Positions 1-64,000 of a stretch of 64,000 nucleotides of DNA are shown here, in pieces. Under the pieces are notes generated by a model, which did not search any database, had not been told where the DNA came from, and saw only the letters and a list, made by a program, of their open reading frames with translations. Every line of letters begins with the position of its first letter. Position 1 is the first letter of the stretch. The stretch covers positions 23,619 to 87,618 of the forward strand of contig JANPCZ010000102.1 of assembly GCA_031431215.1 (NCBI GenBank). Direction: 5' to 3'. The position numbers and the translations under genes are program-made. This DNA comes from Myxococcales bacterium. Its GTDB lineage: Bacteria; Myxococcota_A; Polyangia; Fen-1088.

Positions 1-519
1 CCGCTGGGCGGCAATCGGCTTGGGCCGCGGCGTACCTACGTGAACTTGATGACCGTCATGTTGCTGGGTGGGCTGTGGCATGGCGCTAGCTGGAACTTCG
101 TGCTCTGGGGCGCCATTCACGGTGGCATGCTGTCGTTTGAGCGCACGCAGGGCAAGTCGTCGCCCTACCGCCGGCTGCCGCGGTCGGTGCGCGTCGGTAT
201 CACCTTTCTCGTGGTGTGCCTGTCCTGGGTGTTTTTCCGGGCCAAGACCCTGGGTCAGGCAGTGGTGTACTTCAAATCGATGCTGGGCCTCAGCGCCGTG
301 ACAGCCGCTTCGGATGTGGCGGCGGGTGCGCTGTACACGCCCTATCACGGGTCGATGTTCGTGGTGTCGGCGCTGGTGGTATGGGCGGCGCCAAACACCT
401 GGGCATTCACCAATCGCTTGACCGTACCGCGCGCGGTAGGCGGGCTGGCGCTGCTGGTGCTAGCGCTGCTGGTGATGTGGACGCAGACCACCAACCCATT
501 CCTGTATTTCCAGTTCTGA
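1..519 (+). CDS. MBOAT-family membrane O-acyltransferase (AlgI/DltB/PatA-like), C-terminal fragment; the 5' end lies upstream of the window
   Basis: The ORF runs from the window edge. It carries the conserved MBOAT histidine block 'GGLWHGASWNFVLWGAIHG', followed by hydrophobic TM segments. Confidence 0.8.
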   Translation, partial: PLGGNRLGPRRTYVNLMTVMLLGGLWHGASWNFVLWGAIHGGMLSFERTQGKSSPYRRLPRSVRVGITFLVVCLSWVFFRAKTLGQAVVYFKSMLGLSAVTAASDVAAGALYTPYHGSMFVVSALVVWAAPNTWAFTNRLTVPRAVGGLALLVLALLVMWTQTTNPFLYFQF

Positions 520-522
520 ACC

Positions 523-1776
523 ATGAGCCAGGGCGGCCCCACCGATCCATCACACGACGCAGATCTGCGTCGCGGGATCTTGCGCACGGACATGCCACGC
601 TGGCTGGCATGGGTTGCCGTCGTCGTGTTCGTCCTGATGATCTACGGCCTGCCGGTGGGCCAGGCGGTGATCGAGAGGGTCAACGGCGAGGACTCGATGC
701 TGCTGGATATCTTCAAGCGGGCGCCGACCAAGGAAAGCTTCAAGCAGTACGAGGACGACATCGACAAGGCGTCCTACATCAAAGAGAGGGTGCAGCCGCG
801 GGTTCAGTACGCGCTGACCAACTGGGGCGGCGCCGGTAACAAGAAGGCGCTGATCGGGCGCGGCGGTTGGTTGTTCTATAAGCCGGGCGTGATGGCGGTG
901 GCGGGGCCGGGTTTTCTCGACGAGGCGTGGAACCGCAGCCGGGCCAAGAGTGCACTCGACGAAGAAAGCGAAGTCATCCACCCGGATCCGCGGCCGGCCA
1001 TTCTGGACTTTCACAGGGCACTCGCCGCGCGCGGGATCAAGCTTGTGCTGTTCCCGGTGCCTGACAAGTCGAGCGCCCAACCGTTGCAGTTGCACGGACG
1101 CGCGGCTACGGCTGGCGCGGCGTCGGCGCGCAACCGCGACTATGATCGCTTCGTAGCTGAGATGCGCGCCGCGGGCATCGTGGTGCTGGATCTGCCGCTT
1201 CCCGGCGGTTCGCACGACGGGCGGCCCCGGTATCTGGTTCAGGACACGCACTGGACGCCGGAGTTCATGACCGAAGCAGCAGCGGCCTTGGTGCAGGTGC
1301 TGGTGCCGCAGTTCCTGCCGGCGCGTCCACCGCGGCCGGCGCCTCCGCCCCGGCAGGTGTCGCGGCTGGGCGACATCGTCGACATGTTGAAGTTGCCCGA
1401 AGGGCAAACCGGGTTTGTCCCGCAGACCGTCACGCTGTACCAGATGCAGGACTGGCAGCCGAAACCAGACGCGCCCGTGCTGCTGCTGGGTGACAGCTTC
1501 ACCAACATTTTCTCGCTCGAGCAAATGGGCTGGGGCGAGTCCGCGGGGCTTGCGCCGACGCTGTCACGGCTGCTTGATCTCGACATCGACGTCATCGCGC
1601 AGAACGACTCGGGTGCGTTCGCCACCCGACAGACGCTGTCGCGCGCGCTCGGCGCAGGCGAGGATCGCCTGAAGGGCAAGCGCGTGGTCATCTGGGAGTT
1701 CGCCTCGCGCGAGCTGGCGGTCGGCGACTGGAAGCCGTTGCCGTGGCCGGCGGTGGTGGCCGAGGCAGCGCGATGA
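523..1776 (+). CDS. AlgJ/AlgX-like SGNH-fold O-acetyltransferase partner of the MBOAT protein (N-terminal signal anchor)
   Basis: Carries 'QDTHWTPE' (the AlgJ family D-x-H-W motif) and a C-terminal 'LLLGDSFTN' SGNH block, with an N-terminal TM segment. It starts 4 nt after the MBOAT stop. An alternative start is ATG 592. Confidence 0.7.
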   Translation: MSQGGPTDPSHDADLRRGILRTDMPRWLAWVAVVVFVLMIYGLPVGQAVIERVNGEDSMLLDIFKRAPTKESFKQYEDDIDKASYIKERVQPRVQYALTNWGGAGNKKALIGRGGWLFYKPGVMAVAGPGFLDEAWNRSRAKSALDEESEVIHPDPRPAILDFHRALAARGIKLVLFPVPDKSSAQPLQLHGRAATAGAASARNRDYDRFVAEMRAAGIVVLDLPLPGGSHDGRPRYLVQDTHWTPEFMTEAAAALVQVLVPQFLPARPPRPAPPPRQVSRLGDIVDMLKLPEGQTGFVPQTVTLYQMQDWQPKPDAPVLLLGDSFTNIFSLEQMGWGESAGLAPTLSRLLDLDIDVIAQNDSGAFATRQTLSRALGAGEDRLKGKRVVIWEFASRELAVGDWKPLPWPAVVAEAAR

Positions 1777-2693
1777 CGGGGCGGGTCCTGGTGACGGGCG
1801 CCGCTGGCGCGATGGGCTCGCGGCTGGTGCATGGACTCGCTGCCGCGGGGTGGGTGGTGCGGGCGCTGGTGCTGCCCGGGGATCCCCTGCGTTCGCGGAT
1901 CGCGGGCATCGCAAGCGAGGTGGTCGAGGGCGACGTCACCGACGCGGCGGCGATGGCTGCGGCATGTGTGGGCGTCGATACCGTCTATCACCTGGCGGCG
2001 GTGATCATTGCGCACGACTCGGCGGTGTTTCGCCGGGTCAACCGCGACGGTACGGCGCACATGGTGGTGGCGGCCGCGTCCGCGGGTGTCCGCCACTTCA
2101 TCTATGTGTCGTCGGCGTCGGTGACCTATCCGCGCCTGACTGCGTACGGCCAGTCCAAACTGGACGCTGAGGACATTGTCAAATCCGAGCGGGGCTTTCA
2201 GTACACCATCGTCCGGCCCACGCTGGTCTACGACCAGACCGGCGGGCAAGAGTTCGCGATGTTTCGCGCGTACCTGCAGCGCTTCCCGGTGGTGCCGTTC
2301 ATAGGTCCCGGGCATGCGAAGAAGAGTCCGGTGTTCTCGGGTGACGTGGTGGCGGGCCTGCTGGCGCTGGCCGGCAACGATCGCGCGCACGGCAAGACCT
2401 ACAATTTCGCCGGTGGCGAGGCCATCGAGGTAGCCGAGCTGGCGCGGTTGATGCTCGCGCAGCAGGGAGTGAGCAAACGCTTCGTGCACGTGCCGGTGGC
2501 GCTGTGCCGCGCGGCCGCTGCTGTGCTGGGCCGGGTGATGGCTTTTCCACCGCTGACTTTGTATACGATCGCCGCCATGCTCCACGATGCCGATCTGGAC
2601 TGCGGTCCCGCGGCGGCCGATCTCGGCTATCGTCCGCTTGGCGTGCGTGAAGGTTTCCGCAAGTGCTTTGGTACAAAGGAGACGCGATCATGA
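1773..2693 (+). CDS. NAD(P)-dependent sugar-nucleotide epimerase/dehydratase/reductase (extended SDR)
   Basis: Rossmann motif 'VLVTGAAGAMGSRLV' and catalytic 'YGQSK' (YxxxK). ATGA start/stop overlap with the upstream gene. Confidence 0.75.
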   Translation: MTGRVLVTGAAGAMGSRLVHGLAAAGWVVRALVLPGDPLRSRIAGIASEVVEGDVTDAAAMAAACVGVDTVYHLAAVIIAHDSAVFRRVNRDGTAHMVVAAASAGVRHFIYVSSASVTYPRLTAYGQSKLDAEDIVKSERGFQYTIVRPTLVYDQTGGQEFAMFRAYLQRFPVVPFIGPGHAKKSPVFSGDVVAGLLALAGNDRAHGKTYNFAGGEAIEVAELARLMLAQQGVSKRFVHVPVALCRAAAAVLGRVMAFPPLTLYTIAAMLHDADLDCGPAAADLGYRPLGVREGFRKCFGTKETRS

Positions 2694-3691
2694 CCAGATC
2701 CGGTATTGCAGTCTGTGTTCTCTTCGCAGCGTGTGGGACCGTGGGTGCGCCACCGGCGGGCGGTGACGAGACGGTAGGTGACGCCGAGGCCGCAGCGATG
2801 AAAGACGTCGGCGGAAAGGCGGCAGGCAAGATCGTCTGGTCGAGTTCTCGCGTGGGCAACCACGATCTGTTCGTCATGAGCACCGACGGCTCGGGTACGA
2901 CACAGTTGACCAAGGGCGACGCGGTCGACTGGTTTCCGCGCTTCTCGCCCGACGGGACGCGCATTCTGTTTTGCCGCAGCAAAAAAGGTTGGGTCAGCGA
3001 GCGCGACGCCAACACGCTCAACAAGTGGGACCTGTGGCTCATGAGCGCCGCCGGTGGCGACGAAAAGAAGATCGTCGACAACGCCAGCTGGGGCAGCTGG
3101 ATAGGCGCCGACGAAATCGTCTACGTGCGCGGGACCCAGATATTCCGGCGCACTCTTGATGGCGAAGCGCAAGCCATCATGAACAGCGAGGGCGTCGCCG
3201 CCCTGGATGGCGCGCTCTTGCAGCAGCCCGAGATGTCGAAGGACGGGCGTTTCATCGCCATCACGCTACGCGGATCGAAGCGCGAGACCGGCATCTGGAA
3301 CATCGCGAAAAAGACCTGGACCACCACCGGCCTGGGCTGCCAGATCAACTGGACGCCCGACGGTGGCCGCATCTACTGGGTCAATCCGACCGGTAACGGC
3401 GGCAGCGAGGTGTTCACCATGCCGATTGCCAACGGGAAGCCGGCGAAAAAAATGACCGATGACGAGTTGAAGTTCATCGACATCCCGGGTCGCCGCTCGC
3501 ACGAGTACTTCCCGCAGGTGTCGGCTGACGGCAAGTGGCTGGTGTGGGCGGCCACGCAGCGCGGGCACGACCACGACATCGCGGATTACGAAATCTACCT
3601 GTGGGAGATTGGCACGTCGCCCGACAAGGCCGTGCGCCTGACCTTTCATTCGGGCAACGACCGCTGGCCCGACCTGTTTCTGGGGCGATGA
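2690..3691 (+). CDS. TolB-like (PD40/WD40-like) β-propeller periplasmic lipoprotein
   Basis: Lipoprotein signal 'CVLFAACG'. Repeated 'SPDG(T/K)...' PD40-type repeats ('FPRFSPDGTRILF', 'FPQVSADGKWLVW'). ATGA overlaps at both ends. Confidence 0.6.
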   Translation: MTRSGIAVCVLFAACGTVGAPPAGGDETVGDAEAAAMKDVGGKAAGKIVWSSSRVGNHDLFVMSTDGSGTTQLTKGDAVDWFPRFSPDGTRILFCRSKKGWVSERDANTLNKWDLWLMSAAGGDEKKIVDNASWGSWIGADEIVYVRGTQIFRRTLDGEAQAIMNSEGVAALDGALLQQPEMSKDGRFIAITLRGSKRETGIWNIAKKTWTTTGLGCQINWTPDGGRIYWVNPTGNGGSEVFTMPIANGKPAKKMTDDELKFIDIPGRRSHEYFPQVSADGKWLVWAATQRGHDHDIADYEIYLWEIGTSPDKAVRLTFHSGNDRWPDLFLGR

Positions 3692-4776
3692 CCATCCGTC
3701 AGGTGGGCAGGCCGCATCGCATCGCCGTGCTGGGCGCGGGCGGGTTCGTGGGCTCGCACCTGGTGCCCGCGCTGGCGGCGCGGGGTGATGTGGTCATCGA
3801 CGCGGTGGATGTCACGCTCGACAAGTTGCCACCCACGCCGGCGCATGTGACCCGCATCCAGGCGTCCATCGGGAGCGCCGGTCTACTCGACCAGATCACC
3901 GCTCGCTGCGACACCGTGGTGTCGTTGACTGCGCTATGCAATCCGGCGCTGTACAACACGCGCCCGCTGGACGTCATCGACGCCAGCTTCACCGACCTAC
4001 TGCCCCTGGTAAAACTGTGCGCGGCGCGCGCGCGCTGGCTCATTCACTTTTCGACCTGCGAGGTGTATGGACGCGTGGCGCTGGACAGCGACGGGCGGCC
4101 GAGCGAGACGATGAACGAGGACGCCTCGGGGCTGTTCCTGGGGCCGGTGCACAAGGAACGCTGGACCTACGCGTGCGCCAAGCAACTGGCCGAGCGGGTG
4201 ATCTTTGCGCACGGTCGCCACGGGGGCTTGCCGTTTACCATCATCCGGCCGTTCAACGTGATCGGACCACGAATGGATTTCGTGCCCGGCATTGACGGCG
4301 AGGGCGTGCCGCGGGTGCTGGCGTCGTTCATGTCGGCGTTGTTGCGCGGCGATGATCTGCTGTTGGTCGATAGTGGGCGGCAGCGGCGCTCGTTCGTGTC
4401 AGTGGCGGAATTCGTCGATGCGATTGTGAGGGTCATCGACCGCCCGCACGTCACCCACGGCGAGATCCTGAACCTGGGTCATCCCGGTAACGACGTCAGC
4501 ATCCGCAGTCTGGCGCTGGCCCTGGTCCGCGCCTACGGACAGCAGGTGCCCGGTGCTCGCGTGCCTCGGTTGCGCGAAATCACCGCCGAGAGTTTGTATG
4601 GCCCCGGCTACGACGACTCGATCGAGCGTATTCCCGACATCGACAAGGCGCGACGGCTGCTCGACTGGGAGCCGCGCGTGACGCTCGACGAGATGCTCCC
4701 CGGTATCGTGGCCGACTACGTGGCTCGCTACGGGGCAGCGGTCAACGCTCAGGGCCAGAGGCACGCTGGCGAATGA
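3688..4776 (+). CDS. ArnA C-terminal-domain-like UDP-glucuronate oxidative decarboxylase (UDP-GlcA to UDP-4-keto-pentose); no formyltransferase domain
   Basis: Rossmann 'IAVLGAGGFVGSHLV', 'HFSTCEVYG', 'GPVHKERWTYACAKQLAERV' and 'RPFNVIGPRMD...SGRQRRSFV' line up block-for-block with the ArnA dehydrogenase domain and UXS (recalled from memory). ATGA overlaps. Confidence 0.7.
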   Translation: MTIRQVGRPHRIAVLGAGGFVGSHLVPALAARGDVVIDAVDVTLDKLPPTPAHVTRIQASIGSAGLLDQITARCDTVVSLTALCNPALYNTRPLDVIDASFTDLLPLVKLCAARARWLIHFSTCEVYGRVALDSDGRPSETMNEDASGLFLGPVHKERWTYACAKQLAERVIFAHGRHGGLPFTIIRPFNVIGPRMDFVPGIDGEGVPRVLASFMSALLRGDDLLLVDSGRQRRSFVSVAEFVDAIVRVIDRPHVTHGEILNLGHPGNDVSIRSLALALVRAYGQQVPGARVPRLREITAESLYGPGYDDSIERIPDIDKARRLLDWEPRVTLDEMLPGIVADYVARYGAAVNAQGQRHAGE

Positions 4777-5495
4777 AGCTTGTCGTCGTGATTCCCGCGT
4801 ACAACGCCGGCCGCCACCTGCGCGGTGTGGTTGATCGGGTGCGCACGGCGGCGCCGGTCGGGCTTCACCGCATTGTGATCGTCAACGATGGCAGCAGCGA
4901 TGACACCCGAGCGTTGTCAGCATCGCTTGCGGTTGGTGACCCGGGCGTCACACTGGTGGATCGGCCGCGCAACGGCGGCTACGGCGCCGCGATGAAGGAT
5001 GCCCTTGCCGCCGCCCGCGCGGCTGGTGCCGACGTTGTCGCGTGCGTCCACGCCGACGGGCAGTACAGTCCCGAGGCGCTGCCGGAGTTGCTAGAAGATC
5101 GCGCGCGCCGTGGCCTGGATGTGCTGCAAGGGTCGCGCATCGCCGGCGGCGCGGCGCTTGCCGGCGGCATGCCGGTCACCAAGTACGTGGCCAACTGGTG
5201 CTTGAACCGCATCGAGAACGTGACCCTGGGACTGACGATGACTGACTACCACAGCGGCTATCTGGTCTACGGCCCGCGGGCGCTTGCCGAACTGTCGTTC
5301 GGTTGCTTGTCCGACAGCTTCGATTTCGATCTGGAGGTCATCGCTTCGGCGCGGGCGCGCGGCCTGCTGGTCGGCGAGGCGCCGATTCCCACCCACTACG
5401 GCGACGAGATATCGTACCTGCGTCCGATCCCGTACACGCTGCGGGTTCTGCGCGTGCTGTGGCGCTACCGGCGAGGTGCGTATGCGCGTTCCTAG
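4773..5495 (+). CDS. Small soluble GT2 glycosyltransferase, polyprenyl-phosphate sugar synthase type (ArnC/DPM1/Ppm1-like)
   Basis: 'VVVIPAYNAG' and 'IVIVNDGSSDDT' GT-A/GT2 signature with DxD. 240 aa with no TM tail. ATGA overlap with the ArnA-like gene. Confidence 0.7.
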   Translation: MKLVVVIPAYNAGRHLRGVVDRVRTAAPVGLHRIVIVNDGSSDDTRALSASLAVGDPGVTLVDRPRNGGYGAAMKDALAAARAAGADVVACVHADGQYSPEALPELLEDRARRGLDVLQGSRIAGGAALAGGMPVTKYVANWCLNRIENVTLGLTMTDYHSGYLVYGPRALAELSFGCLSDSFDFDLEVIASARARGLLVGEAPIPTHYGDEISYLRPIPYTLRVLRVLWRYRRGAYARS

Positions 5496-7551
5496 CTGCG
5501 GCGGGCGCTGCGCCCTGGTTGCGATGCTGTTACCGCTGGCGTGCCATTCTGGCGGCCCGCGTTTCCCGTGGCCGGGCGCTGCCGACAACGTCGCCTTCGA
5601 GCATGCCGAGGTGCGCACTGTGAATGCCGGTTATCGGCGAACCACGTCGCGGGTGCTGGTGCGTGAGATCGATCGTCCGACGCGCGCCACGCTGGACTAC
5701 GCGGCCTACAACGCCAACTTCATGAACGCCGACGCCGAGCCGGAAGATCCGGCCGCGGCCGGGGTCGGCGCGCGGCCAGATGCGAGCCATCCGTTCGCAG
5801 GCGTGTTCGACGCTGCGACTTTGACGGCGTCGATCCGCAAGACGCCGTTGACCCCAGCCGAACGCGCACATCCACTGGCGTTCGCACCGCTGGTGGAGTA
5901 CTTGGCAACCAAGAACGCCGACGCCGCCTCCGGGCTTGAGGATGTCGCCGCGGCCGTGCGCGCCGAGTCCTGGGGCCTGCCCGGTGGCCCCCACATCGCG
6001 CGCCAGTTGGCCGCCCTGGTGTTCCTGCACGATCCGGGCGCGGACGCAGCGGCCGAGGTGTGGGTGAAGGTCGAGCTGTGGCCGTGGTTCAAGGCTTTTC
6101 CTGACGCTCCCGACGAGGACGGCGACGGCTTTCCGGAAGTCTACGGACGCGTGCGCGCCGATCTGATCAAGCCGGCGACGCTCGCTCTCATCCGGGACGA
6201 CTACGTTGGCAAGCCGTTCGGCGCCGCCGAGGTGAAGTCGTGGGCCAACCAGCTGTCGTCGTACTGGTACCCGTCGTACAACACCGATCTGGTGAAGGGC
6301 GCCGTGGTGTGGCCGGACGACGCAACCGAGTCCGAGGTCCGCGGCGAACTGGGCGGACGCACGTTCGACACGCCAGCGGTCGTGATGCGCGGCAAGCCGC
6401 AGGGCAAGCCGGTCTACAACGTCTTTCTGCTCAAGACGCCCGACGGCAAGCCGGCCGTTCGCCCCGCCGGGCCGGCAGCGACGGCGCCCACGCCGAAGCT
6501 CAAGCGCACCACCCCGACGCCGACGCCGGGCCCGGTCGCCGATGTGGTCAGGCGCGAACTTGCGGCCGCGGGTGGTGGATGGGACAAGTGGGCAGCCAGC
6601 GTCGCGCCGTTCGCCGACAGTGTCCGCAAGCGCGAGAAGAGCACGCCCGCGAGTGTGAAGGGGCTGCCCGGGCTCGATGGTTTCCTGTTCTTCCGTAACG
6701 CGCTTGACTACGTGGTCGGCGGCGATCTCGAGCAGCAAAAGCCCGGCAAGGCTCCGCTGCCGCTGATCGTTGAATTTCGCAAGCTGCTGGCCGACAACGG
6801 TGTCGATTTCCTGTTCGTGCCGGTGCCGACCAAGAGCGAAGTTCTGCCCGACAAGTTCGATCCGGCCGGCAAGCCGTTCGTCGGCAAGGTGGTCAACCCA
6901 TTTGCGCGCAAGTTCGCTCTGGCGCTGACCCAGGCCGGCGTCGAGGTGCTGGACCTCCTGCCGGCTTTCCTGGCCGAGCGGGCGAAGGACGCCACCGCGA
7001 AGGAGCCGATCTACCAGGCGCAGGACACCCACTGGAGTGCGCGCGGGATCGATCTCGCCGCCCGGCTGGTCGCCGCCCGGGTCAAGCAATACCCGTGGTA
7101 CCGCGAGCTTGCTAGCCACCCGCGAAAGTACACGGTGTCGGACGCTCCTTTCGTACGCCACGGAGATCTGCACTCGCGCCTGGCGCCCGCATTGCGTGGC
7201 AAGTACAAGCCCGAGACGCTGGTCGGGCATCAGGTGAAGGGCCCCGATGGCGCGCTCTACGAGGATGACGCCGACAGCCCGATCATCGTACTGGGCGACA
7301 GCTTCACCGGCGTGTACCAGTTGACTGACTGCCAACACGCTGGAATCTCGGCGCACATCGCCCGCGAGATTAGCAGCCCCGTGGATCTGGTGATGAGCTA
7401 CGGCGGTGGTCCCAACGTACGGCAGACGCTGATGCGCCGGGGCGTAGCTGATCTCAGCCGCCGCAAGCTGGTCATCTACATGATGACCGCGCGCGATCTG
7501 TACAACTACTCCGAGGGCTGGGATCCGTTGCGGTTGGAAGCCGGCAAGTGA
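5482..7551 (+). CDS. Lipoprotein with a ~400-aa N-terminal domain of unknown function fused to a C-terminal AlgJ/AlgX-like SGNH domain
   Basis: Signal peptide with lipobox 'LLPLACHSG'. C-terminal 'AQDTHWSARG' and 'IIVLGDSFTGVYQ' repeat the AlgJ motifs of the 523–1776 gene. Its start overlaps the GT2 gene stop by 14 nt. Confidence 0.6.
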   Translation: MRVPSCGGRCALVAMLLPLACHSGGPRFPWPGAADNVAFEHAEVRTVNAGYRRTTSRVLVREIDRPTRATLDYAAYNANFMNADAEPEDPAAAGVGARPDASHPFAGVFDAATLTASIRKTPLTPAERAHPLAFAPLVEYLATKNADAASGLEDVAAAVRAESWGLPGGPHIARQLAALVFLHDPGADAAAEVWVKVELWPWFKAFPDAPDEDGDGFPEVYGRVRADLIKPATLALIRDDYVGKPFGAAEVKSWANQLSSYWYPSYNTDLVKGAVVWPDDATESEVRGELGGRTFDTPAVVMRGKPQGKPVYNVFLLKTPDGKPAVRPAGPAATAPTPKLKRTTPTPTPGPVADVVRRELAAAGGGWDKWAASVAPFADSVRKREKSTPASVKGLPGLDGFLFFRNALDYVVGGDLEQQKPGKAPLPLIVEFRKLLADNGVDFLFVPVPTKSEVLPDKFDPAGKPFVGKVVNPFARKFALALTQAGVEVLDLLPAFLAERAKDATAKEPIYQAQDTHWSARGIDLAARLVAARVKQYPWYRELASHPRKYTVSDAPFVRHGDLHSRLAPALRGKYKPETLVGHQVKGPDGALYEDDADSPIIVLGDSFTGVYQLTDCQHAGISAHIAREISSPVDLVMSYGGGPNVRQTLMRRGVADLSRRKLVIYMMTARDLYNYSEGWDPLRLEAGK

Positions 7552-8387
7552 CGGCGGCGCCGCCGCGCTGGCTGGCACTGGCCCTGAGCGGATGCGTCGC
7601 GCTGTCACTGGCGAGTTGCCGGCGGGCCGATGGCGCACGTCCGGCGCGGCCGCGCACGCTTGAGTTGCTGGCTGCCGGTGGCGCCGTCGATCCGGCGGCC
7701 TCGCTGCTGGCTCTCGAGCGGATCGTGTCGCGGGTGCGCGAGGAGCGCAGACAGAAGCCCGTCGACACGATGCTGGCGGTGCTGAACCGTGTGGTCTTCG
7801 AGCACCTGGGATTCGCCCGCGAGATCGATGATCAGGATCCGCGTTTCATGTTGCTGCCGTCAGTGTTGGATCTGCGTCGCGGCAGTTGCGTGGGACTTGG
7901 CACGCTGTACCTGGCGCTCGGCGAGTGGTTGGGTTTGCCGATTGCGGGCGTGGTGGTGCCCGGTCACTTCTTCGTCCGCGTCACCGACGAGGGTGGCGTT
8001 CACAACGTCGAACTACTGCGGGGCGGCGAGGACATGCCCGACGACTTCTATCGCGGCAAATACCATGTGCCGTTGGCGGGCGCGCCCGCGTATCTGCGCC
8101 CGCTGGCACACTCCGAAGTGCTGGGTGTAGTCAGCTACAACCTGGGCAACGATCTGCGTCGGCGCGGGCGCCTGGCGGAGGCGCGGGATGCGTATGCGCG
8201 CGCAACCGCCAGCTTTCCCGCGTTCGCAGAGGCCCATGCGAGCCTGGGCCTGGTCCTGCAACTGCAGGGTGATCTACCGGCGGCCGAGCAAGCCTACGCA
8301 GCGGCACGGGCCGCGAACCCGGACCTGCCGGGGTTGGAACAGAACCTGAAGGTGCTCGAAAAAGAACGGCACGGAGGCGTCGAATGA
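7548..8387 (+). CDS. SirB1/YchA-like lipoprotein: transglutaminase-like core plus C-terminal TPR repeats
   Basis: Lipobox 'LSLASC'. 'RRGSCVGLGTLYLALGEWLGLPIAGVVVPGHFFVRV' gives a Cys...His transglutaminase-like core. The C-terminus has TPR-like helices 'AEAHASLGLVLQLQGDLPAAEQAY'. GTG start overlaps the previous stop. Confidence 0.55.
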   Translation: MTAAPPRWLALALSGCVALSLASCRRADGARPARPRTLELLAAGGAVDPAASLLALERIVSRVREERRQKPVDTMLAVLNRVVFEHLGFAREIDDQDPRFMLLPSVLDLRRGSCVGLGTLYLALGEWLGLPIAGVVVPGHFFVRVTDEGGVHNVELLRGGEDMPDDFYRGKYHVPLAGAPAYLRPLAHSEVLGVVSYNLGNDLRRRGRLAEARDAYARATASFPAFAEAHASLGLVLQLQGDLPAAEQAYAAARAANPDLPGLEQNLKVLEKERHGGVE

Positions 8388-8440
8388 CCTCGAATGAACC
8401 GCTTACTCCGGCCGTCCAACTTCGGATAGTATCCCCCGCC

Positions 8441-8878
8441 ATGACGAAACGCGGTTTTCGACTCGCCGTTCTTTTCGCTGTCCCCGCGGCCGCAATGGCC
8501 ATCGCCAGGCCGACGCCGGCTGTCGCCGACGAGCCCTTGGTGGTGACCGCGAAGCTTGTGGAGATCCCGGGCAAGTTTCCGTCTGACGATCTGTATGACT
8601 ACGCTTTCGTGATGCGCTACGAGGCCGTGGGCGGGCCGATGGCGGGCAAGTCCCTGCTGGTCGCGCACTACAAGCCGCGGCAGCCGCGCAACAAGATCAA
8701 AGACAAGATGAAGGACAAGGTCGGCGGCAAGCTGCGTAGCTTCGTGGTCGGCGATACGCACAAGCTCAAGCTCACCACCGACCTCAAGAAGATCTGGGCG
8801 GGCGCCCTGGTCGATGAGTTCGCCGCCACCGATCGCAAGAGCGTTCGCTACTTCTGTCTGGAAGCGGACCCGGGCTGA
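8441..8878 (+). CDS. Small secreted Lys-rich hypothetical protein (alternative start 8384, coupled to the upstream stop)
   Basis: Signal peptide 'MTKRGFRLAVLFAVPAAAMAIA' and a Lys-rich middle 'PRQPRNKIKDKMKDKVGGK'. No recognisable domain. Confidence 0.45.
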   Translation: MTKRGFRLAVLFAVPAAAMAIARPTPAVADEPLVVTAKLVEIPGKFPSDDLYDYAFVMRYEAVGGPMAGKSLLVAHYKPRQPRNKIKDKMKDKVGGKLRSFVVGDTHKLKLTTDLKKIWAGALVDEFAATDRKSVRYFCLEADPG

Positions 8879-8895
8879 CCCCCGTCGCGCGGTCG

Positions 8896-10848
8896 GTGGG
8901 GTTCTTGCGCGGATGGCCGGTGGCGGTGGTGGCGGTGCTGGCGTTCGGCGCTGGCCTGACCGCGATCGCCGACGGCGACATCTTCTGGCACCTGGCCGCC
9001 GGGCGCGAGATGGTGCGCACGCGGGCATTCTTGCACGTCGATCCGTTCTCGCTTGTCGCAGCGGGGCGGCTCTGGGTCGATCTGCACTGGCTGTTCCAGC
9101 TTGGCGTCTTTGCCGTTCACACGCTTGGCGGCCTCGCCGGGCTCGTGCTGGTGAAGGCGGCAGTGGTAGCCGCCGGGGCCGTAGTGCTCGTGTACGCGGC
9201 AGGGCGCTCAGGCGGGGTTTCGGACGCGTCCGGGGCCGGTCGGATGGCACGCTTGATCTGCACGCTGGCGCTGTCTGCCATGCTGTTTGCCGCCCGCCAC
9301 CTCTTGCCCGTGCGTCCGGTGATCCTGACGTTGGTCTTTCTCGCCGCGTTCTTCTCGATCCTGGAAGACTTCCGTCGCGGTGGCGCCGTGCGTTCATTGT
9401 GGTGGTTGCCACCCCTGCAAATACTGTGGGCGAATTGCCAGGGCCTGTTCGCGCTTGGGCCGGCGCTGATCGGGGCCTTTGTCCTGGGCGCGCTCTTGCC
9501 TTCTGTCGGCGACCGACGCTGGCGGCCGCTGGCCGGCATGCTGGGCCTGTGTTTGCTGGCGTCCCTGGTCACGCCCTACGGCTGGCGCGGGCCGTGGCTG
9601 GCGGTTGAATTGCTGCTGCGCTTCGATCCCTCCAGCGCCAACGTGTACTCGGCGCAGATCGCGGAGAACGTGCCGCCGTGGATCCTCGAACGCTCCATGC
9701 CCGGGCTGTTTTTTCACCTGAAGTGGTTCCTCGGCTTTCTCGCCGCCAGTTTCTTGCTTGGACGCCGCCATCTGATAGCGAGCCACGCGGTGCTGGTGGC
9801 CGCGCTGGTGGCCCTGGCGCTGGTGGCGAATCGCAACGTGATCCTGCTCTACTGGCTCGGCGCACCGATTGGCGCCATCCAGGCGGCCCCGGCTCTGGCG
9901 GTGCTTGAGCGCTGGCTTCGTGAGCGCGGGCGTTCGGTGCGTGTGGCCGTCGGCGCCGTGGTCGCCGTTGCGGTGATCGCGCTGGCTGTGGTCGAGGTGA
10001 AGGCCTTTGCGCGCGAGCCGTCGCTTGCAGCCCCGACGCCGTTTCGCTTCCCGACCGCGTCGGCGGCGGTGCTTGCGACGACCCCGGCGGGTGGCGCGAT
10101 CTTCTCGGCCGATCACCAGGGCGGCTACCTCATCTGGACCCTTTACCCCCGCATCCGGCCTCACATGGACACGCGTCTCATCTTGCGTACCCGCGACGAA
10201 TACCAGGACTTCCTCGATCTGCTTGATCACCCCGAGCGCTTCGATTTCCTGTCGCAGCGGTATCGCTTCACGCACGCGGTGTTGCCGGTCGGCTTTCCGG
10301 GCCGCTACCTGGGCCTCATCGCGCACCTGGCCGGCAGCGCCGACTGGAAGCTGGTGTTCACCGACGGGCAGGAGACCCTGTTCGCCACCCGCGACGCCAC
10401 CGGCCCGGCGGTTGATCTGGCGGACCCCGCCACCACGCAACGCTTGCTCGACGGCTGCGCCGCGCGCTTTCCATCGGTAAGCGATCTGGCCGCGAGCTGT
10501 CGTGTGCAGACCGCCACGCTGCTCGTGGTGACGGGCCACCTCGCCCTGGCCGCGGGCGCTCTGAACGGCTTGCCCGGCGCCGACGCCCAGGTACTGCTTG
10601 CGCGTTGCCACCTGGCGCTGGGCGATGCCGCGGCCGCCGAAACCATCGCCCGTCGCCTGATCGATGGCGATCCCGAAGACACCGACGCGCTCACCCTGCT
10701 GGCCTCGATTGCCCTTGCGCGTGGCGACGGCGCGGGCGCTCTGACTTTCGTGCGGCGCGCGCTGCACATCGATCCGTTCCACGCCGGCGCACAGGCTTTG
10801 CTTGGCGGCATCGAGGTGGCAGCGCGGAACGCGGGGCCTCCCAGGTAG
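8896..10848 (+). CDS. GT-C fold integral-membrane glycosyltransferase (ArnT/PMT_2-like) fused to C-terminal TPR repeats (TMTC-like architecture)
   Basis: About 10–12 predicted TM helices. First extracytoplasmic loop 'DGDIFWHLAAGREM' matches the ArnT loop signature 'DETRYAEISREM' (D-x-aromatic-x-x-aliphatic-A/S-x-x-REM). C-terminal ~150 aa of TPR-like helices ('ARCHLALGDAAAAETIARRLIDGDPEDTDALTLLASIALARGD'). GTG start. Confidence 0.6.
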   Translation: MGFLRGWPVAVVAVLAFGAGLTAIADGDIFWHLAAGREMVRTRAFLHVDPFSLVAAGRLWVDLHWLFQLGVFAVHTLGGLAGLVLVKAAVVAAGAVVLVYAAGRSGGVSDASGAGRMARLICTLALSAMLFAARHLLPVRPVILTLVFLAAFFSILEDFRRGGAVRSLWWLPPLQILWANCQGLFALGPALIGAFVLGALLPSVGDRRWRPLAGMLGLCLLASLVTPYGWRGPWLAVELLLRFDPSSANVYSAQIAENVPPWILERSMPGLFFHLKWFLGFLAASFLLGRRHLIASHAVLVAALVALALVANRNVILLYWLGAPIGAIQAAPALAVLERWLRERGRSVRVAVGAVVAVAVIALAVVEVKAFAREPSLAAPTPFRFPTASAAVLATTPAGGAIFSADHQGGYLIWTLYPRIRPHMDTRLILRTRDEYQDFLDLLDHPERFDFLSQRYRFTHAVLPVGFPGRYLGLIAHLAGSADWKLVFTDGQETLFATRDATGPAVDLADPATTQRLLDGCAARFPSVSDLAASCRVQTATLLVVTGHLALAAGALNGLPGADAQVLLARCHLALGDAAAAETIARRLIDGDPEDTDALTLLASIALARGDGAGALTFVRRALHIDPFHAGAQALLGGIEVAARNAGPPR

Positions 10849-10926
10849 CGGCGATTGGTGGCGCCTGCCTAGTTGCTCGTCGACGTGAACCGTCTCGCAG
10901 GGTGGCCTGCTATTCTTACCGCCGTG

Positions 10927-11181
10927 ATGAAACGTCTAGTCATGTCCCTGATAGCCGCCTTGGTTTTCGCCGCATTTGCCGTCCCCGCGACGGAGTCAGT
11001 CGCACACGCCCGGCCTGGAGTGTGCGCGGCGAAGAAAGGCGTTCGAAAGTCCAAGGCCAAGAAGAACCAGCGCCACGCCAAACCCCGGGGCAAGAAAGCG
11101 CAGGGCAAGGGCGACGGCACCGGCTCCGCCGAGGATGTTGGCAGCGGTCGGCCCAAGGGTTCGAAGGGCCTGCAACTCTGA
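10927..11181 (+). CDS. Small Lys-rich secreted hypothetical protein (alternative start 10873)
   Basis: Signal peptide 'MKRLVMSLIAALVFAAFAVPA' then a very basic segment 'KKGVRKSKAKKNQRHAKPRGKKAQGK'. No homology recognised. It lies in a 350-bp gap between convergent genes. Confidence 0.3.
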   Translation: MKRLVMSLIAALVFAAFAVPATESVAHARPGVCAAKKGVRKSKAKKNQRHAKPRGKKAQGKGDGTGSAEDVGSGRPKGSKGLQL

Positions 11182-11205
11182 ACCCAGGGTTGCCCGGCGC
11201 TGGCC

Positions 11206-12396
11206 CTACGGCGCTGGATAGAGACGGTTGCGCGGGATCACCTGTCGCGGCTGGCTCGGGCTCTCCCAGGTGAGGGCGACGTTCGCGTTTAGGGCCCCCT
11301 CCCGCATCTCCACCCTTATCGGGTAGCGACGTCCGGCCTCGAGGGGCACCATGGCGGTCCTGGTCCCCACCCCGCCTGAAAACCGATCGATCAGCAGGGC
11401 GCCATTCCACCACAGGCTGCTGCCGTCGTCGGAACTCAAGCTGATTGTGTAGTTCTCGGTGAACGGCGCCTCGACTTCGCCGGTCCAGCGCACGGTGAAG
11501 AAATCGGCCGGCACGCCAGGCGCGGGTGCGCCATTCTTCCAGTCGAAATTGACCGTCGGATCGATGCGAACCACCGTGGCCGGCGGGGTCAGCGTCGTGT
11601 TGCTGAAATACTCCCCCTTGAGACCGGTCCCCTGCGGCGCATCGACGGGCGCATCGACGGGCGCATCGACGGGGCTGACGTCGATGGCGCGATCGGGCGA
11701 CACATCGGGCGGCGGTGCATCGACGCGGGTGTCCGCCGCCGGTGGGGCGTCCGCCGCCGTGCCCTTGACCTCGACCGGGGCTCCATCGACCACCGGGGAA
11801 GTGACAGGCCCGCTGTCGATCGGACCTCCGCCCCCGTCCGGGGATTGAGGTCCGGTGTCGGCCATCGACCCCCGGCATGCACCGGTCGGGTCCTTGATGC
11901 TGGGACAGTTGTCGACCTCGTCCGGAATGCCGTCGTCATCCAGATCGGTGCCGCGCTGTGCGCGCAAGGTCACGGTCACTGTCTGTCGCACGGACGGCGA
12001 GGGGATGCGCGAGGGGATGCGGCTGGCACCCTCGGCCACCGCAACGGCGTCGCGCATTCCCCGCACCACGATCCGACGCTCACCGGGAAGCGACGCATCG
12101 GTTTCGATAATGATCGTGGCCAGAGTCGGACCCCGGCTCGCGAGTTCGCCCTGGTCAGGGACTCGGCGATCCAGGAACACCGCACCCTGTTCGTGAAACC
12201 AGCTCACCACAAGGTGGGACGGCCGGGGCACGTCGGGCTCGATCTCGAACCGAATCTCAAGGTTTCCAAATCGGGCGGGATCGCCGCAGGAAGGCCACCA
12301 AAACAAAGCGGCCGCGAGCCACGCCGCGAAACCCGTGCAAGGCCCGGATCCATTTCGCGGTCGTCTCCTTGGCTGCCCTCGAACGGCCACTCCCAT
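11206..12396 (-). CDS. Secreted protein with thrombospondin type-3-like Ca-binding repeats and a C-terminal PA14 domain
   Basis: 'DDDGIPDEVDNCPSIKDPTG' (TSP3-like) and 'GLKGEYFSNTTL...FFTVRWTGEVEAPFTENYTISLSSDDGSSLWWNG' (PA14). A Pro-rich linker contains a tandem 'VDAP' repeat. Start chosen at ATG 12396, because the 5' part of the track ORF overlaps the upstream gene and is low-complexity. Confidence 0.55.
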   Translation of the reverse strand: MGVAVRGQPRRRPRNGSGPCTGFAAWLAAALFWWPSCGDPARFGNLEIRFEIEPDVPRPSHLVVSWFHEQGAVFLDRRVPDQGELASRGPTLATIIIETDASLPGERRIVVRGMRDAVAVAEGASRIPSRIPSPSVRQTVTVTLRAQRGTDLDDDGIPDEVDNCPSIKDPTGACRGSMADTGPQSPDGGGGPIDSGPVTSPVVDGAPVEVKGTAADAPPAADTRVDAPPPDVSPDRAIDVSPVDAPVDAPVDAPQGTGLKGEYFSNTTLTPPATVVRIDPTVNFDWKNGAPAPGVPADFFTVRWTGEVEAPFTENYTISLSSDDGSSLWWNGALLIDRFSGGVGTRTAMVPLEAGRRYPIRVEMREGALNANVALTWESPSQPRQVIPRNRLYPAP

Positions 12397-12529
12397 CCAC
12401 AAACTATACGTCTTCTCCGAGCAAGCGCGCGCGAGGTCAATCCAGCAGCCTTGGCTCGCGCAGCACCAGCACCGAGCGGAGCCACTGCCGTGCGACGCAC
12501 GCGCGGGATGTCCCGGGGGCACTAGAGTA

Positions 12530-13825
12530 CTAGAGCCCGCGAATCCAGGCCGACACCAGGTCCACGCCCACCATGTCGACGTGCTTGGTCGCCAAGGGCG
12601 GCATGGCACTGTTGGTGCCTCGCTCGCGCATGCGGTAGATGACGCCGCTCTGGTCGGGACTGGCACGGACGATCCGGTCCGATACGACGGCGTTGCGAAA
12701 CCGCTGCAGCATGACTCCGATGGTCGTGCGATAGGCACCGGTGGCCTCGGGCACGCGATCGGAGGTGCCGATGCGCAGGAGCATGTCGGTGTCGGGCCGC
12801 GCGATGCCGGTGGGGTTGTGACAGTGGCCGCAGTTGGCGTGCAGGTACCCGATCGCCGTGCGCACGGCGCCCTCGCCGGGAACGCGGTAATCGGCATCCG
12901 GCGGTGGCGGTGCAGTCAACAGACCCGCGGCCACGAGCGAACTCAGGGTGGCCGACGTGCCCGCGGGACGCGACAGCTGCACGGCCGAGAATCCCAGCAG
13001 GCGGCCGGGCTCGCCGCTGTGGCATGACCAGCAGCGTTTCGCTGCCGGTACGTCGTGATCGGTGCCCAGGACGTTGGTCGCTCCGTCGGGTACGTAGACC
13101 GCGTCCGAGCCGTCCGCCTTCCATAGGAAGGCCCCCATCCAGTAGTCCATCTCGCCCGGTCCGGTGCGCTCGACCAGCCGGGTCTCTAGCGGCTTGCCGT
13201 CGCGGCTGAACTCTTTCCACGCTCGCGTGCCGACCGGGAAAGTCCAATGGTCCATGTTCGACGTGTCGATCTTTTCGCCCGGTGGCAACTGCAACCAACG
13301 CCGCTTGGTGGCACCGTCGGCCCACAGCACGTGCTCGGGGGCGAACGGAATCAGATCGGCAGCAAGCAGCTTCTTCGCCATGTCCGAGTAGAGCCCCGCC
13401 TCGGACAGCAAGTACGGGCCGGCGCCGTCGGGTGTCGGCTTGCGCTGGATCGCATCTGGCGCCGCCTCGGAGGCCGCGTCCTTGGTGTCGGCCGGCTGCG
13501 CGTCCATAGGTGGCAATTCGTCGGCGGGCACGTCAGGCGCCGAAAGGCCGGGCGCGTCCCCGGCTTCGGGTGCAGGCTGGCGCATATCCGTCAGGTCGCT
13601 TGGGTCGGCACCGGCGGTTTCCGGGAGGCTGGCCGGGGCATCCGGGGTGGGCTGTCCGGGCCTGTCGCCAACCACCGCGGCAGCGTCGGTATCGACCACG
13701 GGCGGGTCGATGGGTCCGTTGGCTCCCGGATCGCCGCAGCCAAAAACGAAAACGAGCGGCGCGAGCACAAAGGCTCGCGTCGCTCGTGGGGTGGGGTGTG
13801 CGGCTGTCACGCGCACCACGGGCAA
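12530..13825 (-). CDS. Lipoprotein with two CxxCH haem-binding motifs (putative dihaem c-type cytochrome-domain protein)
   Basis: Lipobox 'VFVFGCGD'. 'KRCWSCHSGE' and 'HANCGHCHNP'. The track start is TTG; the real start is probably one of the GTGs at 13808–13819. Confidence 0.6.
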   Translation of the reverse strand: MPVVRVTAAHPTPRATRAFVLAPLVFVFGCGDPGANGPIDPPVVDTDAAAVVGDRPGQPTPDAPASLPETAGADPSDLTDMRQPAPEAGDAPGLSAPDVPADELPPMDAQPADTKDAASEAAPDAIQRKPTPDGAGPYLLSEAGLYSDMAKKLLAADLIPFAPEHVLWADGATKRRWLQLPPGEKIDTSNMDHWTFPVGTRAWKEFSRDGKPLETRLVERTGPGEMDYWMGAFLWKADGSDAVYVPDGATNVLGTDHDVPAAKRCWSCHSGEPGRLLGFSAVQLSRPAGTSATLSSLVAAGLLTAPPPPDADYRVPGEGAVRTAIGYLHANCGHCHNPTGIARPDTDMLLRIGTSDRVPEATGAYRTTIGVMLQRFRNAVVSDRIVRASPDQSGVIYRMRERGTNSAMPPLATKHVDMVGVDLVSAWIRGL

Positions 13826-13838
13826 GGGCTTGCCGACC

Positions 13839-15122
13839 TTATGGGGCCACGCACTGGTTGGGCAGCATGTTCATCTTGCCCGGAAGGGTGACGATGAAAT
13901 TGGCGATGTCCTGAGCGTCGGCGTCCGTGAGGCCACCGAAGTTGCCCATCGGCCCGGCCGGCATCGGCGGGCAGACCTTCTTGTCCATCTTGTCGAGGCC
14001 CATCTTCAGCACCTTGATCACGTCATTGGCGACCCAGCCCTTGATGCCGGTGTCGTCCTGGGTGAGGTTCTGCGTGTAGATCTTGGCTGGGAACGGCGGC
14101 ACCGGCAGGCCGAAGCCGGCGGCGTCGAACTCGCGTGCACCGGCGAAATACAAGGTCTTGTCGAGCGGGTGCGGCGATCCCATGGCGGCGTCCTTGGTGT
14201 GGCAGCCGATGCAGGCCACTGCGGCGATGTAGCGCCCGCGCTTGGCGGAAGCTTCGTTGGCCGCGCCCGCGGCGACGTCAGGCACGTCCGTCAGAGCGAC
14301 CGCCACGGCCGCCGCGGCCGGCGGATCGGTGAACGGTGGCTCGTTGGGCGGCACCATGTTGTCGACCGCCGGGATGGTCCGCAGGTAAGCGACCACTGCA
14401 TCGGCGTCGTCGGAGGTCAGGTTCGCGTACTCGTAGTACGGCATGAACGAGTGCATCGGCTTGCCGTCGGGCCGCATGCCCTTGGTGAACATGTCCTTGA
14501 TCTGGGTGTCGGTGCGCGTCTTGAGTCCGTTTTCGTGCGGAGTCAGGTTGCGGCTGTTCACGCAGCCCATGCCGTTGGTCGCGGGCGGAATGATGTCGAA
14601 CAGGCATTTCACGCCGGACAAGAACTTCGTCATGTCGGGAGCGCCCATCGCGCCGCGAGGGGTGTGGCAATCACCGCAGCTCAGCAGGGTGTTCACCAGG
14701 TAAGAACCGCGCGCTGCCGGGCCGGTCAAGGCCACGACGTCAGTCGACGCGTCGGTGGCCACAGCGTCAGTACCAGTCTCGGCCCTGGCAGCATCGCTGG
14801 CGTCGGTGCCAGTCTCGCCGCGGGCGGCGTCGGTACCGCCCTCGCTGCGGCTGGCATCGCTGGGCGTGCCCATCTCGGCCGCCACGTCGGCAGGAGAGGT
14901 ATCGGGCCGTCCCGCATCCATGCCGGCAGAACCACCGCCAGCACTACCCGCCACGCCACCGCCATCCGAACCCGCGCGACCGGCACCGCCACCGGCACCG
15001 CCCTTGGTGCCGCCGTCGTCTACCATCACCATCGGACCGTCCTTCTTGCTGTCGCCATCGTCATCGCAGGCCGCCAGAAGCGATGAAACCGAGAACAGTA
15101 CCGCCAGAGCTCGTGTGCGCAT
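13839..15122 (-). CDS. Dihaem c-type cytochrome lipoprotein (two class-I-like cytochrome c domains)
   Basis: Lipobox 'SLLAACDD'. 'LLSCGDCHTP' and 'AVACIGCHTKD' CxxCH motifs. Good SD 'aagggggaa' 7 nt upstream of the ATG. A Gly/Ser/Asp-rich linker follows the signal peptide. Confidence 0.65.
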   Translation of the reverse strand: MRTRALAVLFSVSSLLAACDDDGDSKKDGPMVMVDDGGTKGGAGGGAGRAGSDGGGVAGSAGGGSAGMDAGRPDTSPADVAAEMGTPSDASRSEGGTDAARGETGTDASDAARAETGTDAVATDASTDVVALTGPAARGSYLVNTLLSCGDCHTPRGAMGAPDMTKFLSGVKCLFDIIPPATNGMGCVNSRNLTPHENGLKTRTDTQIKDMFTKGMRPDGKPMHSFMPYYEYANLTSDDADAVVAYLRTIPAVDNMVPPNEPPFTDPPAAAAVAVALTDVPDVAAGAANEASAKRGRYIAAVACIGCHTKDAAMGSPHPLDKTLYFAGAREFDAAGFGLPVPPFPAKIYTQNLTQDDTGIKGWVANDVIKVLKMGLDKMDKKVCPPMPAGPMGNFGGLTDADAQDIANFIVTLPGKMNMLPNQCVAP

Positions 15123-15373
15123 GGATCTGATTCCCCCTTGTTGGCGCGCATATTAACCATCGTTTCGACGAAGGGAAGCAGAATTTTCTCGGGCTAACCT
15201 CGGTACCCCCAGCGCGATCGCCCGGCTCGGGGCGCGCCCCTGACGGCGGTTGGCACGATGCCTGCGACGATGTTTCTGGCTGATGTCAACGTCCACATGA
15301 CGGCCACCCTGGCCACGGGCCCGCTGGTCGCGGACATTCGCCAAGTAGCAGCGCGATCCGGGTCGCCGGTCGG

Positions 15374-17566
15374 CTAACGGCGCCGGCGGCGCGACCGGGC
15401 GTGCACCACGACCGCGAAGGTCAACCACAGGCCTGCTAGCGCTCCGCCGGCCAGCGCGCCTCTGCCACCCACCCCGCACGAGCAACCGCCACCCTGGGTC
15501 GCGATTTCGATCCGTTCAGCCTGGCATTCCTTGAGTAGCCCGCAGAAGCCGGTGCCGTCGGTGGCGACATCGCACTTGTAGCAGCCGTTGGGGCACTTGA
15601 TGGTGGCGCACGGATCGTCCTTGCACTCGCCGGTCGCCGGGACGCAGCGTTGTCCAGCTGAGCACGCGCCAAACCTGCACCGGTCGGCCTTGCACGTGAG
15701 GGTGACCGGATCGCAGACCTCACCCGCAATGCAGGTGGCGGTGACCGGGGCGCACTTGTCGACCTGGCATGTGCCGGCGGCGCAGCGCTGGCCGGGCGGG
15801 CACGGCGAGGTGCACAGGTTGGTGCACACGCCTTTCTCGTTGCAGAACTGGTCAGGTTTGCATTTCTTGCCCGCGCACGGGTCCTTCTGGCACAGTCCGG
15901 CCCGGCACTGCTGACCGGCCGGACAGCCAAGCGAGTAGCAGTCGACGCAGCGACCGTCCAAGCAGGTCTGCGGCGCAACGCAGGTGACGTTGGCGCATTT
16001 GTCCTTGCACTCGCCGGTACCTTCCTCGCACGACGACCCCGCCGGGCAGACCTTGCCAACGCACTTCAAGCTCTTGCACACGGGTGGCATCATCGAGGTG
16101 TCACAGGCGTAGCCGGTCGGACAGCGGAATTCGCCCTCACCGCACAGCAATTCGCACTTGCACCCGACACACGCGAAGCCGGCGCCGCACGGGTTGCCTT
16201 CGTCCTTCATGCCGTTGCAGTTGTTGTCCTTGCAGTCGCAGATCTCCTTGACAGGGCCGACGCAGCCTTCGCAGTCGAGCGGCATCTTGCCTTTGCACAC
16301 GTTCTTGCCCGCCCGACACTCTCCGGTGTTCAGCATTTCGAGCGATAGGGGCGGGCACGCGCATTCTTTGCCGACGTTAGGCAGGTTCTCGTCGATGAGG
16401 CCGTTGCAATTGTCGTCGATGCCATTGCACACCTCCTCGCCCGGGCCGACGCAGCCTTCGCACACCAGTGCACCCGCGACGCACTTGAGGTTGCCTTTCT
16501 TGCACATGCCCTTACCGACCATCTCTTCGGTCAGGCCAGGGCACAGGCAGGGACCGCCCACGTCGGGCAGCGGGCCATCGATGCCCTTCATGTTGTCGAT
16601 GTCGCCGTTGCAATTGTCGTCCTTGCCGTTGCAGATCTCCCCCGGCGGCACCGACTCGGCGATGATGCCGATGAGCGCGGCCTTGGTCGCCGCCGGGTTG
16701 AGAAAGTCCACCTTCAGTGACGCCGGGCGCTTGCCGCCGCTGCCCCGGCTGGCGATCTGGTCGTGCACGGTCCCGACCTCACCCAGTTGCACGACGACGT
16801 ACAGTTCGACACCCGCCTTGTACAGATCCTCGGCGGCCTGGGGTGCGTCGCCGCCGCAGGTCTCCGCGCCGTCGGTGACCAGAATGACGATGTCCTTGCG
16901 GCAGCCCATGCGCGGATCATTGGGTTTGACGTAGCGCTGGAAGTACAGCCGGGCATAAAACAAGGACGCCGCCAGCGGCGTCTTTGGGCCGCCCACGCGG
17001 ATCTCGGGCTCAGTCATGGTGACACCGTCCGAGATCTCCACGTTGTTCAGCCAGCGGTGAATGGTGACCACGTTGGCGCCGGGTGGATCGTAGTCGTTGC
17101 TGTCGGGTGGCGGCAGCTTGCCTGTGACCGGCACGACCACAAACTCCGAGGCGATGTCCGGCAGGAACCACGCGCCGTCGGGCGCCTCAATGGCCGCTGT
17201 GGTCTTGCAGCCGAGGTTGGCGCCGGTGTCGATGGCGTTGATGTAGTGGCCCCGGTAGCAACCGCGGTCGGTCGCTGGCGTGGTTCGCTGCGGGAAGCGC
17301 GCAAGACCGAAGTTGGCCTCATCGGTGCCGACCTCCGTCAGTGTCTCGCGGATGGCTTGCTTGAGGCGGAAGAACCGCGAGTTCATGCCCTGGTTCATGC
17401 ATAGGGGCGAGCCGTCGCCGCCGTTGAGCAGCATCGACGTCGAGGTGTCGAAGATGAACAGGATGTTGGGCCGCACCGGCTGGGCGCCGGCCGTGCGTGC
17501 GAAGAGCAATCCGGCCGCGACCAGGCCAGCGGTGGCGACGAGGTTGACGATGTTTCTTCTACGCAT
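15374..17566 (-). CDS. Secreted von Willebrand factor A (MIDAS) domain protein with myxobacterial Cys-rich repeats and a MYXO-CTERM sorting tag
   Basis: Signal peptide. 'NILFIFDTSTSM' is a DxSxS MIDAS motif. Many EGF-like Cys repeats including 'CNGKDDNCNGDIDN' and 'CNGIDDNCNGLIDE'. C-terminal 'GGGCSCGVGG...LWLTFAVVVHARSRRRRR' matches MYXO-CTERM. Confidence 0.7.
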   Translation of the reverse strand: MRRRNIVNLVATAGLVAAGLLFARTAGAQPVRPNILFIFDTSTSMLLNGGDGSPLCMNQGMNSRFFRLKQAIRETLTEVGTDEANFGLARFPQRTTPATDRGCYRGHYINAIDTGANLGCKTTAAIEAPDGAWFLPDIASEFVVVPVTGKLPPPDSNDYDPPGANVVTIHRWLNNVEISDGVTMTEPEIRVGGPKTPLAASLFYARLYFQRYVKPNDPRMGCRKDIVILVTDGAETCGGDAPQAAEDLYKAGVELYVVVQLGEVGTVHDQIASRGSGGKRPASLKVDFLNPAATKAALIGIIAESVPPGEICNGKDDNCNGDIDNMKGIDGPLPDVGGPCLCPGLTEEMVGKGMCKKGNLKCVAGALVCEGCVGPGEEVCNGIDDNCNGLIDENLPNVGKECACPPLSLEMLNTGECRAGKNVCKGKMPLDCEGCVGPVKEICDCKDNNCNGMKDEGNPCGAGFACVGCKCELLCGEGEFRCPTGYACDTSMMPPVCKSLKCVGKVCPAGSSCEEGTGECKDKCANVTCVAPQTCLDGRCVDCYSLGCPAGQQCRAGLCQKDPCAGKKCKPDQFCNEKGVCTNLCTSPCPPGQRCAAGTCQVDKCAPVTATCIAGEVCDPVTLTCKADRCRFGACSAGQRCVPATGECKDDPCATIKCPNGCYKCDVATDGTGFCGLLKECQAERIEIATQGGGCSCGVGGRGALAGGALAGLWLTFAVVVHARSRRRRR

Positions 17567-17578
17567 GATGACGGCTCC

Positions 17579-18985
17579 TCACTGAGCGGGTAGTTTGCCG
17601 GTGCGGCAGCAGCGGAATCCGACCGACGGCAGGCGGACCGCTGCCATCGGCGCCGGGATGGCGGCCGTGCACTTGAGGCCGGGCGCGTCGCCGCTGAAGC
17701 TGGCGATGTTGTAGGCGCCGCCACGCATCTCGAACGCCGAGGCGGCGGTGGTGGTGACCCATTCGCGCACGTTGCCCGAGAGATCATAGATGCGGGTCTC
17801 GCCGGGGGGCGCGCCCGCCTCCGACGCGCACATGGTCGCGCTGCCGGTGGCGACGACGCTGGGAGGCATCTTGAAATCCACGCCGTTGCACTTCATGCCG
17901 TCGTAGCTGGCGCCGTAGGGATACGGGTTGACCGTCACGCTGCCCCGGCTACACGCTTTCTCCCACTCGATGCTTGAGCACAGGCGCCACATCGTGCCGA
18001 CGGCCTCGCAAGCTTTGGCAGCGTCCTTCCTGTCGATGTTGGTCCACGGCATGCGCGACGGCAACGAGCACGCGCGCACCGTGCCGTTTGAACCTGGGGC
18101 CTTGTCGGTCGAGTCGGGCCGCGCGCTCTCGTACGCGAACATGGTCACGTCGGCTACCTGAACGTAGACGAGCTTGTCGTCCGTGGTGCGGTCAGCCTCG
18201 GAGTTGATCTCGTCGATCTTGCCGTCGCAGTCGTTGTCCCGGCCGTCGCAGATCTCGACGCCGCCGTTGGTTTCGGCGCAGTTCGATTCGCAGCCGTCGC
18301 CCGGAATCTTGTTGCGGTCGGCGAAGCCAGGCAAGCACATCTTGAGCGTGCACATGCCGCCCTCGCAGCCGGCGTCGGCACCGGGCAGCGTGCATTTGTT
18401 GCCGCACTTGCCACAGTTGTTCGCATCTTTTGCCAGGTCGAAGGCTTCGTCGATCCTGCCGTCGCAGTTGTTGTCCTTACCGTCGCACAGCTCCTGACCG
18501 GTGAACTGGCACTCGCAGCCATCTTCCTTGCTGCCGTTCACGTCTCGGAAGCTTGGATCCTTGCACGTGAAGCCGCACACACCCGCCACGCACACCGATT
18601 CGGCGTTGGGCGGCACCGGCAGGCAGGTGATGTCACACCGGCCGCACGAGGTGACCTTGTCCTGTAGGTCGCTTGCCACCACGTCGTCGACGATACCGTT
18701 GCAGTCGTCGTCGAGGCCGTTGCAGATCTCACGGGCTATCCTGATGCAGGCGTCGGGCCGCGCAACCGCGTCGGGCAGTACCAGGATGGGGCCGGTGTCG
18801 GGCGGCGCTGGCGGGGCATCGGCGCCTGCCTCGGGCGGGCCCTTGGGGATGTCGATTTCCAGGTGGCGCGGGCTGCAGGCCGCGGCGGTGCAGATCGACA
18901 GGCACGCGGCGAAGAAAGGCTTTGACAGCAGTCTCCTCCTGGCCTGCTGCGGTACGGTCCGTTCTGTCATGGTGCGATGGTCCAA
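17579..18985 (-). CDS. Lipoprotein with three 'CxGxDxDCDGxxDE' myxobacterial Cys-rich metal-binding-type repeats and a C-terminal FGE-sulfatase (SUMF1/FGS) domain
   Basis: Lipobox 'LSICTAAACS'. Repeats 'ICNGLDDDCNGIVDD', 'LCDGKDNNCDGRIDE', 'ICDGRDNDCDGKIDE'. C-terminal 'YDLSGNVREWV...RGGAYN' is typical of the FGE-sulfatase fold. 12-nt gap to the downstream vWA gene. Confidence 0.7.
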   Translation of the reverse strand: MDHRTMTERTVPQQARRRLLSKPFFAACLSICTAAACSPRHLEIDIPKGPPEAGADAPPAPPDTGPILVLPDAVARPDACIRIAREICNGLDDDCNGIVDDVVASDLQDKVTSCGRCDITCLPVPPNAESVCVAGVCGFTCKDPSFRDVNGSKEDGCECQFTGQELCDGKDNNCDGRIDEAFDLAKDANNCGKCGNKCTLPGADAGCEGGMCTLKMCLPGFADRNKIPGDGCESNCAETNGGVEICDGRDNDCDGKIDEINSEADRTTDDKLVYVQVADVTMFAYESARPDSTDKAPGSNGTVRACSLPSRMPWTNIDRKDAAKACEAVGTMWRLCSSIEWEKACSRGSVTVNPYPYGASYDGMKCNGVDFKMPPSVVATGSATMCASEAGAPPGETRIYDLSGNVREWVTTTAASAFEMRGGAYNIASFSGDAPGLKCTAAIPAPMAAVRLPSVGFRCCRTGKLPAQ

Positions 18986-19162
18986 TGCGAGTTCTCGCAG
19001 CTACCATATACCTCCCTGCCCTCCACAAACCAGGGCGCTTTCGCGCCGGGGTTCCGGGCTTGAGGCACACACGAACTTCGTGCCCGGAGCGTCTCGAGCG
19101 GAAGCCGACATCACCGAACTCGACCCCGGGCGGGCTTGACTCCGGCTGGTCTCCGTAGGCCA

Positions 19163-20218
19163 ATGGCGCCAAGCTCGATGGAATCGCTCAGCATCCGGGA
19201 TCCGCGCCAGGGCGACGTGCCGGCGTTCTTGCGCCCGGCTGCGGCGCTGCTTGGTGATGCGCGCGATCTGGTGTTCGTCTGGCTAATGCTGAAGTGCGCC
19301 CTGGTGGGGATCGCGGGCGTGGCGCTGTTCTTCGCCGGGCCGCACCTTTGGTACCTGGCGCCGCTCTACTGGCTTCTACTCGGTGCGTGGACCATGGACC
19401 GGTTCATCCTGATGCTCCACTGCACGTCGCACCGGCCCTTGTTCAAGGCGCGCCACCGGGCGCTCGCGACCATCATCCCGTGGGTGCTTGGGCCGTTCCA
19501 TGGCGAGACGCCCGAGACCTATTTCGTCCACCACATGGGCATGCATCATCGCGAAGAGAACCTCGGGGACGATCTCAGCTCGACCATGGGCTACCACCGC
19601 GATCGCTTGTCGCACTGGCTGCACTACTGGTTGCGCTTCATGGTCTTGGGGCTGTGGCAGCTTGCCGGGTACCACCGACGGAAGGGCAACACGCGTCTGC
19701 TGCGACGCCTGATCATTGGCGAGGGCGCGTTCTGGCTGGTGGTGGCCGGGCTGTTGCTGGTGAACCCGGCGGCGACCTTGGTGGTGTTCGTCGGCCCCGT
19801 GGTGCTGGTGCGCACCTTGATGATGGCGGGCAACTGGGGCCAACACGCCTTCGTATGCGCGCAGCAACCTGGGAATCCCTACCGCTCCAGCATCACGTGC
19901 ATCAACACCCGCTACAACCGCCGCTGCTTCAACGACGGCTACCACATCCACCATCACGTGCAGGCGCGCTGCCACTACACCGAGCTGCCTGCCGAGCTCG
20001 AGCGCAATCTGGCGCGCTACGGTGCCGAGGACGCTCTCGTGTTCGACGGCCTCGACTTCTTCCAGGTGTGGCTCCTCTTGATGCTCAAGCGCTGGCGGCG
20101 GCTGGCCCGCGCCGTGGTGCAGCTGCCGGGTGCGCCGGCGCGGGACGAGAGCGAGATGATCGCGTTCCTCAAGCAGCGGACGCAGCCGATCGAGCCAACG
20201 TCCGCTCGGGCGGTGTAG
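19163..20218 (+). CDS. Membrane fatty-acid desaturase family protein
   Basis: Three His boxes, 'HCTSH', 'HHMGMHH' and 'HIHHH', separated by TM segments. The track ORF starts at a TTG at 19136; the first ATG is 19163. Confidence 0.7.
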   Translation: MAPSSMESLSIRDPRQGDVPAFLRPAAALLGDARDLVFVWLMLKCALVGIAGVALFFAGPHLWYLAPLYWLLLGAWTMDRFILMLHCTSHRPLFKARHRALATIIPWVLGPFHGETPETYFVHHMGMHHREENLGDDLSSTMGYHRDRLSHWLHYWLRFMVLGLWQLAGYHRRKGNTRLLRRLIIGEGAFWLVVAGLLLVNPAATLVVFVGPVVLVRTLMMAGNWGQHAFVCAQQPGNPYRSSITCINTRYNRRCFNDGYHIHHHVQARCHYTELPAELERNLARYGAEDALVFDGLDFFQVWLLLMLKRWRRLARAVVQLPGAPARDESEMIAFLKQRTQPIEPTSARAV

Positions 20219-20327
20219 CCAAACACCGGCAGCACCGCTTGCGGGGTGCATGCCATCCCGGGAAAGCGCCGCATCGTGCTCGGCGCGCCAGGGCCGAGTA
20301 CTCGCCGGACCAGCCGGGACCCAGGCG

Positions 20328-20885
20328 TCAGCCAACGGCCCAAAGAGCCACCAGCGGCCCATCGCGGCCGGCGACTGGATCGGTGGCGGGCACCGCAACA
20401 CGGGCGATCTGGCGATCTGCGGCGGGGCGCTCGCCGGGCTTTCCGCGCAGCAGATCGGGGCCGGTGCCGTCAGGGTAGGCGCCGACGCAGGCAAAGTCCG
20501 CGCTTGCACCCAGGTTCTTGTGGGCGACGCCGGCCGGGATCACGACGACATCGCCGGCCGACGCGGTGACCACCACTCCGCTGTCTCCGCCAAGCAGTAC
20601 GCGCGCGCTGCCCGCGTAGATGCCCAGCACCTCGTGCGCGGTGCTGTGGTAGTGCTGGAACGAATAGACGCCGTTGCGCCAAGCGCCGGTCCAGCCGTGC
20701 TGCGCGAACAGCCGCTCGAACGCGGACGCGGGGTCGCGATCGGGCAAGGTCACGGCGGCCGGGTAGATGACGGCGGGCAGCCGGCTGTTGGGGAACGTGC
20801 CATCGTCTGACAGTCGGTGCGCCACCGGGGGCATCCCGCTGCGCGCCGTCCCGGCTGTCCGCGGTGCGTGCGCGGAGGTGGTCAT
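20328..20885 (-). CDS. Cupin-fold protein (YjlB-like)
   Basis: 'HYHSTAHEVLGIYAGSARVLLGG...VVVIPAGVAHKN' is a two-motif cupin signature. Start uncertain (20885 or 20834). Confidence 0.55.
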   Translation of the reverse strand: MTTSAHAPRTAGTARSGMPPVAHRLSDDGTFPNSRLPAVIYPAAVTLPDRDPASAFERLFAQHGWTGAWRNGVYSFQHYHSTAHEVLGIYAGSARVLLGGDSGVVVTASAGDVVVIPAGVAHKNLGASADFACVGAYPDGTGPDLLRGKPGERPAADRQIARVAVPATDPVAGRDGPLVALWAVG

Positions 20886-20989
20886 GTCGTGGCGAAAGGT
20901 AGCGCGGGCGGGCGGGGTCCGTCCATGTGGAAGGAGGCGCGACATGTCGGCAGTGAGCGAGGTCTGCGGCGCCTGTCGGGTCCGCAAGG

Positions 20990-21592
20990 TCAGTTCCCGA
21001 GCGCGTCTTCTCCCGGCCGTGTCATGCCCCGCAGCGACGCTCGCATCACCATCGTGAACTGTCCGCTGGCGGCATCGTGCACCTGGTATTCGACCGTCAC
21101 TGGGCCCACGCCAGGCGCGTAGGTGGTGCGGATGACCCGGAGGGGATCGGTGCGATTCTCTTCCACGGTGGCGCAGTTGGTGAACGTGCCGGCAGCCACC
21201 GTCACGGTGCGACCGACCATGGCGACCTTCGCGCGCCCGCCCGAGATCGGCCAGTCGGCGCCGGGTCGAATGGGAGACTTCAGGATGTAGTCGCCGATGG
21301 CCAGGCCGTCACGTCGGGCGATTCCTTCGGAGAACAGCGCGTAGTTCACGCGTTCCTCTCCGGTCTGAATAACCACGGCGCTGCCATTGTTTTCGGTCAC
21401 GGCGTAGACGGCGAGGATGCGCTCGCTACCTTTCTCGACGTCGTAGGCCCATTTCCAGCCGGGCAGAAGCGGGTAGTACGATGCTGCGTCCTCGGGTGGC
21501 GGTCCCGCCGGCGCAGCCGCCGTAGCTGCGGTCTTGCCCGCGCAGCCAAGCGCCAGCAAACCTCCCAGGACGACGGCGCGAATCTCGTGCAT
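20990..21592 (-). CDS. Hypothetical lipoprotein
   Basis: Signal with lipobox 'LLALGCAG'. No recognised domain. The 5' part of the track ORF was trimmed to Met 21592. Confidence 0.5.
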   Translation of the reverse strand: MHEIRAVVLGGLLALGCAGKTAATAAAPAGPPPEDAASYYPLLPGWKWAYDVEKGSERILAVYAVTENNGSAVVIQTGEERVNYALFSEGIARRDGLAIGDYILKSPIRPGADWPISGGRAKVAMVGRTVTVAAGTFTNCATVEENRTDPLRVIRTTYAPGVGPVTVEYQVHDAASGQFTMVMRASLRGMTRPGEDALGN

Positions 21593-21663
21593 GTCGCTCA
21601 AGATGCCCGAGCGAGGCGTGGTGGTAAACAAGCGAGTCGAGGCCGCGGCCCCGCATTAGGATT

Positions 21664-21675
21664 GATGTACATCAG
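21664..21675. promoter_or_regulatory. Perfect 12-bp palindrome TGATGTACATCA in a divergent intergenic region (candidate operator)
   Basis: Read directly: TGATGT/ACATCA sits in an AT-enriched patch between the lipoprotein gene (-, start 21592) and the coiled-coil gene (+, start 21760). Confidence 0.3.
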
Positions 21676-21759
21676 AAAACTGAGGCAAGGTACTCGCCGG
21701 TGCTTCCATTTTGCTTGTTTGCGCCTGGCGCATGCCTTGCTTGGAGCGCTCCCGGTCGC

Positions 21760-22905
21760 ATGCAATCCGGTAAGTTGCTCGTTGGCTCGGCGCTGGTGGC
21801 GACGCTCATGTTGCCGGCGAGCCGGCCGGCCCTCGCGCAGAAGCTGGCCCCCTGGCAGCGTCCGACCACAGCCCGCCTGGCCCAGCGAGGGACGGCGGCA
21901 GCCCGGGTCGATCGAATGGCGGCCGAGGCCGCGCGACTGCGATCCGACCTCGACCGCACCAACGCCGAGATCGAGACGCTCAAGCGGTCACGGGGCGGGG
22001 TGCGTACTGACTTCCGCCTTCGCCAGAAGATGGCCGACGCCGAGGCTCTGGCCCGGAGGTTGACCGAGGCCGAGGCCGACCTGCGCCGCGGGCGTGGTGG
22101 CGTCGGTGCGGCGACCGGATCGGCGGCGGGCCTGCTGGGCGCGGCGGCCGCACCCTCGCCGCAGGATGGACCCATCGAGTTCGAGGCCAAGGCTGATTTG
22201 CTGGCCGATCAGGCGCGCCGCCTCACCATCGAGGCCGATTCGCTGGCGCGCGCGGCCGGGGCGATTCGTACGCGGCAGGCGTTGCGGCGACGTGCCGGCT
22301 TGCTGGAACGGGATCCCTTCGCGGGCCTGGATGCTTCTCGCCGCAGCATGGTCTTCGCCCGGACCAGCAGCAAGGTCGGCACGTCGGCCGTTGAAGGCCC
22401 AGGCAAGGTGCCTCCGAACGAGAGCGGTCCCGCCGCCGATCCGGGGGCCGCGAGGTCTCCGGTGGCTGACAATGTGGCTCCCCAGATGGGGCCGCCGGCC
22501 GGGCCGCCACCGGCTCCGAGCGGCTCACCTTCGATCGCTGGGGGGGCCGCTGCTGTAGGCGCGCCTCCATCCACAGCGCCAGGCGCCGGCCCGCCGCCGC
22601 AGGCGCCCCCGCCGACCTCGACGCCGCTGTCGCCACCAGTTGCAGCCATGACAAAAACCCAGGCGCCTCCGACCGTCCAACCGGTCTCACCCGGAACAGC
22701 GCCATCGGTTGCCGTCACAACCCTCACCTCCACCGTGCGTACGCTGCTCGACCCGCAGACGCTGGCCGAGATCCGGCGCCTGGAGACTTCGGGGAAACCG
22801 TTGGCCGATGTCGAGGCCATGGAACGCGCCGCGGTGGCGTTGCGCGCCCGGGCCGAGGCTCTGCAGGCGCAGTCGCGTGATCTGCGGGCCCGCGCCCGGC
22901 CCTGA
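21760..22905 (+). CDS. Secreted coiled-coil / Pro-Ala-rich hypothetical protein
   Basis: Signal peptide 'MQSGKLLVGSALVATLMLPASRPALAQ'. Coiled-coil segments at both ends around a PAPS-rich low-complexity core. Confidence 0.45.
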   Translation: MQSGKLLVGSALVATLMLPASRPALAQKLAPWQRPTTARLAQRGTAAARVDRMAAEAARLRSDLDRTNAEIETLKRSRGGVRTDFRLRQKMADAEALARRLTEAEADLRRGRGGVGAATGSAAGLLGAAAAPSPQDGPIEFEAKADLLADQARRLTIEADSLARAAGAIRTRQALRRRAGLLERDPFAGLDASRRSMVFARTSSKVGTSAVEGPGKVPPNESGPAADPGAARSPVADNVAPQMGPPAGPPPAPSGSPSIAGGAAAVGAPPSTAPGAGPPPQAPPPTSTPLSPPVAAMTKTQAPPTVQPVSPGTAPSVAVTTLTSTVRTLLDPQTLAEIRRLETSGKPLADVEAMERAAVALRARAEALQAQSRDLRARARP

Positions 22906-22969
22906 TCCTGGCCACGTTCGTGGCCGTGACCGCGGACGAGGCAGGTCATCGGTGTACTATGCGGGCGAC

Positions 22970-24115
22970 ATGCGCCCCTGCGCGGTGGCCCGAGCGCTGG
23001 TGTCGGCACTCGTCGTCGTGCTGGTGAGCCCAGCCGCCCGCGGGCAGGGGGTTCGCTACGGCCTGCGTTTCGAGGCCGGCGCCGAGCACGACACCAACGT
23101 GGCGCGTGTCGAGCGGCTCAAGGGTGAGGTCGACAAAGACGGTCCGCCCCTGGTCGCCTCGCCGCTCGGGCGTTTCGTGGCCAGCGGCGATCTCGTGGCC
23201 TACCCCGGTGGGCGCCAGATCTTTTCGCTGTCGGCGAGCCTGGCGGGCAAGAAGTTCGCCGACCAGGCAGCCCGGCTGGAAGACGTGCTGGTCGGGCAAG
23301 CAGCGTCGAGCTACGGCGCATCCTTCGCTAGCAGCACCACGCTGTTGATCGGCGCCGGCTACTTCGATGTCGTCCAGCGCGAGGGTAGGTTCGCTCGCGA
23401 TTTCCGCTCGGTCGCACCGACGCTGCGTCTCGATCAGGGGGTGGGCGCTGCCGGTCTGATCAGCGCCGGCGTCGGGTACCGCTGGTTCACCTACAAGCCG
23501 TTCCGCGACTATGACTTCGCCGCGCCGACCGCGTTCGTCGGCTACCGGCACCTGATAGCCGCCGGCCTGGACGAGGGTGGTGCCGACTGGGAATGGAATA
23601 CCTCGGCCGGCGTCGAGTCGCGCGCCTTCGCGGGCGCCCTGTGTCCAAGTGCCGAGAATTGCCCGCCCACCATGGTCACCGGAAGTCGCGCCGACCGTTT
23701 CTGGACCGGGCACACCGAACTCACCCGCACCGGGCGATTCCTCCTCGGCGGTGGCGCCGCCGTGCACGTCAACCGATCGAACAGCTACGGCGAGAGCCTG
23801 GTGCGCGGCCTCCTGCACGTACGTGGGTCGGTGTTATTGCCCTGGCAGCTGGCGCTGACCACGAGGGTCGAGCTGGCGCTGACCCGCTATTCGGACAAGA
23901 TTCCCCTGTCGCGCGATCGCGCCACCGGTCTGCCCGTGGTGAGCATCGAGGACGAGGGCCGCAGCACGGTACGCGCCGAGCTGGTCCGCCCGGTGGGCGC
24001 TGCCTTGGATCTAGGCGTCCGTTACAGCCTCTACACCAACGAGCTTCGCGCCGACCAGGTCAGCTTCCGCCGCCAGACGTTTCTGTTCTTCGCGGCGTTC
24101 GCCATCGAGAAGTGA
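22970..24115 (+). CDS. Secreted hypothetical protein (possible outer-membrane β-rich protein)
   Basis: Signal peptide 'MRPCAVARALVSALVVVLVSPAARGQ'. Alternating hydrophobic pattern. No domain recognised. Confidence 0.45.
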   Translation: MRPCAVARALVSALVVVLVSPAARGQGVRYGLRFEAGAEHDTNVARVERLKGEVDKDGPPLVASPLGRFVASGDLVAYPGGRQIFSLSASLAGKKFADQAARLEDVLVGQAASSYGASFASSTTLLIGAGYFDVVQREGRFARDFRSVAPTLRLDQGVGAAGLISAGVGYRWFTYKPFRDYDFAAPTAFVGYRHLIAAGLDEGGADWEWNTSAGVESRAFAGALCPSAENCPPTMVTGSRADRFWTGHTELTRTGRFLLGGGAAVHVNRSNSYGESLVRGLLHVRGSVLLPWQLALTTRVELALTRYSDKIPLSRDRATGLPVVSIEDEGRSTVRAELVRPVGAALDLGVRYSLYTNELRADQVSFRRQTFLFFAAFAIEK

Positions 24116-24123
24116 CCGCGCGG

Positions 24124-25497
24124 CTACCGGTGCTTGTTGCGCATCGCGATCGAGATGTTGACACCCAGGTAGCGATCGGTGGCGCCACCGGCGATCTTGT
24201 TGCCTTCCATGACGTCAGTCTTGGCCGAGTGCATGTTGAACACGATCTGGCGGAAGTCGCCTACCACACGCGCCTCCAGGCCGTTGAGCAGGAACGGCAG
24301 TCCGATCGCCACCCCCGCATAAGCCTGGCCACCGCGATGGGTCGCGTACTTGAAGTTGCCAGGCTCGGCGATCTCGCCGGCCTTCAAGATGTAGAGAAAA
24401 TCACCCCCGGCCAGCACGCCCACCATATCGTTGACTTCGTAGCGAATGCCGGCGCCGACGCGAACGTGGTCGTACTTCACGCCCAGCACCGCTGAGGCGA
24501 CATCGCGGCCTGCCTTGGCATCGCTGACCGGAACGACCTGATAAAGCATCCGTCCATAGGCAACGTTGCCTTCGATATCGAGCGTGCCCAAACTGTAACG
24601 GCCCTTGACGCCGCCGTGGAAGCCGTACACGTCGGTCCGGTACTTGTAGAACTTGTCCTCCGACACCAGGATTCCGGTCGGCACCCAATCGACGTCGACC
24701 GTGACACCCACGTATTTGATGAAGAAGTAGTCCGCGGCGAACGCAACCGCCGGGACGGCAGCGAGCTTGTAGTTCTGCGCCATCCCGGCCATCGCGGTGC
24801 GCACGTTCTCCTGGTAGGTGAACTTGCGATTCATCACGTGAGCGCCGATCGACACATCGAGCCCAGCCGGCAAGAGGTTGCCGGACGAGCCAGCCGACGA
24901 AGCGGAAGCCGCGATATCAGCGTCTGCTTCGCCCCCATCCTCTTTCGCGGGCGCATCGCCCTTGTCATCGCCTTTGGCGTCCTTCTTGGACTCTGCTGCA
25001 GCCACTCGCTTGGCGCCGCCACCCTTGCCCAGCAGCGGCGGCAGCTTGTCGCCGATGCCGGCCTCGATGTCGGAAAGCACCTTCTGCGCGTCGGCTCCCG
25101 ACCAGCTCTCCTCGCCGGTGACGCCGCCGTCGGCGCCGCGCACGGTCAGCTTGGCACGCGGCTTCTTGCCGCCGCTCATGCTGCCGCCCACGAACGCTCC
25201 CGTCTTCAGTTCCTTGGCCACCGCCGGGTAGGCGTCCGCGATCTGGATGAGGCCGAGGTCGGCCTCTACCTGCGCGACCTTCTTGTCGGGGACAACATCC
25301 AGTCCCGAGATCTTGCCAAGCGCGCCGAGCACGATTTGCCGGAAGCGATCCGAACTCGGCCCGCTGAACTGCTCGACCACCACCTTCTTGTCCTGCGCCA
25401 CGGCCGGTGATGAAGGGCCAAGAATCGAGGTGACGGCTACGGCCAAGGCGGCGGAAACGATTGTCCGCACCGAAAGCCCAGAGTGCGCGCGAATCAT
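24124..25497 (-). CDS. Secreted hypothetical protein (possible outer-membrane β-rich protein)
   Basis: Signal peptide '...AALAVAVTSILGPSSPAVAQ', an Asp/Lys/Gly-rich linker, and a C-terminal β-strand-like alternating pattern. Convergent with the previous gene at an 8-bp gap. Confidence 0.5.
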   Translation of the reverse strand: MIRAHSGLSVRTIVSAALAVAVTSILGPSSPAVAQDKKVVVEQFSGPSSDRFRQIVLGALGKISGLDVVPDKKVAQVEADLGLIQIADAYPAVAKELKTGAFVGGSMSGGKKPRAKLTVRGADGGVTGEESWSGADAQKVLSDIEAGIGDKLPPLLGKGGGAKRVAAAESKKDAKGDDKGDAPAKEDGGEADADIAASASSAGSSGNLLPAGLDVSIGAHVMNRKFTYQENVRTAMAGMAQNYKLAAVPAVAFAADYFFIKYVGVTVDVDWVPTGILVSEDKFYKYRTDVYGFHGGVKGRYSLGTLDIEGNVAYGRMLYQVVPVSDAKAGRDVASAVLGVKYDHVRVGAGIRYEVNDMVGVLAGGDFLYILKAGEIAEPGNFKYATHRGGQAYAGVAIGLPFLLNGLEARVVGDFRQIVFNMHSAKTDVMEGNKIAGGATDRYLGVNISIAMRNKHR

Positions 25498-25775
25498 GCT
25501 GCTCTCCTCGCTCCTCGTCGTAGGTGGTGACAGAGGAGCCGTGTGGGGTGAAGGGAATTTCTATGCCCCAGGGTCCCAAGGTGTCAAGGCCAGACCCCTT
25601 CGAGTCATCGCGATCGTTGCTAGTTTCGCGGCGCGCGGGCTCGCGCCAAAGTTGGCATTGACTTATGCGATCGGGGCGCGAAGAATCGCCGCCCGGGTCG
25701 AGGCGCACGAGCGCAGAACTCGGGGTCGGATCCCGGCTCGACCAAGACCAAGAGCAAGAGAGGGAATTCGACAAC

Positions 25776-27482
25776 ATGGGAAGCGAAGCCAGGGCGCCGT
25801 CCAAGCCGTCCAAGAAGACCAAGTTCATCTTCGTCACGGGCGGTGTGGTGTCGTCGCTGGGCAAGGGCCTGGCGGCCGCATCCATCGGGTCCCTGCTTGA
25901 GGCCCGCGGCCTCAAGATCACGATTCAGAAGCTCGACCCGTATCTCAACGTCGATCCCGGGACGATGAACCCCATGCAGCATGGCGAGGTCTTTGTCACC
26001 GATGACGGTGCCGAGACCGATCTCGACCTTGGTCACTACGAACGCTTCCTGACCGGAAGAACCAGCAAACTCAACAATGTGACCTCGGGCCAGATCTACC
26101 TGTCGGTCATCCAGAAGGAGCGTCGCGGGGAGTACCTGGGCGGCACCGTGCAGGTCATCCCGCACGTCACCGATGAGATCAAGTCGCGCATCCTGGCGTG
26201 TGCGACCGGCGTCGACGTGGCCATCATCGAGGTCGGCGGCACGGTCGGCGACATCGAATCGCTACCGTTCCTCGAAGCCATCCGCCAGCTGCGCTTCGAG
26301 ATGGGCCACGGCAACGCCATCAGCGTGCACGTCACGCTGGTGCCGTACATCGGCACGGCGGGCGAGCTCAAGACCAAGCCGACGCAGCACTCAGTGATGA
26401 AGCTGCGCGAGATCGGGATCCAGCCTGACATCCTGTTGTGTCGCTCGTCGCGCACCATCGGGACAGCGCTGAAGCAGAAGATCGCGCTCTTTACCAACGT
26501 CGCACCCGACGCCGTGTTCTCCGCCGAGGATGTGTCGTGCATCTACGAGGTGCCGATCCGTTTTCACAAGGAGGGTGTGGACGAGAAGGTCGCCGAGTTC
26601 CTCAACATATGGTCGCGCGCGCCCGAGTTGACCGGCTGGGAACAGGTTGTCGAACGCCTGAAAGGCTCGCGCGAGGAAGTCGACATCGCGCTGGTGGGCA
26701 AGTACGTGGACCTGGTCGAATCGTACAAGAGCCTCAACGAGGCCATCATCCACGGCGGCATAGCCAACGAGTGCCGCGTGAATTTGCACCACATCGACTC
26801 GGAGGAGATCGAGAAGAAGGGCGCGGCCGCGAAGCTAGACGGCATGGATGGCATTCTGGTGGCGCCCGGCTTCGGCACCCGCGGTACCGAGGGCAAGATC
26901 GCGGCGGCGAAGTACGCGCGCGAGAACCGGGTGCCGTACTTCGGCATATGCCTGGGCCTGCAGATCGCGGTCATCGAATTCGCGCGCAACGTGGTCGGGC
27001 TCAAGGGCGCCAACTCGACGGAATTCGAGCCGACGCCGGCGCATCCCGTGATCGACTTCATGCCCGAGCAGCGCGCCGTGGTCGACAAGGGGGCGACCAT
27101 GCGACTTGGCGCCTACCCATGCGTGCTGGCCAGCGGTTCCAAGGCGGCCGCGGCGTACGGCACGGCCGAGATCTCCGAGCGCCACCGCCACCGCTACGAG
27201 GTCAACAACGACTATCGAGCGCAACTGGCCGCCAGTGGCCTGCTCATCTCGGGTCTGTCACCGGATCAGCGTCTGGTCGAGATGGTGGAGCTTCCCGAGC
27301 ACCCGTACTTCGTCGCGTGCCAGTTTCACCCTGAATTCAAGTCGCGGCCCAAGAGCCCACACCCTCTGTTCCGCAGCTTCATCGCGGCCGCCCTGCGAGT
27401 TCGCAAGGACCGCGAGAAAGCTCGTCGCCCGGCCCCGGCTGCGGGCCCCGCCGATCCGGTCGAAGCTCGCCCGAGCGCCTGA
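25776..27482 (+). CDS. pyrG: CTP synthase
   Basis: '[23 protein letters not shown]' (synthetase N-terminus) plus C-terminal glutamine amidotransferase with 'GICLGLQ' (catalytic Cys) and 'HRHRYEVN'. SD 'agagaggga' upstream. Confidence 0.95.
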
Positions 27483-27680
27483 AGTCGCGCCCAGAATCGG
27501 ATCCAGGCGGCCTGACCCGGGCGGTCCTGATCCGCGTTGCGTTGTCGCGGCGAAACCTTCGTCTTTTTGAGGCGTTGTCGTCGTCGAAAGCAATACATAT
27601 ACCACCCATGACTTTGAGCTTTACCGGTTCGCTTTTGAGGTGTTACATACAGGGCGAAGGCGGCGGAATTTCCGGCAACG

Positions 27681-29183
27681 ATGTCGATGGAAATCAGGCA
27701 ACAACTGAGGCTCTCGCAGCAGCTGGTGATGACACCCCAGCTGCAGCAGGCCATCAAGCTGTTGCAGCTCTCGCGGATGGAGCTGGTCGATATGATCCGC
27801 GACGAGATGCTGGAGAACCCGGTTCTCGAGGACTCGGTCGAGTCGTCGGCCGAGCAGCAGAATGACCCCAACGACTTGCCAGCCGAGGCGGCCGCGGACG
27901 CCCAGGTGGAACGCATCGGTGAGACCGAGACCCCGGTGATCCAGCCGGCCGAGCAGAAGCTGGAAAGCACCGCCGAGGTGACGACGGACACGCGGGCGGA
28001 CGAGGCGGTCAAGGAATTCGACTGGGAGGGCTACCTGGAGAATCAGGCCAGCTCGCCGCCGATGCCTTCGACGCGGCCGTCGGGCGACGAGTTGCCGTCG
28101 CTTGAGTCGACGCTGACCCGGGGCACGTCGCTGTTCAAGCACCTGGAGTTCCAGCTCAACATGAGCCACCGATCTCCCGAAGAGGAGGCGGTGGCGTTGC
28201 TCATCATCGGCAACCTGACGACCGACGGCTATCTCGACCAGCCGCTGGAGGAGATAGCGGAGGAGGCCGGCGTCGCTGTCGATTTCGTGGAAGCGGTGCT
28301 CAAGAAGGTGCAGGCCTTCGATCCGCCGGGTGTGGCTGCGCGCAATTTGCAAGAGTGCTTGCTGCTGCAAGCGGCGTTCGTTGGCGCCGACGACGACGTG
28401 CTGGTCGGCATGGTCACCAAGCATCTATCCAATTTAGAGAAGAAGAACTACGCCGCCATCGCCAAAGATCTGAACCAGCCGGTCGACGAGATCTACGAGG
28501 CGGCCAAGGTCATCTCGGGCTTTGATCCGAAGCCGGGGCGGCAATACACCGACGAGGAACCAGCTTACATCTCGCCCGACGTGTTCATCCACAAGGTGGG
28601 CGACACGTATTTCGTTGTTGCCAACGATGACGGCCTGCCCAAGCTGAAGATCTCGGGGTTCTACCGGGCGGCTCTGCAAGGTGGCAGCAAGGCACGCGAG
28701 TACATCCAGGAGCGTCTGCGCAGCGCCCAGTGGTTGATCCGGTCCATCCAGCAACGGCAGCGCACCATCGTGCGAGTCACCGAATCGATCCTGCGCTTTC
28801 AGCGCGAGTTCTTCGACAAGGGACCGGCGTATCTGAAGCCGCTCATCCTGCGCGACGTGGCCGAGGACATCGGCATGCACGAATCGACCGTGTCGCGCGT
28901 GACCACCAACAAGTACGTGCACACCCCGCAGGGCATTCTCGAGCTGAAGTACTTCTTCAACTCGGGCATCACGCGTACCGATGGCGACGATCTGGCGTCA
29001 GAGGCCGTGAAGCTCAAGATCAGGCAGATCATCGGCGCCGAGGACGGCAAGCATCCGCACTCGGACCAGAAGATCGTCGAGCTTCTGGCCGAACAAAGAA
29101 TCGCGATCGCGCGCCGGACGGTTGCGAAGTACCGCGAGCAACTTAGAATTCTTCCTAGCAGCAGGCGCCGCGTGGCCTTTTGA
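27681..29183 (+). CDS. rpoN: RNA polymerase sigma-54 factor
   Basis: N-terminal 'LSQQLVMTPQLQQAIKLLQLSRMEL' (region I). C-terminal RpoN box 'ARRTVAKYREQLRI' and the HTH 'HESTVSRVTTNKYV'. Confidence 0.9.
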   Translation: MSMEIRQQLRLSQQLVMTPQLQQAIKLLQLSRMELVDMIRDEMLENPVLEDSVESSAEQQNDPNDLPAEAAADAQVERIGETETPVIQPAEQKLESTAEVTTDTRADEAVKEFDWEGYLENQASSPPMPSTRPSGDELPSLESTLTRGTSLFKHLEFQLNMSHRSPEEEAVALLIIGNLTTDGYLDQPLEEIAEEAGVAVDFVEAVLKKVQAFDPPGVAARNLQECLLLQAAFVGADDDVLVGMVTKHLSNLEKKNYAAIAKDLNQPVDEIYEAAKVISGFDPKPGRQYTDEEPAYISPDVFIHKVGDTYFVVANDDGLPKLKISGFYRAALQGGSKAREYIQERLRSAQWLIRSIQQRQRTIVRVTESILRFQREFFDKGPAYLKPLILRDVAEDIGMHESTVSRVTTNKYVHTPQGILELKYFFNSGITRTDGDDLASEAVKLKIRQIIGAEDGKHPHSDQKIVELLAEQRIAIARRTVAKYREQLRILPSSRRRVAF

Positions 29184-29244
29184 GGTCTTCCTGAACTTGG
29201 CCGCGCTGGCTGCCTGTCGACCCTGAGCCAAAGGAGATCACCGG

Positions 29245-29976
29245 ATGCAGCTGTCGACCACGTTCCGTCACATGGACGCCTCTAAGGCGGTCCGTGAACA
29301 CGCCGAGCAGCGTCTGGAGCGAGTTCGCAAGTACTTTCAGCGAGACCCGATCGCCGCGCACGCCGTGTTCACCGTGGAACGCGGCCACAACCACACCGCT
29401 GAGTTCAACCTGACCTTGCCCAACGGGCTGGTGATCCAGGCCCGTGAGACGACCGAGGACATGTACTCGTCGATCGATCTGGCGGGCGCTCGCATCGAGC
29501 GACAGGTGCGCAAGTGGAAGGAGAAGATCCAGGACCACAAGCCCCACGACGGCTCGGGGATCGCCGCACGCACGCGCGTGCTATCGGCCGAGGACATGGA
29601 GCCGCAGCGCGGACAGGGGCACCTTGATGGGTTCGAGGATGGCGCGCCGGCCCGCGGGATGCCTTCGGGCGGTACCCGCGATCGCAAGGCCGTCACAGAC
29701 GCCCAGGACGGCATGGACCGCCATGGCGGAAAGGCCGTGCGACCGGACGGGGCTTCACCCACACCGCCGCCGGCGCCAGCCATCTCGGTGATCAAGGAAC
29801 AAACCTTCACCGTGCGGACGATGCGCGTCGAAGATGCGGTCATGCAGATGAACCTGCTGGAAAACGACTTCTATCTGTTCACCGACGTAGACAGCCGAGC
29901 CGTTTCGGTCGTATACCGCCGCAAAGATGGCAACTACGGTCTTATCGAAACGGGCGGGCGGCTTCCCAGTTCGTGA
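29245..29976 (+). CDS. hpf: Ribosome hibernation-promoting factor, long form (RaiA/HPF family)
   Basis: The N-terminal domain fits the sigma-54-modulation/HPF fold (βαβββα pattern, 'TVERGHNHTAEFNL'). A C-terminal dimerisation domain is present. Classic position downstream of rpoN. SD 'aaaggag'. Confidence 0.85.
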   Translation: MQLSTTFRHMDASKAVREHAEQRLERVRKYFQRDPIAAHAVFTVERGHNHTAEFNLTLPNGLVIQARETTEDMYSSIDLAGARIERQVRKWKEKIQDHKPHDGSGIAARTRVLSAEDMEPQRGQGHLDGFEDGAPARGMPSGGTRDRKAVTDAQDGMDRHGGKAVRPDGASPTPPPAPAISVIKEQTFTVRTMRVEDAVMQMNLLENDFYLFTDVDSRAVSVVYRRKDGNYGLIETGGRLPSS

Positions 29977-29988
29977 GACGATCGCTGT

Positions 29989-30468
29989 TTGGTTCCATCA
30001 CAGATCATGAAGGTCATCGACTTCCTGCGCCCCGATCTGATCGTTTCTCAGCTGTCGGCGACCGCGAAGAACGACGTGCTGGCTGAGATGGCCAGCCACC
30101 TGGCGAAGCACCAGCCGGGAGTCGACCCGGCGGCGCTGAGGAAGGTGCTGGAGGAGCGCGAACTCCTGGCGTCGACCGCCATCGGCGACGGCATCGCCAT
30201 CCCGCACGGCAAGCTGGACGCCATCGGGCAACTGGTGGGCGCGCTCGGGCGGTCGCAGGCGGGACTGGAATTCGATTCCATCGACGGCAAGCCCACCCAC
30301 TTGGTGTTCATGCTGGTGGCACCGTCGGCGTCGACCGGGATTCACCTGAAGGCACTGGCGCGCTTGTCGCGCCTGTTTCGCGATGCCCAGTTTCGGCAGC
30401 GCCTCATCGATGCGCCCGATGCGGGTGCGATGTTCCAAGTGATAAGCGACGAAGACGGCAAGTACTGA
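29989..30468 (+). CDS. ptsN: PTS EIIA-Ntr nitrogen regulatory protein
   Basis: PTS EIIA type-2 fold with the phospho-His block 'GDGIAIPHGK' (fructose/mannitol/Ntr type). Position downstream of rpoN–hpf. Start could be ATG 30007. Confidence 0.8.
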   Translation: MVPSQIMKVIDFLRPDLIVSQLSATAKNDVLAEMASHLAKHQPGVDPAALRKVLEERELLASTAIGDGIAIPHGKLDAIGQLVGALGRSQAGLEFDSIDGKPTHLVFMLVAPSASTGIHLKALARLSRLFRDAQFRQRLIDAPDAGAMFQVISDEDGKY

Positions 30469-30512
30469 GCACCGGCGGACGCGACCCGCCGGACGGGGGA
30501 GGCCTTGACAGC

Positions 30513-31496
30513 ATGAGCAGCACGACGCCGGGTCGGGTCGCGACGTTGACGGTGCGCTCGCTTCTGGGCGAAGGCGCGGAACTGCGCCTGGTGCTGCTGG
30601 CCGGTGATGACGGACTTGGTCGGTTGATAACCCGGCCCCGGGTGCAGAAACCCGGTCTGGCCCTGGCCGGTTTCGTGGGCCAGGTGCACCCGGAGCGGGT
30701 GCAGGTGCTGGGCGCCACCGAGATCTCGTACTTGGCCAGTCTCTCGGCAGCCCAGGTCCATCAGGGCGTCGAGATCTTCATGGCCACCGGTCCCGCGTGC
30801 GTCGTGGTGACCAAGGGGCTCGATGTGCCGCAGGATCTTATCGACGCAGCCAACCGCCTGGGGGTGCCGCTCTTGCGCACGCCGCTGTCGTCGTCGGCGG
30901 CCATCGATGCCATCCAGAAGTTCATCGAGTTGCAGCTGGCTCCGATGGTCAGCATCCACGGCGTGCTGGTCGACGTCCTGGGTATCGGGGTCCTGATCCT
31001 GGGCAAGAGCGGCATCGGTAAGTCCGAGACGGCCCTGGAACTCATTATGCGCGGGCACCGCCTGGTGGCCGACGATCTGGTCGAGGTGCGGCGCTTTTCC
31101 GGTGACGTGCTGGTCGGCTGGGCGTCCGAACTCATCAAGCACCACATGGAGGTGCGCGGCCTTGGCATCATCAACATCAACGACATGTTCGGCGTCGCGG
31201 CCGTTCGCGATGACAAGAAGATCCAGCTCGTGCTCGAGCTCGTGCGCTGGGACGAGAGCGAGACCCCCGAGCGCCTGGGCCTCGACGAGATGACCTACCC
31301 GATCCTCGATGTGCAGGTGCCGATGCTGCGACTGCCGGTCAGCCCAGGCCGCAACGTCAGCTCGCTGGTTGAGGTGGCGGCGCGCAACCGGCTCTTGCAG
31401 GTGCGTGGGCACCATTCGGCGCGCGAGTTCCAGGAGCGGCTCGACCGGGCGCTTGAGGATGCGCGGCGGCGGCGCTTCGACGGGGACGTCGAATGA
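30513..31496 (+). CDS. hprK: HPr kinase/phosphorylase
   Basis: Walker A 'GKSGIGKSETALEL' and 'EVRGLGII' are HprK C-terminal domain signatures. SD 'gggggagg' upstream. Confidence 0.85.
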   Translation: MSSTTPGRVATLTVRSLLGEGAELRLVLLAGDDGLGRLITRPRVQKPGLALAGFVGQVHPERVQVLGATEISYLASLSAAQVHQGVEIFMATGPACVVVTKGLDVPQDLIDAANRLGVPLLRTPLSSSAAIDAIQKFIELQLAPMVSIHGVLVDVLGIGVLILGKSGIGKSETALELIMRGHRLVADDLVEVRRFSGDVLVGWASELIKHHMEVRGLGIININDMFGVAAVRDDKKIQLVLELVRWDESETPERLGLDEMTYPILDVQVPMLRLPVSPGRNVSSLVEVAARNRLLQVRGHHSAREFQERLDRALEDARRRRFDGDVE

Positions 31497-32344
31497 ATCT
31501 GGTTGTGGTCACCGGCGTGTCGGGGGCGGGCAAGTCCACGGCGCTGCGGGCGCTGGAGGATCTGGGCTACTACTGCGCCGACAACCTGCCGATGCCGCTC
31601 TTGCCGCAGTTCGTGGAACTCCTGGCCCGGCGCGACGACATCACGCGCGCGGCCCTGGGCGTGGACGCGCGCAGCGGTCACTTTCTCGAGGATGCCGGGC
31701 CGGTGCTGGCGGGCGTGCGCGGCGCCGGCCACGGGGTCGAGGTGATGTTTCTCGATGCGCCCGACGACGTGCTCATCCGGCGCTTCTCCGAGACCAGACG
31801 CAAGCACCCGCTGTCGGGAACCAACATCCTCGACGGGGTCCTGACCGAACGTAAGTGCCTGGTGCCGCTGCGGCAGCAAGCCACGGTGGTGCTAGACACG
31901 GCCGACCTGACCGTGCACGGGTTGCGCTCGCTGGTACTGGAACGCTATGGCAGCAGCAATGGCACCCTGGCGGTGACGGTGATGTCGTTCGGCTTCAAGC
32001 ACGGCCTGCCGCTCGAGGCCGATGTGGTGCTGGACGTGCGCTTCCTGCAGAACCCGTTCTTCATCGAGGCGCTGTCGCCGTTGTCAGGGCAGGACGAGGC
32101 GGTGCGCGATTTCGTGCTCGCCAGCCCCTATGCGCAGGAGTTCCTGGAAAAGGCCGAGGGGTTGCTGCAGCTGTCGCTCGCGGCGTTCGAGCGCGAACGC
32201 AAGTCATACGCGACGGTGGCCATTGGTTGCACCGGCGGGCGTCATCGATCGGTGGCCATAGCGGACGAGCTTGGCCGGCGGCTGGGTGGCCCGTCCAAGG
32301 TGACGGTCCGGCATCGGGATGTCGGTCGCGTCGAGACCGCCTGA
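31493..32344 (+). CDS. rapZ: RNase adapter protein RapZ (YhbJ family, P-loop NTPase)
   Basis: 'MNLVVVTGVSGAGKSTALRALEDLGYYCADNLP' is the canonical RapZ N-terminus, and 'HRSVAIADEL' is the C-terminal motif. ATGA coupling to hprK. Confidence 0.85.
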   Translation: MNLVVVTGVSGAGKSTALRALEDLGYYCADNLPMPLLPQFVELLARRDDITRAALGVDARSGHFLEDAGPVLAGVRGAGHGVEVMFLDAPDDVLIRRFSETRRKHPLSGTNILDGVLTERKCLVPLRQQATVVLDTADLTVHGLRSLVLERYGSSNGTLAVTVMSFGFKHGLPLEADVVLDVRFLQNPFFIEALSPLSGQDEAVRDFVLASPYAQEFLEKAEGLLQLSLAAFERERKSYATVAIGCTGGRHRSVAIADELGRRLGGPSKVTVRHRDVGRVETA

Positions 32345-32367
32345 TCCGGGTGTATCCTCCTGCGCCC

Positions 32368-32820
32368 ATGCCCTCGACGAAAGAAAAAGATGCCCCGGTC
32401 GGCGTGGTGGTGGTGACCCACGGTGGCGCTGCCGACGCCCTGGTGGCAGCGGCGTTCGACATCGCCGGTAAGATCCCGCTGCTGGCGGCAGTCTCGGTCA
32501 AGATGGCCGAGGAGTTTCCCGCCATCGTCGAGCAGATCTCGCGGGCGTGTGACGATGTCGATCGCGGAGCGGGGGTGTTGATCCTGGTGGATCTGCACGG
32601 ATCGAGCCCGTTTCACGCCGCCATGGCCATGCTGGACGGCACACGGGCCGCCGAGGTGCTGTGCGGTGTGAACCTGCCCATGCTGATCAAGCTGACCACC
32701 ATCGACCGCCGCCTGACTCCGCCGGTGGCGCTGGCCGAGGAGCTGCGCGACAGTGGTCGTCGATCGATACGGCTGGGGTCTGAACTGACGGGTAGGGTCG
32801 CGGTCGGGGAGTCGAGGTAG
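32368..32820 (+). CDS. PTS EIIA component, mannose/fructose/sorbose (Man) family
   Basis: 'VGVVVVTHGGAADALVAAA' is the EIIA-Man fold with the phospho-His in 'THG'. 150 aa. No EIIB/C/D genes are nearby. Confidence 0.7.
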   Translation: MPSTKEKDAPVGVVVVTHGGAADALVAAAFDIAGKIPLLAAVSVKMAEEFPAIVEQISRACDDVDRGAGVLILVDLHGSSPFHAAMAMLDGTRAAEVLCGVNLPMLIKLTTIDRRLTPPVALAEELRDSGRRSIRLGSELTGRVAVGESR

Positions 32821-33140
32821 TGGTGGAGGGCGCGGGCGATGAGGTACGGCAAACATTGCGGATCCGGAACCGACTGGGACTGCACGCGCGCGCGGCGGTC
32901 AAGTTTGTGCAGCTCGCAAGCAAGTTCCGCTGCGAGATCAAGGTCAGCAAGGACGGCAACGAGACCAACGGAAAGAGCATCATGGGCCTTTTGACCCTGG
33001 TGGCGGCGTGCGGCATGACCATCGAGGTTGCGGCGGCGGGGGTTGATGCGAGATCGGCTGTCGCCGCACTGGCCGAGCTGGTGGCACGAGGCTTCGACGA
33101 GGGCGTCGATGAAGGAGGTTCTGCAGATGGGCATGGTTAG
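32820..33140 (+). CDS. ptsH: Phosphocarrier protein HPr
   Basis: 'IRNRLGLHARAAVKFV' is the HPr His-15 region (GLHARPA), and 'IEVAAAGVDARSAVAAL' follows. GTG start overlaps the EIIA stop by 1 nt. Confidence 0.75.
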   Translation: MVEGAGDEVRQTLRIRNRLGLHARAAVKFVQLASKFRCEIKVSKDGNETNGKSIMGLLTLVAACGMTIEVAAAGVDARSAVAALAELVARGFDEGVDEGGSADGHG

Positions 33141-34896
33141 GCTGACAGGGGTGGGAGCTTCGGGCGGTGTGGCGCTGGGCCCGGCGCATTTCCTCGGTGG
33201 CCGCGTCGAGGTGCACGAGCGGCGCATCGCCGCTCACGAAGTTGATGGCGAGATCGCTCGGTTTGCCGAGGCACTGACCCGCAGCGACGCGCAGCTGGCC
33301 CGCGTGCAGCAGCAGCTTACGGCGCAAGCCGGCGACGATCACCAGGTCCGCATTCTGGAAGCCCACCGCATGATGCTGACCGACGTCCACCTGGTCGATG
33401 AGACCCGGCGGATCATCCGCGAGCAGAGCGTGTCGGCGGAGGGCGCGCTGAAGCAGGCCCTGGAAAAAATTCAGGCGGTGTTCGCGCGCATCGAAGATCC
33501 CTATTTTCGCGAACGGCGCAGTGACATCGATCTGGTGGGCGAGCACATCCTGCGCAACCTGGTCGGCATGGAGGCCTCGGCCCACGAAAAGGTGCCGAGC
33601 GGCGCGGTCGTGTTCGCGCATGACCTGTCACCGGCCGACGTGATTCAGCTGGGTCGAGCCGGCGTCACGGGCTTCTTCACCGAGGGCGGCGGCAAGACCT
33701 CGCACACCGGAGTCGTGGCGCGCGCACTGGGTCTGCCGGTGGTGGTTGGCGTGTCCGACTTCGCTCACCACGTTCACCCCGGCATGACCGTCATCGTCGA
33801 CGGCACCCGCGGCGAGGTCATCCTCGATCCCGACGGGCCCGCTTGCGAGCGTTACGCCGCCCGGGTCGCACGCGAGCGCGCCCGCGATGTGCATCTGGCG
33901 GCCGAGCGCGCGGCGCCGGCCGAGACCATCGATGTGCGTCGCATCCACCTTGCCGCCAACCTTGAGCTGCTGGAGGAAGTCCCGGCTGCGGTGGAACTGG
34001 GCGCCGAGTCCATCGGCCTGTTTCGCACCGAGTTCCTGTACCTGGAACGCCCGGACCTGCCGACCGAGCACGAGCAGTACACCCACGCGGTCGCGGCCCT
34101 CAAGATCATGGGCGGGCGCGTGGCCACGTTCCGTACGCTGGACCTCGGCGGCGACAAATTGCCGGCATCGGTGCGCATGCCACCAGGAGACAACCCGGCT
34201 ATGGGGCTGCGGTCGATCCGGTACTCGTTGCAGCGCAAGGACATCTTCAAGGACCAGCTGCGGGCGCTTTATCGGGCGGCCAAGGTGTCGCCGTTGCGTA
34301 TTCTGTTTCCGATGATCTCGGGCATAGCCGAATTGCGCGAGGCCAAGACCGTCTGCGCGGATGTGTGCCAGGATCTCGCGCGCCGGGGTATCGATCACGA
34401 TCCGAACGTGCCTCTGGGCGTGATGATCGAGACACCGAGCGCCGCGTTCATCACCGATCTGCTGGCCGACGAATGTGACTTTCTCACCATCGGCACCAAC
34501 GATCTCATCCAGTACCTGCTGGCCGCCGACCGACAAGACGAGCACGTGGGGTACCTGTACCACCCGCTTCATCCCGCGATCCTGCGGGTGCTCAAGCACG
34601 TGGTTGGGGCGGCGGGACGGGCAGGTAAACCGCTGGCCATGTGCGGAGACATGGCGGGCGATCCGTGGCTGACCTGGGTGTTGCTGGGCCTGGGCCTGCG
34701 CGACCTGTCGATGGCGCCGCGCCAGTTGCCAGTGGTCAAGTCGATCATTCGCGCCACGCGCATGGCCGACGCGGATGTCCTGGTCGACCAGATCTTGCAG
34801 CTGCGCACCGAGACCGAGGTCGAAGAGCTGGTCTACGCCGCCATGAAGCAGCACTTCCCGCGCGAGCTGGCCGACAGCGACGACGATCGCGCCTGA
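33127..34896 (+). CDS. ptsI: Phosphoenolpyruvate-protein phosphotransferase (PTS enzyme I)
   Basis: 'GGGKTSHTGVVARALGLPVVVG' is the phospho-His domain. The C-terminal PEP-utilising 'FLTIGTNDLIQY' and 'MCGDMAGDP' blocks are present. SD 'gaaggagg' 8 nt upstream of ATG 33127. Confidence 0.85.
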   Translation: MGMVRLTGVGASGGVALGPAHFLGGRVEVHERRIAAHEVDGEIARFAEALTRSDAQLARVQQQLTAQAGDDHQVRILEAHRMMLTDVHLVDETRRIIREQSVSAEGALKQALEKIQAVFARIEDPYFRERRSDIDLVGEHILRNLVGMEASAHEKVPSGAVVFAHDLSPADVIQLGRAGVTGFFTEGGGKTSHTGVVARALGLPVVVGVSDFAHHVHPGMTVIVDGTRGEVILDPDGPACERYAARVARERARDVHLAAERAAPAETIDVRRIHLAANLELLEEVPAAVELGAESIGLFRTEFLYLERPDLPTEHEQYTHAVAALKIMGGRVATFRTLDLGGDKLPASVRMPPGDNPAMGLRSIRYSLQRKDIFKDQLRALYRAAKVSPLRILFPMISGIAELREAKTVCADVCQDLARRGIDHDPNVPLGVMIETPSAAFITDLLADECDFLTIGTNDLIQYLLAADRQDEHVGYLYHPLHPAILRVLKHVVGAAGRAGKPLAMCGDMAGDPWLTWVLLGLGLRDLSMAPRQLPVVKSIIRATRMADADVLVDQILQLRTETEVEELVYAAMKQHFPRELADSDDDRA

Positions 34897-34946
34897 CCGT
34901 TGTAGAGTAGGGTGCTTGCCGGTCGCGACGCGCGCCGGGAGACTCG

Positions 34947-36545
34947 ATGAAGCTTGCACCTCTGGCGCTCCTGCTTGTCACCGCCGCCGCTGTCGCCGGC
35001 TGCTTGCAGAGCGATGCCGCCATCGATGGCCGCCTGTTGTTTTCCGGCCGTCAGATCGAAAAAGCTGGCTTCGTGATCATCGACGGGCGCTCCCACGTCA
35101 CGTTCGAGGACCGCATCGCTCACGCGAGCCCCGGAAAATCAGGCGCCGCAAATCTCTGGATCACCGATTGGGAGACCGGCGAAAAATGCCGGCTGGTGGC
35201 CAACAAGTCGGATCGCTGGCACCTCGACAGCGGCAAAGACGGGCTGCGCTTCGCGATCAAGAACGAGCGCACCACGGCGACCGGAGCGGTCGGCACATTG
35301 GTGCGTTTCACCATGGGTTGCGAGGATTTCGAGGCCATCGAGGACGTGTCGGGTTACGGGGTGAGCAACCTGTTCGACGACAAGACCCGCGCCATCGTCT
35401 CGACGCGGTTCTATTACAAGACCGAGCTGCCGGGCTCGCGCCTCACCAATCTGCACCTGCGCAACGATGCCGGCGACGAGCGCGTCATCGAAAAGCTTTC
35501 GGGTCTGGTGCAGTTCACCGAGCCCGATGGGCTCTACATGATTCTGGGTGAGGATCGGACGCTGGTTCGCCTGGCCGCGCACGACGCGCCCATCGAGACC
35601 CTGCGCACCCACGTGACCCGTATGCAGCTTCGCGGCGACGAAAAGTACGCGATTCTCGGGGTTGCGGATCCGGGTGCCATGGGTGGGCCGGTGGTGCCGA
35701 AGGCAATCGTGCTCAAGCTCGATGACAAGAGCGAACGGCCGCTGCCGGGCAAGAACCCGAGTTACTGGCTGGGTTTCTGGGGCGCCGAATTTGCCTACTC
35801 GGAGGCGGCTACCGGGGGAACCGGTGCTCGGTTGCATTTCTTCAACGTCGATACCGCCGCCGACCGCGTGTACGTCATTCCCGCCGGTCTGGCGGACGTC
35901 ACGGCCGCAGTGCCACGGTCATCGAAGCATGCTGAGTCGCTGCTGATCGACAGTCAGGGGCGGCTGGCGCTGTTCGACGCTGCCGCCGAGCCGGCGGTGA
36001 GGATTCTCAATCTGCGCGCCTACTCACCCAGCTACACCCCCGATGGCAAGTTCCTGCTGTACGTGAAGCCCGATACCTCGGCGACCGAGCTCGAGGGCGA
36101 GCTGGTGGTCCAGGATGCGGATTTCAAGCAGCCGCCGCGCGTGATCTCGCCCGTGGGCGCATCGGTGCAAAACGGCGGTTTCTTCTTCATCCTCGGCGCC
36201 GAGCCACTGGTGTTCTGGGCACACTTTGGCCGCGACGCCGCCAATCTGTACTACTCCAATCACGAGACCGGCGCCGTCCGCAGGGTGGCGCGCGGCATTC
36301 GCGAGGTCACCGTGACACCGCGGCGGATCATCGGCGTCGTGCGCGTCTCCGAACAGGATCTGGTGGGCGATCTGGTCCAGATCGACGCCCAGACCCTCGA
36401 CAGCACCCGGCTCGCCCGCAGCGTCTCGGATGTCAGCATCTACGGTAGCCAGATCGCCTTCATTGTGCGCGGGCGTCTGAGCTCCGAGCGCGACGGCCTG
36501 TGGGCCACGACGTTGAAAGAAATCAAGACCGACGCCGGGAACTAG
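34947..36545 (+). CDS. Hypothetical lipoprotein (β-rich, possibly propeller-like)
   Basis: Lipobox 'AAVAGCLQS'. No domain recognised. 1-nt gap to the downstream TonB-dependent receptor gene. Confidence 0.5.
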   Translation: MKLAPLALLLVTAAAVAGCLQSDAAIDGRLLFSGRQIEKAGFVIIDGRSHVTFEDRIAHASPGKSGAANLWITDWETGEKCRLVANKSDRWHLDSGKDGLRFAIKNERTTATGAVGTLVRFTMGCEDFEAIEDVSGYGVSNLFDDKTRAIVSTRFYYKTELPGSRLTNLHLRNDAGDERVIEKLSGLVQFTEPDGLYMILGEDRTLVRLAAHDAPIETLRTHVTRMQLRGDEKYAILGVADPGAMGGPVVPKAIVLKLDDKSERPLPGKNPSYWLGFWGAEFAYSEAATGGTGARLHFFNVDTAADRVYVIPAGLADVTAAVPRSSKHAESLLIDSQGRLALFDAAAEPAVRILNLRAYSPSYTPDGKFLLYVKPDTSATELEGELVVQDADFKQPPRVISPVGASVQNGGFFFILGAEPLVFWAHFGRDAANLYYSNHETGAVRRVARGIREVTVTPRRIIGVVRVSEQDLVGDLVQIDAQTLDSTRLARSVSDVSIYGSQIAFIVRGRLSSERDGLWATTLKEIKTDAGN

Positions 36546-36546
36546 C

Positions 36547-38772
36547 TTGAGACTCCTCCTGCTCATCGCGGTGCTGCGGGCGCAAGCACCGCAAGTGCCA
36601 ACCGCCGTCGAGCGCGCTGCCGCTGAACCGGTGCCCGCGGTTGATCCGGTGCCGGCAGCTGATCCGGCGCCCGCCCCGGCCGCCCCGCTGCCGCCGGCAC
36701 CGAAGCCTCGTGGTCGGATGCGCGGGCTCGTGGTGGCCAAGGGCGTGCGGGATGCCCTGGTGGGCGTGTCGGTCGCAATCGACGCGGTTCCTGCCGGAGA
36801 GACCGACGTCACGGGGCGTTTCGACATCGAGTTGGACCAGGGCGGCCACCGCCTGCTCCTGCAGTTCCCGGGCTACGACCCGCTCGAAGTGGCGGCCGAC
36901 GTGGGCCCTGACGGAGCCGCGGGCGGGGTGCCTGAGCGGACCTTCCGGCTTGTGCCCCGGCAGAGCGGCGAGCGCTACGAATCGGTGATCATCGCGCCGG
37001 ATCTGCAGGCACCCAAGACGTCCCTGCGCGGGGCGGAGATCACCCGCACCCCGGGCTCGTTCGGTGATCCGTTTCGCACCATCGAATCGCTGCCCGGCGT
37101 GTCGCAGGTGGTGTGGCCTCTGTCGATCTACGCCATCCGCGGTGCCAATCCCGGCAACACCGGATTCATCGTCGATGGTGTCCGACTGCCGGGGTTGTTT
37201 CACTTCGCGCTCGGTCCTTCGGTCATCCACCCGTTCTTCTTGCAGCAGATCGACTTCTACCCGGGTGGCTACCCGGCCCGATACGGCCGCTACATCTCCG
37301 GCATCGTCGCGGCGCGCACCCAGACGCCGGGTACGGATCGCGTGCACGCTTCGGCTGACGCCCGTCTGTTCGATGCGGGTGGCATCGTGGCCGCGCCGTG
37401 GGACGAGGGCCGTGGGGCGGTCGCCGTGGCGGGGCGTTACTCGTATACCGGCCTGCTGTTCTCGAACCTGCAGAAAAATGCCGATCTCGGCTACTGGGAT
37501 TACCAGGCGCGCGCCCATCACACACTCGGGCCGGGACGCGTGACCGCGTTTGCGTTTGGATCGTCAGACGAACTCGCCCTGAACCTCGACGATGGGAGAC
37601 AAGTGGCGCGCAGCCAGTTTCATCGGCTTGATCTGCGCTGGGACGGGGTGCTCGCAGGTGGGCGGGTCACGGTCGCGGCGGTGGGCGGTCGCGACACCTC
37701 GGCTGCGTCGATAAAGCAGCTCAACAACCTACCCATCCGGGCCCAGGGCTGGAGCTTCGCGCCGCGAGCGGGCTACCTGCGGCCGCTGGCCTCGTGGCTC
37801 GATGCCGAGGCCGGCGTCGATGGCGAAGTGCAGTGGTTTCGGCCCCACTCTGATCGCCCCGACGTTGAGCAGCAGGATCTGTTCCGCCAGCGGCGCGTGC
37901 TGTCGGGCGGTGGCTACCTGACCATGGAGGCTCGGGCCGGCTCGCGCCTGGTGGTCTCGCCCGGCATGCGGGTGGACGCCTTCGTCGAGAAGGGCATCAC
38001 GAAGTACGAGCCCGAGCCGCGGCTGCAGGTTCGCTTTCGTCCTGGCGGCGATGTGTGGCTCAAGGCCACCGCGGGTCGCTTCGCGCAGATGGCGAGTCTG
38101 CCGGTATCGATTCCGGGGTTCGAAGGATTCGGCCTCGACGAGTTCGGTACGCAAACGTCGCTGCAGGGTTCGAGCGGCGTCGAAGTGGGGCTGGGGGAGT
38201 ACCTGTCGGTGGACGCGACCGGCTTTTTCCAGCGCTTGCGACTGACCGACCTGCGCAGCACCTTCGCGACCGACATCACCAAGGAGGATCTGCTGGAGGT
38301 GCGCGACGGCGAGAGTTACGGCGCCGAGTTGCTCATCCGTCGTCCGAGCCGCCACCGCCTCAATGGCTGGATCGCTTACACGCTGTCGTGGAGCCAGCGT
38401 CTGGTCGAGGGCCAGTTGGTCCCGTCGGACTGGGACCAGCGCCACATCCTGAACGTGGTCGGATCGTACCGCTTCGACCGGGGCTGGTCGGCGGGCGCTC
38501 GAGTTCACTACAACACCGGCCGGCCGTACCCGGTCTACGACCAGCGCTCGACCCGCGTCGACTACATGCGCATCCCCGATTTCTATCAGCTCGATCTACG
38601 TGGCGACAAACGCTTCGTGTTCGATCGCTACGTGCTGGACGTGTATCTCGAGCTCGTGAACACGACGCTGACGCGTCAGATCGTCGATATCAAGCGCACC
38701 CCCGACGGCACCCTCGATCGGAAGGGCTTCCGGATCGTGCTGCCGTCAATCGGCGTTCACGCCGAGTGGTAA
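36547..38772 (+). CDS. TonB-dependent outer-membrane receptor-like protein (CarboxypepD_reg-like N-domain, plug, β-barrel)
   Basis: 'GDPFRTIESLPGVSQ' is a plug-domain motif. A carboxypeptidase-regulatory-like segment precedes it. β-barrel pattern with terminal aromatic '...HAEW'. Confidence 0.65.
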   Translation: MRLLLLIAVLRAQAPQVPTAVERAAAEPVPAVDPVPAADPAPAPAAPLPPAPKPRGRMRGLVVAKGVRDALVGVSVAIDAVPAGETDVTGRFDIELDQGGHRLLLQFPGYDPLEVAADVGPDGAAGGVPERTFRLVPRQSGERYESVIIAPDLQAPKTSLRGAEITRTPGSFGDPFRTIESLPGVSQVVWPLSIYAIRGANPGNTGFIVDGVRLPGLFHFALGPSVIHPFFLQQIDFYPGGYPARYGRYISGIVAARTQTPGTDRVHASADARLFDAGGIVAAPWDEGRGAVAVAGRYSYTGLLFSNLQKNADLGYWDYQARAHHTLGPGRVTAFAFGSSDELALNLDDGRQVARSQFHRLDLRWDGVLAGGRVTVAAVGGRDTSAASIKQLNNLPIRAQGWSFAPRAGYLRPLASWLDAEAGVDGEVQWFRPHSDRPDVEQQDLFRQRRVLSGGGYLTMEARAGSRLVVSPGMRVDAFVEKGITKYEPEPRLQVRFRPGGDVWLKATAGRFAQMASLPVSIPGFEGFGLDEFGTQTSLQGSSGVEVGLGEYLSVDATGFFQRLRLTDLRSTFATDITKEDLLEVRDGESYGAELLIRRPSRHRLNGWIAYTLSWSQRLVEGQLVPSDWDQRHILNVVGSYRFDRGWSAGARVHYNTGRPYPVYDQRSTRVDYMRIPDFYQLDLRGDKRFVFDRYVLDVYLELVNTTLTRQIVDIKRTPDGTLDRKGFRIVLPSIGVHAEW

Positions 38773-38826
38773 GCAGGCATGGCGCCAGCGCCAGGTGGTA
38801 AGTTATGCGCCTCAAGCGAGGTATGA

Positions 38827-39750
38827 ATGACACGCAAGCTTGGCTTTCTGATTGTGCTGACTGCATCCACGCTGGCGACGGGGCCGGCCCGGGCTAGTGA
38901 TGTGCACGGCTTCTACGCCGCGGTCACCCGTGTGATGCAGGAACCAGCCGCCGACCCGAAGGAGATCTGGATCTTCGGCGCGTTCGCGGTCTCGGGCGAT
39001 TTTGGCACCGGCGACGACTACACCCAGCGCGCCACCGGCTATCTGCGGTTCTCGTGCCCGGCGGGTCAGGACGCGGTGTGCAAGCTGGAATGGAAGGACA
39101 TCGCGGCCGCGGCCGGTACCGTCAACTGTGTGGGCTTCGGGGCGCGCGCTCGCCTCCAGGCCAGGGTGCGGACCAACCCGGCCGCCGATCCAGGCGCCGA
39201 GCCCTACCCGGTGAACGGCATCGGTGTGATAAGCACCGCCTCTGGCCCCGGTGGTGGTGGTGGGATCTGTCCTGGCTTGCGCATGCTGTCCGCCGAAGCC
39301 GACGGCGGCGCGCCAGACGACGCCATGACCGGCGATGGTGCACCACCGGACGCGGTCGCTCGCGACGGTGCGAATGACGTCGCATCGACCGATGCTGCCG
39401 GCGCTGACGCCACCGCCACCGATGCGACGCGGGCAGAGGTGGCCGCAAGCGACAGCGCCATCGCCGATGGCGGGCGCGACAACGCCGCGACCGATGCGGG
39501 CGGCGATGTCCCGGCGATCGTGGCGCCGCCGCCGCGCGATGCCGCCACTGACGCGGCCCTGGACGGCGGCACCACGTTGGACGCTCGGCCGAGCATAGAA
39601 GCCCGCGACGACAACACCGTCAACGGCAAGGCCGACAGCGGTTGCGACTGCGCGCTGGGCCGTCGACGTGTGGGTGGCCGGGGCGCGATCCTGCTAGTGC
39701 TTGCCGGGGCCGGCGTCTTGGGCATGGCCCGGCGTCGTCGGGTTCGCTAG
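38827..39750 (+). CDS. Secreted protein with a MYXO-CTERM sorting tag
   Basis: Signal peptide. An acidic Ala/Asp/Gly-rich region. C-terminal 'DSGCDCALGRRRVGGRGAILLVLAGAGVLGMARRRRVR' is the GCxC, hydrophobic, Arg-rich tag. Confidence 0.55.
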   Translation: MTRKLGFLIVLTASTLATGPARASDVHGFYAAVTRVMQEPAADPKEIWIFGAFAVSGDFGTGDDYTQRATGYLRFSCPAGQDAVCKLEWKDIAAAAGTVNCVGFGARARLQARVRTNPAADPGAEPYPVNGIGVISTASGPGGGGGICPGLRMLSAEADGGAPDDAMTGDGAPPDAVARDGANDVASTDAAGADATATDATRAEVAASDSAIADGGRDNAATDAGGDVPAIVAPPPRDAATDAALDGGTTLDARPSIEARDDNTVNGKADSGCDCALGRRRVGGRGAILLVLAGAGVLGMARRRRVR

Positions 39751-41607
39751 CTGACCGCCGGCCTTCACCCACGCCCGTCGCGCCGCGGACCAGGCGGTCA
39801 GGGCCGTGACGTAGCGGGCGGCGCGCTCGGGTTGCGCTGCCGCGGTGTCGGTTCGTTCGTCGGGATCGAGCGTCAGATCGTAAAGCCGGGTGCGGCCTGC
39901 TACCGGGTCGTGCAGCAGTTTCCAGCGGTCCTCGCGCAGGCCGAGGCGAGTTTCGGCCCAGTCGGTGAAGAAGCGTGCCACCCGCGGACGGCCGTCCAGC
40001 AACGATTGACCCTCGATGGTCGCGCTCACCGGCAACCCGGCAAGCTCCAGCAGAGTGGGCGCAATGTCGATGACGCTGGCGATCTGGGGTGCGCGCACGC
40101 CGGCCAACAGACCGGGCGCTGCGATCACGAACGGCACGCGGACGTTTTCTTCGTACAGGAAGATGCTGTGGCCAACGTTGGCCTCGTGCTGTCGGAAAGC
40201 CTCGCCGTGGTCACCGTAGAGCAGCCACAAGGTCCGATCGCCGAGCCCGCGGTGTTCGACGCCGTCGATGAGTGCGCCCAGCGCCCGATCCCCGCGCCAC
40301 AGATCGTTGCGGTAACGATCGATCTCGTCGGCGACCGGAAAGGGGCCGGTGAGGGGTGGCCCGGGCGACGAATACGGGTGGTGGCCGGCGATGGGCAGGT
40401 AGAACGCCAGGAAATTGCGGTCGCGGGGTGTCTCGTCGATGAACGTCAGCACGCGCTTTGCGGTTGCGAGATCGTCGGTGCCGAAGCTCGACTCGTGGAC
40501 GCCGCCCACGCAGCCGGCGTCGCACAGCACATCGAACCGCCGGCCGCGCACGATGTGCTCCATGCCGAGGTAGAGAAATCGCCCCGAGTGAAACAGCCCG
40601 GTCCGGTAGTGAGCCGCAGCGAAGCTCGCGGGAAGTCCCGCGCACGGCAGACGGTCGGCGGCGTAGTCGACGGCCTCGGTGTTGGGCGCTGGGGCGGCGC
40701 CGCACAGCACCGCCCACAGGCCCTTGATGCTCTCCGGATAGGCCGCGTACGCGTACTCGAACACCACCCCGCTGCGCGCCAGACGTGACAGGTTGGGCAT
40801 GGCATCGGGGCTCGCGCCATGCAGGCCCAGGTAGCGCGCTCCGGTCGATTCGAGCGCAACGACGATGATGTTGCGCCCGCGGGCGGCACCGCGCAGGAAC
40901 GACAGATCGCGCGCCGGGCCCTCGGCGACGGCCGCGTCCGCGGTGCGGTCACGATCGGTCGCGCCACCGCCCGAGCGCCGGACGGCGAGGCTGCTGACCA
41001 GCAGAGTGATCAAGGCGTTGCCGTGCAGGCCGGCGGGATCGATTCGCCGCCGCGCGATTCGCCCCGCGGTGACCAGCCCCAGAGCCGCAACCACCAGCAC
41101 CACGGCGGTGATCGGTGTGCGCGCCAAGCGGGCACGTCGTCCGACAACCAGGCTGACCGCCGCGGCTCCGATGACCAGCAGCATCGCGATGACGTTTGCG
41201 ACGGTCACATAGGACAAGATCGAGTCCGCCATCGCGCCACCGGTACCGCCGAGAAGCTGATAGGTCAGCGGCGTCGACAAAACGCGTGCGACAGGTACGT
41301 TGATGGCGACGAAGCCGGTCAGCGCGGCGTAGGCGACGATCAGCATGCGGGCGCCGGCTCTTGGGAGGAACTTCCCTACCGCAGCCGCCAGTAGCCCACA
41401 TCCGAGCGCCGCGACGGCGTCCTCGGAAAACAGCAAGGGCAGGGCCCACGGTGAACGCAACCAGGCGCCGCCACCGTCGGTGAGGCGCAAGACGACCAGT
41501 GCGAGTTTGGCAGCAGCGAACACCGCCGCGACGGCGAGAAAGGCGCGGCCGAACGCCTCGTGGAGCGGGATCCTCGCGGGGGCCTTGGCCCGGTTCTGGT
41601 TCGTCAT
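39694..41607 (-). CDS. Membrane-anchored sulfatase/alkaline-phosphatase-superfamily transferase (LtaS/MdoB/EptA-like)
   Basis: About 5 N-terminal TM helices, then 'NIIVVALESTGARY' (the LtaS-type metal/nucleophile block) and 'LYGDHGE'. The 3' end overlaps the convergent MYXO-CTERM gene by 57 nt. Confidence 0.65.
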   Translation of the reverse strand: MTNQNRAKAPARIPLHEAFGRAFLAVAAVFAAAKLALVVLRLTDGGGAWLRSPWALPLLFSEDAVAALGCGLLAAAVGKFLPRAGARMLIVAYAALTGFVAINVPVARVLSTPLTYQLLGGTGGAMADSILSYVTVANVIAMLLVIGAAAVSLVVGRRARLARTPITAVVLVVAALGLVTAGRIARRRIDPAGLHGNALITLLVSSLAVRRSGGGATDRDRTADAAVAEGPARDLSFLRGAARGRNIIVVALESTGARYLGLHGASPDAMPNLSRLARSGVVFEYAYAAYPESIKGLWAVLCGAAPAPNTEAVDYAADRLPCAGLPASFAAAHYRTGLFHSGRFLYLGMEHIVRGRRFDVLCDAGCVGGVHESSFGTDDLATAKRVLTFIDETPRDRNFLAFYLPIAGHHPYSSPGPPLTGPFPVADEIDRYRNDLWRGDRALGALIDGVEHRGLGDRTLWLLYGDHGEAFRQHEANVGHSIFLYEENVRVPFVIAAPGLLAGVRAPQIASVIDIAPTLLELAGLPVSATIEGQSLLDGRPRVARFFTDWAETRLGLREDRWKLLHDPVAGRTRLYDLTLDPDERTDTAAAQPERAARYVTALTAWSAARRAWVKAGGQLANPTTPGHAQDAGPGKH

Positions 41608-41720
41608 CGATCGTGTTTCCGAGGGTCGGAAAATCCTGCGCGTCTCCGCCGGGTTCGCGCTAGCGCCTTCCGACGGGTCGGCATGCCAGAAGCCGACAAA
41701 AAGTTATCTGAGGTTTATTC

Positions 41721-41750
41721 TTGACCCGCGTTCGACGGTCAGACTATATG
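41721..41750 (+). promoter_or_regulatory. Sigma-70-like promoter upstream of the act operon: -35 TTGACC, 17–18 nt spacer, -10 CTATAT/TATATG
   Basis: TTGACC at 41721–41726 and TATAT(G) at 41744–41750, inside an AT-enriched island 14 nt upstream of the actA start codon. Confidence 0.4.
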
Positions 41751-41763
41751 CACGCCAGCCGAC

Positions 41764-42414
41764 ATGGCGTCCCTGTTTCGCCCGCATCACAACGTACTCG
41801 CCCGACTGTCGCTATTGTTGCTTGCGGGCGGTGCTGTGGGCGGTCTCGGTGGTGTGTTCTTCTACGTGCGCAGCCCGCTTGCGCGTGGCATGCAGGATCC
41901 GATCGAGCAGCCCATCCAGTTCGATCATCGCCACCACACCCGCGACGAGGGCATCGACTGCCGTTTTTGCCACAACACCGTCGAGAAGTCGCCACATGCC
42001 GGCATTCCAGAGACGCAGCTGTGTCTCAACTGCCATTCCCAGATCTGGAACCAGAGCCCGCTGCTTGAGCCCGTGCGCAAGAGCTTCTTCGAGGGCCGGC
42101 CTATCAATTGGAAGAAAGTGAACGACGTCCCCGACTTCGTCTATTTCAACCACTCGATCCACGTCGCCAAGGGCGTCGGCTGCGTCACCTGTCACGGCCG
42201 GGTCGATCTGATGCCCGCGGTCGAGAAGGCCAACCCGCTGACCATGAGCTGGTGCCTGGACTGCCACCGGAATCCCGAGAAGAACCTGCGACCGGTTTCC
42301 GAGGTCACCAACATGGAATGGAAGCCCGAGGGTGATCCGGTGGAAGTCGGCCACGCGCTCAAGGAACAGAACCAGGTCCTCACGCGCACGAGCTGCACCA
42401 CGTGTCACCGGTGA
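41764..42414 (+). CDS. actA: Alternative complex III subunit A, pentahaem c-type cytochrome
   Basis: Five CxxCH motifs (CRFCH, CLNCH, CVTCH, CLDCH, CTTCH) after an N-terminal TM anchor. Confidence 0.85.
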   Translation: MASLFRPHHNVLARLSLLLLAGGAVGGLGGVFFYVRSPLARGMQDPIEQPIQFDHRHHTRDEGIDCRFCHNTVEKSPHAGIPETQLCLNCHSQIWNQSPLLEPVRKSFFEGRPINWKKVNDVPDFVYFNHSIHVAKGVGCVTCHGRVDLMPAVEKANPLTMSWCLDCHRNPEKNLRPVSEVTNMEWKPEGDPVEVGHALKEQNQVLTRTSCTTCHR

Positions 42415-42421
42415 TCCAATC

Positions 42422-45400
42422 ATGAGCCACCATCAAAGCGCGGGCAGCGAGAGACGATCGGGCGCGTTGACCATCGTCAAGCGGGTGGACCCGCCGCGAT
42501 TCTGGCGCAGCCTGGAGGCGCGTTCGCGTTCCCCTGAGTTGATCGAGGCCAGCAAGGGCGAGTTTCCGCAGGGTGCCGACCAGCTGGCGGACGAGCCCTC
42601 CCGCCGCAGCTTCATGCAGCTGGTGGGCGCATCGACAGCGCTGGTGGGCGCGGCCGCCTGCCAGCGGCCCAACCAGAAGATTTACCCGTACGTCAGGCGC
42701 CCGCCCGAGGTGACCCCGGGCAACCCGCTGCACTTCGCCACCGCATATTCGCTTGAAGGCTACGCGCGCGGGCTCGTGGTCGAGAGCCACGGCGGCCGGC
42801 CGACGAAGATCGAGGGCAACTCCGATCATCCCGATAGCCTCGGCGCCACCACTGCGCTCGACCAAGCGTTGATCCTGGGCCTCTACGATGACAACCGCGC
42901 CCGGCAGATCACCCACCGGCGCGAGCCTGGCCTGGGCCCGGAGCCTGCGGCGTGGCGGTCGATTCTCGTGATGATCGCCGAGCGCTCCGAGAAGCTGGCG
43001 CAGAAGAACGGCGCGGGCTTGCGTTTCCTGGTCGATCCGAGTGCGTCGCCGCTGCAGGCTGATCTGCGCGCACGCCTGTCCGAACGCTTCCCGCAAGCCA
43101 AGTTCGTAGCGTTCTCGGCCGTCGCCGCCGAGGGTGCGGCCCTGGGCAACAAGCTCGCGTTCGGAAGGCCGCTGGAGACGCGCCACGATCTCGCGCAAGC
43201 GCAGGTGATCCTGGCACTCGACGCCGATTTCCTGGGCGACGGGCCCGAGCAGGTGAAGCTGTCGCGCCAGTTCGGTGCAAGCCGTACCCCCGGGCCGGCA
43301 ATGAGTCGGCTTTACGTCGCCGAGCCGTGTTTCACTCCCACCGGTATGCTGGCCGATCACCGTCTGCGCCTCCGCGGCTCGGAGATCCTGGCGCTGGCCC
43401 AGGCGCTCGTGGTCGAGTTGGCCAAGCAGCCGGGCCTCGACGGCCTGGCACCTCTGGCCGGGCTGCCTCGTGCCGCCGCCTCGGTGGACGCCAGGTGGGT
43501 GGCGGCGCTCGCGAAGGATCTGGCGCGTACCCGCGGCAAGTGCGCCATCATCGCGGGCCGACGGCAGCCCGCCGCAGTGCACGCGCTGGCGGCGGCGATG
43601 AACAGCGCGCTCCGCAACGTCGGCGCGACCGTCAACTACGCGACGCCACTGGCGATCGACGGCGGTGTCGAGGCGCTACGGGGCCTGGTCGAGGACATCG
43701 CCGCTGGCACGGTCGACACGCTGGTCATCACGGCGAAGAATCCGGTGTTTGGCGCGCCGGCTGACTTCAAGTTCGACAAGCTGCTGGCCCGGGTGCCCTT
43801 GTCGATCTACTGCGGGATGGCCGAGGACGAGACGTCGGCTGCGGTCACGACCTTCGTGCCAGTGGCGCACAGCCTGGAATCCTGGGGCGACGGCCGCGCG
43901 CTCGACGGCACCGTCTCGATCATCCAGCCGCTCATCCACCCGCTTTGGAGCCAGGTCACCGACACCGACGTCACCGCCGCTTTTCTGGGCGAGGGTGACA
44001 AGGGCAGCCACGATCTCCTGACTACATTCTGGAAAAAACGCGCGATCGGCAGCGGCTGGGCCACCGACGTCAGTTTCGACGGCTTGTGGGAATCGTGGCT
44101 CGCCAAGGGTGTCGTCGATCGCACGGCTGCGCAGCCCGAATCGGGTCTGGCCACGAACCCGGGCGCGCTTGCGGGTGCACTCGCGCCGCTGGTGGCGAAG
44201 GCGGTCAAGGGCGACAGCATCGAGATCGGCTTCGCGGTGTGCCCCAAGGTTTTCGACGGCCGCTACGCCAACAATGCCTGGCTGCAGGAACTGCCCCACC
44301 CGGTAACCAAGATCACCTGGGACAACGCGGTTCTGATGTCGAAGGCCACGGCGGCACGCCTGAACGTCGAGACTGGTGATGTGGTGCGGATCGAGGCGGG
44401 TGATCGCCACGTGACCGGGCCCGCGTACATCCAGCCTGGCCACGCTGACGAGGCGGTGACCGTGGCGTTAGGCTACGGACGCACCGTGGCAGGTAAGCTC
44501 GCCAAGGGTGTCGGCTTCAATGCGGCGGCACTGCGCGACAGCGCTTCGCCCTGGTTCGCGCGCGGCGTGAATCTGGCCCGCACAAGCCGCACCATCCGCT
44601 TCGGCATCACCCAGGACCACTGGGACATGGAGGGCCGTGACCCGGTGATCGTCGCGACGCTGGCCGAGTTCCACAAAGAGGGCTCCCACGTCAACGAGAA
44701 GCTGGAGCAACAGCGCCGGCCGCTCGAGACCATTCACGAGCCGGTCGATTACAGCCAGCAGCCTTACAAGTGGGCGATGGCCATCGACCTGTCGAAGTGC
44801 TCGGGCTGCAACGCGTGCGTCGTCGCGTGTGTGTCCGAGAACAACATCCCCATCGTCGGCCGCGAGAACGTGCGCATCGGCCGCGAGATGCAGTGGCTGC
44901 GGCTCGACCGCTACTACGAGGGGCCGGTCGAGGATCCTGAGGTCGTGGTGCAGCCGGTGATGTGCATGCACTGCGAGGCCGCGCCGTGCGAGTACGTCTG
45001 CCCGGTCAACGCCACCGTGCACAGCGATGAAGGCCTCAACGAGATGGTCTACAACCGCTGCGTCGGCACGCGCTACTGCAACAACAACTGCCCGTACAAG
45101 GTCAGGCGCTTCAACTTCCTCGACTACCACAAGGAGCCCTCGCACGTAGACAAGATGGCGACCAACCCGGACGTCACCGTGCGCAGCCGCGGCATCATGG
45201 AGAAGTGCACCTATTGCGTGCAACGCATCGAGCGCAAGCGCATCGACGCTCGGGTCGAGGGCCGCAAGATCGCGGATGGCGAGATCGTCACGGCGTGCCA
45301 GCAGGTCTGTCCCACCGGCGCAATTGATTTTGGGTCGCTCAACGATCCCGGTGCGCGCGTGACCGCACTGCACGCCGATCCGCGCCGTTACAATTTGCTG

Positions 45401-45472
45401 CACGAGATCGGCACCCGCCCGCGCACCGCCTACCTGGCGCGTATCCGCAACCCCAACCCGGAGCTCGCCTGA
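42422..45472 (+). CDS. actB: Alternative complex III subunit B (molybdopterin-oxidoreductase-like domain fused to a 4Fe-4S ferredoxin domain)
   Basis: Tat signal 'SRRSFMQLVGASTALVGAAAC'. ~1000 aa. The C-terminal region has several Cys clusters 'CSGCNACVVAC' and 'CMHCEAAPCEYVCP'. Confidence 0.85.
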   Translation: MSHHQSAGSERRSGALTIVKRVDPPRFWRSLEARSRSPELIEASKGEFPQGADQLADEPSRRSFMQLVGASTALVGAAACQRPNQKIYPYVRRPPEVTPGNPLHFATAYSLEGYARGLVVESHGGRPTKIEGNSDHPDSLGATTALDQALILGLYDDNRARQITHRREPGLGPEPAAWRSILVMIAERSEKLAQKNGAGLRFLVDPSASPLQADLRARLSERFPQAKFVAFSAVAAEGAALGNKLAFGRPLETRHDLAQAQVILALDADFLGDGPEQVKLSRQFGASRTPGPAMSRLYVAEPCFTPTGMLADHRLRLRGSEILALAQALVVELAKQPGLDGLAPLAGLPRAAASVDARWVAALAKDLARTRGKCAIIAGRRQPAAVHALAAAMNSALRNVGATVNYATPLAIDGGVEALRGLVEDIAAGTVDTLVITAKNPVFGAPADFKFDKLLARVPLSIYCGMAEDETSAAVTTFVPVAHSLESWGDGRALDGTVSIIQPLIHPLWSQVTDTDVTAAFLGEGDKGSHDLLTTFWKKRAIGSGWATDVSFDGLWESWLAKGVVDRTAAQPESGLATNPGALAGALAPLVAKAVKGDSIEIGFAVCPKVFDGRYANNAWLQELPHPVTKITWDNAVLMSKATAARLNVETGDVVRIEAGDRHVTGPAYIQPGHADEAVTVALGYGRTVAGKLAKGVGFNAAALRDSASPWFARGVNLARTSRTIRFGITQDHWDMEGRDPVIVATLAEFHKEGSHVNEKLEQQRRPLETIHEPVDYSQQPYKWAMAIDLSKCSGCNACVVACVSENNIPIVGRENVRIGREMQWLRLDRYYEGPVEDPEVVVQPVMCMHCEAAPCEYVCPVNATVHSDEGLNEMVYNRCVGTRYCNNNCPYKVRRFNFLDYHKEPSHVDKMATNPDVTVRSRGIMEKCTYCVQRIERKRIDARVEGRKIADGEIVTACQQVCPTGAIDFGSLNDPGARVTALHADPRRYNLLHEIGTRPRTAYLARIRNPNPELA

Positions 45473-46902
45473 TGTCGGCCCCCGGTCACGCCCAGGGCAA
45501 TGATGCCGAGGTGGTGCTCGATCCCCTCGATCCACGCCCCTTCATCGAGGGCAAACAAACCGACAAGTCGCTCAACGACAGCCTCTTCCGGCACGTCTGG
45601 ATCGTCCCCGGCAAGGGCTGGCTGGCGCTGTTCACCGTGGCGCTATCGATGCTCGGGCTGCTCGGCCTCGCGCTTGGCTATACGCTCTACAAGGGGATCG
45701 GCGCCTGGGGTAACAACAACCCGGTCGGCTGGGCGTTCGACATCATCAACTTCGTGTGGTGGATCGGCATCGGTCACGCCGGCACGCTGATCTCGGCCAT
45801 TCTGCTGCTGTTCCAGCAGAAATGGCGTACGTCCATCAACCGCTTTGCCGAGGCCATGACCCTGTTCGCGGTCATGTGTGCCCTCATCTTCCCGATCTTC
45901 CACACCGGACGGCCGTGGTTCGCGGCGTACTGGCTGATGCCGTACCCAAGCGTGCAGGGCATCTGGCCGCAGTTCAAGAGCCCGCTGGTGTGGGACGTGT
46001 TCGCGGTATCGACCTATTTCACGATCTCGCTGTTGTTCTGGTACCTGGGCCTCATCCCTGACCTCGCGGCCCTGCGCGATTCATCCACCAGCAAGGCCAA
46101 GCGCACCATCTACGGCATGGCGGCCATGGGCTGGCGCAGCTCGGGGCGCCACTGGGCCGAGTACAAGTGGTCCTACCTGTTGCTGGCCGGAATCTCGACG
46201 CCGCTGGTGCTATCGGTGCACACCATCGTGTCGTTCGACTTCGCCACGTCGGTCTTGCCCGGTTGGCACACGACGATCTTCCCGCCGTACTTCGTCGCGG
46301 GCGCCATCTTCTCGGGCTTCGCGATGGTCATGACCTGGATGATCCCAGCCCGGCACTTCCTGGGCTTGAAGCACGTGGTGACCATGCGGCACCTCGAGAA
46401 CATGTGCAAGGTGATGCTGGCGACCGGGATGATGGTCTCGTACGGCTACATCATGGAGCACTTCATAGCCTGGTACAGCGGCAACCAGTACGAGTCCGAC
46501 ATGTTCTTCAAGGTGCGCTGGCAGGGCCCGTTCGCGCCCATCTTCTGGCTGATGGTGGTGTGCAACGTGGTCACGCCGCAGTTCTTCTGGTTCAAGAAGC
46601 TACGCACCAGCATCGTCTTCATGTGGTTCGCAGCCTTGGCCATCAACATCGGTATGTGGTGCGAGCGCTTCAACATCATCGTCACCGCCCTGCACCGTGA
46701 CTTCCTGCCGGCAAGCTGGGGCAACTACGCGCCGACCTGGGTCGACTTCTGCCTGTTCACCGGCACCATCGGCCTGTTCTCGACGCTGTTCCTGCTGTTC
46801 CTGAAGTTTGTACCGGCCGTGGCGGTCACCGAGATCAAGGAACTGCGCCACGACACCGAGCACGAGACCCACGCAGCGGCCGCCGGGGGAATTCACCCGT
46901 GA
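45472..46902 (+). CDS. actC: Alternative complex III subunit C (NrfD/PsrC-family quinol-interacting membrane subunit)
   Basis: About 10 TM helices with NrfD-like topology. Immediately follows actB with a TGATG overlap. Confidence 0.85.
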   Translation: MSAPGHAQGNDAEVVLDPLDPRPFIEGKQTDKSLNDSLFRHVWIVPGKGWLALFTVALSMLGLLGLALGYTLYKGIGAWGNNNPVGWAFDIINFVWWIGIGHAGTLISAILLLFQQKWRTSINRFAEAMTLFAVMCALIFPIFHTGRPWFAAYWLMPYPSVQGIWPQFKSPLVWDVFAVSTYFTISLLFWYLGLIPDLAALRDSSTSKAKRTIYGMAAMGWRSSGRHWAEYKWSYLLLAGISTPLVLSVHTIVSFDFATSVLPGWHTTIFPPYFVAGAIFSGFAMVMTWMIPARHFLGLKHVVTMRHLENMCKVMLATGMMVSYGYIMEHFIAWYSGNQYESDMFFKVRWQGPFAPIFWLMVVCNVVTPQFFWFKKLRTSIVFMWFAALAINIGMWCERFNIIVTALHRDFLPASWGNYAPTWVDFCLFTGTIGLFSTLFLLFLKFVPAVAVTEIKELRHDTEHETHAAAAGGIHP

Positions 46903-47456
46903 GTGCGGACGTGGCCTTCATCGGGCGCAAGTTCGTGCTGGCGGAATTTCCGTCGGCCGACGCCCTGCTCGATGGCACGCGGCGGATGCGCGAAAAGGGC
47001 CACGCCAAGATCGACACGCACACGCCGTACCCGATCCACGGCCTGGAAGCGGCGCTGGGAATCAAGCGCGTGATGATCCCGACCATTGTTCTGGGCGGGG
47101 CGATCATGGGTGTGGTGTCGGCGCTGGCGATGATGATCTACATGAACGTCATCGACTTTCCGCTCAACGTCGGTAACCGCCCCGCGCTGGCCGGCCCGGC
47201 GTTGATCCCGATCACCTTCGAGTTGGCGGTCTTGCTCGGTGGTTCCTCGGCGTTCTTTGGCCTGCTCATCGGCCTGCTGAAATTTCCCGAGCCCTACCAT
47301 CCTCTGTTCGAGCTGGAGGCGTTCCGGCGGGCGTCCATCGATGGGTTCTTCCTGTCGGTCGAGGTCCCCGAGGCACAAAACGCCGAGGACGTGGCCTTGC
47401 AAGCCCGCGAGCTTGGCGCCAACGACACGCACATCGTGGTGGAGTCCGAGCGATGA
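46899..47456 (+). CDS. actD: Alternative complex III subunit D
   Basis: About 185 aa with two central TM helices ('MIPTIVLGGAIMGVVSALAMMIY'). Position and size match ActD. GTG start coupled to the actC stop. Confidence 0.75.
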   Translation: MSADVAFIGRKFVLAEFPSADALLDGTRRMREKGHAKIDTHTPYPIHGLEAALGIKRVMIPTIVLGGAIMGVVSALAMMIYMNVIDFPLNVGNRPALAGPALIPITFELAVLLGGSSAFFGLLIGLLKFPEPYHPLFELEAFRRASIDGFFLSVEVPEAQNAEDVALQARELGANDTHIVVESER

Positions 47457-48067
47457 AAGGCAGTGCGCGCCTGGTCCTGATGCTCGCTTGCGCGGCGCCG
47501 GCGCTGGGTCTGGGCGGCTGCGACGAGGACATGATCAACCCGATGGCGGCGCGCCAGCCACGCGTGCAGAGCTACCGCGAGAGCGACTTCTTCGCCGACG
47601 GCATCGCCATGCGGGCGCCACCGGCGGGCACGGTTCCTCGGGAACGGCTCACTGGTACGCCCGGGCTGAACACGGGCAGGATCGCGGGCGCCGACGGCAA
47701 GGATGTGTACCTGGCAACCATTCCGCTCAAGGTTGACCGCCGGTTCATCGAGCTCGGCCAGCGCAGCTACAACATCACCTGCGCCACTTGCCACGGGCCG
47801 GTCGGTGACGGCGACAGCATCGTGGCCCGCCAGATGTCGCTGCGGCCGCCGCCGTCTTTCATGAAGTACCTCGACAAGCCGCCGGGCTACATCTTCGCAG
47901 TCGCCACCGAGGGCTTCGGCTTGATGGCATCGTACGCGGCCGAATTGCCCCCTCGCGAGCGCTGGGCCGTGGTGGCTTACATCCGGGCGCTCCAGCTATC
48001 GCAGACCGCGACCCTGGATCAGGTGCCGCCGGATATTCGCGCGACGCTGGAAAGGCAGACGCCGTGA
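47453..48067 (+). CDS. actE: Alternative complex III subunit E, monohaem cytochrome c lipoprotein
   Basis: Lipobox 'LGLGGCDED'. A single 'CATCHGP' haem motif. Confidence 0.75.
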   Translation: MKGSARLVLMLACAAPALGLGGCDEDMINPMAARQPRVQSYRESDFFADGIAMRAPPAGTVPRERLTGTPGLNTGRIAGADGKDVYLATIPLKVDRRFIELGQRSYNITCATCHGPVGDGDSIVARQMSLRPPPSFMKYLDKPPGYIFAVATEGFGLMASYAAELPPRERWAVVAYIRALQLSQTATLDQVPPDIRATLERQTP

Positions 48068-49272
48068 CCGCTCCATCGACCGTAGCCATCGACGCCCCCA
48101 AATTCGAGGGCGGCCAGGGCCTGATGAGGCTGGCGGGCGGTCTGGGGGCGGTAGGAATGTTGGGCGCCCTGGCCGGCGTCTTCGTCGATGCCAAGGCAGC
48201 TTTCTTCTCGTATCTGGTGGCGTTCACCTACTGGGCCGGCATTGCGCTGGCGTCGCTCATCATGCTGATGATCTTCCACGCCTTCCGAGCCAAGTGGCCG
48301 GTCGTGCTGCGGCGGCCGCTTGAGGCGATGGCGGTGACCACCGGTCTGTTCGTCCTGCTGGTCATTCCTGTCGTTGTTGGGCTCAAGCACATCTACACGT
48401 GGGTCGAGCCAGCCGAGCACTTCACCAACCACGAACAGCTTGAAATCCTGCACCACAAGGCTGCGTGGCTGCATCCCGCGCGCTTCATCATGCGGACGTT
48501 CGGGTACCTCCTGGTGGCAGCGATGCTGGCGCAGCGTTTCTTTTCATTGTCGACGAGGCAGGACGAGTCGGGTGATCAGGAGCTGACGGTCAAACAGCGC
48601 AACCTCAGCGTCGGGGCATTGCCGCTGATGGCGTTGGTCATCACGTTCGCCGCCTTCGATTGGTTGATGACCCTCGACCCGTTGTGGTTCTCGACCATCT
48701 TCGGCGTCTACTATTTCGCGGGCAGCTTCTGGTCGGCGCTGGCGATTCTCACGCTGGTCATGATGAAGGCCAAGGGCCGCGGTCAGGTCGGCGCCTTTGC
48801 CACCGTGGAGCACCAGCACAACCTCGGCAAGCTTCTGCTCGCGTTCACGGCGTTCTGGGGCTACATCGCGGTGTCGCAGCTCTTGCTTATCTGGATCTCG
48901 AACCTGCCCGAGGAGATTCCGTTCTATTTGGTGCGGTTCAAGGAGAGGTGGGCGGCCGTCGGCATCGGGCTCATGGTGATTCACTTCTTCGTGCCATTTG
49001 GCTGGCTTCTGTCGCGCAACCTCAAGCGCACACCCCGCCTGGCCGTGGTTTGCGTGCTGGTTCTGTTCGCTCACTTCGTCGACATCTACTGGCTGGTCAT
49101 GCCAGCGCTTAGCCCTGACCGACTGGTGTTTCCCTGGATGCTACCGTTTGCGTTCTTCGGCGTCGGCGGTCTGGCAGCCGCTTTCGCGGTCTGGCGCATC
49201 CGCGGCCGTCACATGATCCCGGTCAAGGATCCCTTTCTCGGCGCTTCCCTGCGCTACAGGCAGCCGACATGA
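48064..49272 (+). CDS. actF: Alternative complex III subunit F (second NrfD-like membrane subunit)
   Basis: 10-TM NrfD-like protein paralogous to actC. GTGA coupling. Confidence 0.75.
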   Translation: MTAPSTVAIDAPKFEGGQGLMRLAGGLGAVGMLGALAGVFVDAKAAFFSYLVAFTYWAGIALASLIMLMIFHAFRAKWPVVLRRPLEAMAVTTGLFVLLVIPVVVGLKHIYTWVEPAEHFTNHEQLEILHHKAAWLHPARFIMRTFGYLLVAAMLAQRFFSLSTRQDESGDQELTVKQRNLSVGALPLMALVITFAAFDWLMTLDPLWFSTIFGVYYFAGSFWSALAILTLVMMKAKGRGQVGAFATVEHQHNLGKLLLAFTAFWGYIAVSQLLLIWISNLPEEIPFYLVRFKERWAAVGIGLMVIHFFVPFGWLLSRNLKRTPRLAVVCVLVLFAHFVDIYWLVMPALSPDRLVFPWMLPFAFFGVGGLAAAFAVWRIRGRHMIPVKDPFLGASLRYRQPT

Positions 49273-49667
49273 GCGACCCACACCACGTCCCACCCGTATC
49301 GACCGCCGTCGTGCAGGTGCCTGGCGAAGATGGCATCCAGATGGGCAAGATCGTCGGCATTGGCATCGTGTCCCTGGTGATCTTTGCCCTCTCAGCCTTG
49401 ATTGCTCACCTGGTGCTCAAGAACTACACGGCCTATTTACGGGCTGAGACCGGCGAAGCCCCGCGTGGTCGCATGATCGGCAAACCCGAGATCGGCATTG
49501 TCGATCAAGTTCACTTTGACGACGACCATCGTCTTGAGATCTGGCGTGCGGCGCGCAACAAGCATCTGTCTGGTTACGGCTGGGTCGACCACGCTCGCGG
49601 CGTGGTCCACGTACCGATCGACAAGGCTATGGATCAGGTAGTCAAGCAGGCGGGAGGCGCACCGTGA
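49269..49667 (+). CDS. Small single-TM membrane protein, candidate ActG-like accessory subunit
   Basis: 132 aa with one TM ('IVGIGIVSLVIFALSALIAHLV'). ATGA/GTGA coupled on both sides within the act–cta operon. Confidence 0.45.
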   Translation: MSDPHHVPPVSTAVVQVPGEDGIQMGKIVGIGIVSLVIFALSALIAHLVLKNYTAYLRAETGEAPRGRMIGKPEIGIVDQVHFDDDHRLEIWRAARNKHLSGYGWVDHARGVVHVPIDKAMDQVVKQAGGAP

Positions 49668-50533
49668 CGGTGTCGCAGATCGAGCTGTTCGGCGCCTGTG
49701 CCGGCCTGGCGCTGGGGCTCTACGCGGCGCCCGCGCTTGCCTACGAGCGTCGCCATGGCCCGCTGCCCGCGGTGGGCGGCACCGGCCCGGCGGCCGCCGC
49801 CAACATCGATCCCATCGAGAACCTAGGCGAGCGCGTGCCTCGAGGCCTGGTGTTCTCCGATGGCCACGGCCAGCGGGTGGACCTGGATACCGTGCTCGCT
49901 CGCGGCAAGCCAGTGATCCTGACCATGGGCTATTACCACTGCCCGCTGCTTTGCAACTTGATCCACGAGGGTCTCGCGCGCGCTATCAAGGAGGCGAACC
50001 TGGTCCTGGGCCGGGACTTCCTGGGCGTCGCGGTCAGCGTAGATCCCAGCGAGGATCCCAAGTCCGCTGCCACCAACGAAGGGCGTCTGCTGCGCTCGCT
50101 CGACCACAAGGAGACCGCCGACTGGCCGTTCTTGCTTGAGCGCGGCGGCGGCCAGGTGCCCAACGTCAAGGCGCTCGCGAGCTCGGTCGGCTTCCGCTAC
50201 ACCTACGACAAGAAGTCGAAACAGTTCGCCCACGCTGCCGTGGTGGTCATTCTCGCACCGGGCGGCAAGATCGCGCGTTACCTGTACGACGTGAACTACA
50301 AGGCCCGCGACCTGCGCATGGCGCTGGTCGAGGCCAGCGAAGGCCGCGTCGGCACCGCCCTCGATCGGGTACTGCTCGCTTGCTTCAAGTACGATCCCAT
50401 GGCCCAGCGCTACACCCCCTACCTGATGTCCTTCGTGAAGATCGGCGCCGGCAGTTGCTTCCTGGCGCTGGCTGGCTTGCTCACGGTGCTGTGGCGTAAA
50501 GAGCTGCAGATGCGCCGCAGGAGGACGGCATGA
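49664..50533 (+). CDS. SCO1/SenC-family copper chaperone (thioredoxin fold)
   Basis: 'YYHCPLLCN' is the CxxxC copper-binding motif. A conserved His lies in 'FAHAAVVVILAPGG'. N-terminal and C-terminal TM anchors. Confidence 0.75.
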   Translation: MTVSQIELFGACAGLALGLYAAPALAYERRHGPLPAVGGTGPAAAANIDPIENLGERVPRGLVFSDGHGQRVDLDTVLARGKPVILTMGYYHCPLLCNLIHEGLARAIKEANLVLGRDFLGVAVSVDPSEDPKSAATNEGRLLRSLDHKETADWPFLLERGGGQVPNVKALASSVGFRYTYDKKSKQFAHAAVVVILAPGGKIARYLYDVNYKARDLRMALVEASEGRVGTALDRVLLACFKYDPMAQRYTPYLMSFVKIGAGSCFLALAGLLTVLWRKELQMRRRRTA

Positions 50534-51603
50534 GCGAGTGGTTCACGTTCTTCAACGAGCTGATGCGGAAGATGCTGTTCCTGCCCGAGCAGGCCAGCAC
50601 CCTCGCGTATCGCATCGACTTCCTTCACTACTTCGTCTTCATCGTGACCATGGTGTCGTCGATCGCGGTCGGACTACTCGCGGTCTCGTTCTTCTTCAAG
50701 TACCGCGCCAAGGAGAAGCTGGCCTCCACGCCGATCGTCAACGCCAGCCACAGGTTCGAGGCGACGGTGATCGCGGTGCCTCTGGTGTTCTTCTTCATCT
50801 GGGCCGCTATCGGGTTCCGCGACTACATGTGGTACACGACGCCGCCTCGCAATACGCTGGACATCTACGTCACCGCTAAAAAGTGGATGTGGCATTTCTC
50901 CCATCCCGATGGTCCCAACAGCAACGCCAACCTGACCGTCCCTGCCAATCGACCGGTCCGGCTGCTGCTCACCAGCCGCGACGTGATCCATTCGTTCTTC
51001 GTGCCCGAATTCCGCATCAAGCAGGACGCCATCCCGGGGCGCTACACCGAGATCTGGTTCGAGGCGACCAAGCCGGGCCGCTATCGTATCTATTGCACCG
51101 AGTACTGCGGCACCTGGCACTCGAACATGGTGGGCGAGGTGATTGTGCTGCCCGGGCAAGAGTTCGACAACTGGATCGCCAAGCAACGATTGGGCCTGTC
51201 CGATCGGGTCGATGTCAGCGCGTCGACCGACAACGGTGGCGACTTCCGCGGCGATCTTGCATCCTACGGGCGCAGGCTTGCCGGCGTGCAGGGCTGCCTG
51301 AAGTGCCACTCGCTCGACGGGCAACCCCACATCGGGCCCACCTGGGTGGACCTGTACAAGCGCAAGACCGTGCTGGTCTCGGGCGAAACCATCATTGCCG
51401 ACGAGGGTTACCTGACCGAGTCGATGATGGATCCCTACACCAAGGTCGTGAAGGGCTTCCAGCAAGTGATGCCTAGCTTCCGCGGTAAGCTGGCGGCGCC
51501 CGAGGCGGCGGCCCTGGTCGAGTTCATCAAGACCCTCCGGAGCGACAGCCTGGAGAACACGCCCTCGAAGGAAGCGGTCTATGGCCCAGTTGAGCGTCGT
51601 TAA
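50530..51603 (+). CDS. ctaC: Cytochrome c oxidase subunit II with a fused C-terminal cytochrome c domain (caa3-type)
   Basis: The CuA site 'HSFFVPEF...IYCTEYCGTWHSNM' and a C-terminal 'GCLKCHSLDG' haem c motif. Confidence 0.9.
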   Translation: MSEWFTFFNELMRKMLFLPEQASTLAYRIDFLHYFVFIVTMVSSIAVGLLAVSFFFKYRAKEKLASTPIVNASHRFEATVIAVPLVFFFIWAAIGFRDYMWYTTPPRNTLDIYVTAKKWMWHFSHPDGPNSNANLTVPANRPVRLLLTSRDVIHSFFVPEFRIKQDAIPGRYTEIWFEATKPGRYRIYCTEYCGTWHSNMVGEVIVLPGQEFDNWIAKQRLGLSDRVDVSASTDNGGDFRGDLASYGRRLAGVQGCLKCHSLDGQPHIGPTWVDLYKRKTVLVSGETIIADEGYLTESMMDPYTKVVKGFQQVMPSFRGKLAAPEAAALVEFIKTLRSDSLENTPSKEAVYGPVERR

Positions 51604-53224
51604 CGAAAGCGAAGGCTACCTCAAGGTCAACTACATGAATGCCGACCGCGGCATCATGAGCTGGGTCCTTACGCTCGACCACAAGCGCATCGCGCTGATG
51701 TACTTCGTGCTGACGATGGTGTCGTTCTTCATCGGCGGCATGCTGGCCGAGGCCATCCGCATCGAGCACCTGACGCCGGGCGAGACCATCATGGGGGCGA
51801 ACACGTACAACCGCATGTTCACCCTGCACGGCGTGGTCATGATCTTCATGTTCATGATTCCCGCGGTGCCCGGTATCTTTGGCAATTTTTGCTTGCCGCT
51901 GATGCTGGGTGCGAAGGACGTCGCCTTCCCCCGGCTGAACCTGTTGTCGGTCTACGTGTACGCAGTCGGCGCCGGGCTACTGGTCTACGCCATGGCGTCG
52001 GGCGGGGTCGACGCCGGCTGGACGTTCTACGCGCCCTATAGCCTCAGCACGCCGGCCACGATATTCCCGGCCTTGCTCGGCGTGTTCATCATTGGCTTCT
52101 CGTCGATTCTCACCGGCCTCAATTTTATCGTCACGGTGCACACGCTGCGCGCGCCTGGCATGACCTGGATGCGCATGCCGCTGTTCGTGTGGGCGACCTA
52201 CGCCACCAGCATCATCCAGGTGCTGGCGACGCCGGTCATCGGCATCACGGCGATGTTGGTTGGCATCGAGCACGTGTTCGGCTTTGGCTTCTTCGATCCG
52301 ACCCGCGGTGGCGATCCGGTCCTGTTTCAGCACATGTTCTGGTTCTACTCGCACCCGGCGGTCTACATCATGGTGCTGCCCTCGATGGGCGTGATAAGCG
52401 AGGCAGTCGCCGCCGTCAGCCGCAAGAACATTTTCGGCTACAAGATGATCGCGTACTCGTCGCTGGGTATCACCTTCGTTGGGTTCTTCGCCTGGGGCCA
52501 CCACATGTTCCTGTCCGGCCAGTCGGCGCTCGACTCGGGCGCCTTCGCCATCATTTCGATGCTGGTCGGCGTGTTCACCGCCATCAAGGTGTTCAACTGG
52601 GTGGGCACCATGTACCGCGGCTCGATCGCCGTTAATGCCCTCCTGTTCTATGTGTGTGGCTTCCTGTTCTTCGTGGTGTTCGGCGGCATGACCGGCATCG
52701 CGGTCGCGACGGTGTCGCTCGATGTCCACTGGCACGACACGTACTTCGTGGTGGCGCACTTCCACTTCATCATGGTGGGCGCCGTGCTCATGGGCGTTCT
52801 GGCGGCGATCCACATGTGGTTCCCCAAGATGTTCGGCCGCATGTACCACGAAGGCTGGGCCATGGTGGCGGCCGCATTGATCGTGCTGGGCTTCAACGCC
52901 ACCTTCATCCCGCAGTTCCTGCTGGGCAACGCCGGCATGCCGCGACGTTACTTCCTGTATGACGAGAAGTACTGGATGCTCAACGTCGCTTCGACCGCGG
53001 GCTCGACGTTGCTGTTCATCGGTTTCGTGATCGTCGCCATCTACCTGATCTACGCGCTCAAACACGGCCCCATCGCGGGGTCGAACCCGTGGGGCTTGAC
53101 CGGCCTCGAGTGGCAGACGACCTCACCGCCGCCCAAGCACAACTTCATTGGCCAGCCCACTGTGGAGGAGGACCCGTACACGTACCAGAAGAAGGGCGAG
53201 AAGGTCGAACATGTCGTCATCTGA
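51581..53224 (+). CDS. ctaD: Cytochrome c oxidase subunit I
   Basis: 12-TM haem-copper oxidase core with 'WFYSHPAVYIMVLP' and 'HHMF'. 'HDTYFVVAHFHF' carries the His ligands. Confidence 0.9.
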   Translation: MAQLSVVNESEGYLKVNYMNADRGIMSWVLTLDHKRIALMYFVLTMVSFFIGGMLAEAIRIEHLTPGETIMGANTYNRMFTLHGVVMIFMFMIPAVPGIFGNFCLPLMLGAKDVAFPRLNLLSVYVYAVGAGLLVYAMASGGVDAGWTFYAPYSLSTPATIFPALLGVFIIGFSSILTGLNFIVTVHTLRAPGMTWMRMPLFVWATYATSIIQVLATPVIGITAMLVGIEHVFGFGFFDPTRGGDPVLFQHMFWFYSHPAVYIMVLPSMGVISEAVAAVSRKNIFGYKMIAYSSLGITFVGFFAWGHHMFLSGQSALDSGAFAIISMLVGVFTAIKVFNWVGTMYRGSIAVNALLFYVCGFLFFVVFGGMTGIAVATVSLDVHWHDTYFVVAHFHFIMVGAVLMGVLAAIHMWFPKMFGRMYHEGWAMVAAALIVLGFNATFIPQFLLGNAGMPRRYFLYDEKYWMLNVASTAGSTLLFIGFVIVAIYLIYALKHGPIAGSNPWGLTGLEWQTTSPPPKHNFIGQPTVEEDPYTYQKKGEKVEHVVI

Positions 53225-53870
53225 AGCGCACCAGGAGCACGAGCATCCGTGGTACCTCGCGCACCACTTCGACAACATCAAGGTCCAGAACTACGCCGTC
53301 CGCATGGGCATGTGGCTGTTCCTCGGCACCGAGGTGCTGCTGTTCGCGGGCCTGTTCCTTGGCTACACGGTGTACCGGTACTTCTACCCGCAGGCGTTCG
53401 AGGAGTGCTCGCAACTGTTGTCGGTGGGGATGGGCGCGTTCAACACAGTGGTGCTCATCGGGTCGAGCTTCCTGGTCGTGTGGGCCTACCACTCGATCAA
53501 GCACGATCAGGTCAAGAAATGCGCATGGCTGCTGTTCCTGACCATCGTCTGCGCCGGCATCTTCCTGGTGGTCAAGTACTTCGAGTACATGCACAAGATT
53601 CACGAGGGCCAGCTGCCCGGCAAGATGTACACGTTCGAGGGCGTCACGGCGCCCGGCGCGAATATGTACTTCTCGATCTACTTCCTGATGACGGGGCTGC
53701 ACGCGCTGCACGTCATCATCGGCGCCACCATCCTCGCGGTGCTCATGGTGCGCGTGATGAAGGGTAAATACGGGTCGCACCACAACGTGCCGATCGAGCT
53801 GGGCGGGCTCTACTGGCACCTCGTCGACCTGGTGTGGATATTCCTTTTCCCGCTCCTGTACCTCATTTGA
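53211..53870 (+). CDS. ctaE: Cytochrome c oxidase subunit III
   Basis: 'GMWLFLGTEVLLFAGLF', 'YWHLVDLVWIFLFPLLY' and 5–7 TM helices. ATG 53211 overlaps the ctaD stop. Confidence 0.85.
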   Translation: MSSSEAHQEHEHPWYLAHHFDNIKVQNYAVRMGMWLFLGTEVLLFAGLFLGYTVYRYFYPQAFEECSQLLSVGMGAFNTVVLIGSSFLVVWAYHSIKHDQVKKCAWLLFLTIVCAGIFLVVKYFEYMHKIHEGQLPGKMYTFEGVTAPGANMYFSIYFLMTGLHALHVIIGATILAVLMVRVMKGKYGSHHNVPIELGGLYWHLVDLVWIFLFPLLYLI

Positions 53871-53894
53871 CGATCACCCGAACCGGAGACTGCC

Positions 53895-54305
53895 GTGGCT
53901 GATACGACGATGCACAAAGGCTCTCACGGTCACGGTCACGCCGATGCTCATGGCGATGATCACGGCATGAAGGGTTACATCCTTGTCCTCGTGGCACTGC
54001 TCATCGGCACAGTCGTCACGGTGGTCACCGGGAAGATGGATCTGGGCTCGTTCAACCTCGCCATCGCCCTCATCATCGCCACCACCAAGGCCACCCTGGT
54101 CGTGCTCTACTTCATGCACCTCAAGGACTCGACCGGCGTGAACCGGTTGGTGTTCGTGGTGTCGATCATATTCGCCTTGGTGCTTATCGCGGGCGTCTTC
54201 GGGGACATCATGACCCGGAATCCCGTCAGCCTGCCACACGGCGGCCCGGTGCCGCGGACGGGGACGCCTTCGAGCGCGATGCATCTGCCGGCCGCTCACC
54301 ACTGA
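53895..54305 (+). CDS. Cytochrome c oxidase subunit IV (prokaryotic caa3 type) with a His-rich N-terminal extension
   Basis: Two TM helices ('GYILVLVALLIGTVVTVVTG', 'LVFVVSIIFALVLIAGVF') typical of CoxIV. N-terminus 'HKGSHGHGHADAHGDDHG'. The C-terminal 27 codons overlap the convergent FTR1 gene. Confidence 0.6.
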   Translation: MADTTMHKGSHGHGHADAHGDDHGMKGYILVLVALLIGTVVTVVTGKMDLGSFNLAIALIIATTKATLVVLYFMHLKDSTGVNRLVFVVSIIFALVLIAGVFGDIMTRNPVSLPHGGPVPRTGTPSSAMHLPAAHH

Positions 54306-55095
54306 CCGCATTGCCTCCTGGCCGCTTGCGGCGGGCAAGAACCAGGTACAGAAGCGGCGCTGCGACCAGCGAGTAGGCCAGCACGTGGCCGATGTCGCCC
54401 TCGGGGCCGAAACGCTCGGTGGCATCGTGGAACGCCTCGCTGCCCGCGATGAGCCCGCTCTCGGAGAACTCGTGCATGCTGTAGACGACGAGTTGGATCA
54501 GGAACACGAGAAGAAATACCGCCGTCACGCGCAACACGGCGCCGATGTGCAAGCCGCTGCTGTAGCGGCTCCACAACCACGCAAGTCCCCCTGCCAGCGC
54601 AAGGCCTGCGGCCGACGCCAGCACCAGGCTCGTCGAACTGACCGAGAACGCCTGGACCCCGAGAAACAGGATGGCCTCGAAGCCCTCGCGCGTGACCAGC
54701 ACCGCGGTCAGTAACGCAACTCCGGCGATGGCCTTGCGCGACGGCGCGGCCTGGTTGCCCCCGGCGACGCGGGCCACCCGGGCTTCGATCTCGCCCTTGA
54801 GTCGCCGCCCCATGCGCACGGTCTGCCACAGCAGCAGGCCGACCAGCACCGCCGCCACGACCGCCGAGATGCCCTCGATCACGGCCTGGTTGGGCCCGCC
54901 CTCGGCCGATTGCATCCATCGCCACCAGCCCCACGCAGCCAGGGAGCACGTGATCACCGATATACCCAGTCCGATGTGAACCCCGCGTACCAGCCCGTCG
55001 CGGCCCGTCTTGCGCAGGTAGGCGATGATGACGCCGACAATGAGCAAGGACTCGAGGCCCTCGCGGAACGTGACCAGTACAGCTTGCGACAGCAC
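54226..55095 (-). CDS. FTR1/EfeU-family high-affinity iron permease
   Basis: Two REXXE motifs ('TFREGLESLL', 'VTREGFEAILF') in TM1 and TM4 of a 7-TM protein. GTG start. Confidence 0.7.
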   Translation of the reverse strand: MLSQAVLVTFREGLESLLIVGVIIAYLRKTGRDGLVRGVHIGLGISVITCSLAAWGWWRWMQSAEGGPNQAVIEGISAVVAAVLVGLLLWQTVRMGRRLKGEIEARVARVAGGNQAAPSRKAIAGVALLTAVLVTREGFEAILFLGVQAFSVSSTSLVLASAAGLALAGGLAWLWSRYSSGLHIGAVLRVTAVFLLVFLIQLVVYSMHEFSESGLIAGSEAFHDATERFGPEGDIGHVLAYSLVAAPLLYLVLARRKRPGGNAVSGERPADASRSKASPSAAPGRRVAG

Positions 55096-55110
55096 CTTCG
55101 AAGTCTAGCC

Positions 55111-55136
55111 GATGGATATGATTTTGAGAATCCATT
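55111..55136 (-). promoter_or_regulatory. Fur-box-like AT-rich dyad (ATGGAT-N12-ATCCAT) upstream of the FTR1 permease gene
   Basis: 'gatggatatgattttgagaatccat' is an AT-rich island with a 6-bp inverted repeat in a 70 % GC genome, 16–40 nt upstream of the permease start. The half-site 'AATCATATC' resembles the Fur consensus 'AATCATTATC'. Confidence 0.35.
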
Positions 55137-55223
55137 TCAATTCGCCCTGACTGACGCCCCGGCGCCTCGGCACTGAAGCCGCGAGCAGCCTGCCGCGGTC
55201 CAAGGTGTATGCTCGCGCAGGCC

Positions 55224-56099
55224 ATGGTGAAAAAGCCGCGAATTGCCGCTCTCGCGGCCATCGGGATCGCAAGTGCGCTGCTCGGCGCGCCGCCCGCCCG
55301 GGCCGATGAGGCCGCCTCGCACTACAACGTCGGGCTACAGCTCAAACGGCAGGGCAAGAACGCCGAGGCGATTGCGGAGGTCGAGAAGGCCATCAGCCTG
55401 CGCTCGGACTACGCGGCGGCGCACTTCACGCTCGGGAACCTGTGGCGTGTGCAGGGTGACTACCCGAAGGCTGCCGCCGCTTTAGAGCGGGCCGTGAAGT
55501 TGCAGCCGAAGGACGCGCTCGGGCACGCCAACCTGGGCGCGGTCTACGTGCGGATGAAGCGCGTCGACGACGGCATCAAGGAGATGGAGAAGGCCATCGA
55601 GCTCAAGCCGGACGACTTCGAGGCGCTGGTATCGGTCGGCTTCGCATACCGGCAGAAGGGCGATCTGCCCAAGGCCATCGGTTACCTCAAGAAGGCGACC
55701 GAGGTGAAGCCGGATGATCCGGTGGCCTGGACCAACCTGGGTGTGGCCAGGTCGAAGACCGACGACAAGGACGGCGCCATCGCGGCGTTCAAGAAGGCGA
55801 TCGCGCTCAAGCCGGGTGACGCGCAATCACACTTCAACCTGGCGACGGTCTACCGGCGGCAGCGGCTCACCGACCAGGCGATCAAAGAATACGAGATCGC
55901 TCTGTCCTTCGACGCGAAGCTGGCCGGCGCGTACTACGATCTCGGCATCCTGTACTCGCAGCAGAAGCGCCCCGACGAGGCGCTGGCGGCGTTCAAGAAG
56001 TTTCTGGTGGTCAGCGCCGCCGACGATCCCGGCGCGCGCAAGGACGCCGAGGAGCGCATCAAGACCCTGGAAGCTGCGGGCGTGGGCAAGAGCAAGTAG
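55224..56099 (+). CDS. Secreted tetratricopeptide-repeat protein (about 7 TPRs)
   Basis: Signal 'MVKKPRIAALAAIGIASALLGAPPARA'. Regular 34-aa repeats with the W-LG-Y / A-F-A-P pattern ('AHFTLGNLWRVQGDYPKAAAALERAVKLQP' and others). Alternative start 55209. Confidence 0.65.
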   Translation: MVKKPRIAALAAIGIASALLGAPPARADEAASHYNVGLQLKRQGKNAEAIAEVEKAISLRSDYAAAHFTLGNLWRVQGDYPKAAAALERAVKLQPKDALGHANLGAVYVRMKRVDDGIKEMEKAIELKPDDFEALVSVGFAYRQKGDLPKAIGYLKKATEVKPDDPVAWTNLGVARSKTDDKDGAIAAFKKAIALKPGDAQSHFNLATVYRRQRLTDQAIKEYEIALSFDAKLAGAYYDLGILYSQQKRPDEALAAFKKFLVVSAADDPGARKDAEERIKTLEAAGVGKSK

Positions 56100-57977
56100 C
56101 TAGAACCGAATGCCGACAAAGGCGCGTAGCACCTGTGCTGACGACGCACTCTCGGTCGGCATGCGGCCCACGGTGGCTCCTCCCACGGGTGTCGCGCCGG
56201 GACGGCTGAGAGCGCTGGTCGGCCACAGGACGCCCCATACGATCCCGGCGAACAGGCCGTCGGCCGGGTTGCGGTAGTTGATACCCAGGTTCATCTCGAT
56301 GCCGTAGGACAGGGAATTTCCTGGCGTCGACACCGGTACGGGCGCCAGGCTGTAGATGAAGGCCGCCGAAAATCCCACCTGTCGAGTCTCGGCCAGGCCC
56401 AGCCAGTAGGTCATCTGCGGCTTGAGGTAGATGGCGTTGGTGACGGTGCCCAGGATGCGGCGGAACAGGATCTCGTCGACGTGGTAGTCGGGATTGAACT
56501 TGAAGTCGGTGATGCGCCGATCGCCGGCCGGCTGCGTGACGAACTTCCAGCGGTAGTTGAGATAACTCCCGGGATCCTCGGCCTGGTCACCGCTGGCGCC
56601 CCCGGTCTCGAAGCCGATGACCAATGCGTTGGAGTACAGGCGTAGGTCGGACGCCAGCACCCAGCCGATTTGCTCCAGCCGCATCTGCCGGTCCTTGTCG
56701 GCACCCAGGACGCCGCCCGGGTTGTCGACCTTGCCGACCACGCCCGAGGTCTCGGCCTCGACGGTGAACGCCTTCCATTGCAGGCGCATCCACAGGCTCG
56801 GCAGGAACACCAACGCGTTCATCTTGCGAAACGTCGCCGGATTCGCCAGGTCATCCCGGGTGGGGACGTCGCCTTTGACCTCGCCGCCGCCGCTGTCAGT
56901 CGCGGGCTTGATGTCGAAGATTTCGTTGCTCTGGCTGCGGTAGATGATCTGGGCTCCGTAGTTGAAAACCAGGTCGCCCTGCGCCAGCCGCTCATCGCGC
57001 TGACGCTCGCTATCGATGTGGGTCACCGAGGCCATGAGCTGCGTGACGTCGTCGTTCTGAGACAGGTCCAGCGGCAGACCGCCGGGATCGCGGCGCCCCA
57101 GATCGATCATGCCGATGTGGTGCCCCTGCGCGCCAAAGTCCCACGCCGCCGCCAGCTGGTGACCATAAACCTGGGTGAGCGCCATGATCCGATCGACGTT
57201 GGTGCCGCCGTCGCAGTCGGGACAGGCACCGTTGTTGAACGCTATGCCGCGGCCAAAGTGCCAGGGCATGCGGCCAAAGCGAACCGAGCCGAAGTCGCTG
57301 TCGATCTCGCCCCAGGCGCGCTTGGCGCGCACACTGGACATGAGGCTGCCGCGGCTGAGCTCGGGCGGATCCTGGGTGGTGTAAAGCGACGAGACGGGCG
57401 CTTTGCCGGAACGGTCCTGCGGCCGGCGTGGATCGATCAACGAGTCGGGGGTCGACCCCATGATGGTGTTGTCGAGGATGTCGAACTGGGTTTGCACCCG
57501 CACCTGATCGGTCACGTTGATGGTCGGCTCAAGCCGGAGCCGAAGGTTTCCGCTACCGAGGTTCTTGTCGCTGCACGATCCCGGTTTCATCCCGCACTCG
57601 AGCGGCAGCGGGAACGGCGGGATCCGGGATTTCATGTCGGCCTGCGAAGACGGGATGTAGCCCTGTCCGAGGTTGAGCTTGTGGAGAAAATCAGTGCGCA
57701 GGCGCAGGTAGCCGTCGAGCTCGATGATCTGGGTGCGGCGCCGTTGCTGGCTGGCGTAGCCACCGAGCGGCGCCAGATCGCTCGCGCGCTCGTCTTCCTC
57801 GGGAGCGGCTTCGGCGGGACCGTCCTCCTTGGGCTCGTCCATGGGCTGCTGCGGGCCCATGCCGGGTGCCATGCCACCGGGCTGGCCACCATACTGGGCG
57901 CGTGCAGCGGGCGCCCCCATCAGGGCGGCCAGGCCCAAGGCAAGTGCGACCAGCCGGTTGGTCAGGGTCCTGGTCAT
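56100..57977 (-). CDS. Outer-membrane β-barrel protein (hypothetical; C-terminal Phe)
   Basis: Signal 'MTRTLTNRLVALALGLAALMGAPAARAQ' and a Gly/Pro/Met-rich linker. Ends '...LRAFVGIRF'. Start chosen at ATG 57977; the 5' part of the track ORF is low-complexity and was trimmed. Confidence 0.5.
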   Translation of the reverse strand: MTRTLTNRLVALALGLAALMGAPAARAQYGGQPGGMAPGMGPQQPMDEPKEDGPAEAAPEEDERASDLAPLGGYASQQRRRTQIIELDGYLRLRTDFLHKLNLGQGYIPSSQADMKSRIPPFPLPLECGMKPGSCSDKNLGSGNLRLRLEPTINVTDQVRVQTQFDILDNTIMGSTPDSLIDPRRPQDRSGKAPVSSLYTTQDPPELSRGSLMSSVRAKRAWGEIDSDFGSVRFGRMPWHFGRGIAFNNGACPDCDGGTNVDRIMALTQVYGHQLAAAWDFGAQGHHIGMIDLGRRDPGGLPLDLSQNDDVTQLMASVTHIDSERQRDERLAQGDLVFNYGAQIIYRSQSNEIFDIKPATDSGGGEVKGDVPTRDDLANPATFRKMNALVFLPSLWMRLQWKAFTVEAETSGVVGKVDNPGGVLGADKDRQMRLEQIGWVLASDLRLYSNALVIGFETGGASGDQAEDPGSYLNYRWKFVTQPAGDRRITDFKFNPDYHVDEILFRRILGTVTNAIYLKPQMTYWLGLAETRQVGFSAAFIYSLAPVPVSTPGNSLSYGIEMNLGINYRNPADGLFAGIVWGVLWPTSALSRPGATPVGGATVGRMPTESASSAQVLRAFVGIRF

Positions 57978-58381
57978 GACTGGCACAACTCGAACAACAC
58001 GCCTCCGGTGGCCTTGGGGTGGATGAATGCGACCAGATGGCCGCGCGCCCCTGCCCGCGGCGCCTCGTCGATGAGCGGAACTCCAGCGGCTTTCAGCGTG
58101 GCCAGACTCGCAGCCAGATCGTCGACCGCGAAGCAGATGTGATGCAGCCCTGGGCCGCGCTTGTCCAGGAAGCGAGCCAGACTTTGGTTGCCGGCCGGGC
58201 ACACCAGCTCGATCGCAGTTTCGCCAGCGCCCGCGTGCAGGAAGACCACGTTGGTTTTCTGTGCGGCGACGTGTTCGCGAGTGCCGGGGGCAAGGTCGAA
58301 GAGGTCCGCCAGGCGATCGGTGGCGCCGTCCTTGTCCGCGACCGCGATCGCCACATGATCGATATGCTTGACTCTGATCAT
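57974..58381 (-). CDS. VOC/glyoxalase-fold enzyme, methylmalonyl-CoA epimerase-like
   Basis: 'IDHVAIAV' and 'HHICFAVDD' are the paired βαβββ modules with metal-binding His/Glu ('FELCQS'). ATGA coupled to the downstream outer-membrane gene. Confidence 0.65.
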   Translation of the reverse strand: MIRVKHIDHVAIAVADKDGATDRLADLFDLAPGTREHVAAQKTNVVFLHAGAGETAIELVCPAGNQSLARFLDKRGPGLHHICFAVDDLAASLATLKAAGVPLIDEAPRAGARGHLVAFIHPKATGGVLFELCQS

Positions 58382-58444
58382 ACGGAAACGGGTGCTGAAG
58401 TCCGGACCTTATATCAGCAGGAGCCTTCGCCGGAAAGCCGTATC

Positions 58445-59572
<1,128 letters not shown>

Positions 59573-59613
59573 ATCTCGATCCGGCATTCGCGGCCGCTGC
59601 CTTCGCCGCTGCT

Positions 59614-61743
59614 TCAGCCGCGCTGGGCAACCACGGTGCGGCGCCAGCGCAGGGTGAGCAGGGACTCGAGCAGAACCACCGCTATGACCAGGCCCGCGAG
59701 ACCATGCCACAGTTCGACCCGGCGTCTGGGCGCCTGGCCGGTCGCCAGCGCCTTCTTGGTGCCGCTGTCGGGCCGGCGGTCGGGTGGCAGGCGGGCAGGG
59801 TCCGACTCGCGCGGATCGAGGTTGACCACGAAACCGTCGGCAGAGCGCGGCGTCGCAGCGCCGTTGAAGCCAACGGTGCGGACCCGGTACGCACCCAGCT
59901 GATCGGTATCGGTGAAGATGATGGTCCGTGTGCCGGCACCACGGTCGTGCTGCGACACCCAGATCGCTCCATCGGGCTTGACCACCTCCAGCCGGCGTAC
60001 GTCGGCACCGACCTCGATCTGGCGTGGTTGGCCCGCGGTCAGAGTTGCCACGCCGCCGTCCTCACCGGCGCCCGTGAGGCGACGGGCTGCCTCGACCATC
60101 AGCGGCAGGAAGCCGGGATGGATCGGCAGGTCGGTCCAGTCCCGGTCGATTGAGGTTGCGAGCAGCAGCACGCGGCCCTTGCCGACCTGGCGCTCGACCA
60201 GCGCCGGAGCGCCGTTCTCGAAGCGCATCACCACGCTGCGACCGACGCTGTCCGGCACAGGGTCAAGCAGCATCAGCTTGAAGAAACGTACCTTCGCCAG
60301 ACCTTCGCCCTCGGGCGGGTAGTTGGCCAGGAGCGGGTGACGCCGGTCGAGCGGCGCCAGGCGTTCCGCCGGCCGGGTGTCGACGGTCTCGCCCTGAGTC
60401 TGGCCCGGTAGCGCCGAGGCGGTGCGCGCGACGGCGAGCGGCTGGGGCAGCACCTTGGCGAGTCGATCGTTCCACACCTGAGGCTCGACGTGGTTGCCGA
60501 CCGACAGGAACAGACCACCGCCGGCTTCGACGAAGGCCGCGAGTGCGGCTGCCAGCGCGGGGCTGGGCTCGGCCACATTGGCCAGGAACACTACGTTGTA
60601 GTTGGCCAGACTATCCACCACCACGTCGTCGGGCAGCATGGTGGTGACGCTGGCGCCGCCGTCGCCACTGCGCAAAGCGGTCTCGAGGAAGTACACCTCG
60701 TCATCTTTCTGCATGGTCCGCGCGTCTCCGTTGATGACGAGTGCCCGCAACCGCCGACCAAGCTCGATGCGAGCCAGCCGCCGATCGTCGAGCGCGAAGT
60801 CGTCGGCGTCGATCTCGACCTGCGCGTCGTGGCTGCCGTCCGGTACCAGCGTGTTCCAGCGCTGCTTGGTTCGGCTGCCAGGGGCGAGATCGACCAGGGT
60901 CTTGGCTAACACGGCGCCGTCCACTTTCAGGGTCACGCCCAGGTTCGTGACGCCTGCCGCGGAGAAATCCGCGATCTCGGCAGTGACCGTCACGCCACCG
61001 ACGCCAGACTCGGCCGCGGGCTCGACCGTGACGTCGAGGACTGCCCGGTTTATCCAGGGGCGGTCGGCCGACACGTCGAGGATCTGCACGTCGGGCGCGC
61101 TCGCTGGCGGCACACCCGGATCGTCCCCCCAGCCCGCGGCCTGCAGGTCGGTGATGAGGAAGATGCGCCGCTCGGCGCGCAGGGACGCAGCCAGCACCAA
61201 GGTCGCCCGCCGCATGACCTCGGTGAACTCACCGGGCCGCACGCTGGGCTGCGCGTTTTCCAGCGTCTCGAGCATGCGCGCCTTCTCGGTGGTCAGCTCG
61301 GCAACCGGATTGGTGGCGTTGCCACATGTGAACAGCAGCGCCATGTCGGAGTCGCTGGGCAGTTGCTGGATGATGGCGCGCGCCTTGTCCCGGGCCGCCT
61401 CGAACATCGATCCCGAGCCCGCGCTGCGTCGCATGCTGGCCGAATCGTCCAGCACGATGACTGCGCTCTGGGTGGTGAAGCTGACGTCGGGCAGGTCGGC
61501 GGCGCGCTCGGTGAACGGGCGTGAAAAGATGAATGGCAGGCTGGCGGCGATGGCAGTGCGCGCGAGCAGAAGCAAGATCTCGCGCAGGCGGCGCCGCGCC
61601 GACACACGTTTTTCCGAGCGCATGAGCAGTTGCATCGCCGCGAAGCGCACCGGCACCGCGCGACGCTTTCCGATCAGGTGCACGAGCCACGGCAACGCCG
61701 CCGCCAGCAAACCAAGCAGCAATGCCGGCGCAAGAAAGCTCAC
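59614..61743 (-). CDS. BatA-like membrane protein: N-terminal double-TM domain plus vWA (MIDAS) domain plus a long periplasmic C-terminal region
   Basis: 'MSFLAPALLLGLLAAALPWLVHLIGKRR' matches the BatA N-terminal double-transmembrane signature. 'VIVLDDSASM' is a DxSxS MIDAS motif. Confidence 0.7.
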   Translation of the reverse strand: MSFLAPALLLGLLAAALPWLVHLIGKRRAVPVRFAAMQLLMRSEKRVSARRRLREILLLLARTAIAASLPFIFSRPFTERAADLPDVSFTTQSAVIVLDDSASMRRSAGSGSMFEAARDKARAIIQQLPSDSDMALLFTCGNATNPVAELTTEKARMLETLENAQPSVRPGEFTEVMRRATLVLAASLRAERRIFLITDLQAAGWGDDPGVPPASAPDVQILDVSADRPWINRAVLDVTVEPAAESGVGGVTVTAEIADFSAAGVTNLGVTLKVDGAVLAKTLVDLAPGSRTKQRWNTLVPDGSHDAQVEIDADDFALDDRRLARIELGRRLRALVINGDARTMQKDDEVYFLETALRSGDGGASVTTMLPDDVVVDSLANYNVVFLANVAEPSPALAAALAAFVEAGGGLFLSVGNHVEPQVWNDRLAKVLPQPLAVARTASALPGQTQGETVDTRPAERLAPLDRRHPLLANYPPEGEGLAKVRFFKLMLLDPVPDSVGRSVVMRFENGAPALVERQVGKGRVLLLATSIDRDWTDLPIHPGFLPLMVEAARRLTGAGEDGGVATLTAGQPRQIEVGADVRRLEVVKPDGAIWVSQHDRGAGTRTIIFTDTDQLGAYRVRTVGFNGAATPRSADGFVVNLDPRESDPARLPPDRRPDSGTKKALATGQAPRRRVELWHGLAGLVIAVVLLESLLTLRWRRTVVAQRG

Positions 61744-62720
61744 CGTCGACTACCCTGCCGGGCGTTCAGGAACGCCCGCAGCACGTCGGCAGGGCGATCC
61801 GCGGTGGTCGCGAAGCGGTACTCGACCCGCGCCTCCAGGCATGCTTGCCGCCAGCGTTCGCGGAAGGCGGCTGATTCTTGCCGGAACGCCTCACGCAGAT
61901 CGGCGGCCTCGGCCAACAGCGTGCGTCCATCGCCAGGCTCCATGGCTTCGAAGAACGTTAGATCATCGAACGGCAGCTCGACCTCATCGGGATCGAGCAG
62001 ATGGAACAGCACGACGTCGTGGCCGTGAGCGCGCAGTTGCCGGAGCCGGTCAACCGAAGCACCGCGGGCCACCGTTGGCTGTCCGGCAGGGCCTGCCACT
62101 GCATCGCCGTCGGCGTCGAGCAGATCGGAGAACACCAGGACCAGACTGCGCTTGCCCGCCAGATCACCCAGGTGGCCCAGGGCCCGCGCCCAGTTGGTGC
62201 GGCCCGCGGGCTCTGCGGTCTCCAACAAGCGCAGGAGTTCACGCACCTGACCGCCGCGGGTCGATGGTGGCAGGTAAGCGCGCGGCGCCTCGTCATAGAG
62301 CAGGAGCCCGGCCGGATCACCCTGCTGTCCAAGCAGGTAGCCGAGCCCACCCGCCAGATAGCCTGCGTATTCGAGCTTCGAGACACCTTTGCGCCGGTAG
62401 CCCATCGACGCCGACGCGTCCACCAGCAGATACGTGCGCATCTCGGTCTCGTCCTCGAAGCGCTTGACGTAGTAGCGGTCAACCCGCCCGACCGCCTTCC
62501 AGTCGATGCGCCGGATCTCATCACCGGGCGAGTACTCCTTGTGCTCGGTGAATTCCATCGATGTGCCTGCATGCAGGTTGTGGTGCATGCCAGCGAACGC
62601 GCCCTCGACGATCACGCGCGCTCGCACCGACAGCGACGACAGCCGCGCCAGATCGAGCGGGTCGAGCGCCAGCGGCCGCGCAGCAGCGGCACCTGGCCCG
62701 GGGCTTTCGCGGTCCCCCAT
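61740..62720 (-). CDS. DUF58-family protein (vWA-like, MoxR-associated)
   Basis: 'HNLHAGTSMEFTEHKEYSPGDEIRRIDWKAVGRVDRYYVKRFE' is the conserved DUF58 core (recalled from memory). ATGA overlap with the BatA-like gene. Confidence 0.75.
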   Translation of the reverse strand: MGDRESPGPGAAAARPLALDPLDLARLSSLSVRARVIVEGAFAGMHHNLHAGTSMEFTEHKEYSPGDEIRRIDWKAVGRVDRYYVKRFEDETEMRTYLLVDASASMGYRRKGVSKLEYAGYLAGGLGYLLGQQGDPAGLLLYDEAPRAYLPPSTRGGQVRELLRLLETAEPAGRTNWARALGHLGDLAGKRSLVLVFSDLLDADGDAVAGPAGQPTVARGASVDRLRQLRAHGHDVVLFHLLDPDEVELPFDDLTFFEAMEPGDGRTLLAEAADLREAFRQESAAFRERWRQACLEARVEYRFATTADRPADVLRAFLNARQGSRR

Positions 62721-62737
62721 CTGGGCGCGCCTCCGCG

Positions 62738-63871
62738 CTACTCGGGCCGCACGTTGTCGAGAACGTGCGTGACGATGGCGCGCGCGTCGATCGCGTCGGC
62801 CTCGGCGTGAAAGTTAGGCACCACCCGGTGGATCAGCACCGGCATGGCCAGGGCGCGAATGTCTTCCGTGGCGACGGCATAGCGGCCGTTCAGGATCGCC
62901 CGCGCCTTGGCCGCCAGCACCAGGTTCTGCGACGCACGCGGGCCGGCACCCCACGACACGTATCGTTGTACGAAGTCCAGGGCAGGGCCGCCGTCGTCAC
63001 GCGGCGGGCCGGCGCCGTCTTTTCTGGGCCGCGACGCCCGGCACAGTGCCACCGCGTGGCGAAGCACGTGATCGGCGATGGGCACGCGCAACACCAGATC
63101 CTGCAGTTCGAGAATGCGTGCCGGCGACAGCACTTTGCGCAGGGTGGGCCGGTACGCCGCCGTCATCTGGCTGACGATTCGAAGTTCTTCGTCGGCGCTG
63201 GGGTAGGTGACGTCAACCTGGAACATGAAGCGGTCGAGTTGCGCTTCGGGCAGCGGGTATGTGCCCTCCTGCTCGATCGGGTTCTGGGTGGCAAACACCA
63301 GGAATGGCAGCGGTAGATCGTAGGTGGTACCACCCGCCGAAACCCGGTATTCCTGCATCGCCTGCAGCAGCGCAGCCTGCGTCTTGGGCGGTGTGCGGTT
63401 GACCTCGTCGGCCAGGATCACGTTTCCGAACAAGGGCCCCTTGACGAAGCGGAACACGCGCCGCCCGGTGGCACGGTCTTCCTCCAGCACGTCCGAGCCC
63501 GTGATGTCCGACGGCATCAGGTCGGGCGTGAACTGGATGCGCCCGAACGACAGGTCGAGCACATCGGCGAGGGTCTGGATCAGCATGGTCTTGGCCAGGC
63601 CGGGTACACCCACGAACAGCCCGTGCCCACGCGCGAACAGCGCGATCAACAGGTGTTCAATGACGTTGTCCTGGCCTACGATGCGCTTGCCGATCTCGGC
63701 CTGCAAGGCGCGGCGGGCGTCGTGAAGCTCGTGGGCGGCTTCCAGATCGCGATCGGGATCGGTGTGCCCCGTCGCTTCTGGACCATCGCCGACAAAGCCG
63801 ACCGGTGTCAGCGGCGACTGCGGCGGCCAGTCATCGCCTCGCAACGCCGGTGCTTTCACGAACTCGGACAT
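62738..63871 (-). CDS. MoxR-family AAA+ ATPase
   Basis: Walker A 'GVPGLAKT', Walker B 'ILADEVNR' (MoxR-type hhhhDEhNR), and 'FLVFATQNP' sensor 1. Start at Met 63871 ('MSEFVKAPALRG'). Confidence 0.85.
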   Translation of the reverse strand: MSEFVKAPALRGDDWPPQSPLTPVGFVGDGPEATGHTDPDRDLEAAHELHDARRALQAEIGKRIVGQDNVIEHLLIALFARGHGLFVGVPGLAKTMLIQTLADVLDLSFGRIQFTPDLMPSDITGSDVLEEDRATGRRVFRFVKGPLFGNVILADEVNRTPPKTQAALLQAMQEYRVSAGGTTYDLPLPFLVFATQNPIEQEGTYPLPEAQLDRFMFQVDVTYPSADEELRIVSQMTAAYRPTLRKVLSPARILELQDLVLRVPIADHVLRHAVALCRASRPRKDGAGPPRDDGGPALDFVQRYVSWGAGPRASQNLVLAAKARAILNGRYAVATEDIRALAMPVLIHRVVPNFHAEADAIDARAIVTHVLDNVRPE

Positions 63872-64000
63872 CGGCGACAGAATGCCATGCGCCGCCCCGT
63901 GCAGCAAAGCCGTCTGTCAGGCGCCAAGCGGGCGGCTACCCGGCCGGCGACTCAATGTCCCTTGCATCACTGCGCGGTCACTGCGCCGCTGGCGTGGACT

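Follow-up and report, generated by a model that had tools for sequence, protein, structure and literature searches.

We identified, at the start of the 64,000-nucleotide stretch of Myxococcales bacterium DNA analyzed here (the window), a block of ten genes that probably encodes one envelope-modification machine assembled from two coupled modules, one for a sugar and one for acetyl groups. Our literature search returned no description of pentose loading combined with acetylation, in keeping with the sequence-only reading, which had not recognized the locus as a described system; its individual parts resemble known systems. The ten genes were as follows.

g1, 1..519, + strand: last 172 residues of an AlgI/PatA-type MBOAT that is truncated at its N-terminus by the window edge
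g2, 523..1776, + strand: predicted membrane-anchored AlgJ-like SGNH acetyltransferase
g3, 1773..2693, + strand: extended SDR, cytoplasmic, of HpnA / 3-beta-HSD / NDUFA9 / NmrA type
g4, 2690..3691, + strand: lipoprotein with a PD40 (TolB-like) beta-propeller
g5, 3688..4776, + strand: predicted decarboxylase of UDP-glucuronate, in the UDP-apiose/UDP-xylose synthase (UAXS) clade
g6, 4773..5495, + strand: GT2 of polyprenyl-phosphate glycosyltransferase type (DPM1/PpgS/ArnC/GtrB-like), soluble or peripheral
g7, 5482..7551, + strand: lipoprotein with a novel N-terminal domain and a C-terminal AlgX/AlgJ-like SGNH domain
g8, 7548..8387, + strand: lipoprotein combining TPR repeats with a transglutaminase-like core (Transglut_core2, SirB1-like)
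g9, 8384..8878, + strand: small secreted all-beta protein, alternative start 8441
g10, 8896..10848, + strand: polytopic GT-C-fold glycosyltransferase with a C-terminal TPR domain, public start 8920

All ten frames of this same-strand run (1 to 10848) were open, with one terminal stop each, and each coordinate of the nine junctions listed in the sequence-only reading was reproduced. Specifically, seven were start/stop overlaps, comprising ATGA at 1773-1776, 2690-2693, 3688-3691, 4773-4776, and 8384-8387, GTGA between g7 and g8 at 7548-7551, and the ATG of g7 at 5482, located 14 nt inside g6 (TAG at 5493-5495); the others were gaps of 3 nt between g1 and g2 (520-522) and of 17 nt before the GTG of g10 at 8896. 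Products identical to those of g2 to g9 were present as independent gene calls in a public protein collection, in which g10 was 642 aa, 8 residues shorter, a start that would extend the last gap to 41 nt. A promoter scan inside the block did not reveal an excess of internal sigma-70-like promoters. The same 4-nt overlap pattern was seen in a respiratory operon at 45472-53224, and, as overlaps of this kind occur often in this genome, they indicate, by themselves, only an operon.

The stronger evidence that the block forms one unit was synteny. About 40 Polyangia genomes, including those of the cultured strains Sorangium sp. So ce1000, So ce1128, So ce375, and So ce388, retained this gene set in an interleaved, compact arrangement, and the order g2-g3-g4-g5-g6-g7-g8 with tight junctions was present in 37-49 Polyangia loci. 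The g5/g6 junction had a median 4-nt overlap across orthologous loci, with an estimated gap of at most 20 nt in 37 of 41. This order was retained even though protein identities were 45-85%, which would be hard to maintain unless the genes shared a function; the claim that they constitute one functional unit is thus supported mainly by synteny rather than by the overlaps.

The block is also composite, joining a sugar module apparently specific to Polyangia to an acetyl module common to other phyla. The latter, an MBOAT and two AlgJ-like proteins, joined in some loci by a PD40 propeller protein, occurred alone in Planctomycetota, Verrucomicrobiota, Acidobacteriota, Armatimonadota, Thioalkalivibrio, Desulfovibrionales, and some Myxococcota, and, of ten distant-phylum neighbors scanned, five had PD40 proteins flanking the MBOAT-AlgJ pair. 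The sugar module seems to have been added in Polyangia. This separate occurrence shows that the modules can, in principle, work independently, and is one of two observations compatible with the rather unlikely reading that two independent systems merely share an operon, the MBOAT, two AlgJ-like proteins, and PD40 protein acetylating a widespread polymer (e.g., peptidoglycan or exopolysaccharide) while the UAXS-type enzyme, GT2, and GT-C glycosylate a different target. The other is that g9 and g10, located upstream of the MBOAT in most relatives, form a sub-block that changes position and orientation relative to the other genes. However, AlgJ, SDR, PD40, UAXS, GT2, and the long AlgJ are interleaved with overlapping stops and starts, an order that persists throughout the approximately 40 genomes despite identities of just 45-70%, and given such stability the simplest reading is that both modules act on the same envelope product.

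Within the acetyl module, g1 (orthologues of ~485 aa) gave partial matches to Pfam MBOAT and NCBIfam DltB, and its universal MBOAT His in WHGASW (nt 79-81) was conserved in 79 of 79 orthologues. The protein ends in FLYFQF (nt 499-516), which agrees with the acyl-shuttle motif FxYxxF described for the MBOAT-SGNH mechanism (PMC12148441); this motif was present in 78 of 80 loci. Pfam ALGX matched g2 (E=1.3e-23), which had 550 relatives in a genome contig collection and carries one N-terminal TM helix (residues 22-51) with a conserved cytoplasmic tail, GGPTDPSHD; its D241-T-H243-W and G-D-S325 were conserved in 80-81 of 81 orthologues. The same family matched residues 396-645 of g7, the candidate terminal acetyltransferase, in which D515-T-H517-W and G-D-S607 were conserved in 37 of 38 orthologues and DxDxDG was invariant, and the N-terminal domain (~370 aa) had neither a Pfam nor a PDB match. 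The MBOAT and two AlgJ-type SGNH proteins first read from the sequence were thereby placed in their families by Pfam, with catalytic residues kept in all three.

O-acetylation relays modify alginate (AlgI-AlgJ-AlgF-AlgX), cellulose (WssH/WssI), and peptidoglycan (PatA/PatB). They share with g1 an MBOAT with a catalytic His and a C-terminal FxYxxF Tyr shuttle, and the pairing of AlgJ with AlgX is mirrored by membrane-anchored g2 and g7, the latter an ALGX-family protein that also carries an extra domain. Unlike in AlgX, this extra domain is N-terminal and novel rather than a C-terminal carbohydrate-binding module. The block further differs from these relays in that no AlgF-like protein was found in it (fold matches of g9 were only OB/NTR-like), a polymer synthase is absent nearby, and the partners are instead a propeller protein (PD40) and a lipoprotein with transglutaminase-like and TPR parts.

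Among the accessory genes, g3 was assigned as an SDR from Pfam, NCBIfam, and PDB matches; its GxxGxxG and Y125xxxK129 were invariant in 49 orthologues, and it directly followed g2 in every orthologous locus. The g4 protein has an N-terminal lipobox and gave partial matches to Pfam PD40 and NCBIfam TolB, and g8 matched Pfam Transglut_core2 and TPR, with Cys114 and His140 invariant in 38 orthologues; Pfam and NCBIfam agreed here with the second SDR, TolB-like, and SirB1-like families proposed earlier. The best-conserved non-membrane component was g9 (identity 59-80%), whose predicted signal peptide improves when translation starts at the ATG at 8441 instead of at 8384; the 8441 start also agrees with a 145-aa cluster member. 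The predicted location of g2, g4, g7, g8, g9, and the C-terminal domains of g10 is outside the inner membrane, judged by signal peptides, lipoboxes, and the TM anchor.

The best solved relative of g5 was Arabidopsis AXS1 (6H0N; 285.6 bits and 41.8% identity), ahead of ArnA (~190 bits) and PbgP3 (198.7 bits), to which identity was 32-35%. In the tree, all 100 bootstraps separated g5 and AXS1 from ArnA and PbgP3. Hence, of the ArnA-like decarboxylase proposed earlier, the SDR decarboxylase family stood and the ArnA clade did not: by these comparisons g5 is a putative UAXS-clade decarboxylase, which makes apiose or xylose more likely than arabinose as the sugar of the block. In alignment, C84 and C124 correspond to UAXS Cys100 and Cys140; the Cys100 signature was invariant in 45 of 46 orthologues, and the Cys140 position was Ala in Sorangium-type orthologues and Ser in one. 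This replacement, together with an identity to AXS1 at the low end relative to the 43-49% of characterized bacterial UDP-apiose synthases (PMC5607165), suggests that the real product could be xylose or a 4-keto-pentose. The earlier proposal that the sugar is a neutral pentose derived from UDP-GlcA is retained. Neither a flippase nor a UDP-glucose dehydrogenase was found within the block. The apiose operon of Xanthomonas pisi likewise couples a UAXS-clade enzyme to a glycosyltransferase by a 4-nt overlap, and the bacterial synthases and g5 are comparable in their identity to AXS1. Its transferases, however, are of the Leloir type, a GT90 and a pfam13704 GT2, and take UDP-sugars directly as donors; the operon is reported to be specific to the strain, and the surroundings of the four bacterial UDP-apiose synthase genes showed no shared operon (PMC5607165, PMC6193724). 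In contrast, the partners of g5 are a polyprenyl-phosphate-type GT2 and a GT-C, in a cassette conserved across the whole class.

The first of these, g6, matched Pfam Glycos_transf_2. Its best NCBIfam matches were PpgS, dolichyl-P hexose transferase, AglJ, and ArnC (39.7 bits), all far below cut-offs, and its only PDB matches (DPMS, ArnC, and GtrB) were all polyprenyl-phosphate GTs. The motifs DDGSxD and HADGQ were conserved in orthologues. A check for assignment of 3688-4776 and 4773-5495 to unrelated families left g5 an SDR and g6 a GT2. For g10, GT-C membership was not demonstrable by sequence, with no match to a Pfam GT-C family, ArnT/PMT_2 and PMT/TMTC included; the fold emerged from a structure model of high confidence and from two fold searches, with ArnT among the matches. 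Thus, the fold of the suggested GT-C plus TPR enzyme was upheld and sequence support for it was not, and g10 is modeled, with high confidence, as a GT-C-fold enzyme whose sequence family is not represented in Pfam. An acidic DGD motif after TM1 was invariant in orthologues, and a periplasmic alpha/beta domain (~375-500) precedes the C-terminal TPR domain (~510-645). GT-C fold similarity reveals neither the donor nor the acceptor of g10.

An N-terminal polytopic GT-C and C-terminal non-cytoplasmic TPR are common to g10, TMTC1-4 (PMC7801869), and, by description, the Pseudomonas aeruginosa pilin D-arabinofuranosyl transferase TfpW (646 aa), which uses a lipid-phosphate pentofuranose donor (bioRxiv 10.1101/2020.04.19.049825). 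The TMTC likeness noted earlier held for architecture and went no further, g10 lacking a match to those Pfam families, and by analogy TfpW appears to be the closer bacterial counterpart, although g10 has no adjacent pilin gene and has the additional alpha/beta domain.

ArnC/ArnT acts in lipid A modification with Ara4N, GtrA/GtrB/GtrC in O-antigen glucosylation, and mycobacterial PpgS/Rv3779 in adding GalN to arabinogalactan. Their common logic is that a cytoplasmic GT2 loads polyprenyl phosphate and a GT-C transfers the sugar outside. Relative to ArnC/ArnT-type systems, the sugar here would come from a UAXS-type enzyme, and amino-sugar chemistry and a flippase gene are absent; g6, with no predicted TM segment, is without the TM hairpin seen in ArnC and GtrB, and g10, unlike ArnT-type GT-Cs, belongs to no Pfam GT-C family and carries TPR repeats. 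Moreover, unlike in three-component lipid-linked sugar systems, the genes are intermixed with those of an acetylation relay.

Taken by family, g5 would convert UDP-glucuronate in the cytoplasm to a UDP-pentose (UDP-apiose, UDP-xylose, or both being most likely), and the translationally coupled g6 would load the pentose onto a polyprenyl phosphate carrier. A flippase encoded outside the block would carry the lipid-linked pentose across the inner membrane, and g10 would transfer it on the periplasmic side to an acceptor (candidates are protein, peptidoglycan, LPS, or exopolysaccharide) recruited by its TPR and alpha/beta domains. By analogy to PatAB and AlgIJX chemistry (PMC12148441, PMC4148444), g1 would move acetyl from a cytoplasmic donor to the Tyr of its C-terminal motif and pass it to g2, and g7 would act on the glycan as terminal O-acetyltransferase, with g4, g8, and g9 as putative periplasmic accessory or scaffolding parts. 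The pentose-bearing glycan itself may be the acetylation substrate.

Emb/Aft enzymes polymerize arabinofuranose from a lipid-linked donor. A doubtful alternative is, by analogy, a GT-C-dependent exopolysaccharide, in which g10 polymerizes a pentose chain, the AlgI/J/X-like relay acetylates it as it forms, and TPR proteins and an outer-membrane barrel export it much as happens with alginate. AlgIJX-type relays do act on polymers in transit (PMC4148444), TfpW has been proposed as both polymerase and transferase (bioRxiv 10.1101/2020.04.19.049825), g8 and g10 have TPR domains, and most orthologous loci add, beside g10, a SASA esterase and a beta-barrel-like protein of ~320 aa that ends in ..SPF, typical of outer-membrane barrels. 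Yet both added genes are missing from the window and from the same-order loci L009 and L012, the barrel call derives from composition only (a Pfam search gave no match), and the block has a single GT-C with no recognizable primer-forming enzyme, export ATPase, or synthase. Finally, a conventional aminoarabinose (Arn) lipid A locus with its aminotransferase and deformylase just past the window edge, which cuts the first gene, is very improbable despite g5 scoring 212 bits on the ArnA model and the ArnC and ArnT matches of g6 and g10: Arn model scores were all far below cut-offs, g5 falls outside the ArnA clade, g10 lacks an ArnT/PMT_2 match, and, as the sequence-only reading had stated for the window, ArnB, ArnD, and formyltransferase were absent there and from the upstream regions of orthologous loci extending beyond its edge, which held g9, barrel-like, g10, and SASA genes or unrelated DUF1552/DUF1592 genes.

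The preferred reading remains one machine with coupled sugar and acetyl modules, encoded by a cassette that spans the class Polyangia and is conserved in culturable Sorangium. If it is true, a pentose pathway and O-acetylation would act on a common envelope product, with the acetyl groups going to a sugar polymer of the cell envelope.

The block at 1-10848 of the window comprises ten open reading frames, all on one strand, and is ended by a convergent gene:

1-519, plus strand: g1, MBOAT protein, truncated by the window edge
523-1776, plus strand: g2, AlgJ-like protein
1773-2693, plus strand: g3, short-chain dehydrogenase/reductase (SDR)
2690-3691, plus strand: g4, PD40 protein
3688-4776, plus strand: g5, decarboxylase-type SDR
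4773-5495, plus strand: g6, GT2 glycosyltransferase
5482-7551, plus strand: g7, ALGX-domain lipoprotein
7548-8387, plus strand: g8, transglutaminase-like/TPR protein
8384-8878, plus strand: g9, small beta protein
8896-10848, plus strand: g10, GT-C/TPR protein
11206-12897, minus strand: secreted PA14-domain protein, 3′ of the cassette

The truncated g1 is separated from the next gene by 3 nt. Thereafter, ATGA overlaps were located at 1773-1776, 2690-2693, 3688-3691, 4773-4776, and 8384-8387, with a GTGA overlap at 7548-7551 and a 14-nt overlap at 5482-5495, while the GTG at 8896 is preceded by a 17-nt gap; every junction listed for the block in the sequence-only reading was thus reproduced at its site. 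The exact products of g2 through g9 are present as independent gene calls in a public protein collection, and the public call for g10 starts at 8920 (642 aa). For g9, the signal peptide is cleaner when translation is taken to start at the alternative ATG at 8441. Stop/start overlaps are frequent in this genome (64-70% GC), and a respiratory operon at 45472-53224 has the same habit, so that the overlaps alone indicate an operon and no more. A promoter scan of the block returned one promoter-like site, the number expected by chance, and a terminator scan returned a weak hairpin only (10897-10910).

The respiratory genes extend over 42332-53224 (plus strand), where an alternative complex III, including a 4Fe-4S subunit, an NrfD-like subunit, ActD, and a cytochrome c subunit, precedes cytochrome c oxidase subunits II and I, with 1-4-nt start/stop overlaps like those of the cassette. 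Closer to the block, the downstream neighbours (11206-12897, 13839-15122, and 15374-18985 on the minus strand, and 19136-20218 on the plus strand) include, besides the PA14-domain protein, a cytochrome c protein, a pair of proteins carrying MopE-like copper-binding motifs (one of them with an added FGE-sulfatase domain), and a fatty acid desaturase, none of them apparently linked to the cassette. A PEP-utilising enzyme at 33028-34896 (plus strand), which has the three characteristic domains of PTS enzyme I, is unrelated to the cassette.

Conservation was pursued with a g2 profile search of species-representative genomes, which exposed 550 relatives; 80 loci were fetched and all window proteins were mapped on them. 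The order MBOAT-g2-g3-g4-g5-g6-g7-g8 was present exactly as in the window in about 40 Polyangia loci, including those of Sorangium sp. So ce1000, So ce1128, So ce375, and So ce388, and proteins in the orthologous Polyangia loci were 45-85% identical to those of the window. The g5/g6 junction had a median overlap of 4 nt (estimated gap ≤20 nt in 37 of 41 loci), and the g2/g3 junction was ≤20 nt in 44 of 49. Both g9 and g10 were present throughout these roughly 40 loci, but as a mobile sub-block that is usually placed upstream of the MBOAT gene and is divergently oriented in some loci. Few had g9 after g8 as in the window (L009, L010, L012, L018, L020, L027, L033, L050, and L058), and among those g10 also followed g9 only in L009. 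In a MAG labelled 'uncultured proteobacterium' (L054), where identity was lower (39-67%), a g3-to-g9 block at 337-7900 (minus strand) was divergent from the MBOAT-g2 pair at 9398-11261 (plus strand), evidence that the cassette is separable between g2 and g3.

Because the window begins inside g1, the context upstream of the MBOAT gene was read from orthologous loci only; an exact-protein look-up led only to a 10.5-kb Logan contig beginning 13 nt before the window, and a single-sequence scan of species-representative genomes for the upstream DNA returned nothing. Most orthologous cassettes had two extra genes adjoining g10. These encode an outer-membrane-barrel-like protein of about 320 aa, which ends in ..SPF and has no Pfam match, and a Gly-rich esterase lipoprotein with a SASA (sialate O-acetylesterase-type) domain (L005:4401-5357 and L005:7333-8496, and likewise L004, L014, L015, L022-L024, L028-L032, L034, L036, L038, L039, and others). 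Neither was found within the window, and they may be located beyond its upstream edge or, as in L009 and L012, be missing altogether. In L009, the region upstream of the MBOAT gene held DUF1592/DUF1588, DUF1552, and GntR regulator genes.

Within the sugar module (g5, g6, and g10), g5 is a stand-alone extended SDR of 362 aa with GxxGxxG and a Thr/Tyr/Lys triad, nearer to UDP-apiose/UDP-xylose synthase (UAXS) than to UDP-xylose synthase (UXS) or ArnA. Its best match among solved structures was Arabidopsis AXS1 (6H0N; 285.6 bits, E=4.8e-84), followed by PbgP3 (198.7 bits), ArnA (~190 bits), and human UXS (~72 bits), and BLASTP identities were 41.8% to AXS1, 34.6% to PbgP3, and 32.0% to ArnA. Two positions separate UAXS (Cys100, Cys140) from ArnA (Ala393, Ser433) and UXS (Ala, Ser), Cys100 being described as key for ring opening (PMC12820599). 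In the alignment g5 has Cys at both (C84 and C124, respectively), the ArnA-type signature being absent, and the ArnA model scored 212 against a cut-off of 777. The first position was Cys in 45 of 46 orthologues, the sole exception reflecting local misalignment, while the second varied between Cys, Ala (in the Sorangium type), and Ser. When 1.84 billion representative proteins were searched exhaustively, only 128 clusters came up at E ≤1e-30, and the best-scoring of these had Cys at the first position and were nearer to AXS1 than to ArnA. In a neighbour-joining reconstruction g5 was placed in a 12-member clade with AXS1, and the split of g5 and AXS1 from ArnA and PbgP3 was recovered in 100 of 100 bootstraps. 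Hence, of the initial description of g5 as an ArnA-like decarboxylase, the decarboxylase-type SDR family stands and the ArnA affinity does not. Because g5 is AXS1-like by score, signature, and tree, and because bacterial enzymes 43-49% identical to AXS1 make UDP-apiose and UDP-xylose (PMC5607165), we read it as a predicted UAXS-type enzyme.

The adjoining g6, which overlaps g5 by 4 nt, encodes a 240-aa GT2 protein with a GT-A domain. Its solved relatives in the PDB search were polyprenyl-phosphate glycosyltransferases only (Pyrococcus DPMS, ArnC, and GtrB), and its DDGSxD and HADGQ acidic motifs, of the metal-binding kind, are kept among orthologues. The best NCBIfam matches (PpgS, dolichyl-phosphate hexose transferase, and AglJ) were all far under equivalog cut-offs, and the ArnC model scored 39.7 against a cut-off of 529. 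A hydrophobic-segment scan found no TM segment at all in g6, and so no C-terminal TM hairpin such as that of GtrB, ArnC, and DPMS. However, PpgS, human DPM1, and mycobacterial Ppm1-D2 likewise have no hairpin, so its absence does not exclude the activity. Discussed alongside these, g3 encodes a cytoplasmic SDR of the HpnA/3-beta-HSD/NDUFA9/OleD type, many members of which use lipidic substrates; it appears active from its invariant GxxGxxG and YxxxK, and could catalyse nucleotide-sugar epimerisation or reduction, or act on a lipid-linked sugar.

By sequence, g10 gave TPR matches only, whether with Pfam at E up to 10, NCBIfam, or phmmer against the PDB, and a profile hmmsearch of PDB sequences likewise recovered TPR proteins only. 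None of the described GT-C families (PMT, PMT_2, to which ArnT belongs, STT3, DPY19, YfhO, and others) had a Pfam match in g10 or in any of 38 family members. Yet an AlphaFold2 model built from 38 homologues (pLDDT 91.9, pTM 0.90) comprises about 13 TM helices and a periplasmic alpha/beta domain, with C-terminal TPR helices (residues 511-645) after the last TM helix and that domain. The polytopic fold is that common to STT3, PglB, ArnT, and PMT, with Foldseek matches to STT3 (E=1.7e-7, TM 0.55), PglB, ArnT, ALG12, and AftA/AftB. Right behind TM1, D26-G-D28 is invariant in the 38 homologues and in 32 of 33 loci (the remaining locus being an alignment gap) and matches the site of the GT-C acidic motif in the first extracytoplasmic loop, pointing to a catalytic role; other invariant charged residues are D62xH64W65, E257-N258, N312-R313-N314, and D425xR427. 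Given this fold and motif, g10 is a predicted GT-C enzyme of a sequence family missing from Pfam, and the combination of GT-C and TPR first suggested for it is borne out by the model and Foldseek on one side and Pfam on the other. A GT-C family that present Pfam models do not detect is thereby brought to light. In architecture, as compared by description, g10 resembles TfpW of P. aeruginosa, a 646-aa protein with 11 TM helices followed by a periplasmic TPR domain, which transfers D-arabinofuranose from a lipid-phosphate donor to pilin (bioRxiv 10.1101/2020.04.19.049825). The GT-C and TPR layout also parallels that of eukaryotic TMTCs (PMC7801869), and no TMTC/PMT-family Pfam match was found in g10.

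The acetyl module comprises g1, g2, and g7. In the g1 fragment the His common to all MBOAT proteins is retained within WHGASW, as in 79 of 79 orthologues. The fragment ends in FLYFQF, and in 78 of 80 loci the last residues of the protein fit FxYxxF. This hexapeptide is the 'acyl shuttle': in PatA its Tyr undergoes auto-acetylation and passes the acetyl group to the SGNH partner (PMC12148441). Equivalents of the AlgJ catalytic residues D190/H192/S288 (Asp-His-Ser) are present in both putative partners. These are g2, with an N-terminal TM anchor and a Pfam ALGX domain (D241/H243/S325, conserved in 80-81 of 81 orthologues), and g7, a lipoprotein with its ALGX domain behind a novel N-terminal domain (D515/H517/S607, 37 of 38). 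The MBOAT and double AlgJ module of the sequence-only reading is therefore upheld at the level of catalytic residues. The anchored g2 mirrors AlgJ, which is likewise anchored and binds polymer weakly, and g7 mirrors AlgX, which acts as terminal transferase and has an additional binding domain (PMC4148444); by analogy, g2 and g7 may share the work as those proteins do.

Preceding the anchor of g2 is a cytoplasmic tail (residues 1-26; 523-600) with the motif GGPTDPSHD..LRRG, the core residues of which were invariant in 33 of 33 aligned homologues and specific enough to pull the 550 relatives; the tail may contact the MBOAT protein or a cytoplasmic partner. The conserved periplasmic N-terminal domain of g7, about 370 aa (residues 25-395; 5554-6666), has an invariant, calcium-site-like DxDxDG together with YWYPSYNTDL and VMRGKPxGK blocks. 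It had no Pfam match, as a single sequence or across 29 members, and no PDB match by profile, and is a candidate substrate-binding domain of the predicted terminal acetyltransferase. As for the partners, the TolB-like propeller and SirB1-like protein initially proposed correspond to the PD40 propeller lipoprotein g4 and to g8, in which Pfam identified TPR repeats and a transglutaminase-like core whose Cys114 and His140 are invariant. The small beta protein g9 is the best-conserved soluble component. It was considered as an AlgF-like adaptor and rejected, the fold search having given weak OB/NTR-like matches only.

Outside Polyangia, MBOAT and g2 are kept in loci of Planctomycetota, Verrucomicrobiota, Acidobacteriota, Armatimonadota, Thioalkalivibrio, and Desulfovibrionales (L056-L085; for example L059:4144-5193, L062:6915-7964, L065:5889-8186, L068:7456-8490, and L075:12906-15002), which together look like a widespread acetylation module. 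In roughly half, a second AlgJ-like gene follows (~30% identical); a PD40 protein was present in 5 of 10 distant neighbours scanned, a Laminin_G_3/ConA-like lectin-domain protein in several loci, and a g9-like gene in three from Planctomycetota. No recognisable homologue of the UAXS, GT2, or GT-C genes of the window was found by tblastn in the distant-phylum loci, and some Myxococcota have the MBOAT-g2 pair only. Since it is present without sugar genes in these phyla and in some Myxococcota, the acetyl module is old and self-sufficient. The recurring set of an MBOAT protein and a pair of AlgJ-like proteins, joined in some loci by a PD40 propeller protein, extends over at least six phyla (Myxococcota, Planctomycetota, Verrucomicrobiota, Acidobacteriota, Armatimonadota, and Pseudomonadota).

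The best-supported model is that the cassette probably combines periplasmic glycosylation with a coupled acetyl relay, both acting on one envelope product. Its families, folds, motifs, topology signals, and synteny were observed directly, and the donor sugar, lipid intermediate, order of steps, and acceptor are inferences. A lipid-linked pentose, apiose or xylose, would feed periplasmic glycosylation, and the MBOAT/SGNH acetyl relay would be coupled to that glycosylation step. Neither a flippase nor a UDP-glucose dehydrogenase is encoded in 1-10848. One main rival, in which two independent modules share the operon, accords with the loci that have acetyl genes only, and less readily with the sugar module, which is a Polyangia-specific insertion interleaved with the acetyl genes and kept so. 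The other, a GT-C-driven polymer pathway with alginate-like export, accords with the AlgJ/AlgX likeness of g2 and g7. Unlike in the alginate and cellulose systems, no AlgF-like adaptor was found for the acetyl module. A conventional Arn (L-Ara4N lipid A modification) locus is effectively excluded, since the ArnB-type aminotransferase, ArnD deformylase, and ArnA N-terminal formyltransferase domain are missing from the window, as previously noted, and aminotransferase, deformylase, and formyltransferase genes also from the orthologous loci including the region upstream of the MBOAT gene, while g5 groups with AXS1 and the ArnA and ArnC scores fall below their cut-offs.

Within the favoured model of coupled glycosylation and acetylation, a narrower and rather doubtful version is that the cassette is the first lipid-linked (non-Leloir) apiosylation pathway, with the apioside O-acetylated by a dedicated relay. 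In this version the UAXS-type synthase and DPM1-like GT2 would yield polyprenyl-phosphate-apiofuranose, the unclassified TPR-bearing GT-C would use it to decorate a Polyangia envelope component, and the MBOAT/AlgJ/AlgX-like relay would O-acetylate the apioside afterwards. Apiose was long considered plant-specific. Bacterial UDP-apiose synthases were demonstrated in 2017, with UDP-apiose formation from UDP-GlcA assayed by NMR or LC-MS (PMC5607165); no conserved operon was found near them, and the apiosides made from their products have yet to be identified (PMC5607165, PMC6193724). The one bacterial apiose operon described has Leloir transferases and is reportedly strain-specific (PMC6193724), whereas the cassette here has a lipid-carrier GT2 with a GT-C and is class-wide. 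Our literature search, a weak negative given its incomplete coverage, returned nothing relevant on polyprenyl- or undecaprenyl-phosphate-xylose or -apiose. The components are of known kinds, and the sequence-only reading did not recognise the system as a described one; in the literature searched, we likewise could not find the combination of a UAXS-type enzyme, polyprenyl-phosphate GT2, unclassified TPR GT-C, and interleaved AlgI/J/X-like relay partnered by PD40, transglutaminase-like, and small beta proteins.

With the cassette present in cultured Sorangium, a genus for which genetic tools are now reported (PMC12391302), bacterial use of apiose or xylose outside the cytoplasm becomes directly testable. 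If the apiosylation reading is true, bacterial apiose, which has been an orphan sugar to date because no acceptor is known for it, would gain a conserved and genetically testable function.

Follow-up and report, generated by a model that had tools for sequence, protein, structure and literature searches.

A putative polyprenyl-phosphate-pentose-dependent glycosyltransferase of the GT-C fold in a conserved gene cluster of Polyangia

The window analysed here is a stretch of 64,000 nucleotides from a Myxococcales bacterium (assembly GCA_031431215.1, contig JANPCZ010000102.1, forward-strand positions 23,619 to 87,618). Near its start lies an operon whose last gene, the subject of this report, encodes a membrane protein with a GT-C fold. 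From the GT2 gene to this last gene, all genes are read from the same strand and either overlap by 4-14 nt or leave a gap of 17 nt. We recognised the following features, all on the plus strand:

1..519, +: MBOAT (AlgI-like) gene, truncated by the window edge to its 3' end; its frame-1 translation contains LLGGLWHGASWNFVLWG
523..1776, +: membrane-anchored AlgX/AlgJ-type SGNH protein (ALGX, E 1e-23) with one N-terminal hydrophobic segment
1743..2693, +: NAD-dependent SDR, NmrA/epimerase-like by Pfam
2663..3691, +: secreted PD40/TolB-like beta-propeller (Pfam PD40), found in 42/85 related loci
3688..4776, +: UDP-glucuronate decarboxylase of the UAXS type, 362 aa, with an ATGA overlap with the upstream gene
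4773..5495, +: GT2 (Glycos_transf_2), 240 aa, no TM segment, presumptive polyprenyl-phosphate sugar synthase
5482..7551, +: secreted protein of ~690 aa, possibly a lipoprotein by its N-terminal sequence, with a C-terminal AlgX-type SGNH domain (ALGX, E 2e-23)
7548..8387, +: Transglut_core2 and TPR protein (Pfam) with a lipobox-like N-terminus, judged from lipobox-like strings
8384..8878, +: small secreted protein, 164 aa, with a signal peptide
8896..10848, +: target gene, GT-C-fold membrane protein, 650 codons, GTG start, last gene of the operon
8896..10014, +: its membrane domain, residues 1-373 (model helices, hydropathy, positive-inside count)
8971..9012, +: its first periplasmic loop motif, D26-G-D28-I-F-W31-H32-L33-A-A-G-R-E-M
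10015..10410, +: its periplasmic mixed alpha/beta domain, residues 374-505 (secondary structure, invariant columns)
10426..10830, +: its TPR-like helical pairs, residues 511-645, eight helices (Pfam, model helices, PDB TPR matches)
10897..10910, +: terminator-like hairpin ~50 nt past the target stop codon, from a consensus scan only

A full-length MBOAT gene occupies the position of the truncated one in related loci, and the PDB relatives of the NmrA-like SDR are generic only. The target gene resembles its neighbours in third-position GC content (GC3 = 0.83). A database protein (P0001) that is 100% identical to the target product measures 642 aa, which points to an alternative start at GTG 8920.

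The AF2 model of the target product is of high quality (pLDDT 92.5, pTM 0.91). Its first hydrophobic helix spans residues 3-24 and is immediately followed by the loop DGDIFWHLAAGREM (residues 26-39, nt 8971-9012), just as the original prediction had proposed. The loop had also been assigned to the extracytoplasmic side, and this assignment was borne out: by the positive-inside rule, 43/43 homologues put the loop after TM1 in the periplasm rather than in the cytoplasm, with 0.24 K+R per residue in the predicted cytoplasmic loops vs 0.08 in the periplasmic ones (43/43 sequences). The membrane domain as a whole is inferred to comprise about 11 TM helices, and its N-terminus lies inside. The C-terminal TPR region was likewise recovered, at ~140 residues: Pfam TPR_16, TPR_19 and TPR_14 match residues 562-629, and residues 511-645 of the model form eight helices.

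Searches of the PDB with Foldseek matched the model to GT-C enzymes in 13 chains (E<=1e-3, TM-scores 0.37-0.58). The top match was STT3 (8agc_A, E 8.5e-7, TMq 0.54), and STT3, PglB and AglB were the best structural matches as a group (E 8.5e-7 to 3e-4, TM-score 0.4-0.57). PglB 5ogl (E 9e-5) and ArnT 5f15 (E 9.6e-5, TMt 0.54) followed, and AftB, ALG12 and AftA were matched as well. The GT-C fold of the original prediction thus stands, with matches to STT3, PglB, ArnT, AftB and ALG12 at E 1e-6 to 1e-3 and TM-scores of about 0.5. Of the two fold relatives it had named, ArnT was matched in 5f15 and no PMT structure appeared among the best 50 Foldseek matches. On the basis of the model, the target product is probably an inner-membrane glycosyltransferase of the GT-C fold.

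Sequence comparisons by BLASTP, Pfam, profile searches and hhalign gave no significant link to any characterised GT-C family. Searches of solved structures with the protein and two profiles returned TPR matches only, and a profile without the TPR part matched nothing. Pfam searches at E<=10 covered 12 family members and 10 distant representatives and gave no match to the membrane domain; PF02366 (PMT) and PF13231 (PMT_2) matched 0/12 members and the STT3 profile none at that threshold, and DUF1736 had no match to the family either. The proposed kinship with PMT and TMTC enzymes (GT39/GT105) is therefore not supported, there being neither a Pfam match nor a PMT structure among the best fold matches. 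TMTC1-4 do resemble the target in having a GT-C membrane domain followed by luminal or extracytoplasmic TPRs, and the donor of TMTC and PMT enzymes, a polyprenyl-phosphate monosaccharide, is of the class that we propose for the target. In contrast to them, however, the target has an extra alpha/beta domain between its membrane part and its TPRs, most of its family has no TPR, and PMT, PMT_2 and DUF1736 do not match. With GT66 (STT3/PglB/AglB), the target shares an acidic loop after TM1, a multi-pass domain and a C-terminal extracytoplasmic alpha/beta domain, but it has ~11 inferred TM helices instead of 13, no WWDxG motif and a TPR tail, and its operon is devoid of genes for a lipid-pyrophosphate-linked oligosaccharide.

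The family to which the target belongs is large, with 25,439 cluster representatives at E<=0.001, and is without a Pfam model; public records describe its members only as 'hypothetical' or 'TPR protein'. Across 44 family representatives with identities down to ~24%, the residues D28, W31, H32, L33, D49, E257, R313, N314, G409, G410, D425 and R427 were invariant, and position 26 was D in 27 and N in 16. Four of the invariant residues, G409-G410 and D425-x-R427, fall in the alpha/beta domain; together, the invariant residues are assumed to share one periplasm-facing pocket. An essential Asp right after TM1 is the rule in GT-C enzymes, an example being D31 of the GT136 founder (PMC11127046), and D28 of the loop motif is the putative catalytic acid. 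The REM triplet, which had been taken for an invariant hallmark, is not invariant in the wider family: R37 is present in 34/44, E38 in 24/44 and M39 in 26/44, even though E38 is kept in 36/43 of the close relatives. The TPR tail is an accessory part of the protein, absent from 28/44 representatives.

In the alginate, Pel and cellulose systems, the enzymes that modify the polysaccharide are scaffolded by TPR proteins. By this analogy, the target could be no enzyme at all but a degenerate GT-C fold that serves as a membrane scaffold or transporter, its TPRs organising the periplasmic acetylation proteins. We regard this as extremely unlikely, given the strict conservation of polar and charged loop residues among 44 representatives with identities as low as ~24%, that an acidic residue occupies the canonical GT-C position, and that most family members do without a TPR.

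The closeness to ArnT (GT83) asserted in the original prediction rested on a residue-for-residue alignment of the two loops, which could not be upheld. The loop of E. coli ArnT reads PDETRYAEISREM and has 12 residues vs 14 in the target; when anchored on REM, the two share 4/12 identities. The best BLASTP match between the target and E. coli ArnT (E 2.1) lay outside the loop, so that no HSP covered the motif itself. When the target was compared by hhalign with one ArnT sequence, and also with a shallow 12-sequence ArnT alignment (homologues all at >=76% identity), the probability was 2.4% and 4.5%. In the resulting alignment, GREM of the target paired with SREM of ArnT only across a 6-residue gap, and because of this gap the Asp residues of the target fall off the Asp-Glu of ArnT. 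Genuine ArnT clusters carry both PF02366 and PF13231; the absence of these profiles from the target family at E<=10 speaks against a GT83 affiliation. An ArnT-like identity at the sequence level was discarded on the sum of these results (no PMT or PMT_2 at E<=10, BLASTP E>2, hhalign <5%, E38 in 24/44).

The nature of the sugar is suggested by the decarboxylase gene. Its best PDB match was Arabidopsis UAXS1 (6h0n, E 5e-84, 285 bits), as against E 1e-55 and 190 bits for ArnA and E 1e-19 and 72 bits for UXS. The decarboxylase is 44.9% identical to Arabidopsis UAXS1 and has Cys at the positions of both Cys100 ('ALCNPA') and Cys140 ('FSTCEVYG'), the UAXS signature cysteines, where UXS and ArnA have Ala and Ser (table in PMC12820599). 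Among 42 cluster homologues, the Cys100 equivalent is Cys in 41 and the Cys140 equivalent is Ala in 23. Experimentally verified bacterial UDP-apiose synthases span 43-49% identity (PMC5607165, PMC6193724), a range that includes the value found here and thus likens the decarboxylase to those encoded in the operons of Xanthomonas pisi and Geminicoccus roseus. In X. pisi, however, the enzyme that uses apiose is a cytoplasmic GT90 Leloir enzyme, and the genes on either side are reportedly not conserved, whereas the present decarboxylase belongs to a conserved cluster that also encodes a GT2 and a GT-C enzyme. Our literature search found apiose linked to neither myxobacteria nor Fibrobacter.

The GT2 had been named as the presumptive donor synthase within the same operon, and indeed it lies on the same strand as the target, and the two genes are no more than 10 kb apart in 41/85 related loci. 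All seven of its PDB relatives are polyprenyl-phosphate glycosyltransferases (DPMS, ArnC and GtrB only). Its best NCBIfam matches, PpgS, Dol-P-hexose transferase, AglJ and ArnC, were all far below cutoff, and it contains no hydrophobic segment, unlike ArnC and GtrB with their TM helices. Since TM helices are lacking and the NCBIfam matches stay below cutoff, polyprenyl phosphate is a putative acceptor for this enzyme. The genes of the operon abut or overlap, and they include no small multi-pass protein that could be a flippase of the GtrA, SMR or MATE type.

The periplasmic glycan modification systems GtrA/B/C, PpgS-Rv3779 and the GT136 pentofuranose system follow the same plan, in which a cytoplasmic polyprenyl-phosphate-sugar synthase is coupled to a GT-C enzyme working on the exported sugar. 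The GT136 founder further resembles the target in its 11 TM helices, its catalytic Asp by TM1 and its C-terminal substrate-binding domain (PMC11127046). The present operon differs from these three-component systems in that it includes no flippase, its synthase is a TM-less GT2, its sugar comes from a UAXS-like enzyme, and MBOAT and AlgX acetylation genes are inherited along with it.

We surveyed 85 related loci for genes within 10 kb of the target homologue. The GT2, the UAS-like gene, the MBOAT and both AlgX genes were each present in 41-49/85 loci; the cluster, which comprises the MBOAT, the two AlgX-type proteins, the SDR, the PD40 protein, the decarboxylase, the GT2, the transglutaminase-like TPR protein and the small secreted protein, is common to about half of the loci, which belong to Polyangia (Sorangium among them) and in part to Fibrobacterota. 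Its carriers include four complete Sorangium genomes, and subsets of it recur in Fibrobacterota. About half of the loci had no such cluster within 10 kb; some of them lie on short contigs, but two (L005 and L039) had full 10-kb flanks and still no cluster. Relatives at 27-33% identity have unrelated neighbours. In most related Polyangia loci, the gene for the small secreted protein precedes the target homologue by 1-2 kb; in eight Fibrobacterota-type loci (L061, L063, L064, L068, L070, L071, L074, L076), a transglutaminase-like protein is encoded upstream at the same distance.

Because MBOAT and AlgX-type O-acetylation proteins are co-inherited with the target, we favour an extracytoplasmic glycan, not lipid A, as the structure that is decorated or built. 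The operon probably supplies a lipid-linked pentose, either xylose or the rare apiose, and acetylates an envelope target. In the best reading, which we hold to be probable, the target is a periplasmic glycosyltransferase that depends on a polyprenyl-phosphate pentose. A soluble PpgS/DPM1-like GT2 would transfer the pentose to polyprenyl phosphate, and the lipid-linked sugar would be flipped by a component encoded outside the operon. In the periplasm, the GT-C enzyme would then pass the pentose on to an acceptor that its alpha/beta and TPR domains hold, with D28 probably acting as the catalytic base.

Several features of the locus might instead suggest an ArnT-type enzyme that decorates lipid A or the LPS core. 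The fold match to ArnT 5f15 (E 9.6e-5) is accompanied by a parallel operon logic of UDP-GlcA decarboxylase, GT2 and GT-C enzyme, with a decarboxylase related to ArnA and a GT2 related to ArnC. The best hhalign alignment, although non-significant, pairs the N-terminal modules and GREM with SREM, and two distant homologues of the target adjoin a gene for an Asp/Asn beta-hydroxylase of the LpxO/OlsC type. We nevertheless consider such an activity very unlikely. Real ArnT has both PMT and PMT_2, which the target lacks, no sequence homology was detectable (BLASTP E>2, hhalign <5%), and the loop motifs differ. In comparison with the E. coli arn locus, the target operon contains no ArnB, ArnD, ArnE/F or formyltransferase domain, and its decarboxylase is of the UAXS type, with cysteines where ArnA has Ala and Ser; the donor pathway thus looks different from the Arn pathway. 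Moreover, the cluster occurs in Sorangium, a genus in which S. cellulosum So ce56 reportedly has no LPS (Keck et al. 2011, cited in PMC12971839).

A protein acceptor is the next alternative to the envelope glycan. The target would then be a protein glycosyltransferase, whether of the TMTC, PMT, TfpW O-type or oligosaccharyltransferase-like kind, whose TPR recruits a periplasmic protein substrate; one candidate substrate is the conserved small secreted protein encoded just upstream. This 164-aa protein adjoins the target in 47/85 loci and is the most conserved of the cluster, its 1,088 homologues being 57-70% identical over the whole alignment (63-81% in BLASTP local alignments) vs 45-55% for the target enzyme. 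The best fold matches of the target, STT3 and PglB, are oligosaccharyltransferases, and TfpW and TMTC-type enzymes recruit their protein substrates through TPR domains. The small protein itself gave no Pfam match and nothing below E 0.1 in Foldseek, and its AF2 model, a small beta-barrel, is weak (pLDDT 67.8). Against a protein acceptor, its alignment shows no Ser/Thr-rich or sequon-like conserved stretch, WWDxG is missing from the family (0/43 close and 0/44 wider sequences), STT3 and PMT profiles do not match, and 28/44 family representatives have no TPR. MBOAT and AlgX partners, moreover, are typical of polysaccharide, not protein, modification, as in AlgI/J/X and WssH/I. We therefore judge protein glycosylation to be unlikely.

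A studied parallel to the architecture of the target is TfpW of Pseudomonas aeruginosa, a GT-C pilin D-arabinofuranosyltransferase of ~646 aa. Its existence also qualifies the statement in the original prediction that GT-C and TPR fusions are poorly characterised in bacteria. By published description, TfpW has 11 predicted TM helices, its periplasmic loop 1 carries an essential acidic (DDX) motif, its C-terminal TPR domain lies in the periplasm, and the pentose that it transfers comes from a lipid-linked donor; the target has this architecture, and its donor would be of the same kind. Unlike the donor proposed here, from a UDP-sugar via GT2, that of TfpW derives from PRPP via a UbiA-type synthase and DprE1/E2, and TfpW adjoins pilA.

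Since TfpW is proposed both to polymerise and to transfer, the question arises of whether the target might be a polymerising GT-C enzyme, which would string pentose units from lipid-linked donors into an oligomer or polymer, in the way that Emb, Aft and TfpW handle arabinofuranose; the MBOAT and AlgX proteins would then O-acetylate the polymer product. O-acetylation machinery does need a periplasmic polymer, no other polysaccharide synthase, Wzx/Wzy or ABC exporter is encoded in the cluster, and AftB and AftA are among the fold matches. Polymerisation is nonetheless quite improbable in our estimate, lower than transfer to protein, as genes for the polymer substrate could lie elsewhere in these genomes of >10 Mb and sequence does not tell single transfer from polymerisation.

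With transfer of a lipid-linked pentose to an envelope glycan as the preferred reading, we tentatively suggest, at low confidence, that the cluster encodes a previously undescribed bacterial route by which apiose or xylose is activated as a polyprenyl-phosphate sugar and used by a new GT-C family to build or decorate an O-acetylated envelope glycan. Conservation of such a route would extend over Polyangia, LPS-lacking Sorangium among them, and Fibrobacterota. If this is true for apiose, the cluster would hold both the first apiose donor of the lipid-linked kind and the first apiosyltransferase among GT-C enzymes. Cell envelopes are built and decorated with the help of GT-C enzymes, and a single characterised member is still enough to found a new family, as happened with GT136 in 2024. 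The conserved operon offers a concrete pathway in a field, the bacterial use of apiose, that has barely been explored, and identifying the acceptor of the target would reveal a new envelope component of Sorangium-type myxobacteria, at least one of which is reported to lack LPS.

Elsewhere in the window, at 42-54 kb, lie genes for alternative complex III and cytochrome oxidase, unrelated to the target.

The protein encoded at window positions 8896-10848 (+) represents a large GT-C family that lacks a Pfam model, and its gene lies in a conserved, unusual pentose-plus-acetylation cluster. Its open reading frame comprises 650 codons from a GTG start, with a third-position GC of 0.83, similar to that of surrounding genes. 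P0001, a database protein of 642 aa that is 100% identical to it, implies a start at the GTG at 8920; the first helix is intact with either start. Residues 26-39, DGDIFWHLAAGREM, stand directly C-terminal to this first hydrophobic helix, Pfam matches to TPR_16, TPR_19 and TPR_14 occupy residues 562-629, and the structure model places eight helices in residues 511-645. The original prediction, which named this reading frame, a loop after the first helix and a TPR end, had therefore described the sequence correctly.

We modeled the protein with AlphaFold2 on an alignment of 43 homologues (45-55% identity), each from a Polyangia/Myxococcales genome or metagenome, obtaining a mean pLDDT of 92.5 and a pTM of 0.91. 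In a Foldseek search of the PDB, GT-C enzymes ranked above TPR proteins, and no PMT chain was present among the top 50 matches.

Foldseek matches of the modeled protein to GT-C enzymes in the PDB (E-value; TM-score)
Yeast and human STT3: E 8.5e-7 to 3.8e-5; 0.47-0.58
PglB: E 9e-5 to 3e-4; 0.39-0.44
ArnT 5f15: E 9.6e-5; 0.47 (query) / 0.54 (target)
AftB: E 6.1e-4; 0.37-0.38
ALG12: E 9.6e-4; 0.39-0.49
AftA: E 1.9e-3; 0.31-0.32

Judged by the predicted structure, the assignment to the GT-C fold class stands. From model helices and hydropathy we infer 11 transmembrane helices and a cytoplasmic N-terminus. Lys+Arg density is 0.24 per residue in predicted cytoplasmic loops vs 0.08 in predicted periplasmic ones, an ordering found in 43/43 sequences. 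By the positive-inside rule, then, the DxD loop, the 'AENVPP' loop and the C-terminal domains are predicted to be periplasmic, in keeping with the extracytoplasmic loop originally proposed.

The proposed kinship to ArnT did not withstand comparison. E. coli ArnT contains PDETRYAEISREM, said to align residue for residue with the loop of our protein; the stretches in fact measure 12 and 14 residues and share 4/12 identities when anchored on REM. BLASTP against E. coli ArnT returned no HSP at the loop (best E-value 2.1), and hhalign of a 44-sequence family profile gave probabilities of 2.4% against ArnT and 4.5% against a 12-sequence ArnT alignment. The best hhalign alignment pairs both N-terminal modules, GREM on SREM, at the cost of a 6-residue gap that sets the family's Asp residues against Ser/Thr/Arg, not the Asp-Glu of ArnT. 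PF02366 and PF13231, present in all true ArnT clusters, had no match in 12 family members at E<=10. Membership in GT83 (ArnT) and in GT39/GT105 each fails at least one defining test, as does membership in GT66, the oligosaccharyltransferases nearest in fold; unlike these, the family lacks the WWDxG motif (0/87 sequences checked).

Nor is the REM motif invariant. Its Glu is kept in 36/43 close relatives but in only 24/44 representatives of the wider family, whereas D28, W31, H32, L33, D49, W65, Q68, R140 and P141, along with L184, P227, E257, R313, N314, G409, G410, D425 and R427, are invariant in all 44 (down to ~24% identity). It is therefore D-[ILV]-[WF]-W-H-L, and not REM, that characterises the family in these alignments. 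D28, the putative catalytic acid, occupies the position of the catalytic acid in GT-C enzymes, an example of which is the essential D31 of the GT136 founder (PMC11127046).

A profile without the TPR region (residues 1-505), searched against 1.84 billion cluster representatives, matched 25,439 proteins at E<=0.001 and 2,654 at E<=1e-30. Public records name them only 'hypothetical' or 'tetratricopeptide repeat protein', and a Pfam scan of 10 representatives (E 1e-70 to 1e-117) found nothing but TPR, save one sub-threshold match to MerT. Among 44 sampled representatives, 28 stop no more than 70 residues beyond the alpha/beta domain and the other 16 extend 120-295 residues further; three of the 10 scanned with Pfam (759-858 aa) belong to this longer group and have tails of multi-repeat TPR. 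Thus, the membrane domain and the periplasmic alpha/beta domain together make up the family core, to which the TPR tail was added in particular lineages. When one genome per species was scanned, relatives turned up in Polyangia (four complete Sorangium genomes among them), Fibrobacterota, Binatia, Spirochaetales and Planctomycetota. On one metagenomic contig (L006, 20621-22049), a TMEM260_N-type (PF11028) GT-C gene lies ~9 kb from the homologue; these genomes therefore hold several distinct GT-C families.

The fusion of GT-C and TPR domains had been called poorly characterised in bacteria, yet TfpW of P. aeruginosa shares this architecture and is therefore a described case. TfpW, the nearest system in architecture, has by published description 11 transmembrane helices, an essential acidic loop-1 motif and a TPR domain in the periplasm, and its donor is a lipid-linked pentofuranose.

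The gene closes a run on the same strand, in which neighbouring genes either overlap by 4-14 nt or are separated by 3-17 nt, and is followed 3' by a terminator-like hairpin.

Genes of the run (window coordinates, strand)
1-519 (+): MBOAT (AlgI-like), 3' end only, as the window begins inside the gene; motif 'GGLWHGASWNF'
523-1776 (+): AlgX/AlgJ-type protein, membrane-anchored
1743-2693 (+): NmrA-like SDR
2663-3691 (+): PD40 propeller
3688-4776 (+): UDP-GlcA decarboxylase
4773-5495 (+): GT2
5482-7551 (+): secreted protein with AlgX domain
7548-8387 (+): transglutaminase-like + TPR protein
8384-8878 (+): 164-aa secreted protein
8896-10848 (+): GT-C protein with TPR tail

When we surveyed 85 related loci by tblastn with the operon proteins, the MBOAT, both AlgX, SDR, PD40, decarboxylase and GT2 genes each lay within 10 kb of the homologue in 41-49 loci, in many with circularly permuted gene order. 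The cluster is missing at some loci with full flanks (L005, L039), and farther homologues have unrelated neighbours. Fibrobacterota carry subsets (MBOAT, AlgX and PD40 at L074; SDR, decarboxylase and GT2 at L076) and a transglutaminase-TPR gene directly upstream of the homologue. At the Fibrobacterota-type loci L061, L063, L064, L068, L070, L071, L074 and L076, a transglutaminase-like + TPR gene, ~1-2 kb upstream of the match, immediately precedes a TPR-less homologue, and TPR function may be supplied in trans. Overall, the original prediction holds in its core, a GT-C enzyme that has an acidic loop in the periplasm, a TPR tail and a link to the GT2 gene; its ArnT/TMTC specifics and REM hallmark fall away.

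All seven PDB relatives of the GT2 protein at E<=1e-3, which include Pyrococcus Dol-P-Man synthase, three ArnC structures and GtrB, are polyprenyl-phosphate glycosyltransferases, but its top curated-model matches (PpgS, Dol-P-hexose transferase, AglJ, ArnC) all fall far below cutoff. Its presumed role as donor synthase is therefore a reasonable reading, short of proof. The protein has no hydrophobic segment, as is also true of the PpgS model family (226 positions). Three-component periplasmic glycosylation systems (GtrA/B/C, PpgS-Rv3779, GT136) are nearest in logic; unlike them, the operon has no flippase gene.

Unexpectedly, the closest solved relative of the decarboxylase is Arabidopsis UDP-apiose/UDP-xylose synthase (6h0n; E 5e-84, 285 bits), vs 190 bits for ArnA and 72 for human UXS. 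The decarboxylase shares 44.9% of 345 aligned residues with this plant enzyme; verified bacterial UDP-apiose synthases are 43-49% identical to it (PMC5607165, PMC6193724). Both UAXS-specific positions hold Cys, Cys100 and Cys140 ('ALCNPA', 'FSTCEVYG'); UXS and ArnA carry Ala and Ser there, and a key role in ring opening is ascribed to Cys100 (PMC12820599). Among 42 homologues from the clusters, the first position is Cys in 41, and the second varies (18 Cys, 23 Ala, one Ser). The donor sugar is therefore likely a pentose derived from UDP-GlcA, xylose or apiose. In X. pisi, the apiose operon uses a GT90 enzyme of the cytoplasm, and the genes flanking it are reported not to be conserved (PMC5607165, PMC6193724). 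Our literature search found no counterpart of the present decarboxylase-GT2-GT-C arrangement. To our knowledge, bacterial UDP-apiose synthases are known in only a handful of species and not in such a gene context. That a new family of GT-C apiosyltransferases serves a lipid-linked apiose pathway here seems to us rather improbable.

As to the acceptor, the MBOAT (1-519) and two AlgX-type genes (523-1776, 5482-7551) form an alginate-like O-acetylation module. MBOATs with AlgX/AlgJ-type partners are the O-acetylation machinery of exported polysaccharides such as alginate and acetylated cellulose. The cluster contains no polymerase, Wzx/Wzy or ABC exporter, and no polysaccharide synthase lies nearby. 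In Sorangium, lipid A is improbable as the target: S. cellulosum So ce56 reportedly has no LPS (Keck et al. 2011, as cited in PMC12971839). The 164-aa secreted protein (8384-8878) stands out as by far the most conserved product of the cluster (1,088 homologues; 57-70% identity across the whole alignment); it belongs to no Pfam family, and its weak model (pLDDT 67.8, small and beta-barrel-like) gave no significant fold match. On these four points, a protein acceptor in the style of TfpW or TMTC is therefore still a live rival.

Many related loci have two further genes flanking the homologue, one for a ~350-aa protein that matches no Pfam model and one of SASA type (sialate O-acetylesterase-like) (8922-9992 and 11980-13053 in L001; 8957-9994 and 11979-13223 in L004); neither was seen beside the gene in the window. 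An Asp/Asn beta-hydroxylase-family gene directly precedes two distant homologues (28-29% identity; L082 9016-9951, L084 8983-9918) in a deltaproteobacterial MAG and a Binatia MAG; this family includes the lipid hydroxylases LpxO and OlsC. Downstream of the GT-C gene, at 11206-18985 (-), lie genes for a PA14-domain protein, a di-haem cytochrome c protein and two proteins that carry MopE-type copper-binding motifs, in one case together with an FGE-sulfatase domain. An unrelated run at 42332-53870 (+) encodes first alternative complex III (4Fe-4S subunit, NrfD-like, ActD, cytochrome c) and then SCO1 and subunits II, I and III of cytochrome c oxidase.

Follow-up and report, generated by a model that had tools for sequence, protein, structure and literature searches.

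In a 64,000-nucleotide stretch of DNA from a Myxococcales bacterium (hereafter the window), two neighboring minus-strand genes, A and B, encode an FGE-fold lipoprotein and a vWA protein with a common Cys-rich repeat motif, and the question that this locus raises is whether the two products act separately or as parts of one structure. A preliminary description of the locus had suggested that the pair is an extracellular module of two components, serving recognition or adhesion. The genes are laid out as follows:

17579-18985, minus strand: gene A, 468 aa from a TTG; a MopE-repeat lipoprotein whose C-terminal domain has a non-catalytic FGE/C-type-lectin fold
17567-17578, minus strand: spacer from the A stop to the B ATG, 12 nt, GGAGCCGTCATC, with a Shine-Dalgarno GGAG 8 nt before the B ATG
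15374-17566, minus strand: gene B, 730 aa with 68 Cys; signal peptide, vWA (MIDAS) head, Cys-rich stalk and MYXO-CTERM

Our ORF calls matched exactly the coordinates and the 12-nt gap that had been given for the two genes, and the intergenic region placed ahead of the cytochrome c genes (15123-15373) was likewise right. The NCBI call for gene A (P0001; 463 aa) starts at the ATG at 18970. The 12-nt spacer makes co-transcription of A and B plausible. A pair of cytochrome c genes is located downstream of gene B.

The product of gene A is divided into three parts:

18875-18985, minus strand: lipoprotein signal peptide of A, with an RRR n-region, a hydrophobic core and the lipobox TAAA-C37, assigned by sequence pattern only
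18200-18724, minus strand: stalk of A, three Cys modules of ~79 aa, in each of which an NCGxCxxxC beta-hairpin unit comes after a PF11617 motif
17582-18199, minus strand: FGE-sulfatase/C-type-lectin-fold head of A, residues 263-468, without the FGE catalytic Cys pair

The lipobox residue Cys37 is invariant in the family alignment (37 sequences), in which most homologues read [AS]G-C; a signal peptide that closes with a fully conserved lipobox Cys is typical of a bacterial lipoprotein. The PF11617 motifs of the three stalk modules are CNGLDDDCNGIVDD, CDGKDNNCDGRIDE, and CDGRDNDCDGKIDE; Pfam reported PF11617 (Cu-binding_MopE) in three stretches of A (46.7 bits; E 3.7e-12), and the modules were predicted by AF2 with a pLDDT of about 85-94. 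The head exceeded the cut-off for PF03781 (FGE-sulfatase; 39.9 bits vs. 23.3), and the AF2 model of A matched FGE-fold structures, human and bacterial FGEs, with a Foldseek probability of 1.0, the ligand-binding DGR variable proteins TaqVP and Mtd appearing lower in the list. The C-terminus of the head is strongly conserved (APGLxC..PAP..VRLPSVGFRCC), so A is not a DGR target. Together, the invariant lipobox Cys, the three PF11617 stretches and the PF03781 match uphold the earlier view of A as a lipoprotein with three Cys repeats and a C-terminal FGE-sulfatase-fold domain, and the strings that had been quoted from it were located at residues 400-410 (YDLSGNVREWV) and 421-426 (RGGAYN).

Next, we examined whether A is a catalytic FGE. 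In the human enzyme the catalytic copper-binding Cys pair, which we take to be C336/C341, follows an RGGSY motif. None of 117 A-family members has a Cys among the ten residues that follow RGG[AS]Y; the single Cys at +14 corresponds to a structural disulfide position. A retained Cys pair, which the preliminary description had named as a result that would count against its proposal, was thus not observed, and the best PDB sequence match of A is the non-catalytic SUMF2/pFGE. The strict sulfatase motif C[TSAC]P[SA]R (CxPxR) was present in none of 120 A-family and 120 B-family members, and no sulfatase gene was seen among the neighbors in the window and the relatives' loci examined. We therefore rejected A as a genuine formylglycine-generating enzyme, the fold and PF03781 being present, and both the catalytic Cys pair and the substrate motif being absent. 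A quite unlikely alternative is that A serves B as a maturation, folding or modification factor, e.g., an FGE/EgtB-type oxidase or a chaperone acting on the cysteines of B or on another residue. The FGE fold is best known from the oxidases FGE, EgtB, and OvsA, and one relative's operon (L031) has rhodanese, MauE/DoxX, and DsbA-like genes between the two genes, which shows that oxidative folding matters for these proteins. However, besides the missing Cys pair, the missing CxPxR and the closeness to SUMF2, A has no DinB/iron-binding domain as in EgtB (Pfam), and there would be little reason for an enzyme to have a long rigid stalk matched to that of its substrate, or the 1:1 fusion to it that is described below. 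SUMF2/pFGE, PorK/GldK, PvdO and DGR variable proteins also have an FGE/C-type-lectin fold that lacks the catalytic Cys pair, and they use it to bind or to scaffold; unlike A, they have no MopE stalk and no coupling to a vWA protein.

The product of gene B is organized as follows:

17483-17566, minus strand: Sec signal peptide of B, residues 1-28, ...TAGA/QPVRPN
16637-17482, minus strand: divergent vWA domain of B, residues 29-310, with a complete MIDAS
16157-16636, minus strand: MopE-motif modules of B, three ~65-aa Cys modules with motifs at residues 312, 380, and 443
15500-16156, minus strand: membrane-proximal stalk of B, about ten short Cys modules of the CPxGxxCxxGxC type, which lack the MopE motif
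15377-15499, minus strand: MYXO-CTERM-type sorting tag of B, with GGGCSCGVGG, the TM helix ALAGGALAGLWLTFAVVV and the tail RSRRRRR

The mature N-terminus of B is beta-strand 1 of the vWA domain, and the motif AQxLRPNIL..FDTSGSM is kept in the family. All five MIDAS residues are present (D40-x-S42-x-S44; T197 in TPLAASL; D232 in VTDG); DxSxS is retained in 118 of 120 B homologues, with full or almost full conservation in the Thr and Asp columns. The AF2 model of the domain (pLDDT 83; pTM 0.88), which has about 90 aa of inserted, Cys-braced sequence when compared with integrin I domains, matched the integrin alpha1/alpha2/alphaM I domains, PTMP1, collagen VI, and factor B with a Foldseek probability of 1.0, integrin I domains being the nearest solved folds, and these matches together with the complete MIDAS agree with the MIDAS vWA domain first assigned to B. 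The Pfam VWA model (PF00092) scored B below its gathering score of 23.8 bits (18.5 for the full protein; 22.3 for the domain alone) and matched only 6 of 20 B-family members at E<0.01. The vWA domains of the B family form a divergent subfamily of the vWA/integrin I-domain superfamily.

PF11617 was reported in three stretches of B (29.6 bits), and both A and B exceed its Pfam gathering score of 27 bits. More than ten modules of B had been credited with the repeat common to both proteins; CxGxDDxCxGxxDE is in fact confined to three (residues 312-456), and the modules beyond them, about ten in number (residues ~471-689), do exist, with a different short Cys repeat. The three-part MYXO-CTERM form (Cys signature, TM helix, Arg-rich tail) was found in B and in 112-118 of 120 homologues. 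Against NCBIfam TIGR03901 (cut-off 20 bits), five of six homologues passed at 21.4-26.8 bits and one scored 19.2 bits; an HMM built from the homologues' tags scored the B tail at 23.1 bits (E 1e-6), with 0 matches in 240 negatives and decoys. The three-part form and the HMM of homologues' tags favor the MYXO-CTERM tag proposed for B; TIGR03901 gives no score for B itself.

The Pfam name of the shared motif, Cu-binding_MopE, and the cytochrome c genes downstream bring up a copper or calcium capture system related to methanotroph MopE/CorA, which we consider highly improbable: PF11617 spans a 14-30 residue motif only and is reported not to be specific for MopE/CorA (PMC6189053), the Asp-rich, disulfide-braced motif is probably closer to a Ca-binding structural repeat, and the cytochrome genes are not kept beside the pair in relatives. 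The methanotroph copper proteins have the short CxDxxDNDCDGxxDE motif (PF11617) in common with A and B and nothing more, A and B showing no resemblance to the copper-binding domain of MopE. As candidates for MopE/CorA copper proteins, A and B were rejected on matches of that motif length only and on the absence of any MopE structure among the PDB matches.

Two further candidates were compared by family scores. A was rejected as a PorK/GldK T9SS lipoprotein (TIGR03525; 27.7 bits vs. an equivalog cut-off of 350), no T9SS genes being present in the neighborhoods examined, and B was rejected as CglB (NF033757; 26.2 bits vs. an equivalog cut-off of 200), the match covering the TPLG..VTDG core only. 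These two weak matches are also what would speak for A as a PorK/GldK-like ring lipoprotein and B as the cargo or adhesin of a secretion or gliding machine; we give this reading very little credence, since both scores are far under the family cut-offs and reflect the generic fold core only, and genes for PorL/M/N, Glt or any other machine did not recur in the neighborhoods examined.

Are the two genes inherited together? In the window, and likewise in 23 distinct loci of relatives whose flanking genes are otherwise unrelated, the FGE gene immediately precedes the vWA gene, the A-B gap being 12-15 nt in such loci; in a sample of species genomes, the FGE gene was directly upstream in 19 of 22 close orthologue loci among the matches listed. 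Adjacency is thus kept despite flank turnover, the outcome that the preliminary description had looked to as a test of the pair. In distant Myxococcota and Bradymonadia the order of A and B is reversed and the stop and start overlap (L043, L056, L032). In many genomes, including the complete chromosome of the cultured Sandaracinus amylolyticus, A and B form one reading frame, in the order vWA, stalk, MYXO-CTERM helix, Arg cluster, lipoprotein signal peptide with lipobox, stalk, and FGE; at least 65 of the best 120 matches to this fused form have the MIDAS, the internal MYXO-CTERM/Arg/lipobox hairpin and the FGE domain. No third gene recurred beside the pair or the fusion in the neighborhoods examined. 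The pair is spread over largely uncultured Polyangia, Sandaracinaceae, Nannocystaceae, and Bradymonadia, and no homologue was found in genetically studied model organisms, M. xanthus among them.

The numbers of stalk repeats in the two partners, which are 3+3 for the window and 6+4 for the main clade and reach 7-13 with 5-12 in distant clades, co-vary with a Spearman rho of 0.83 (n = 30), a statistic that ignores phylogeny; recombination between the shared repeats could also produce this correlation. Some vWA paralogues have no FGE neighbor: two are preceded by another MYXO-CTERM protein (L022, L035), and Polyangium spp. carry tandem vWA genes (L042/L055/L071). Therefore, the vWA subunit can exist without an FGE-fold partner. 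Such paralogues, and the great number of MopE-repeat proteins in these genomes (>1,200 matches), favor A and B as independent surface or periplasmic proteins with a common repeat family and promoter but no complex, their adjacency reflecting co-regulation or the duplication and shuffling of Cys-repeat genes. We regard this as improbable, since the A-B linkage outlasts both full flank turnover and order reversal, the overlapping stop/start and the in-frame fusion recur (the latter in at least 65 gene calls), and the stalk lengths co-vary.

Because A and B are passed on together across many uncultured myxobacteria and, in some species, are made as a single, possibly self-splitting polypeptide, we conclude that they probably contribute one subunit each to a lipid-anchored receptor or adhesin of the cell envelope, most likely at the cell surface, a reading that we hold to be somewhat better than an even bet. 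The conserved adjacency and the loss of the catalytic Cys support the two-component module originally proposed, in which adhesion, contact between A and B, and surface exposure of A would be the inferred elements. In the best form of this reading, the two proteins would make a stoichiometric, doubly lipid-anchored, integrin-like receptor or adhesin. B would be exported by Sec and retained in the inner membrane by its MYXO-CTERM helix, the pathway for the tag being taken from PMC11980579; processed B would then consist of a vWA head at the N-terminus, whose MIDAS would bind a metal ion, a disulfide-rich stalk and a C-terminal anchor. A would be a classical lipoprotein, with an N-terminal Cys anchor, a MopE-type stalk and the non-catalytic FGE/C-type-lectin-fold head at the tip. 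Equal amounts of the subunits would be expected from the 12-nt coupled operon in the window and from the in-frame fusion elsewhere. Stalks of matched length would put the two heads side by side, so they may bind each other, or may jointly bind an external ligand via the MIDAS metal and a lectin-like surface. Alternatively, only B might be surface-exposed, with the lipoprotein A turned towards the periplasm.

The fused form suggests a bolder version, which we advance tentatively and hold to be less likely than the two-subunit receptor as such. The ancestral or alternative module would be a self-splitting polyprotein threaded through the inner membrane as a hairpin: the MYXO-CTERM helix would run out-to-in, the Arg cluster would lie in the cytoplasm and the lipoprotein signal peptide would run in-to-out. 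The chain would be lipidated on the periplasmic side at two cysteines flanking the hairpin, and myxosortase and signal peptidase II would then cut it into two oppositely anchored subunits of an integrin-like heterodimer that are exported together. The window would hold a split, order-swapped version.

The two-subunit receptor can be compared with known systems. The predicted layout of processed B resembles an integrin beta subunit, and the pair shares with integrin alpha/beta a vWA/MIDAS head, a Cys-rich EGF-like leg, a membrane anchor, a short basic tail, and a second subunit of matched leg length; this is an analogy only, with homology limited to the vWA fold, and the pair differs in its lipid anchors and in a partner head of FGE/C-type-lectin fold rather than a beta-propeller. 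CglB, an M. xanthus vWA adhesin (PMC9946355), is a Cys-rich myxobacterial vWA/MIDAS protein like B and its family is the sole NCBIfam match to the B head; unlike B, it is a ~400-aa N-terminal lipoprotein with no stalk or MYXO-CTERM and depends on the GltABHCK module. CglD, which has been likened to a beta-integrin and has an EGF-like Cys-rich stalk (bioRxiv 10.1101/2023.10.19.562135), is like B a lipid-anchored myxobacterial surface protein with a MIDAS vWA domain, such a stalk and Asp-rich Ca-type repeats, and is a proposed substratum binder. It differs in its N-terminal lipobox anchor, a vWA domain in the C-terminal half, a COMP/TSP3 domain and its work with the Glt machine, whereas B is oriented the other way round, with its head at the N-terminus and a MYXO-CTERM anchor, and has an FGE-fold partner of its own; a sequence-level family match between B and CglD was not found. 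TraA/TraB of M. xanthus (PMC3325183; PMC11980579) is likewise a two-gene operon for cell-surface recognition, with a head, a Cys-rich repeat stalk, and MYXO-CTERM. The TraA head, however, is PA14-like and variable and its partner TraB is an OmpA-domain protein, whereas B has a vWA/MIDAS head and an FGE-fold lipoprotein partner with its own stalk; on these differences we rejected B as a TraA kin-recognition receptor. The single domains and the concept of an integrin-like adhesin (CglB, CglD, TraA) are known, and the pairing and the hairpin fusion appear to be undescribed.

Myxobacteria and their relatives rely on surface receptors for predation, gliding, and kin recognition, and the few that are understood (TraA, CglB, CglD) all come from Myxococcus. 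The pair described here would be a self-contained receptor module, with an integrin-type MIDAS head and a lectin-type head on matched stalks, and the in-frame hairpin fusions are unusually strong genomic evidence for A and B working together in equal amounts. If the polyprotein reading is true, the fused proteins would be natural reporters for the lipidation of MYXO-CTERM proteins, a step that has been proposed to depend on Lgt; since they carry the MYXO-CTERM Cys and the lipobox Cys on one substrate, they could open the MYXO-CTERM lipidation enzyme to experiment in cultured Sandaracinus amylolyticus.

The coordinates that the preliminary description had assigned to the two genes of the pair matched exactly the open reading frames found in the window. 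The genes and their neighbours are:

19136-20218, plus strand: fatty-acid desaturase, upstream of the pair and divergent
17579-18985, minus strand: gene A, FGE-fold lipoprotein, open reading frame of 468 aa
15374-17566, minus strand: gene B, vWA/MYXO-CTERM protein, open reading frame of 730 aa
11206-~12340, 12530-13825 and 13839-15122, minus strand: dihaem-type cytochrome c, SO2930-family dihaem cytochrome c and PA14-domain protein, downstream of the pair

The 12-nt spacer between A and B (GGAGCCGTCATC) contains a GGAG Shine-Dalgarno sequence 8 nt 5' of the ATG of B. The longest reading frame of A starts with TTG at 18985 and the public NCBI call with ATG at 18970 (MTERTVPQQ...; protein P0001, 463 aa); signal peptide and lipobox are unaffected by the choice of start. 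A gap of 251 bp lies between B and the downstream c-type cytochrome genes, and a promoter and terminator scan of the window returned sites no commoner than in shuffles, with zero in intergenic regions. Neither the two cytochrome c genes nor the PA14-domain gene is kept beside the pair in relatives, and since the cytochromes are not conserved there, we rejected a link between them and the pair. The PA14-domain protein carries a TSP3-like DLDDDGIPDEVDNCP motif. A fatty-acid desaturase also adjoins the pair in locus L006 of a 50–66% identical relative (6618-7610, minus strand; downstream, convergent) and is absent beside the pair in locus L005.

Pfam identified in A three PF11617 (Cu-binding_MopE) stretches and one PF03781 FGE-sulfatase domain. 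Among 37 aligned homologues the lipobox Cys (C37, TAAA-C) was invariant and preceded by a typical signal peptide. In the AlphaFold model each stalk module has an NCGxCxxxC hairpin unit after its MopE motif (pLDDT about 85–94), and the C-terminal ~200 residues adopt an FGE/C-type-lectin fold, for which Foldseek returned ToxD, EgtB and the FGEs of humans and bacteria with probability 1.0 and, lower in the list, TaqVP and Mtd, which are ligand-binding DGR variable proteins. The best PDB sequence match was the non-catalytic SUMF2/pFGE. Because the alignment of family A to true FGEs in the PDB profile search ended short of the catalytic segment, the catalytic Cys pair was sought by an anchored pattern; in human FGE this pair, C336 and C341, lies no more than ten residues beyond RGGSY. 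A Cys at up to ten residues after RGG[AS]Y was present in none of 117 A family members. The strict CxPxR sulfatase motif was found in neither the A nor the B family. The single Cys at +14 after the RGGSY-type motif and the GFRCC cysteines of A correspond to structural disulfide positions, and the loop after RGGAY, which binds substrate in FGE, differs in length among A orthologues. A has thus lost FGE catalysis; retention of the Cys pair had been named as a sign that would refute the proposed two-component recognition or adhesion module. We therefore rejected A as a genuine FGE or sulfatase maturation factor. That A might be a maturation enzyme for B is improbable, with the catalytic residues absent, and would leave both its stalk and its 1:1 fusion to B in other genomes hard to account for. 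A was also rejected as a DGR target, its C-terminus being conserved.

In B, Pfam found three PF11617 stretches and a VWA match under threshold (18.5–22.3 bits; threshold 23.8 bits), and a PDB sequence search with the full-length protein gave only noise (CaM kinase, E 0.28). The vWA model (pTM 0.88), by comparison, matched integrin I domains, mussel PTMP1, collagen VI and factor B with probability 1.0; it bears about 90 additional residues as Cys-braced insertions. The mature protein (after ...TAGA|Q) begins with the first beta-strand of this domain, and an AQxLRPNILxxFDTSGSM motif runs across the whole family. The MIDAS is intact: DxSxS is retained in 118 of 120 homologues, and its Thr (TPLGRSL) and Asp (VTDG) are conserved too. 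The more than ten Cys modules claimed to contain the shared repeat stood in part, as only three carry CxGxDDxCxGxxDE; residues ~471–689 form roughly ten short modules of the CPxGxxCxxGxC type that lack it. B ends in a tail of the three-part MYXO-CTERM form: GGGCSC, a hydrophobic helix of 18 residues and RSRRRRR. The NCBIfam model TIGR03901 passes in five of six homologues tested and gives no score for B of the window, whose 53-aa tail is likewise without match. An HMM made from 101 homologue tags, with the window protein left out, scored this tail at 23.1 bits (E 1e-6) and matched none of 240 controls (120 family-A proteins and 120 reversed decoys). The B-type vWA subfamily is of modest size, with 25 clusters (50% identity) at E <= 1e-30 and 291 at E <= 1e-10 among 1.84 billion representatives searched.

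Full-length homologues of A and of B number in the hundreds, almost all of them in metagenome bins of uncultured Polyangia or "Myxococcales". In every relative contig inspected, the FGE gene was followed 12–15 nt later by the vWA gene. A vWA-domain profile scan of one genome per species yielded at least 77 loci, and among the matches listed 19 of 22 close orthologues had a co-directional FGE domain whose end lay about 100 nt upstream of the vWA one; of the others, one lay at a contig end and two were paralogues behind another Cys-rich MYXO-CTERM gene. Contig inspection and species scan together thus bear out the two genes as conserved neighbours, in this order, in the window and at least 23 distinct relatives' loci of differing contexts. 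The main, long-stalk clade has the pair in the housekeeping block icd-mdh-sucC-sucD-ndk-[A][B]-rlmN (L001, L002 and L004, also L018), suggesting that in that lineage it is a core gene pair passed on vertically; in the short-stalk clade of the window it lies outside the icd-rlmN block, and the contexts of the closest relatives are quite unlike. In distant relatives (24–31% identity; Bradymonadia, Polyangiales, Haliangiales and others) the FGE gene is still adjacent, often downstream, and reversed-order pairs overlap stop to start (L043, 9177/9174; L056; L032).

Several vWA paralogues have other surroundings. The gene upstream of two close paralogues (L022, 3134-5935; L035, 3332-5902) encodes a ~860–930-aa protein, not an FGE one, with 86 Cys, MYXO-CTERM and a head without match to the vWA query; the MAG with L022, a second copy, also holds the canonical pair of L014. 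Within 6 kb of the two tandem vWA/MopE/MYXO-CTERM paralogues (about 1,300–1,500 aa and at least 860 aa) that cultured Polyangium spp. encode (L042, L055, L071), there is no FGE domain; therefore, the vWA subunit is not always paired. A related vWA subfamily (L049, L057, L058, L068, L053, L067) consists of ~530–660-aa lipoproteins, frequently encoded as tandem pairs, that lack MopE repeats and share a conserved C-terminus (...DLKNxKxCG); it may be nearer to CglB-type adhesins. Public names of Cys-repeat family members (proteins P0231 and P0339) include 'Tryptophan synthase alpha chain', 'Notch 1' and 'SUMF1/EgtB/PvdO family nonheme iron enzyme', which are misleading for non-catalytic surface proteins.

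At some loci one open frame covers both the vWA part and the FGE part, with an internal MYXO-CTERM tag followed by a lipoprotein signal peptide:

L065, 5242-10632: fusion
L051, 5932-12654: fusion
L029, ~6000-10308: fusion
L047, ~5770-12531: fusion
L084, 8001-14618: fusion of Sandaracinus amylolyticus, protein P0274

The order is signal peptide, vWA, stalk, GGC.C tag with hydrophobic helix and Arg cluster, a second hydrophobic stretch with lipobox, MopE modules and FGE; an example junction reads ...GGGGCACDAAG...LLLLGLIGWRRRRQLGG...LSLLLLPAQGCEVDPFC... With the L065 fusion as query, 65 of the best 120 database proteins had MIDAS, internal hairpin and FGE domain, and 85 of these 120 had the internal tag by the tag HMM. 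The 2,205-aa fusion of the cultured S. amylolyticus lies on a complete 10.75-Mb chromosome (CP070225.1, 933201-939818) and is therefore no metagenome assembly artefact. Neighbours of the fused gene are unrelated between two genomes, indicating no recurring third component. A hairpin topology fits both sorting signals: the MYXO-CTERM helix would end in the cytoplasm, and the Arg cluster would double as the n-region of the next lipoprotein signal peptide. Together, the fusions and a linkage that outlives reversal of gene order attest to the evolutionary coupling of A and B and make it unlikely that they are independent, merely co-regulated proteins.

MopE motif numbers of the partners rise together (window clade, 3 + 3; main clade, 6 + 4; distant or fused forms, 7–13 + 5–12), with a Spearman rho of 0.83 for motif counts and 0.69 for stalk length across 30 phylogenetically non-independent pairs. 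Recombination between the shared repeats could contribute to this co-variation. Copper capture in the manner of MopE was rejected as a highly improbable role, as the pair has nothing but the short motif in common with MopE, and PF11617 reportedly lacks specificity (PMC6189053). In a MAG of low GC content labelled Bdellovibrio sp. (L031, 694-8091; also L030), the FGE and vWA genes are apart, with a possible beta-barrel gene and rhodanese, MauE/DoxX and DsbA-like thioredoxin genes between them. The FGE lipoprotein there lacks MopE repeats and has two FGE domains; the vWA/MopE protein ends in ...SSSSCSCNLIE without TM helix or Arg tail. The gene set looks like a dedicated disulfide-forming set, compatible with a need for such disulfide formation.

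All domains of A and B are already known, and integrin-like vWA adhesins on Cys-rich stalks have myxobacterial precedents in CglB (PMC9946355) and CglD (bioRxiv 10.1101/2023.10.19.562135). A part in a PorK/GldK- or CglB-type machine is scarcely credible, given scores of 27.7 vs 350 bits (PorK/GldK) and 26.2 vs 200 bits (CglB) and zero machine genes near the pair. The layout of head, Cys stalk, MYXO-CTERM and operon partner resembles TraA/TraB, and by analogy with TraA, B may share its processing route. Our literature search found no published description of this vWA/FGE pair in myxobacteria, and the MYXO-CTERM literature searched held no account of internal tags or of this hairpin arrangement. 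Three features appear undescribed: the obligate partnership between this vWA subfamily and a non-catalytic FGE-fold lipoprotein, the matching of the partners' stalks, and the hairpin polyprotein form. The best-supported reading, which we hold with moderate confidence, is that A and B form a two-subunit, doubly lipid-anchored envelope receptor or adhesin. B would have an integrin-beta-like polarity (MIDAS head, Cys-rich leg, C-terminal anchor), which A would mirror with its N-terminal anchor, leg and lectin-like head, and the coupled operon or the fusion would supply both in equal amounts. Architecture and linkage suggest that the two heads may be in contact, that A may be surface-exposed and that the pair may function in adhesion.
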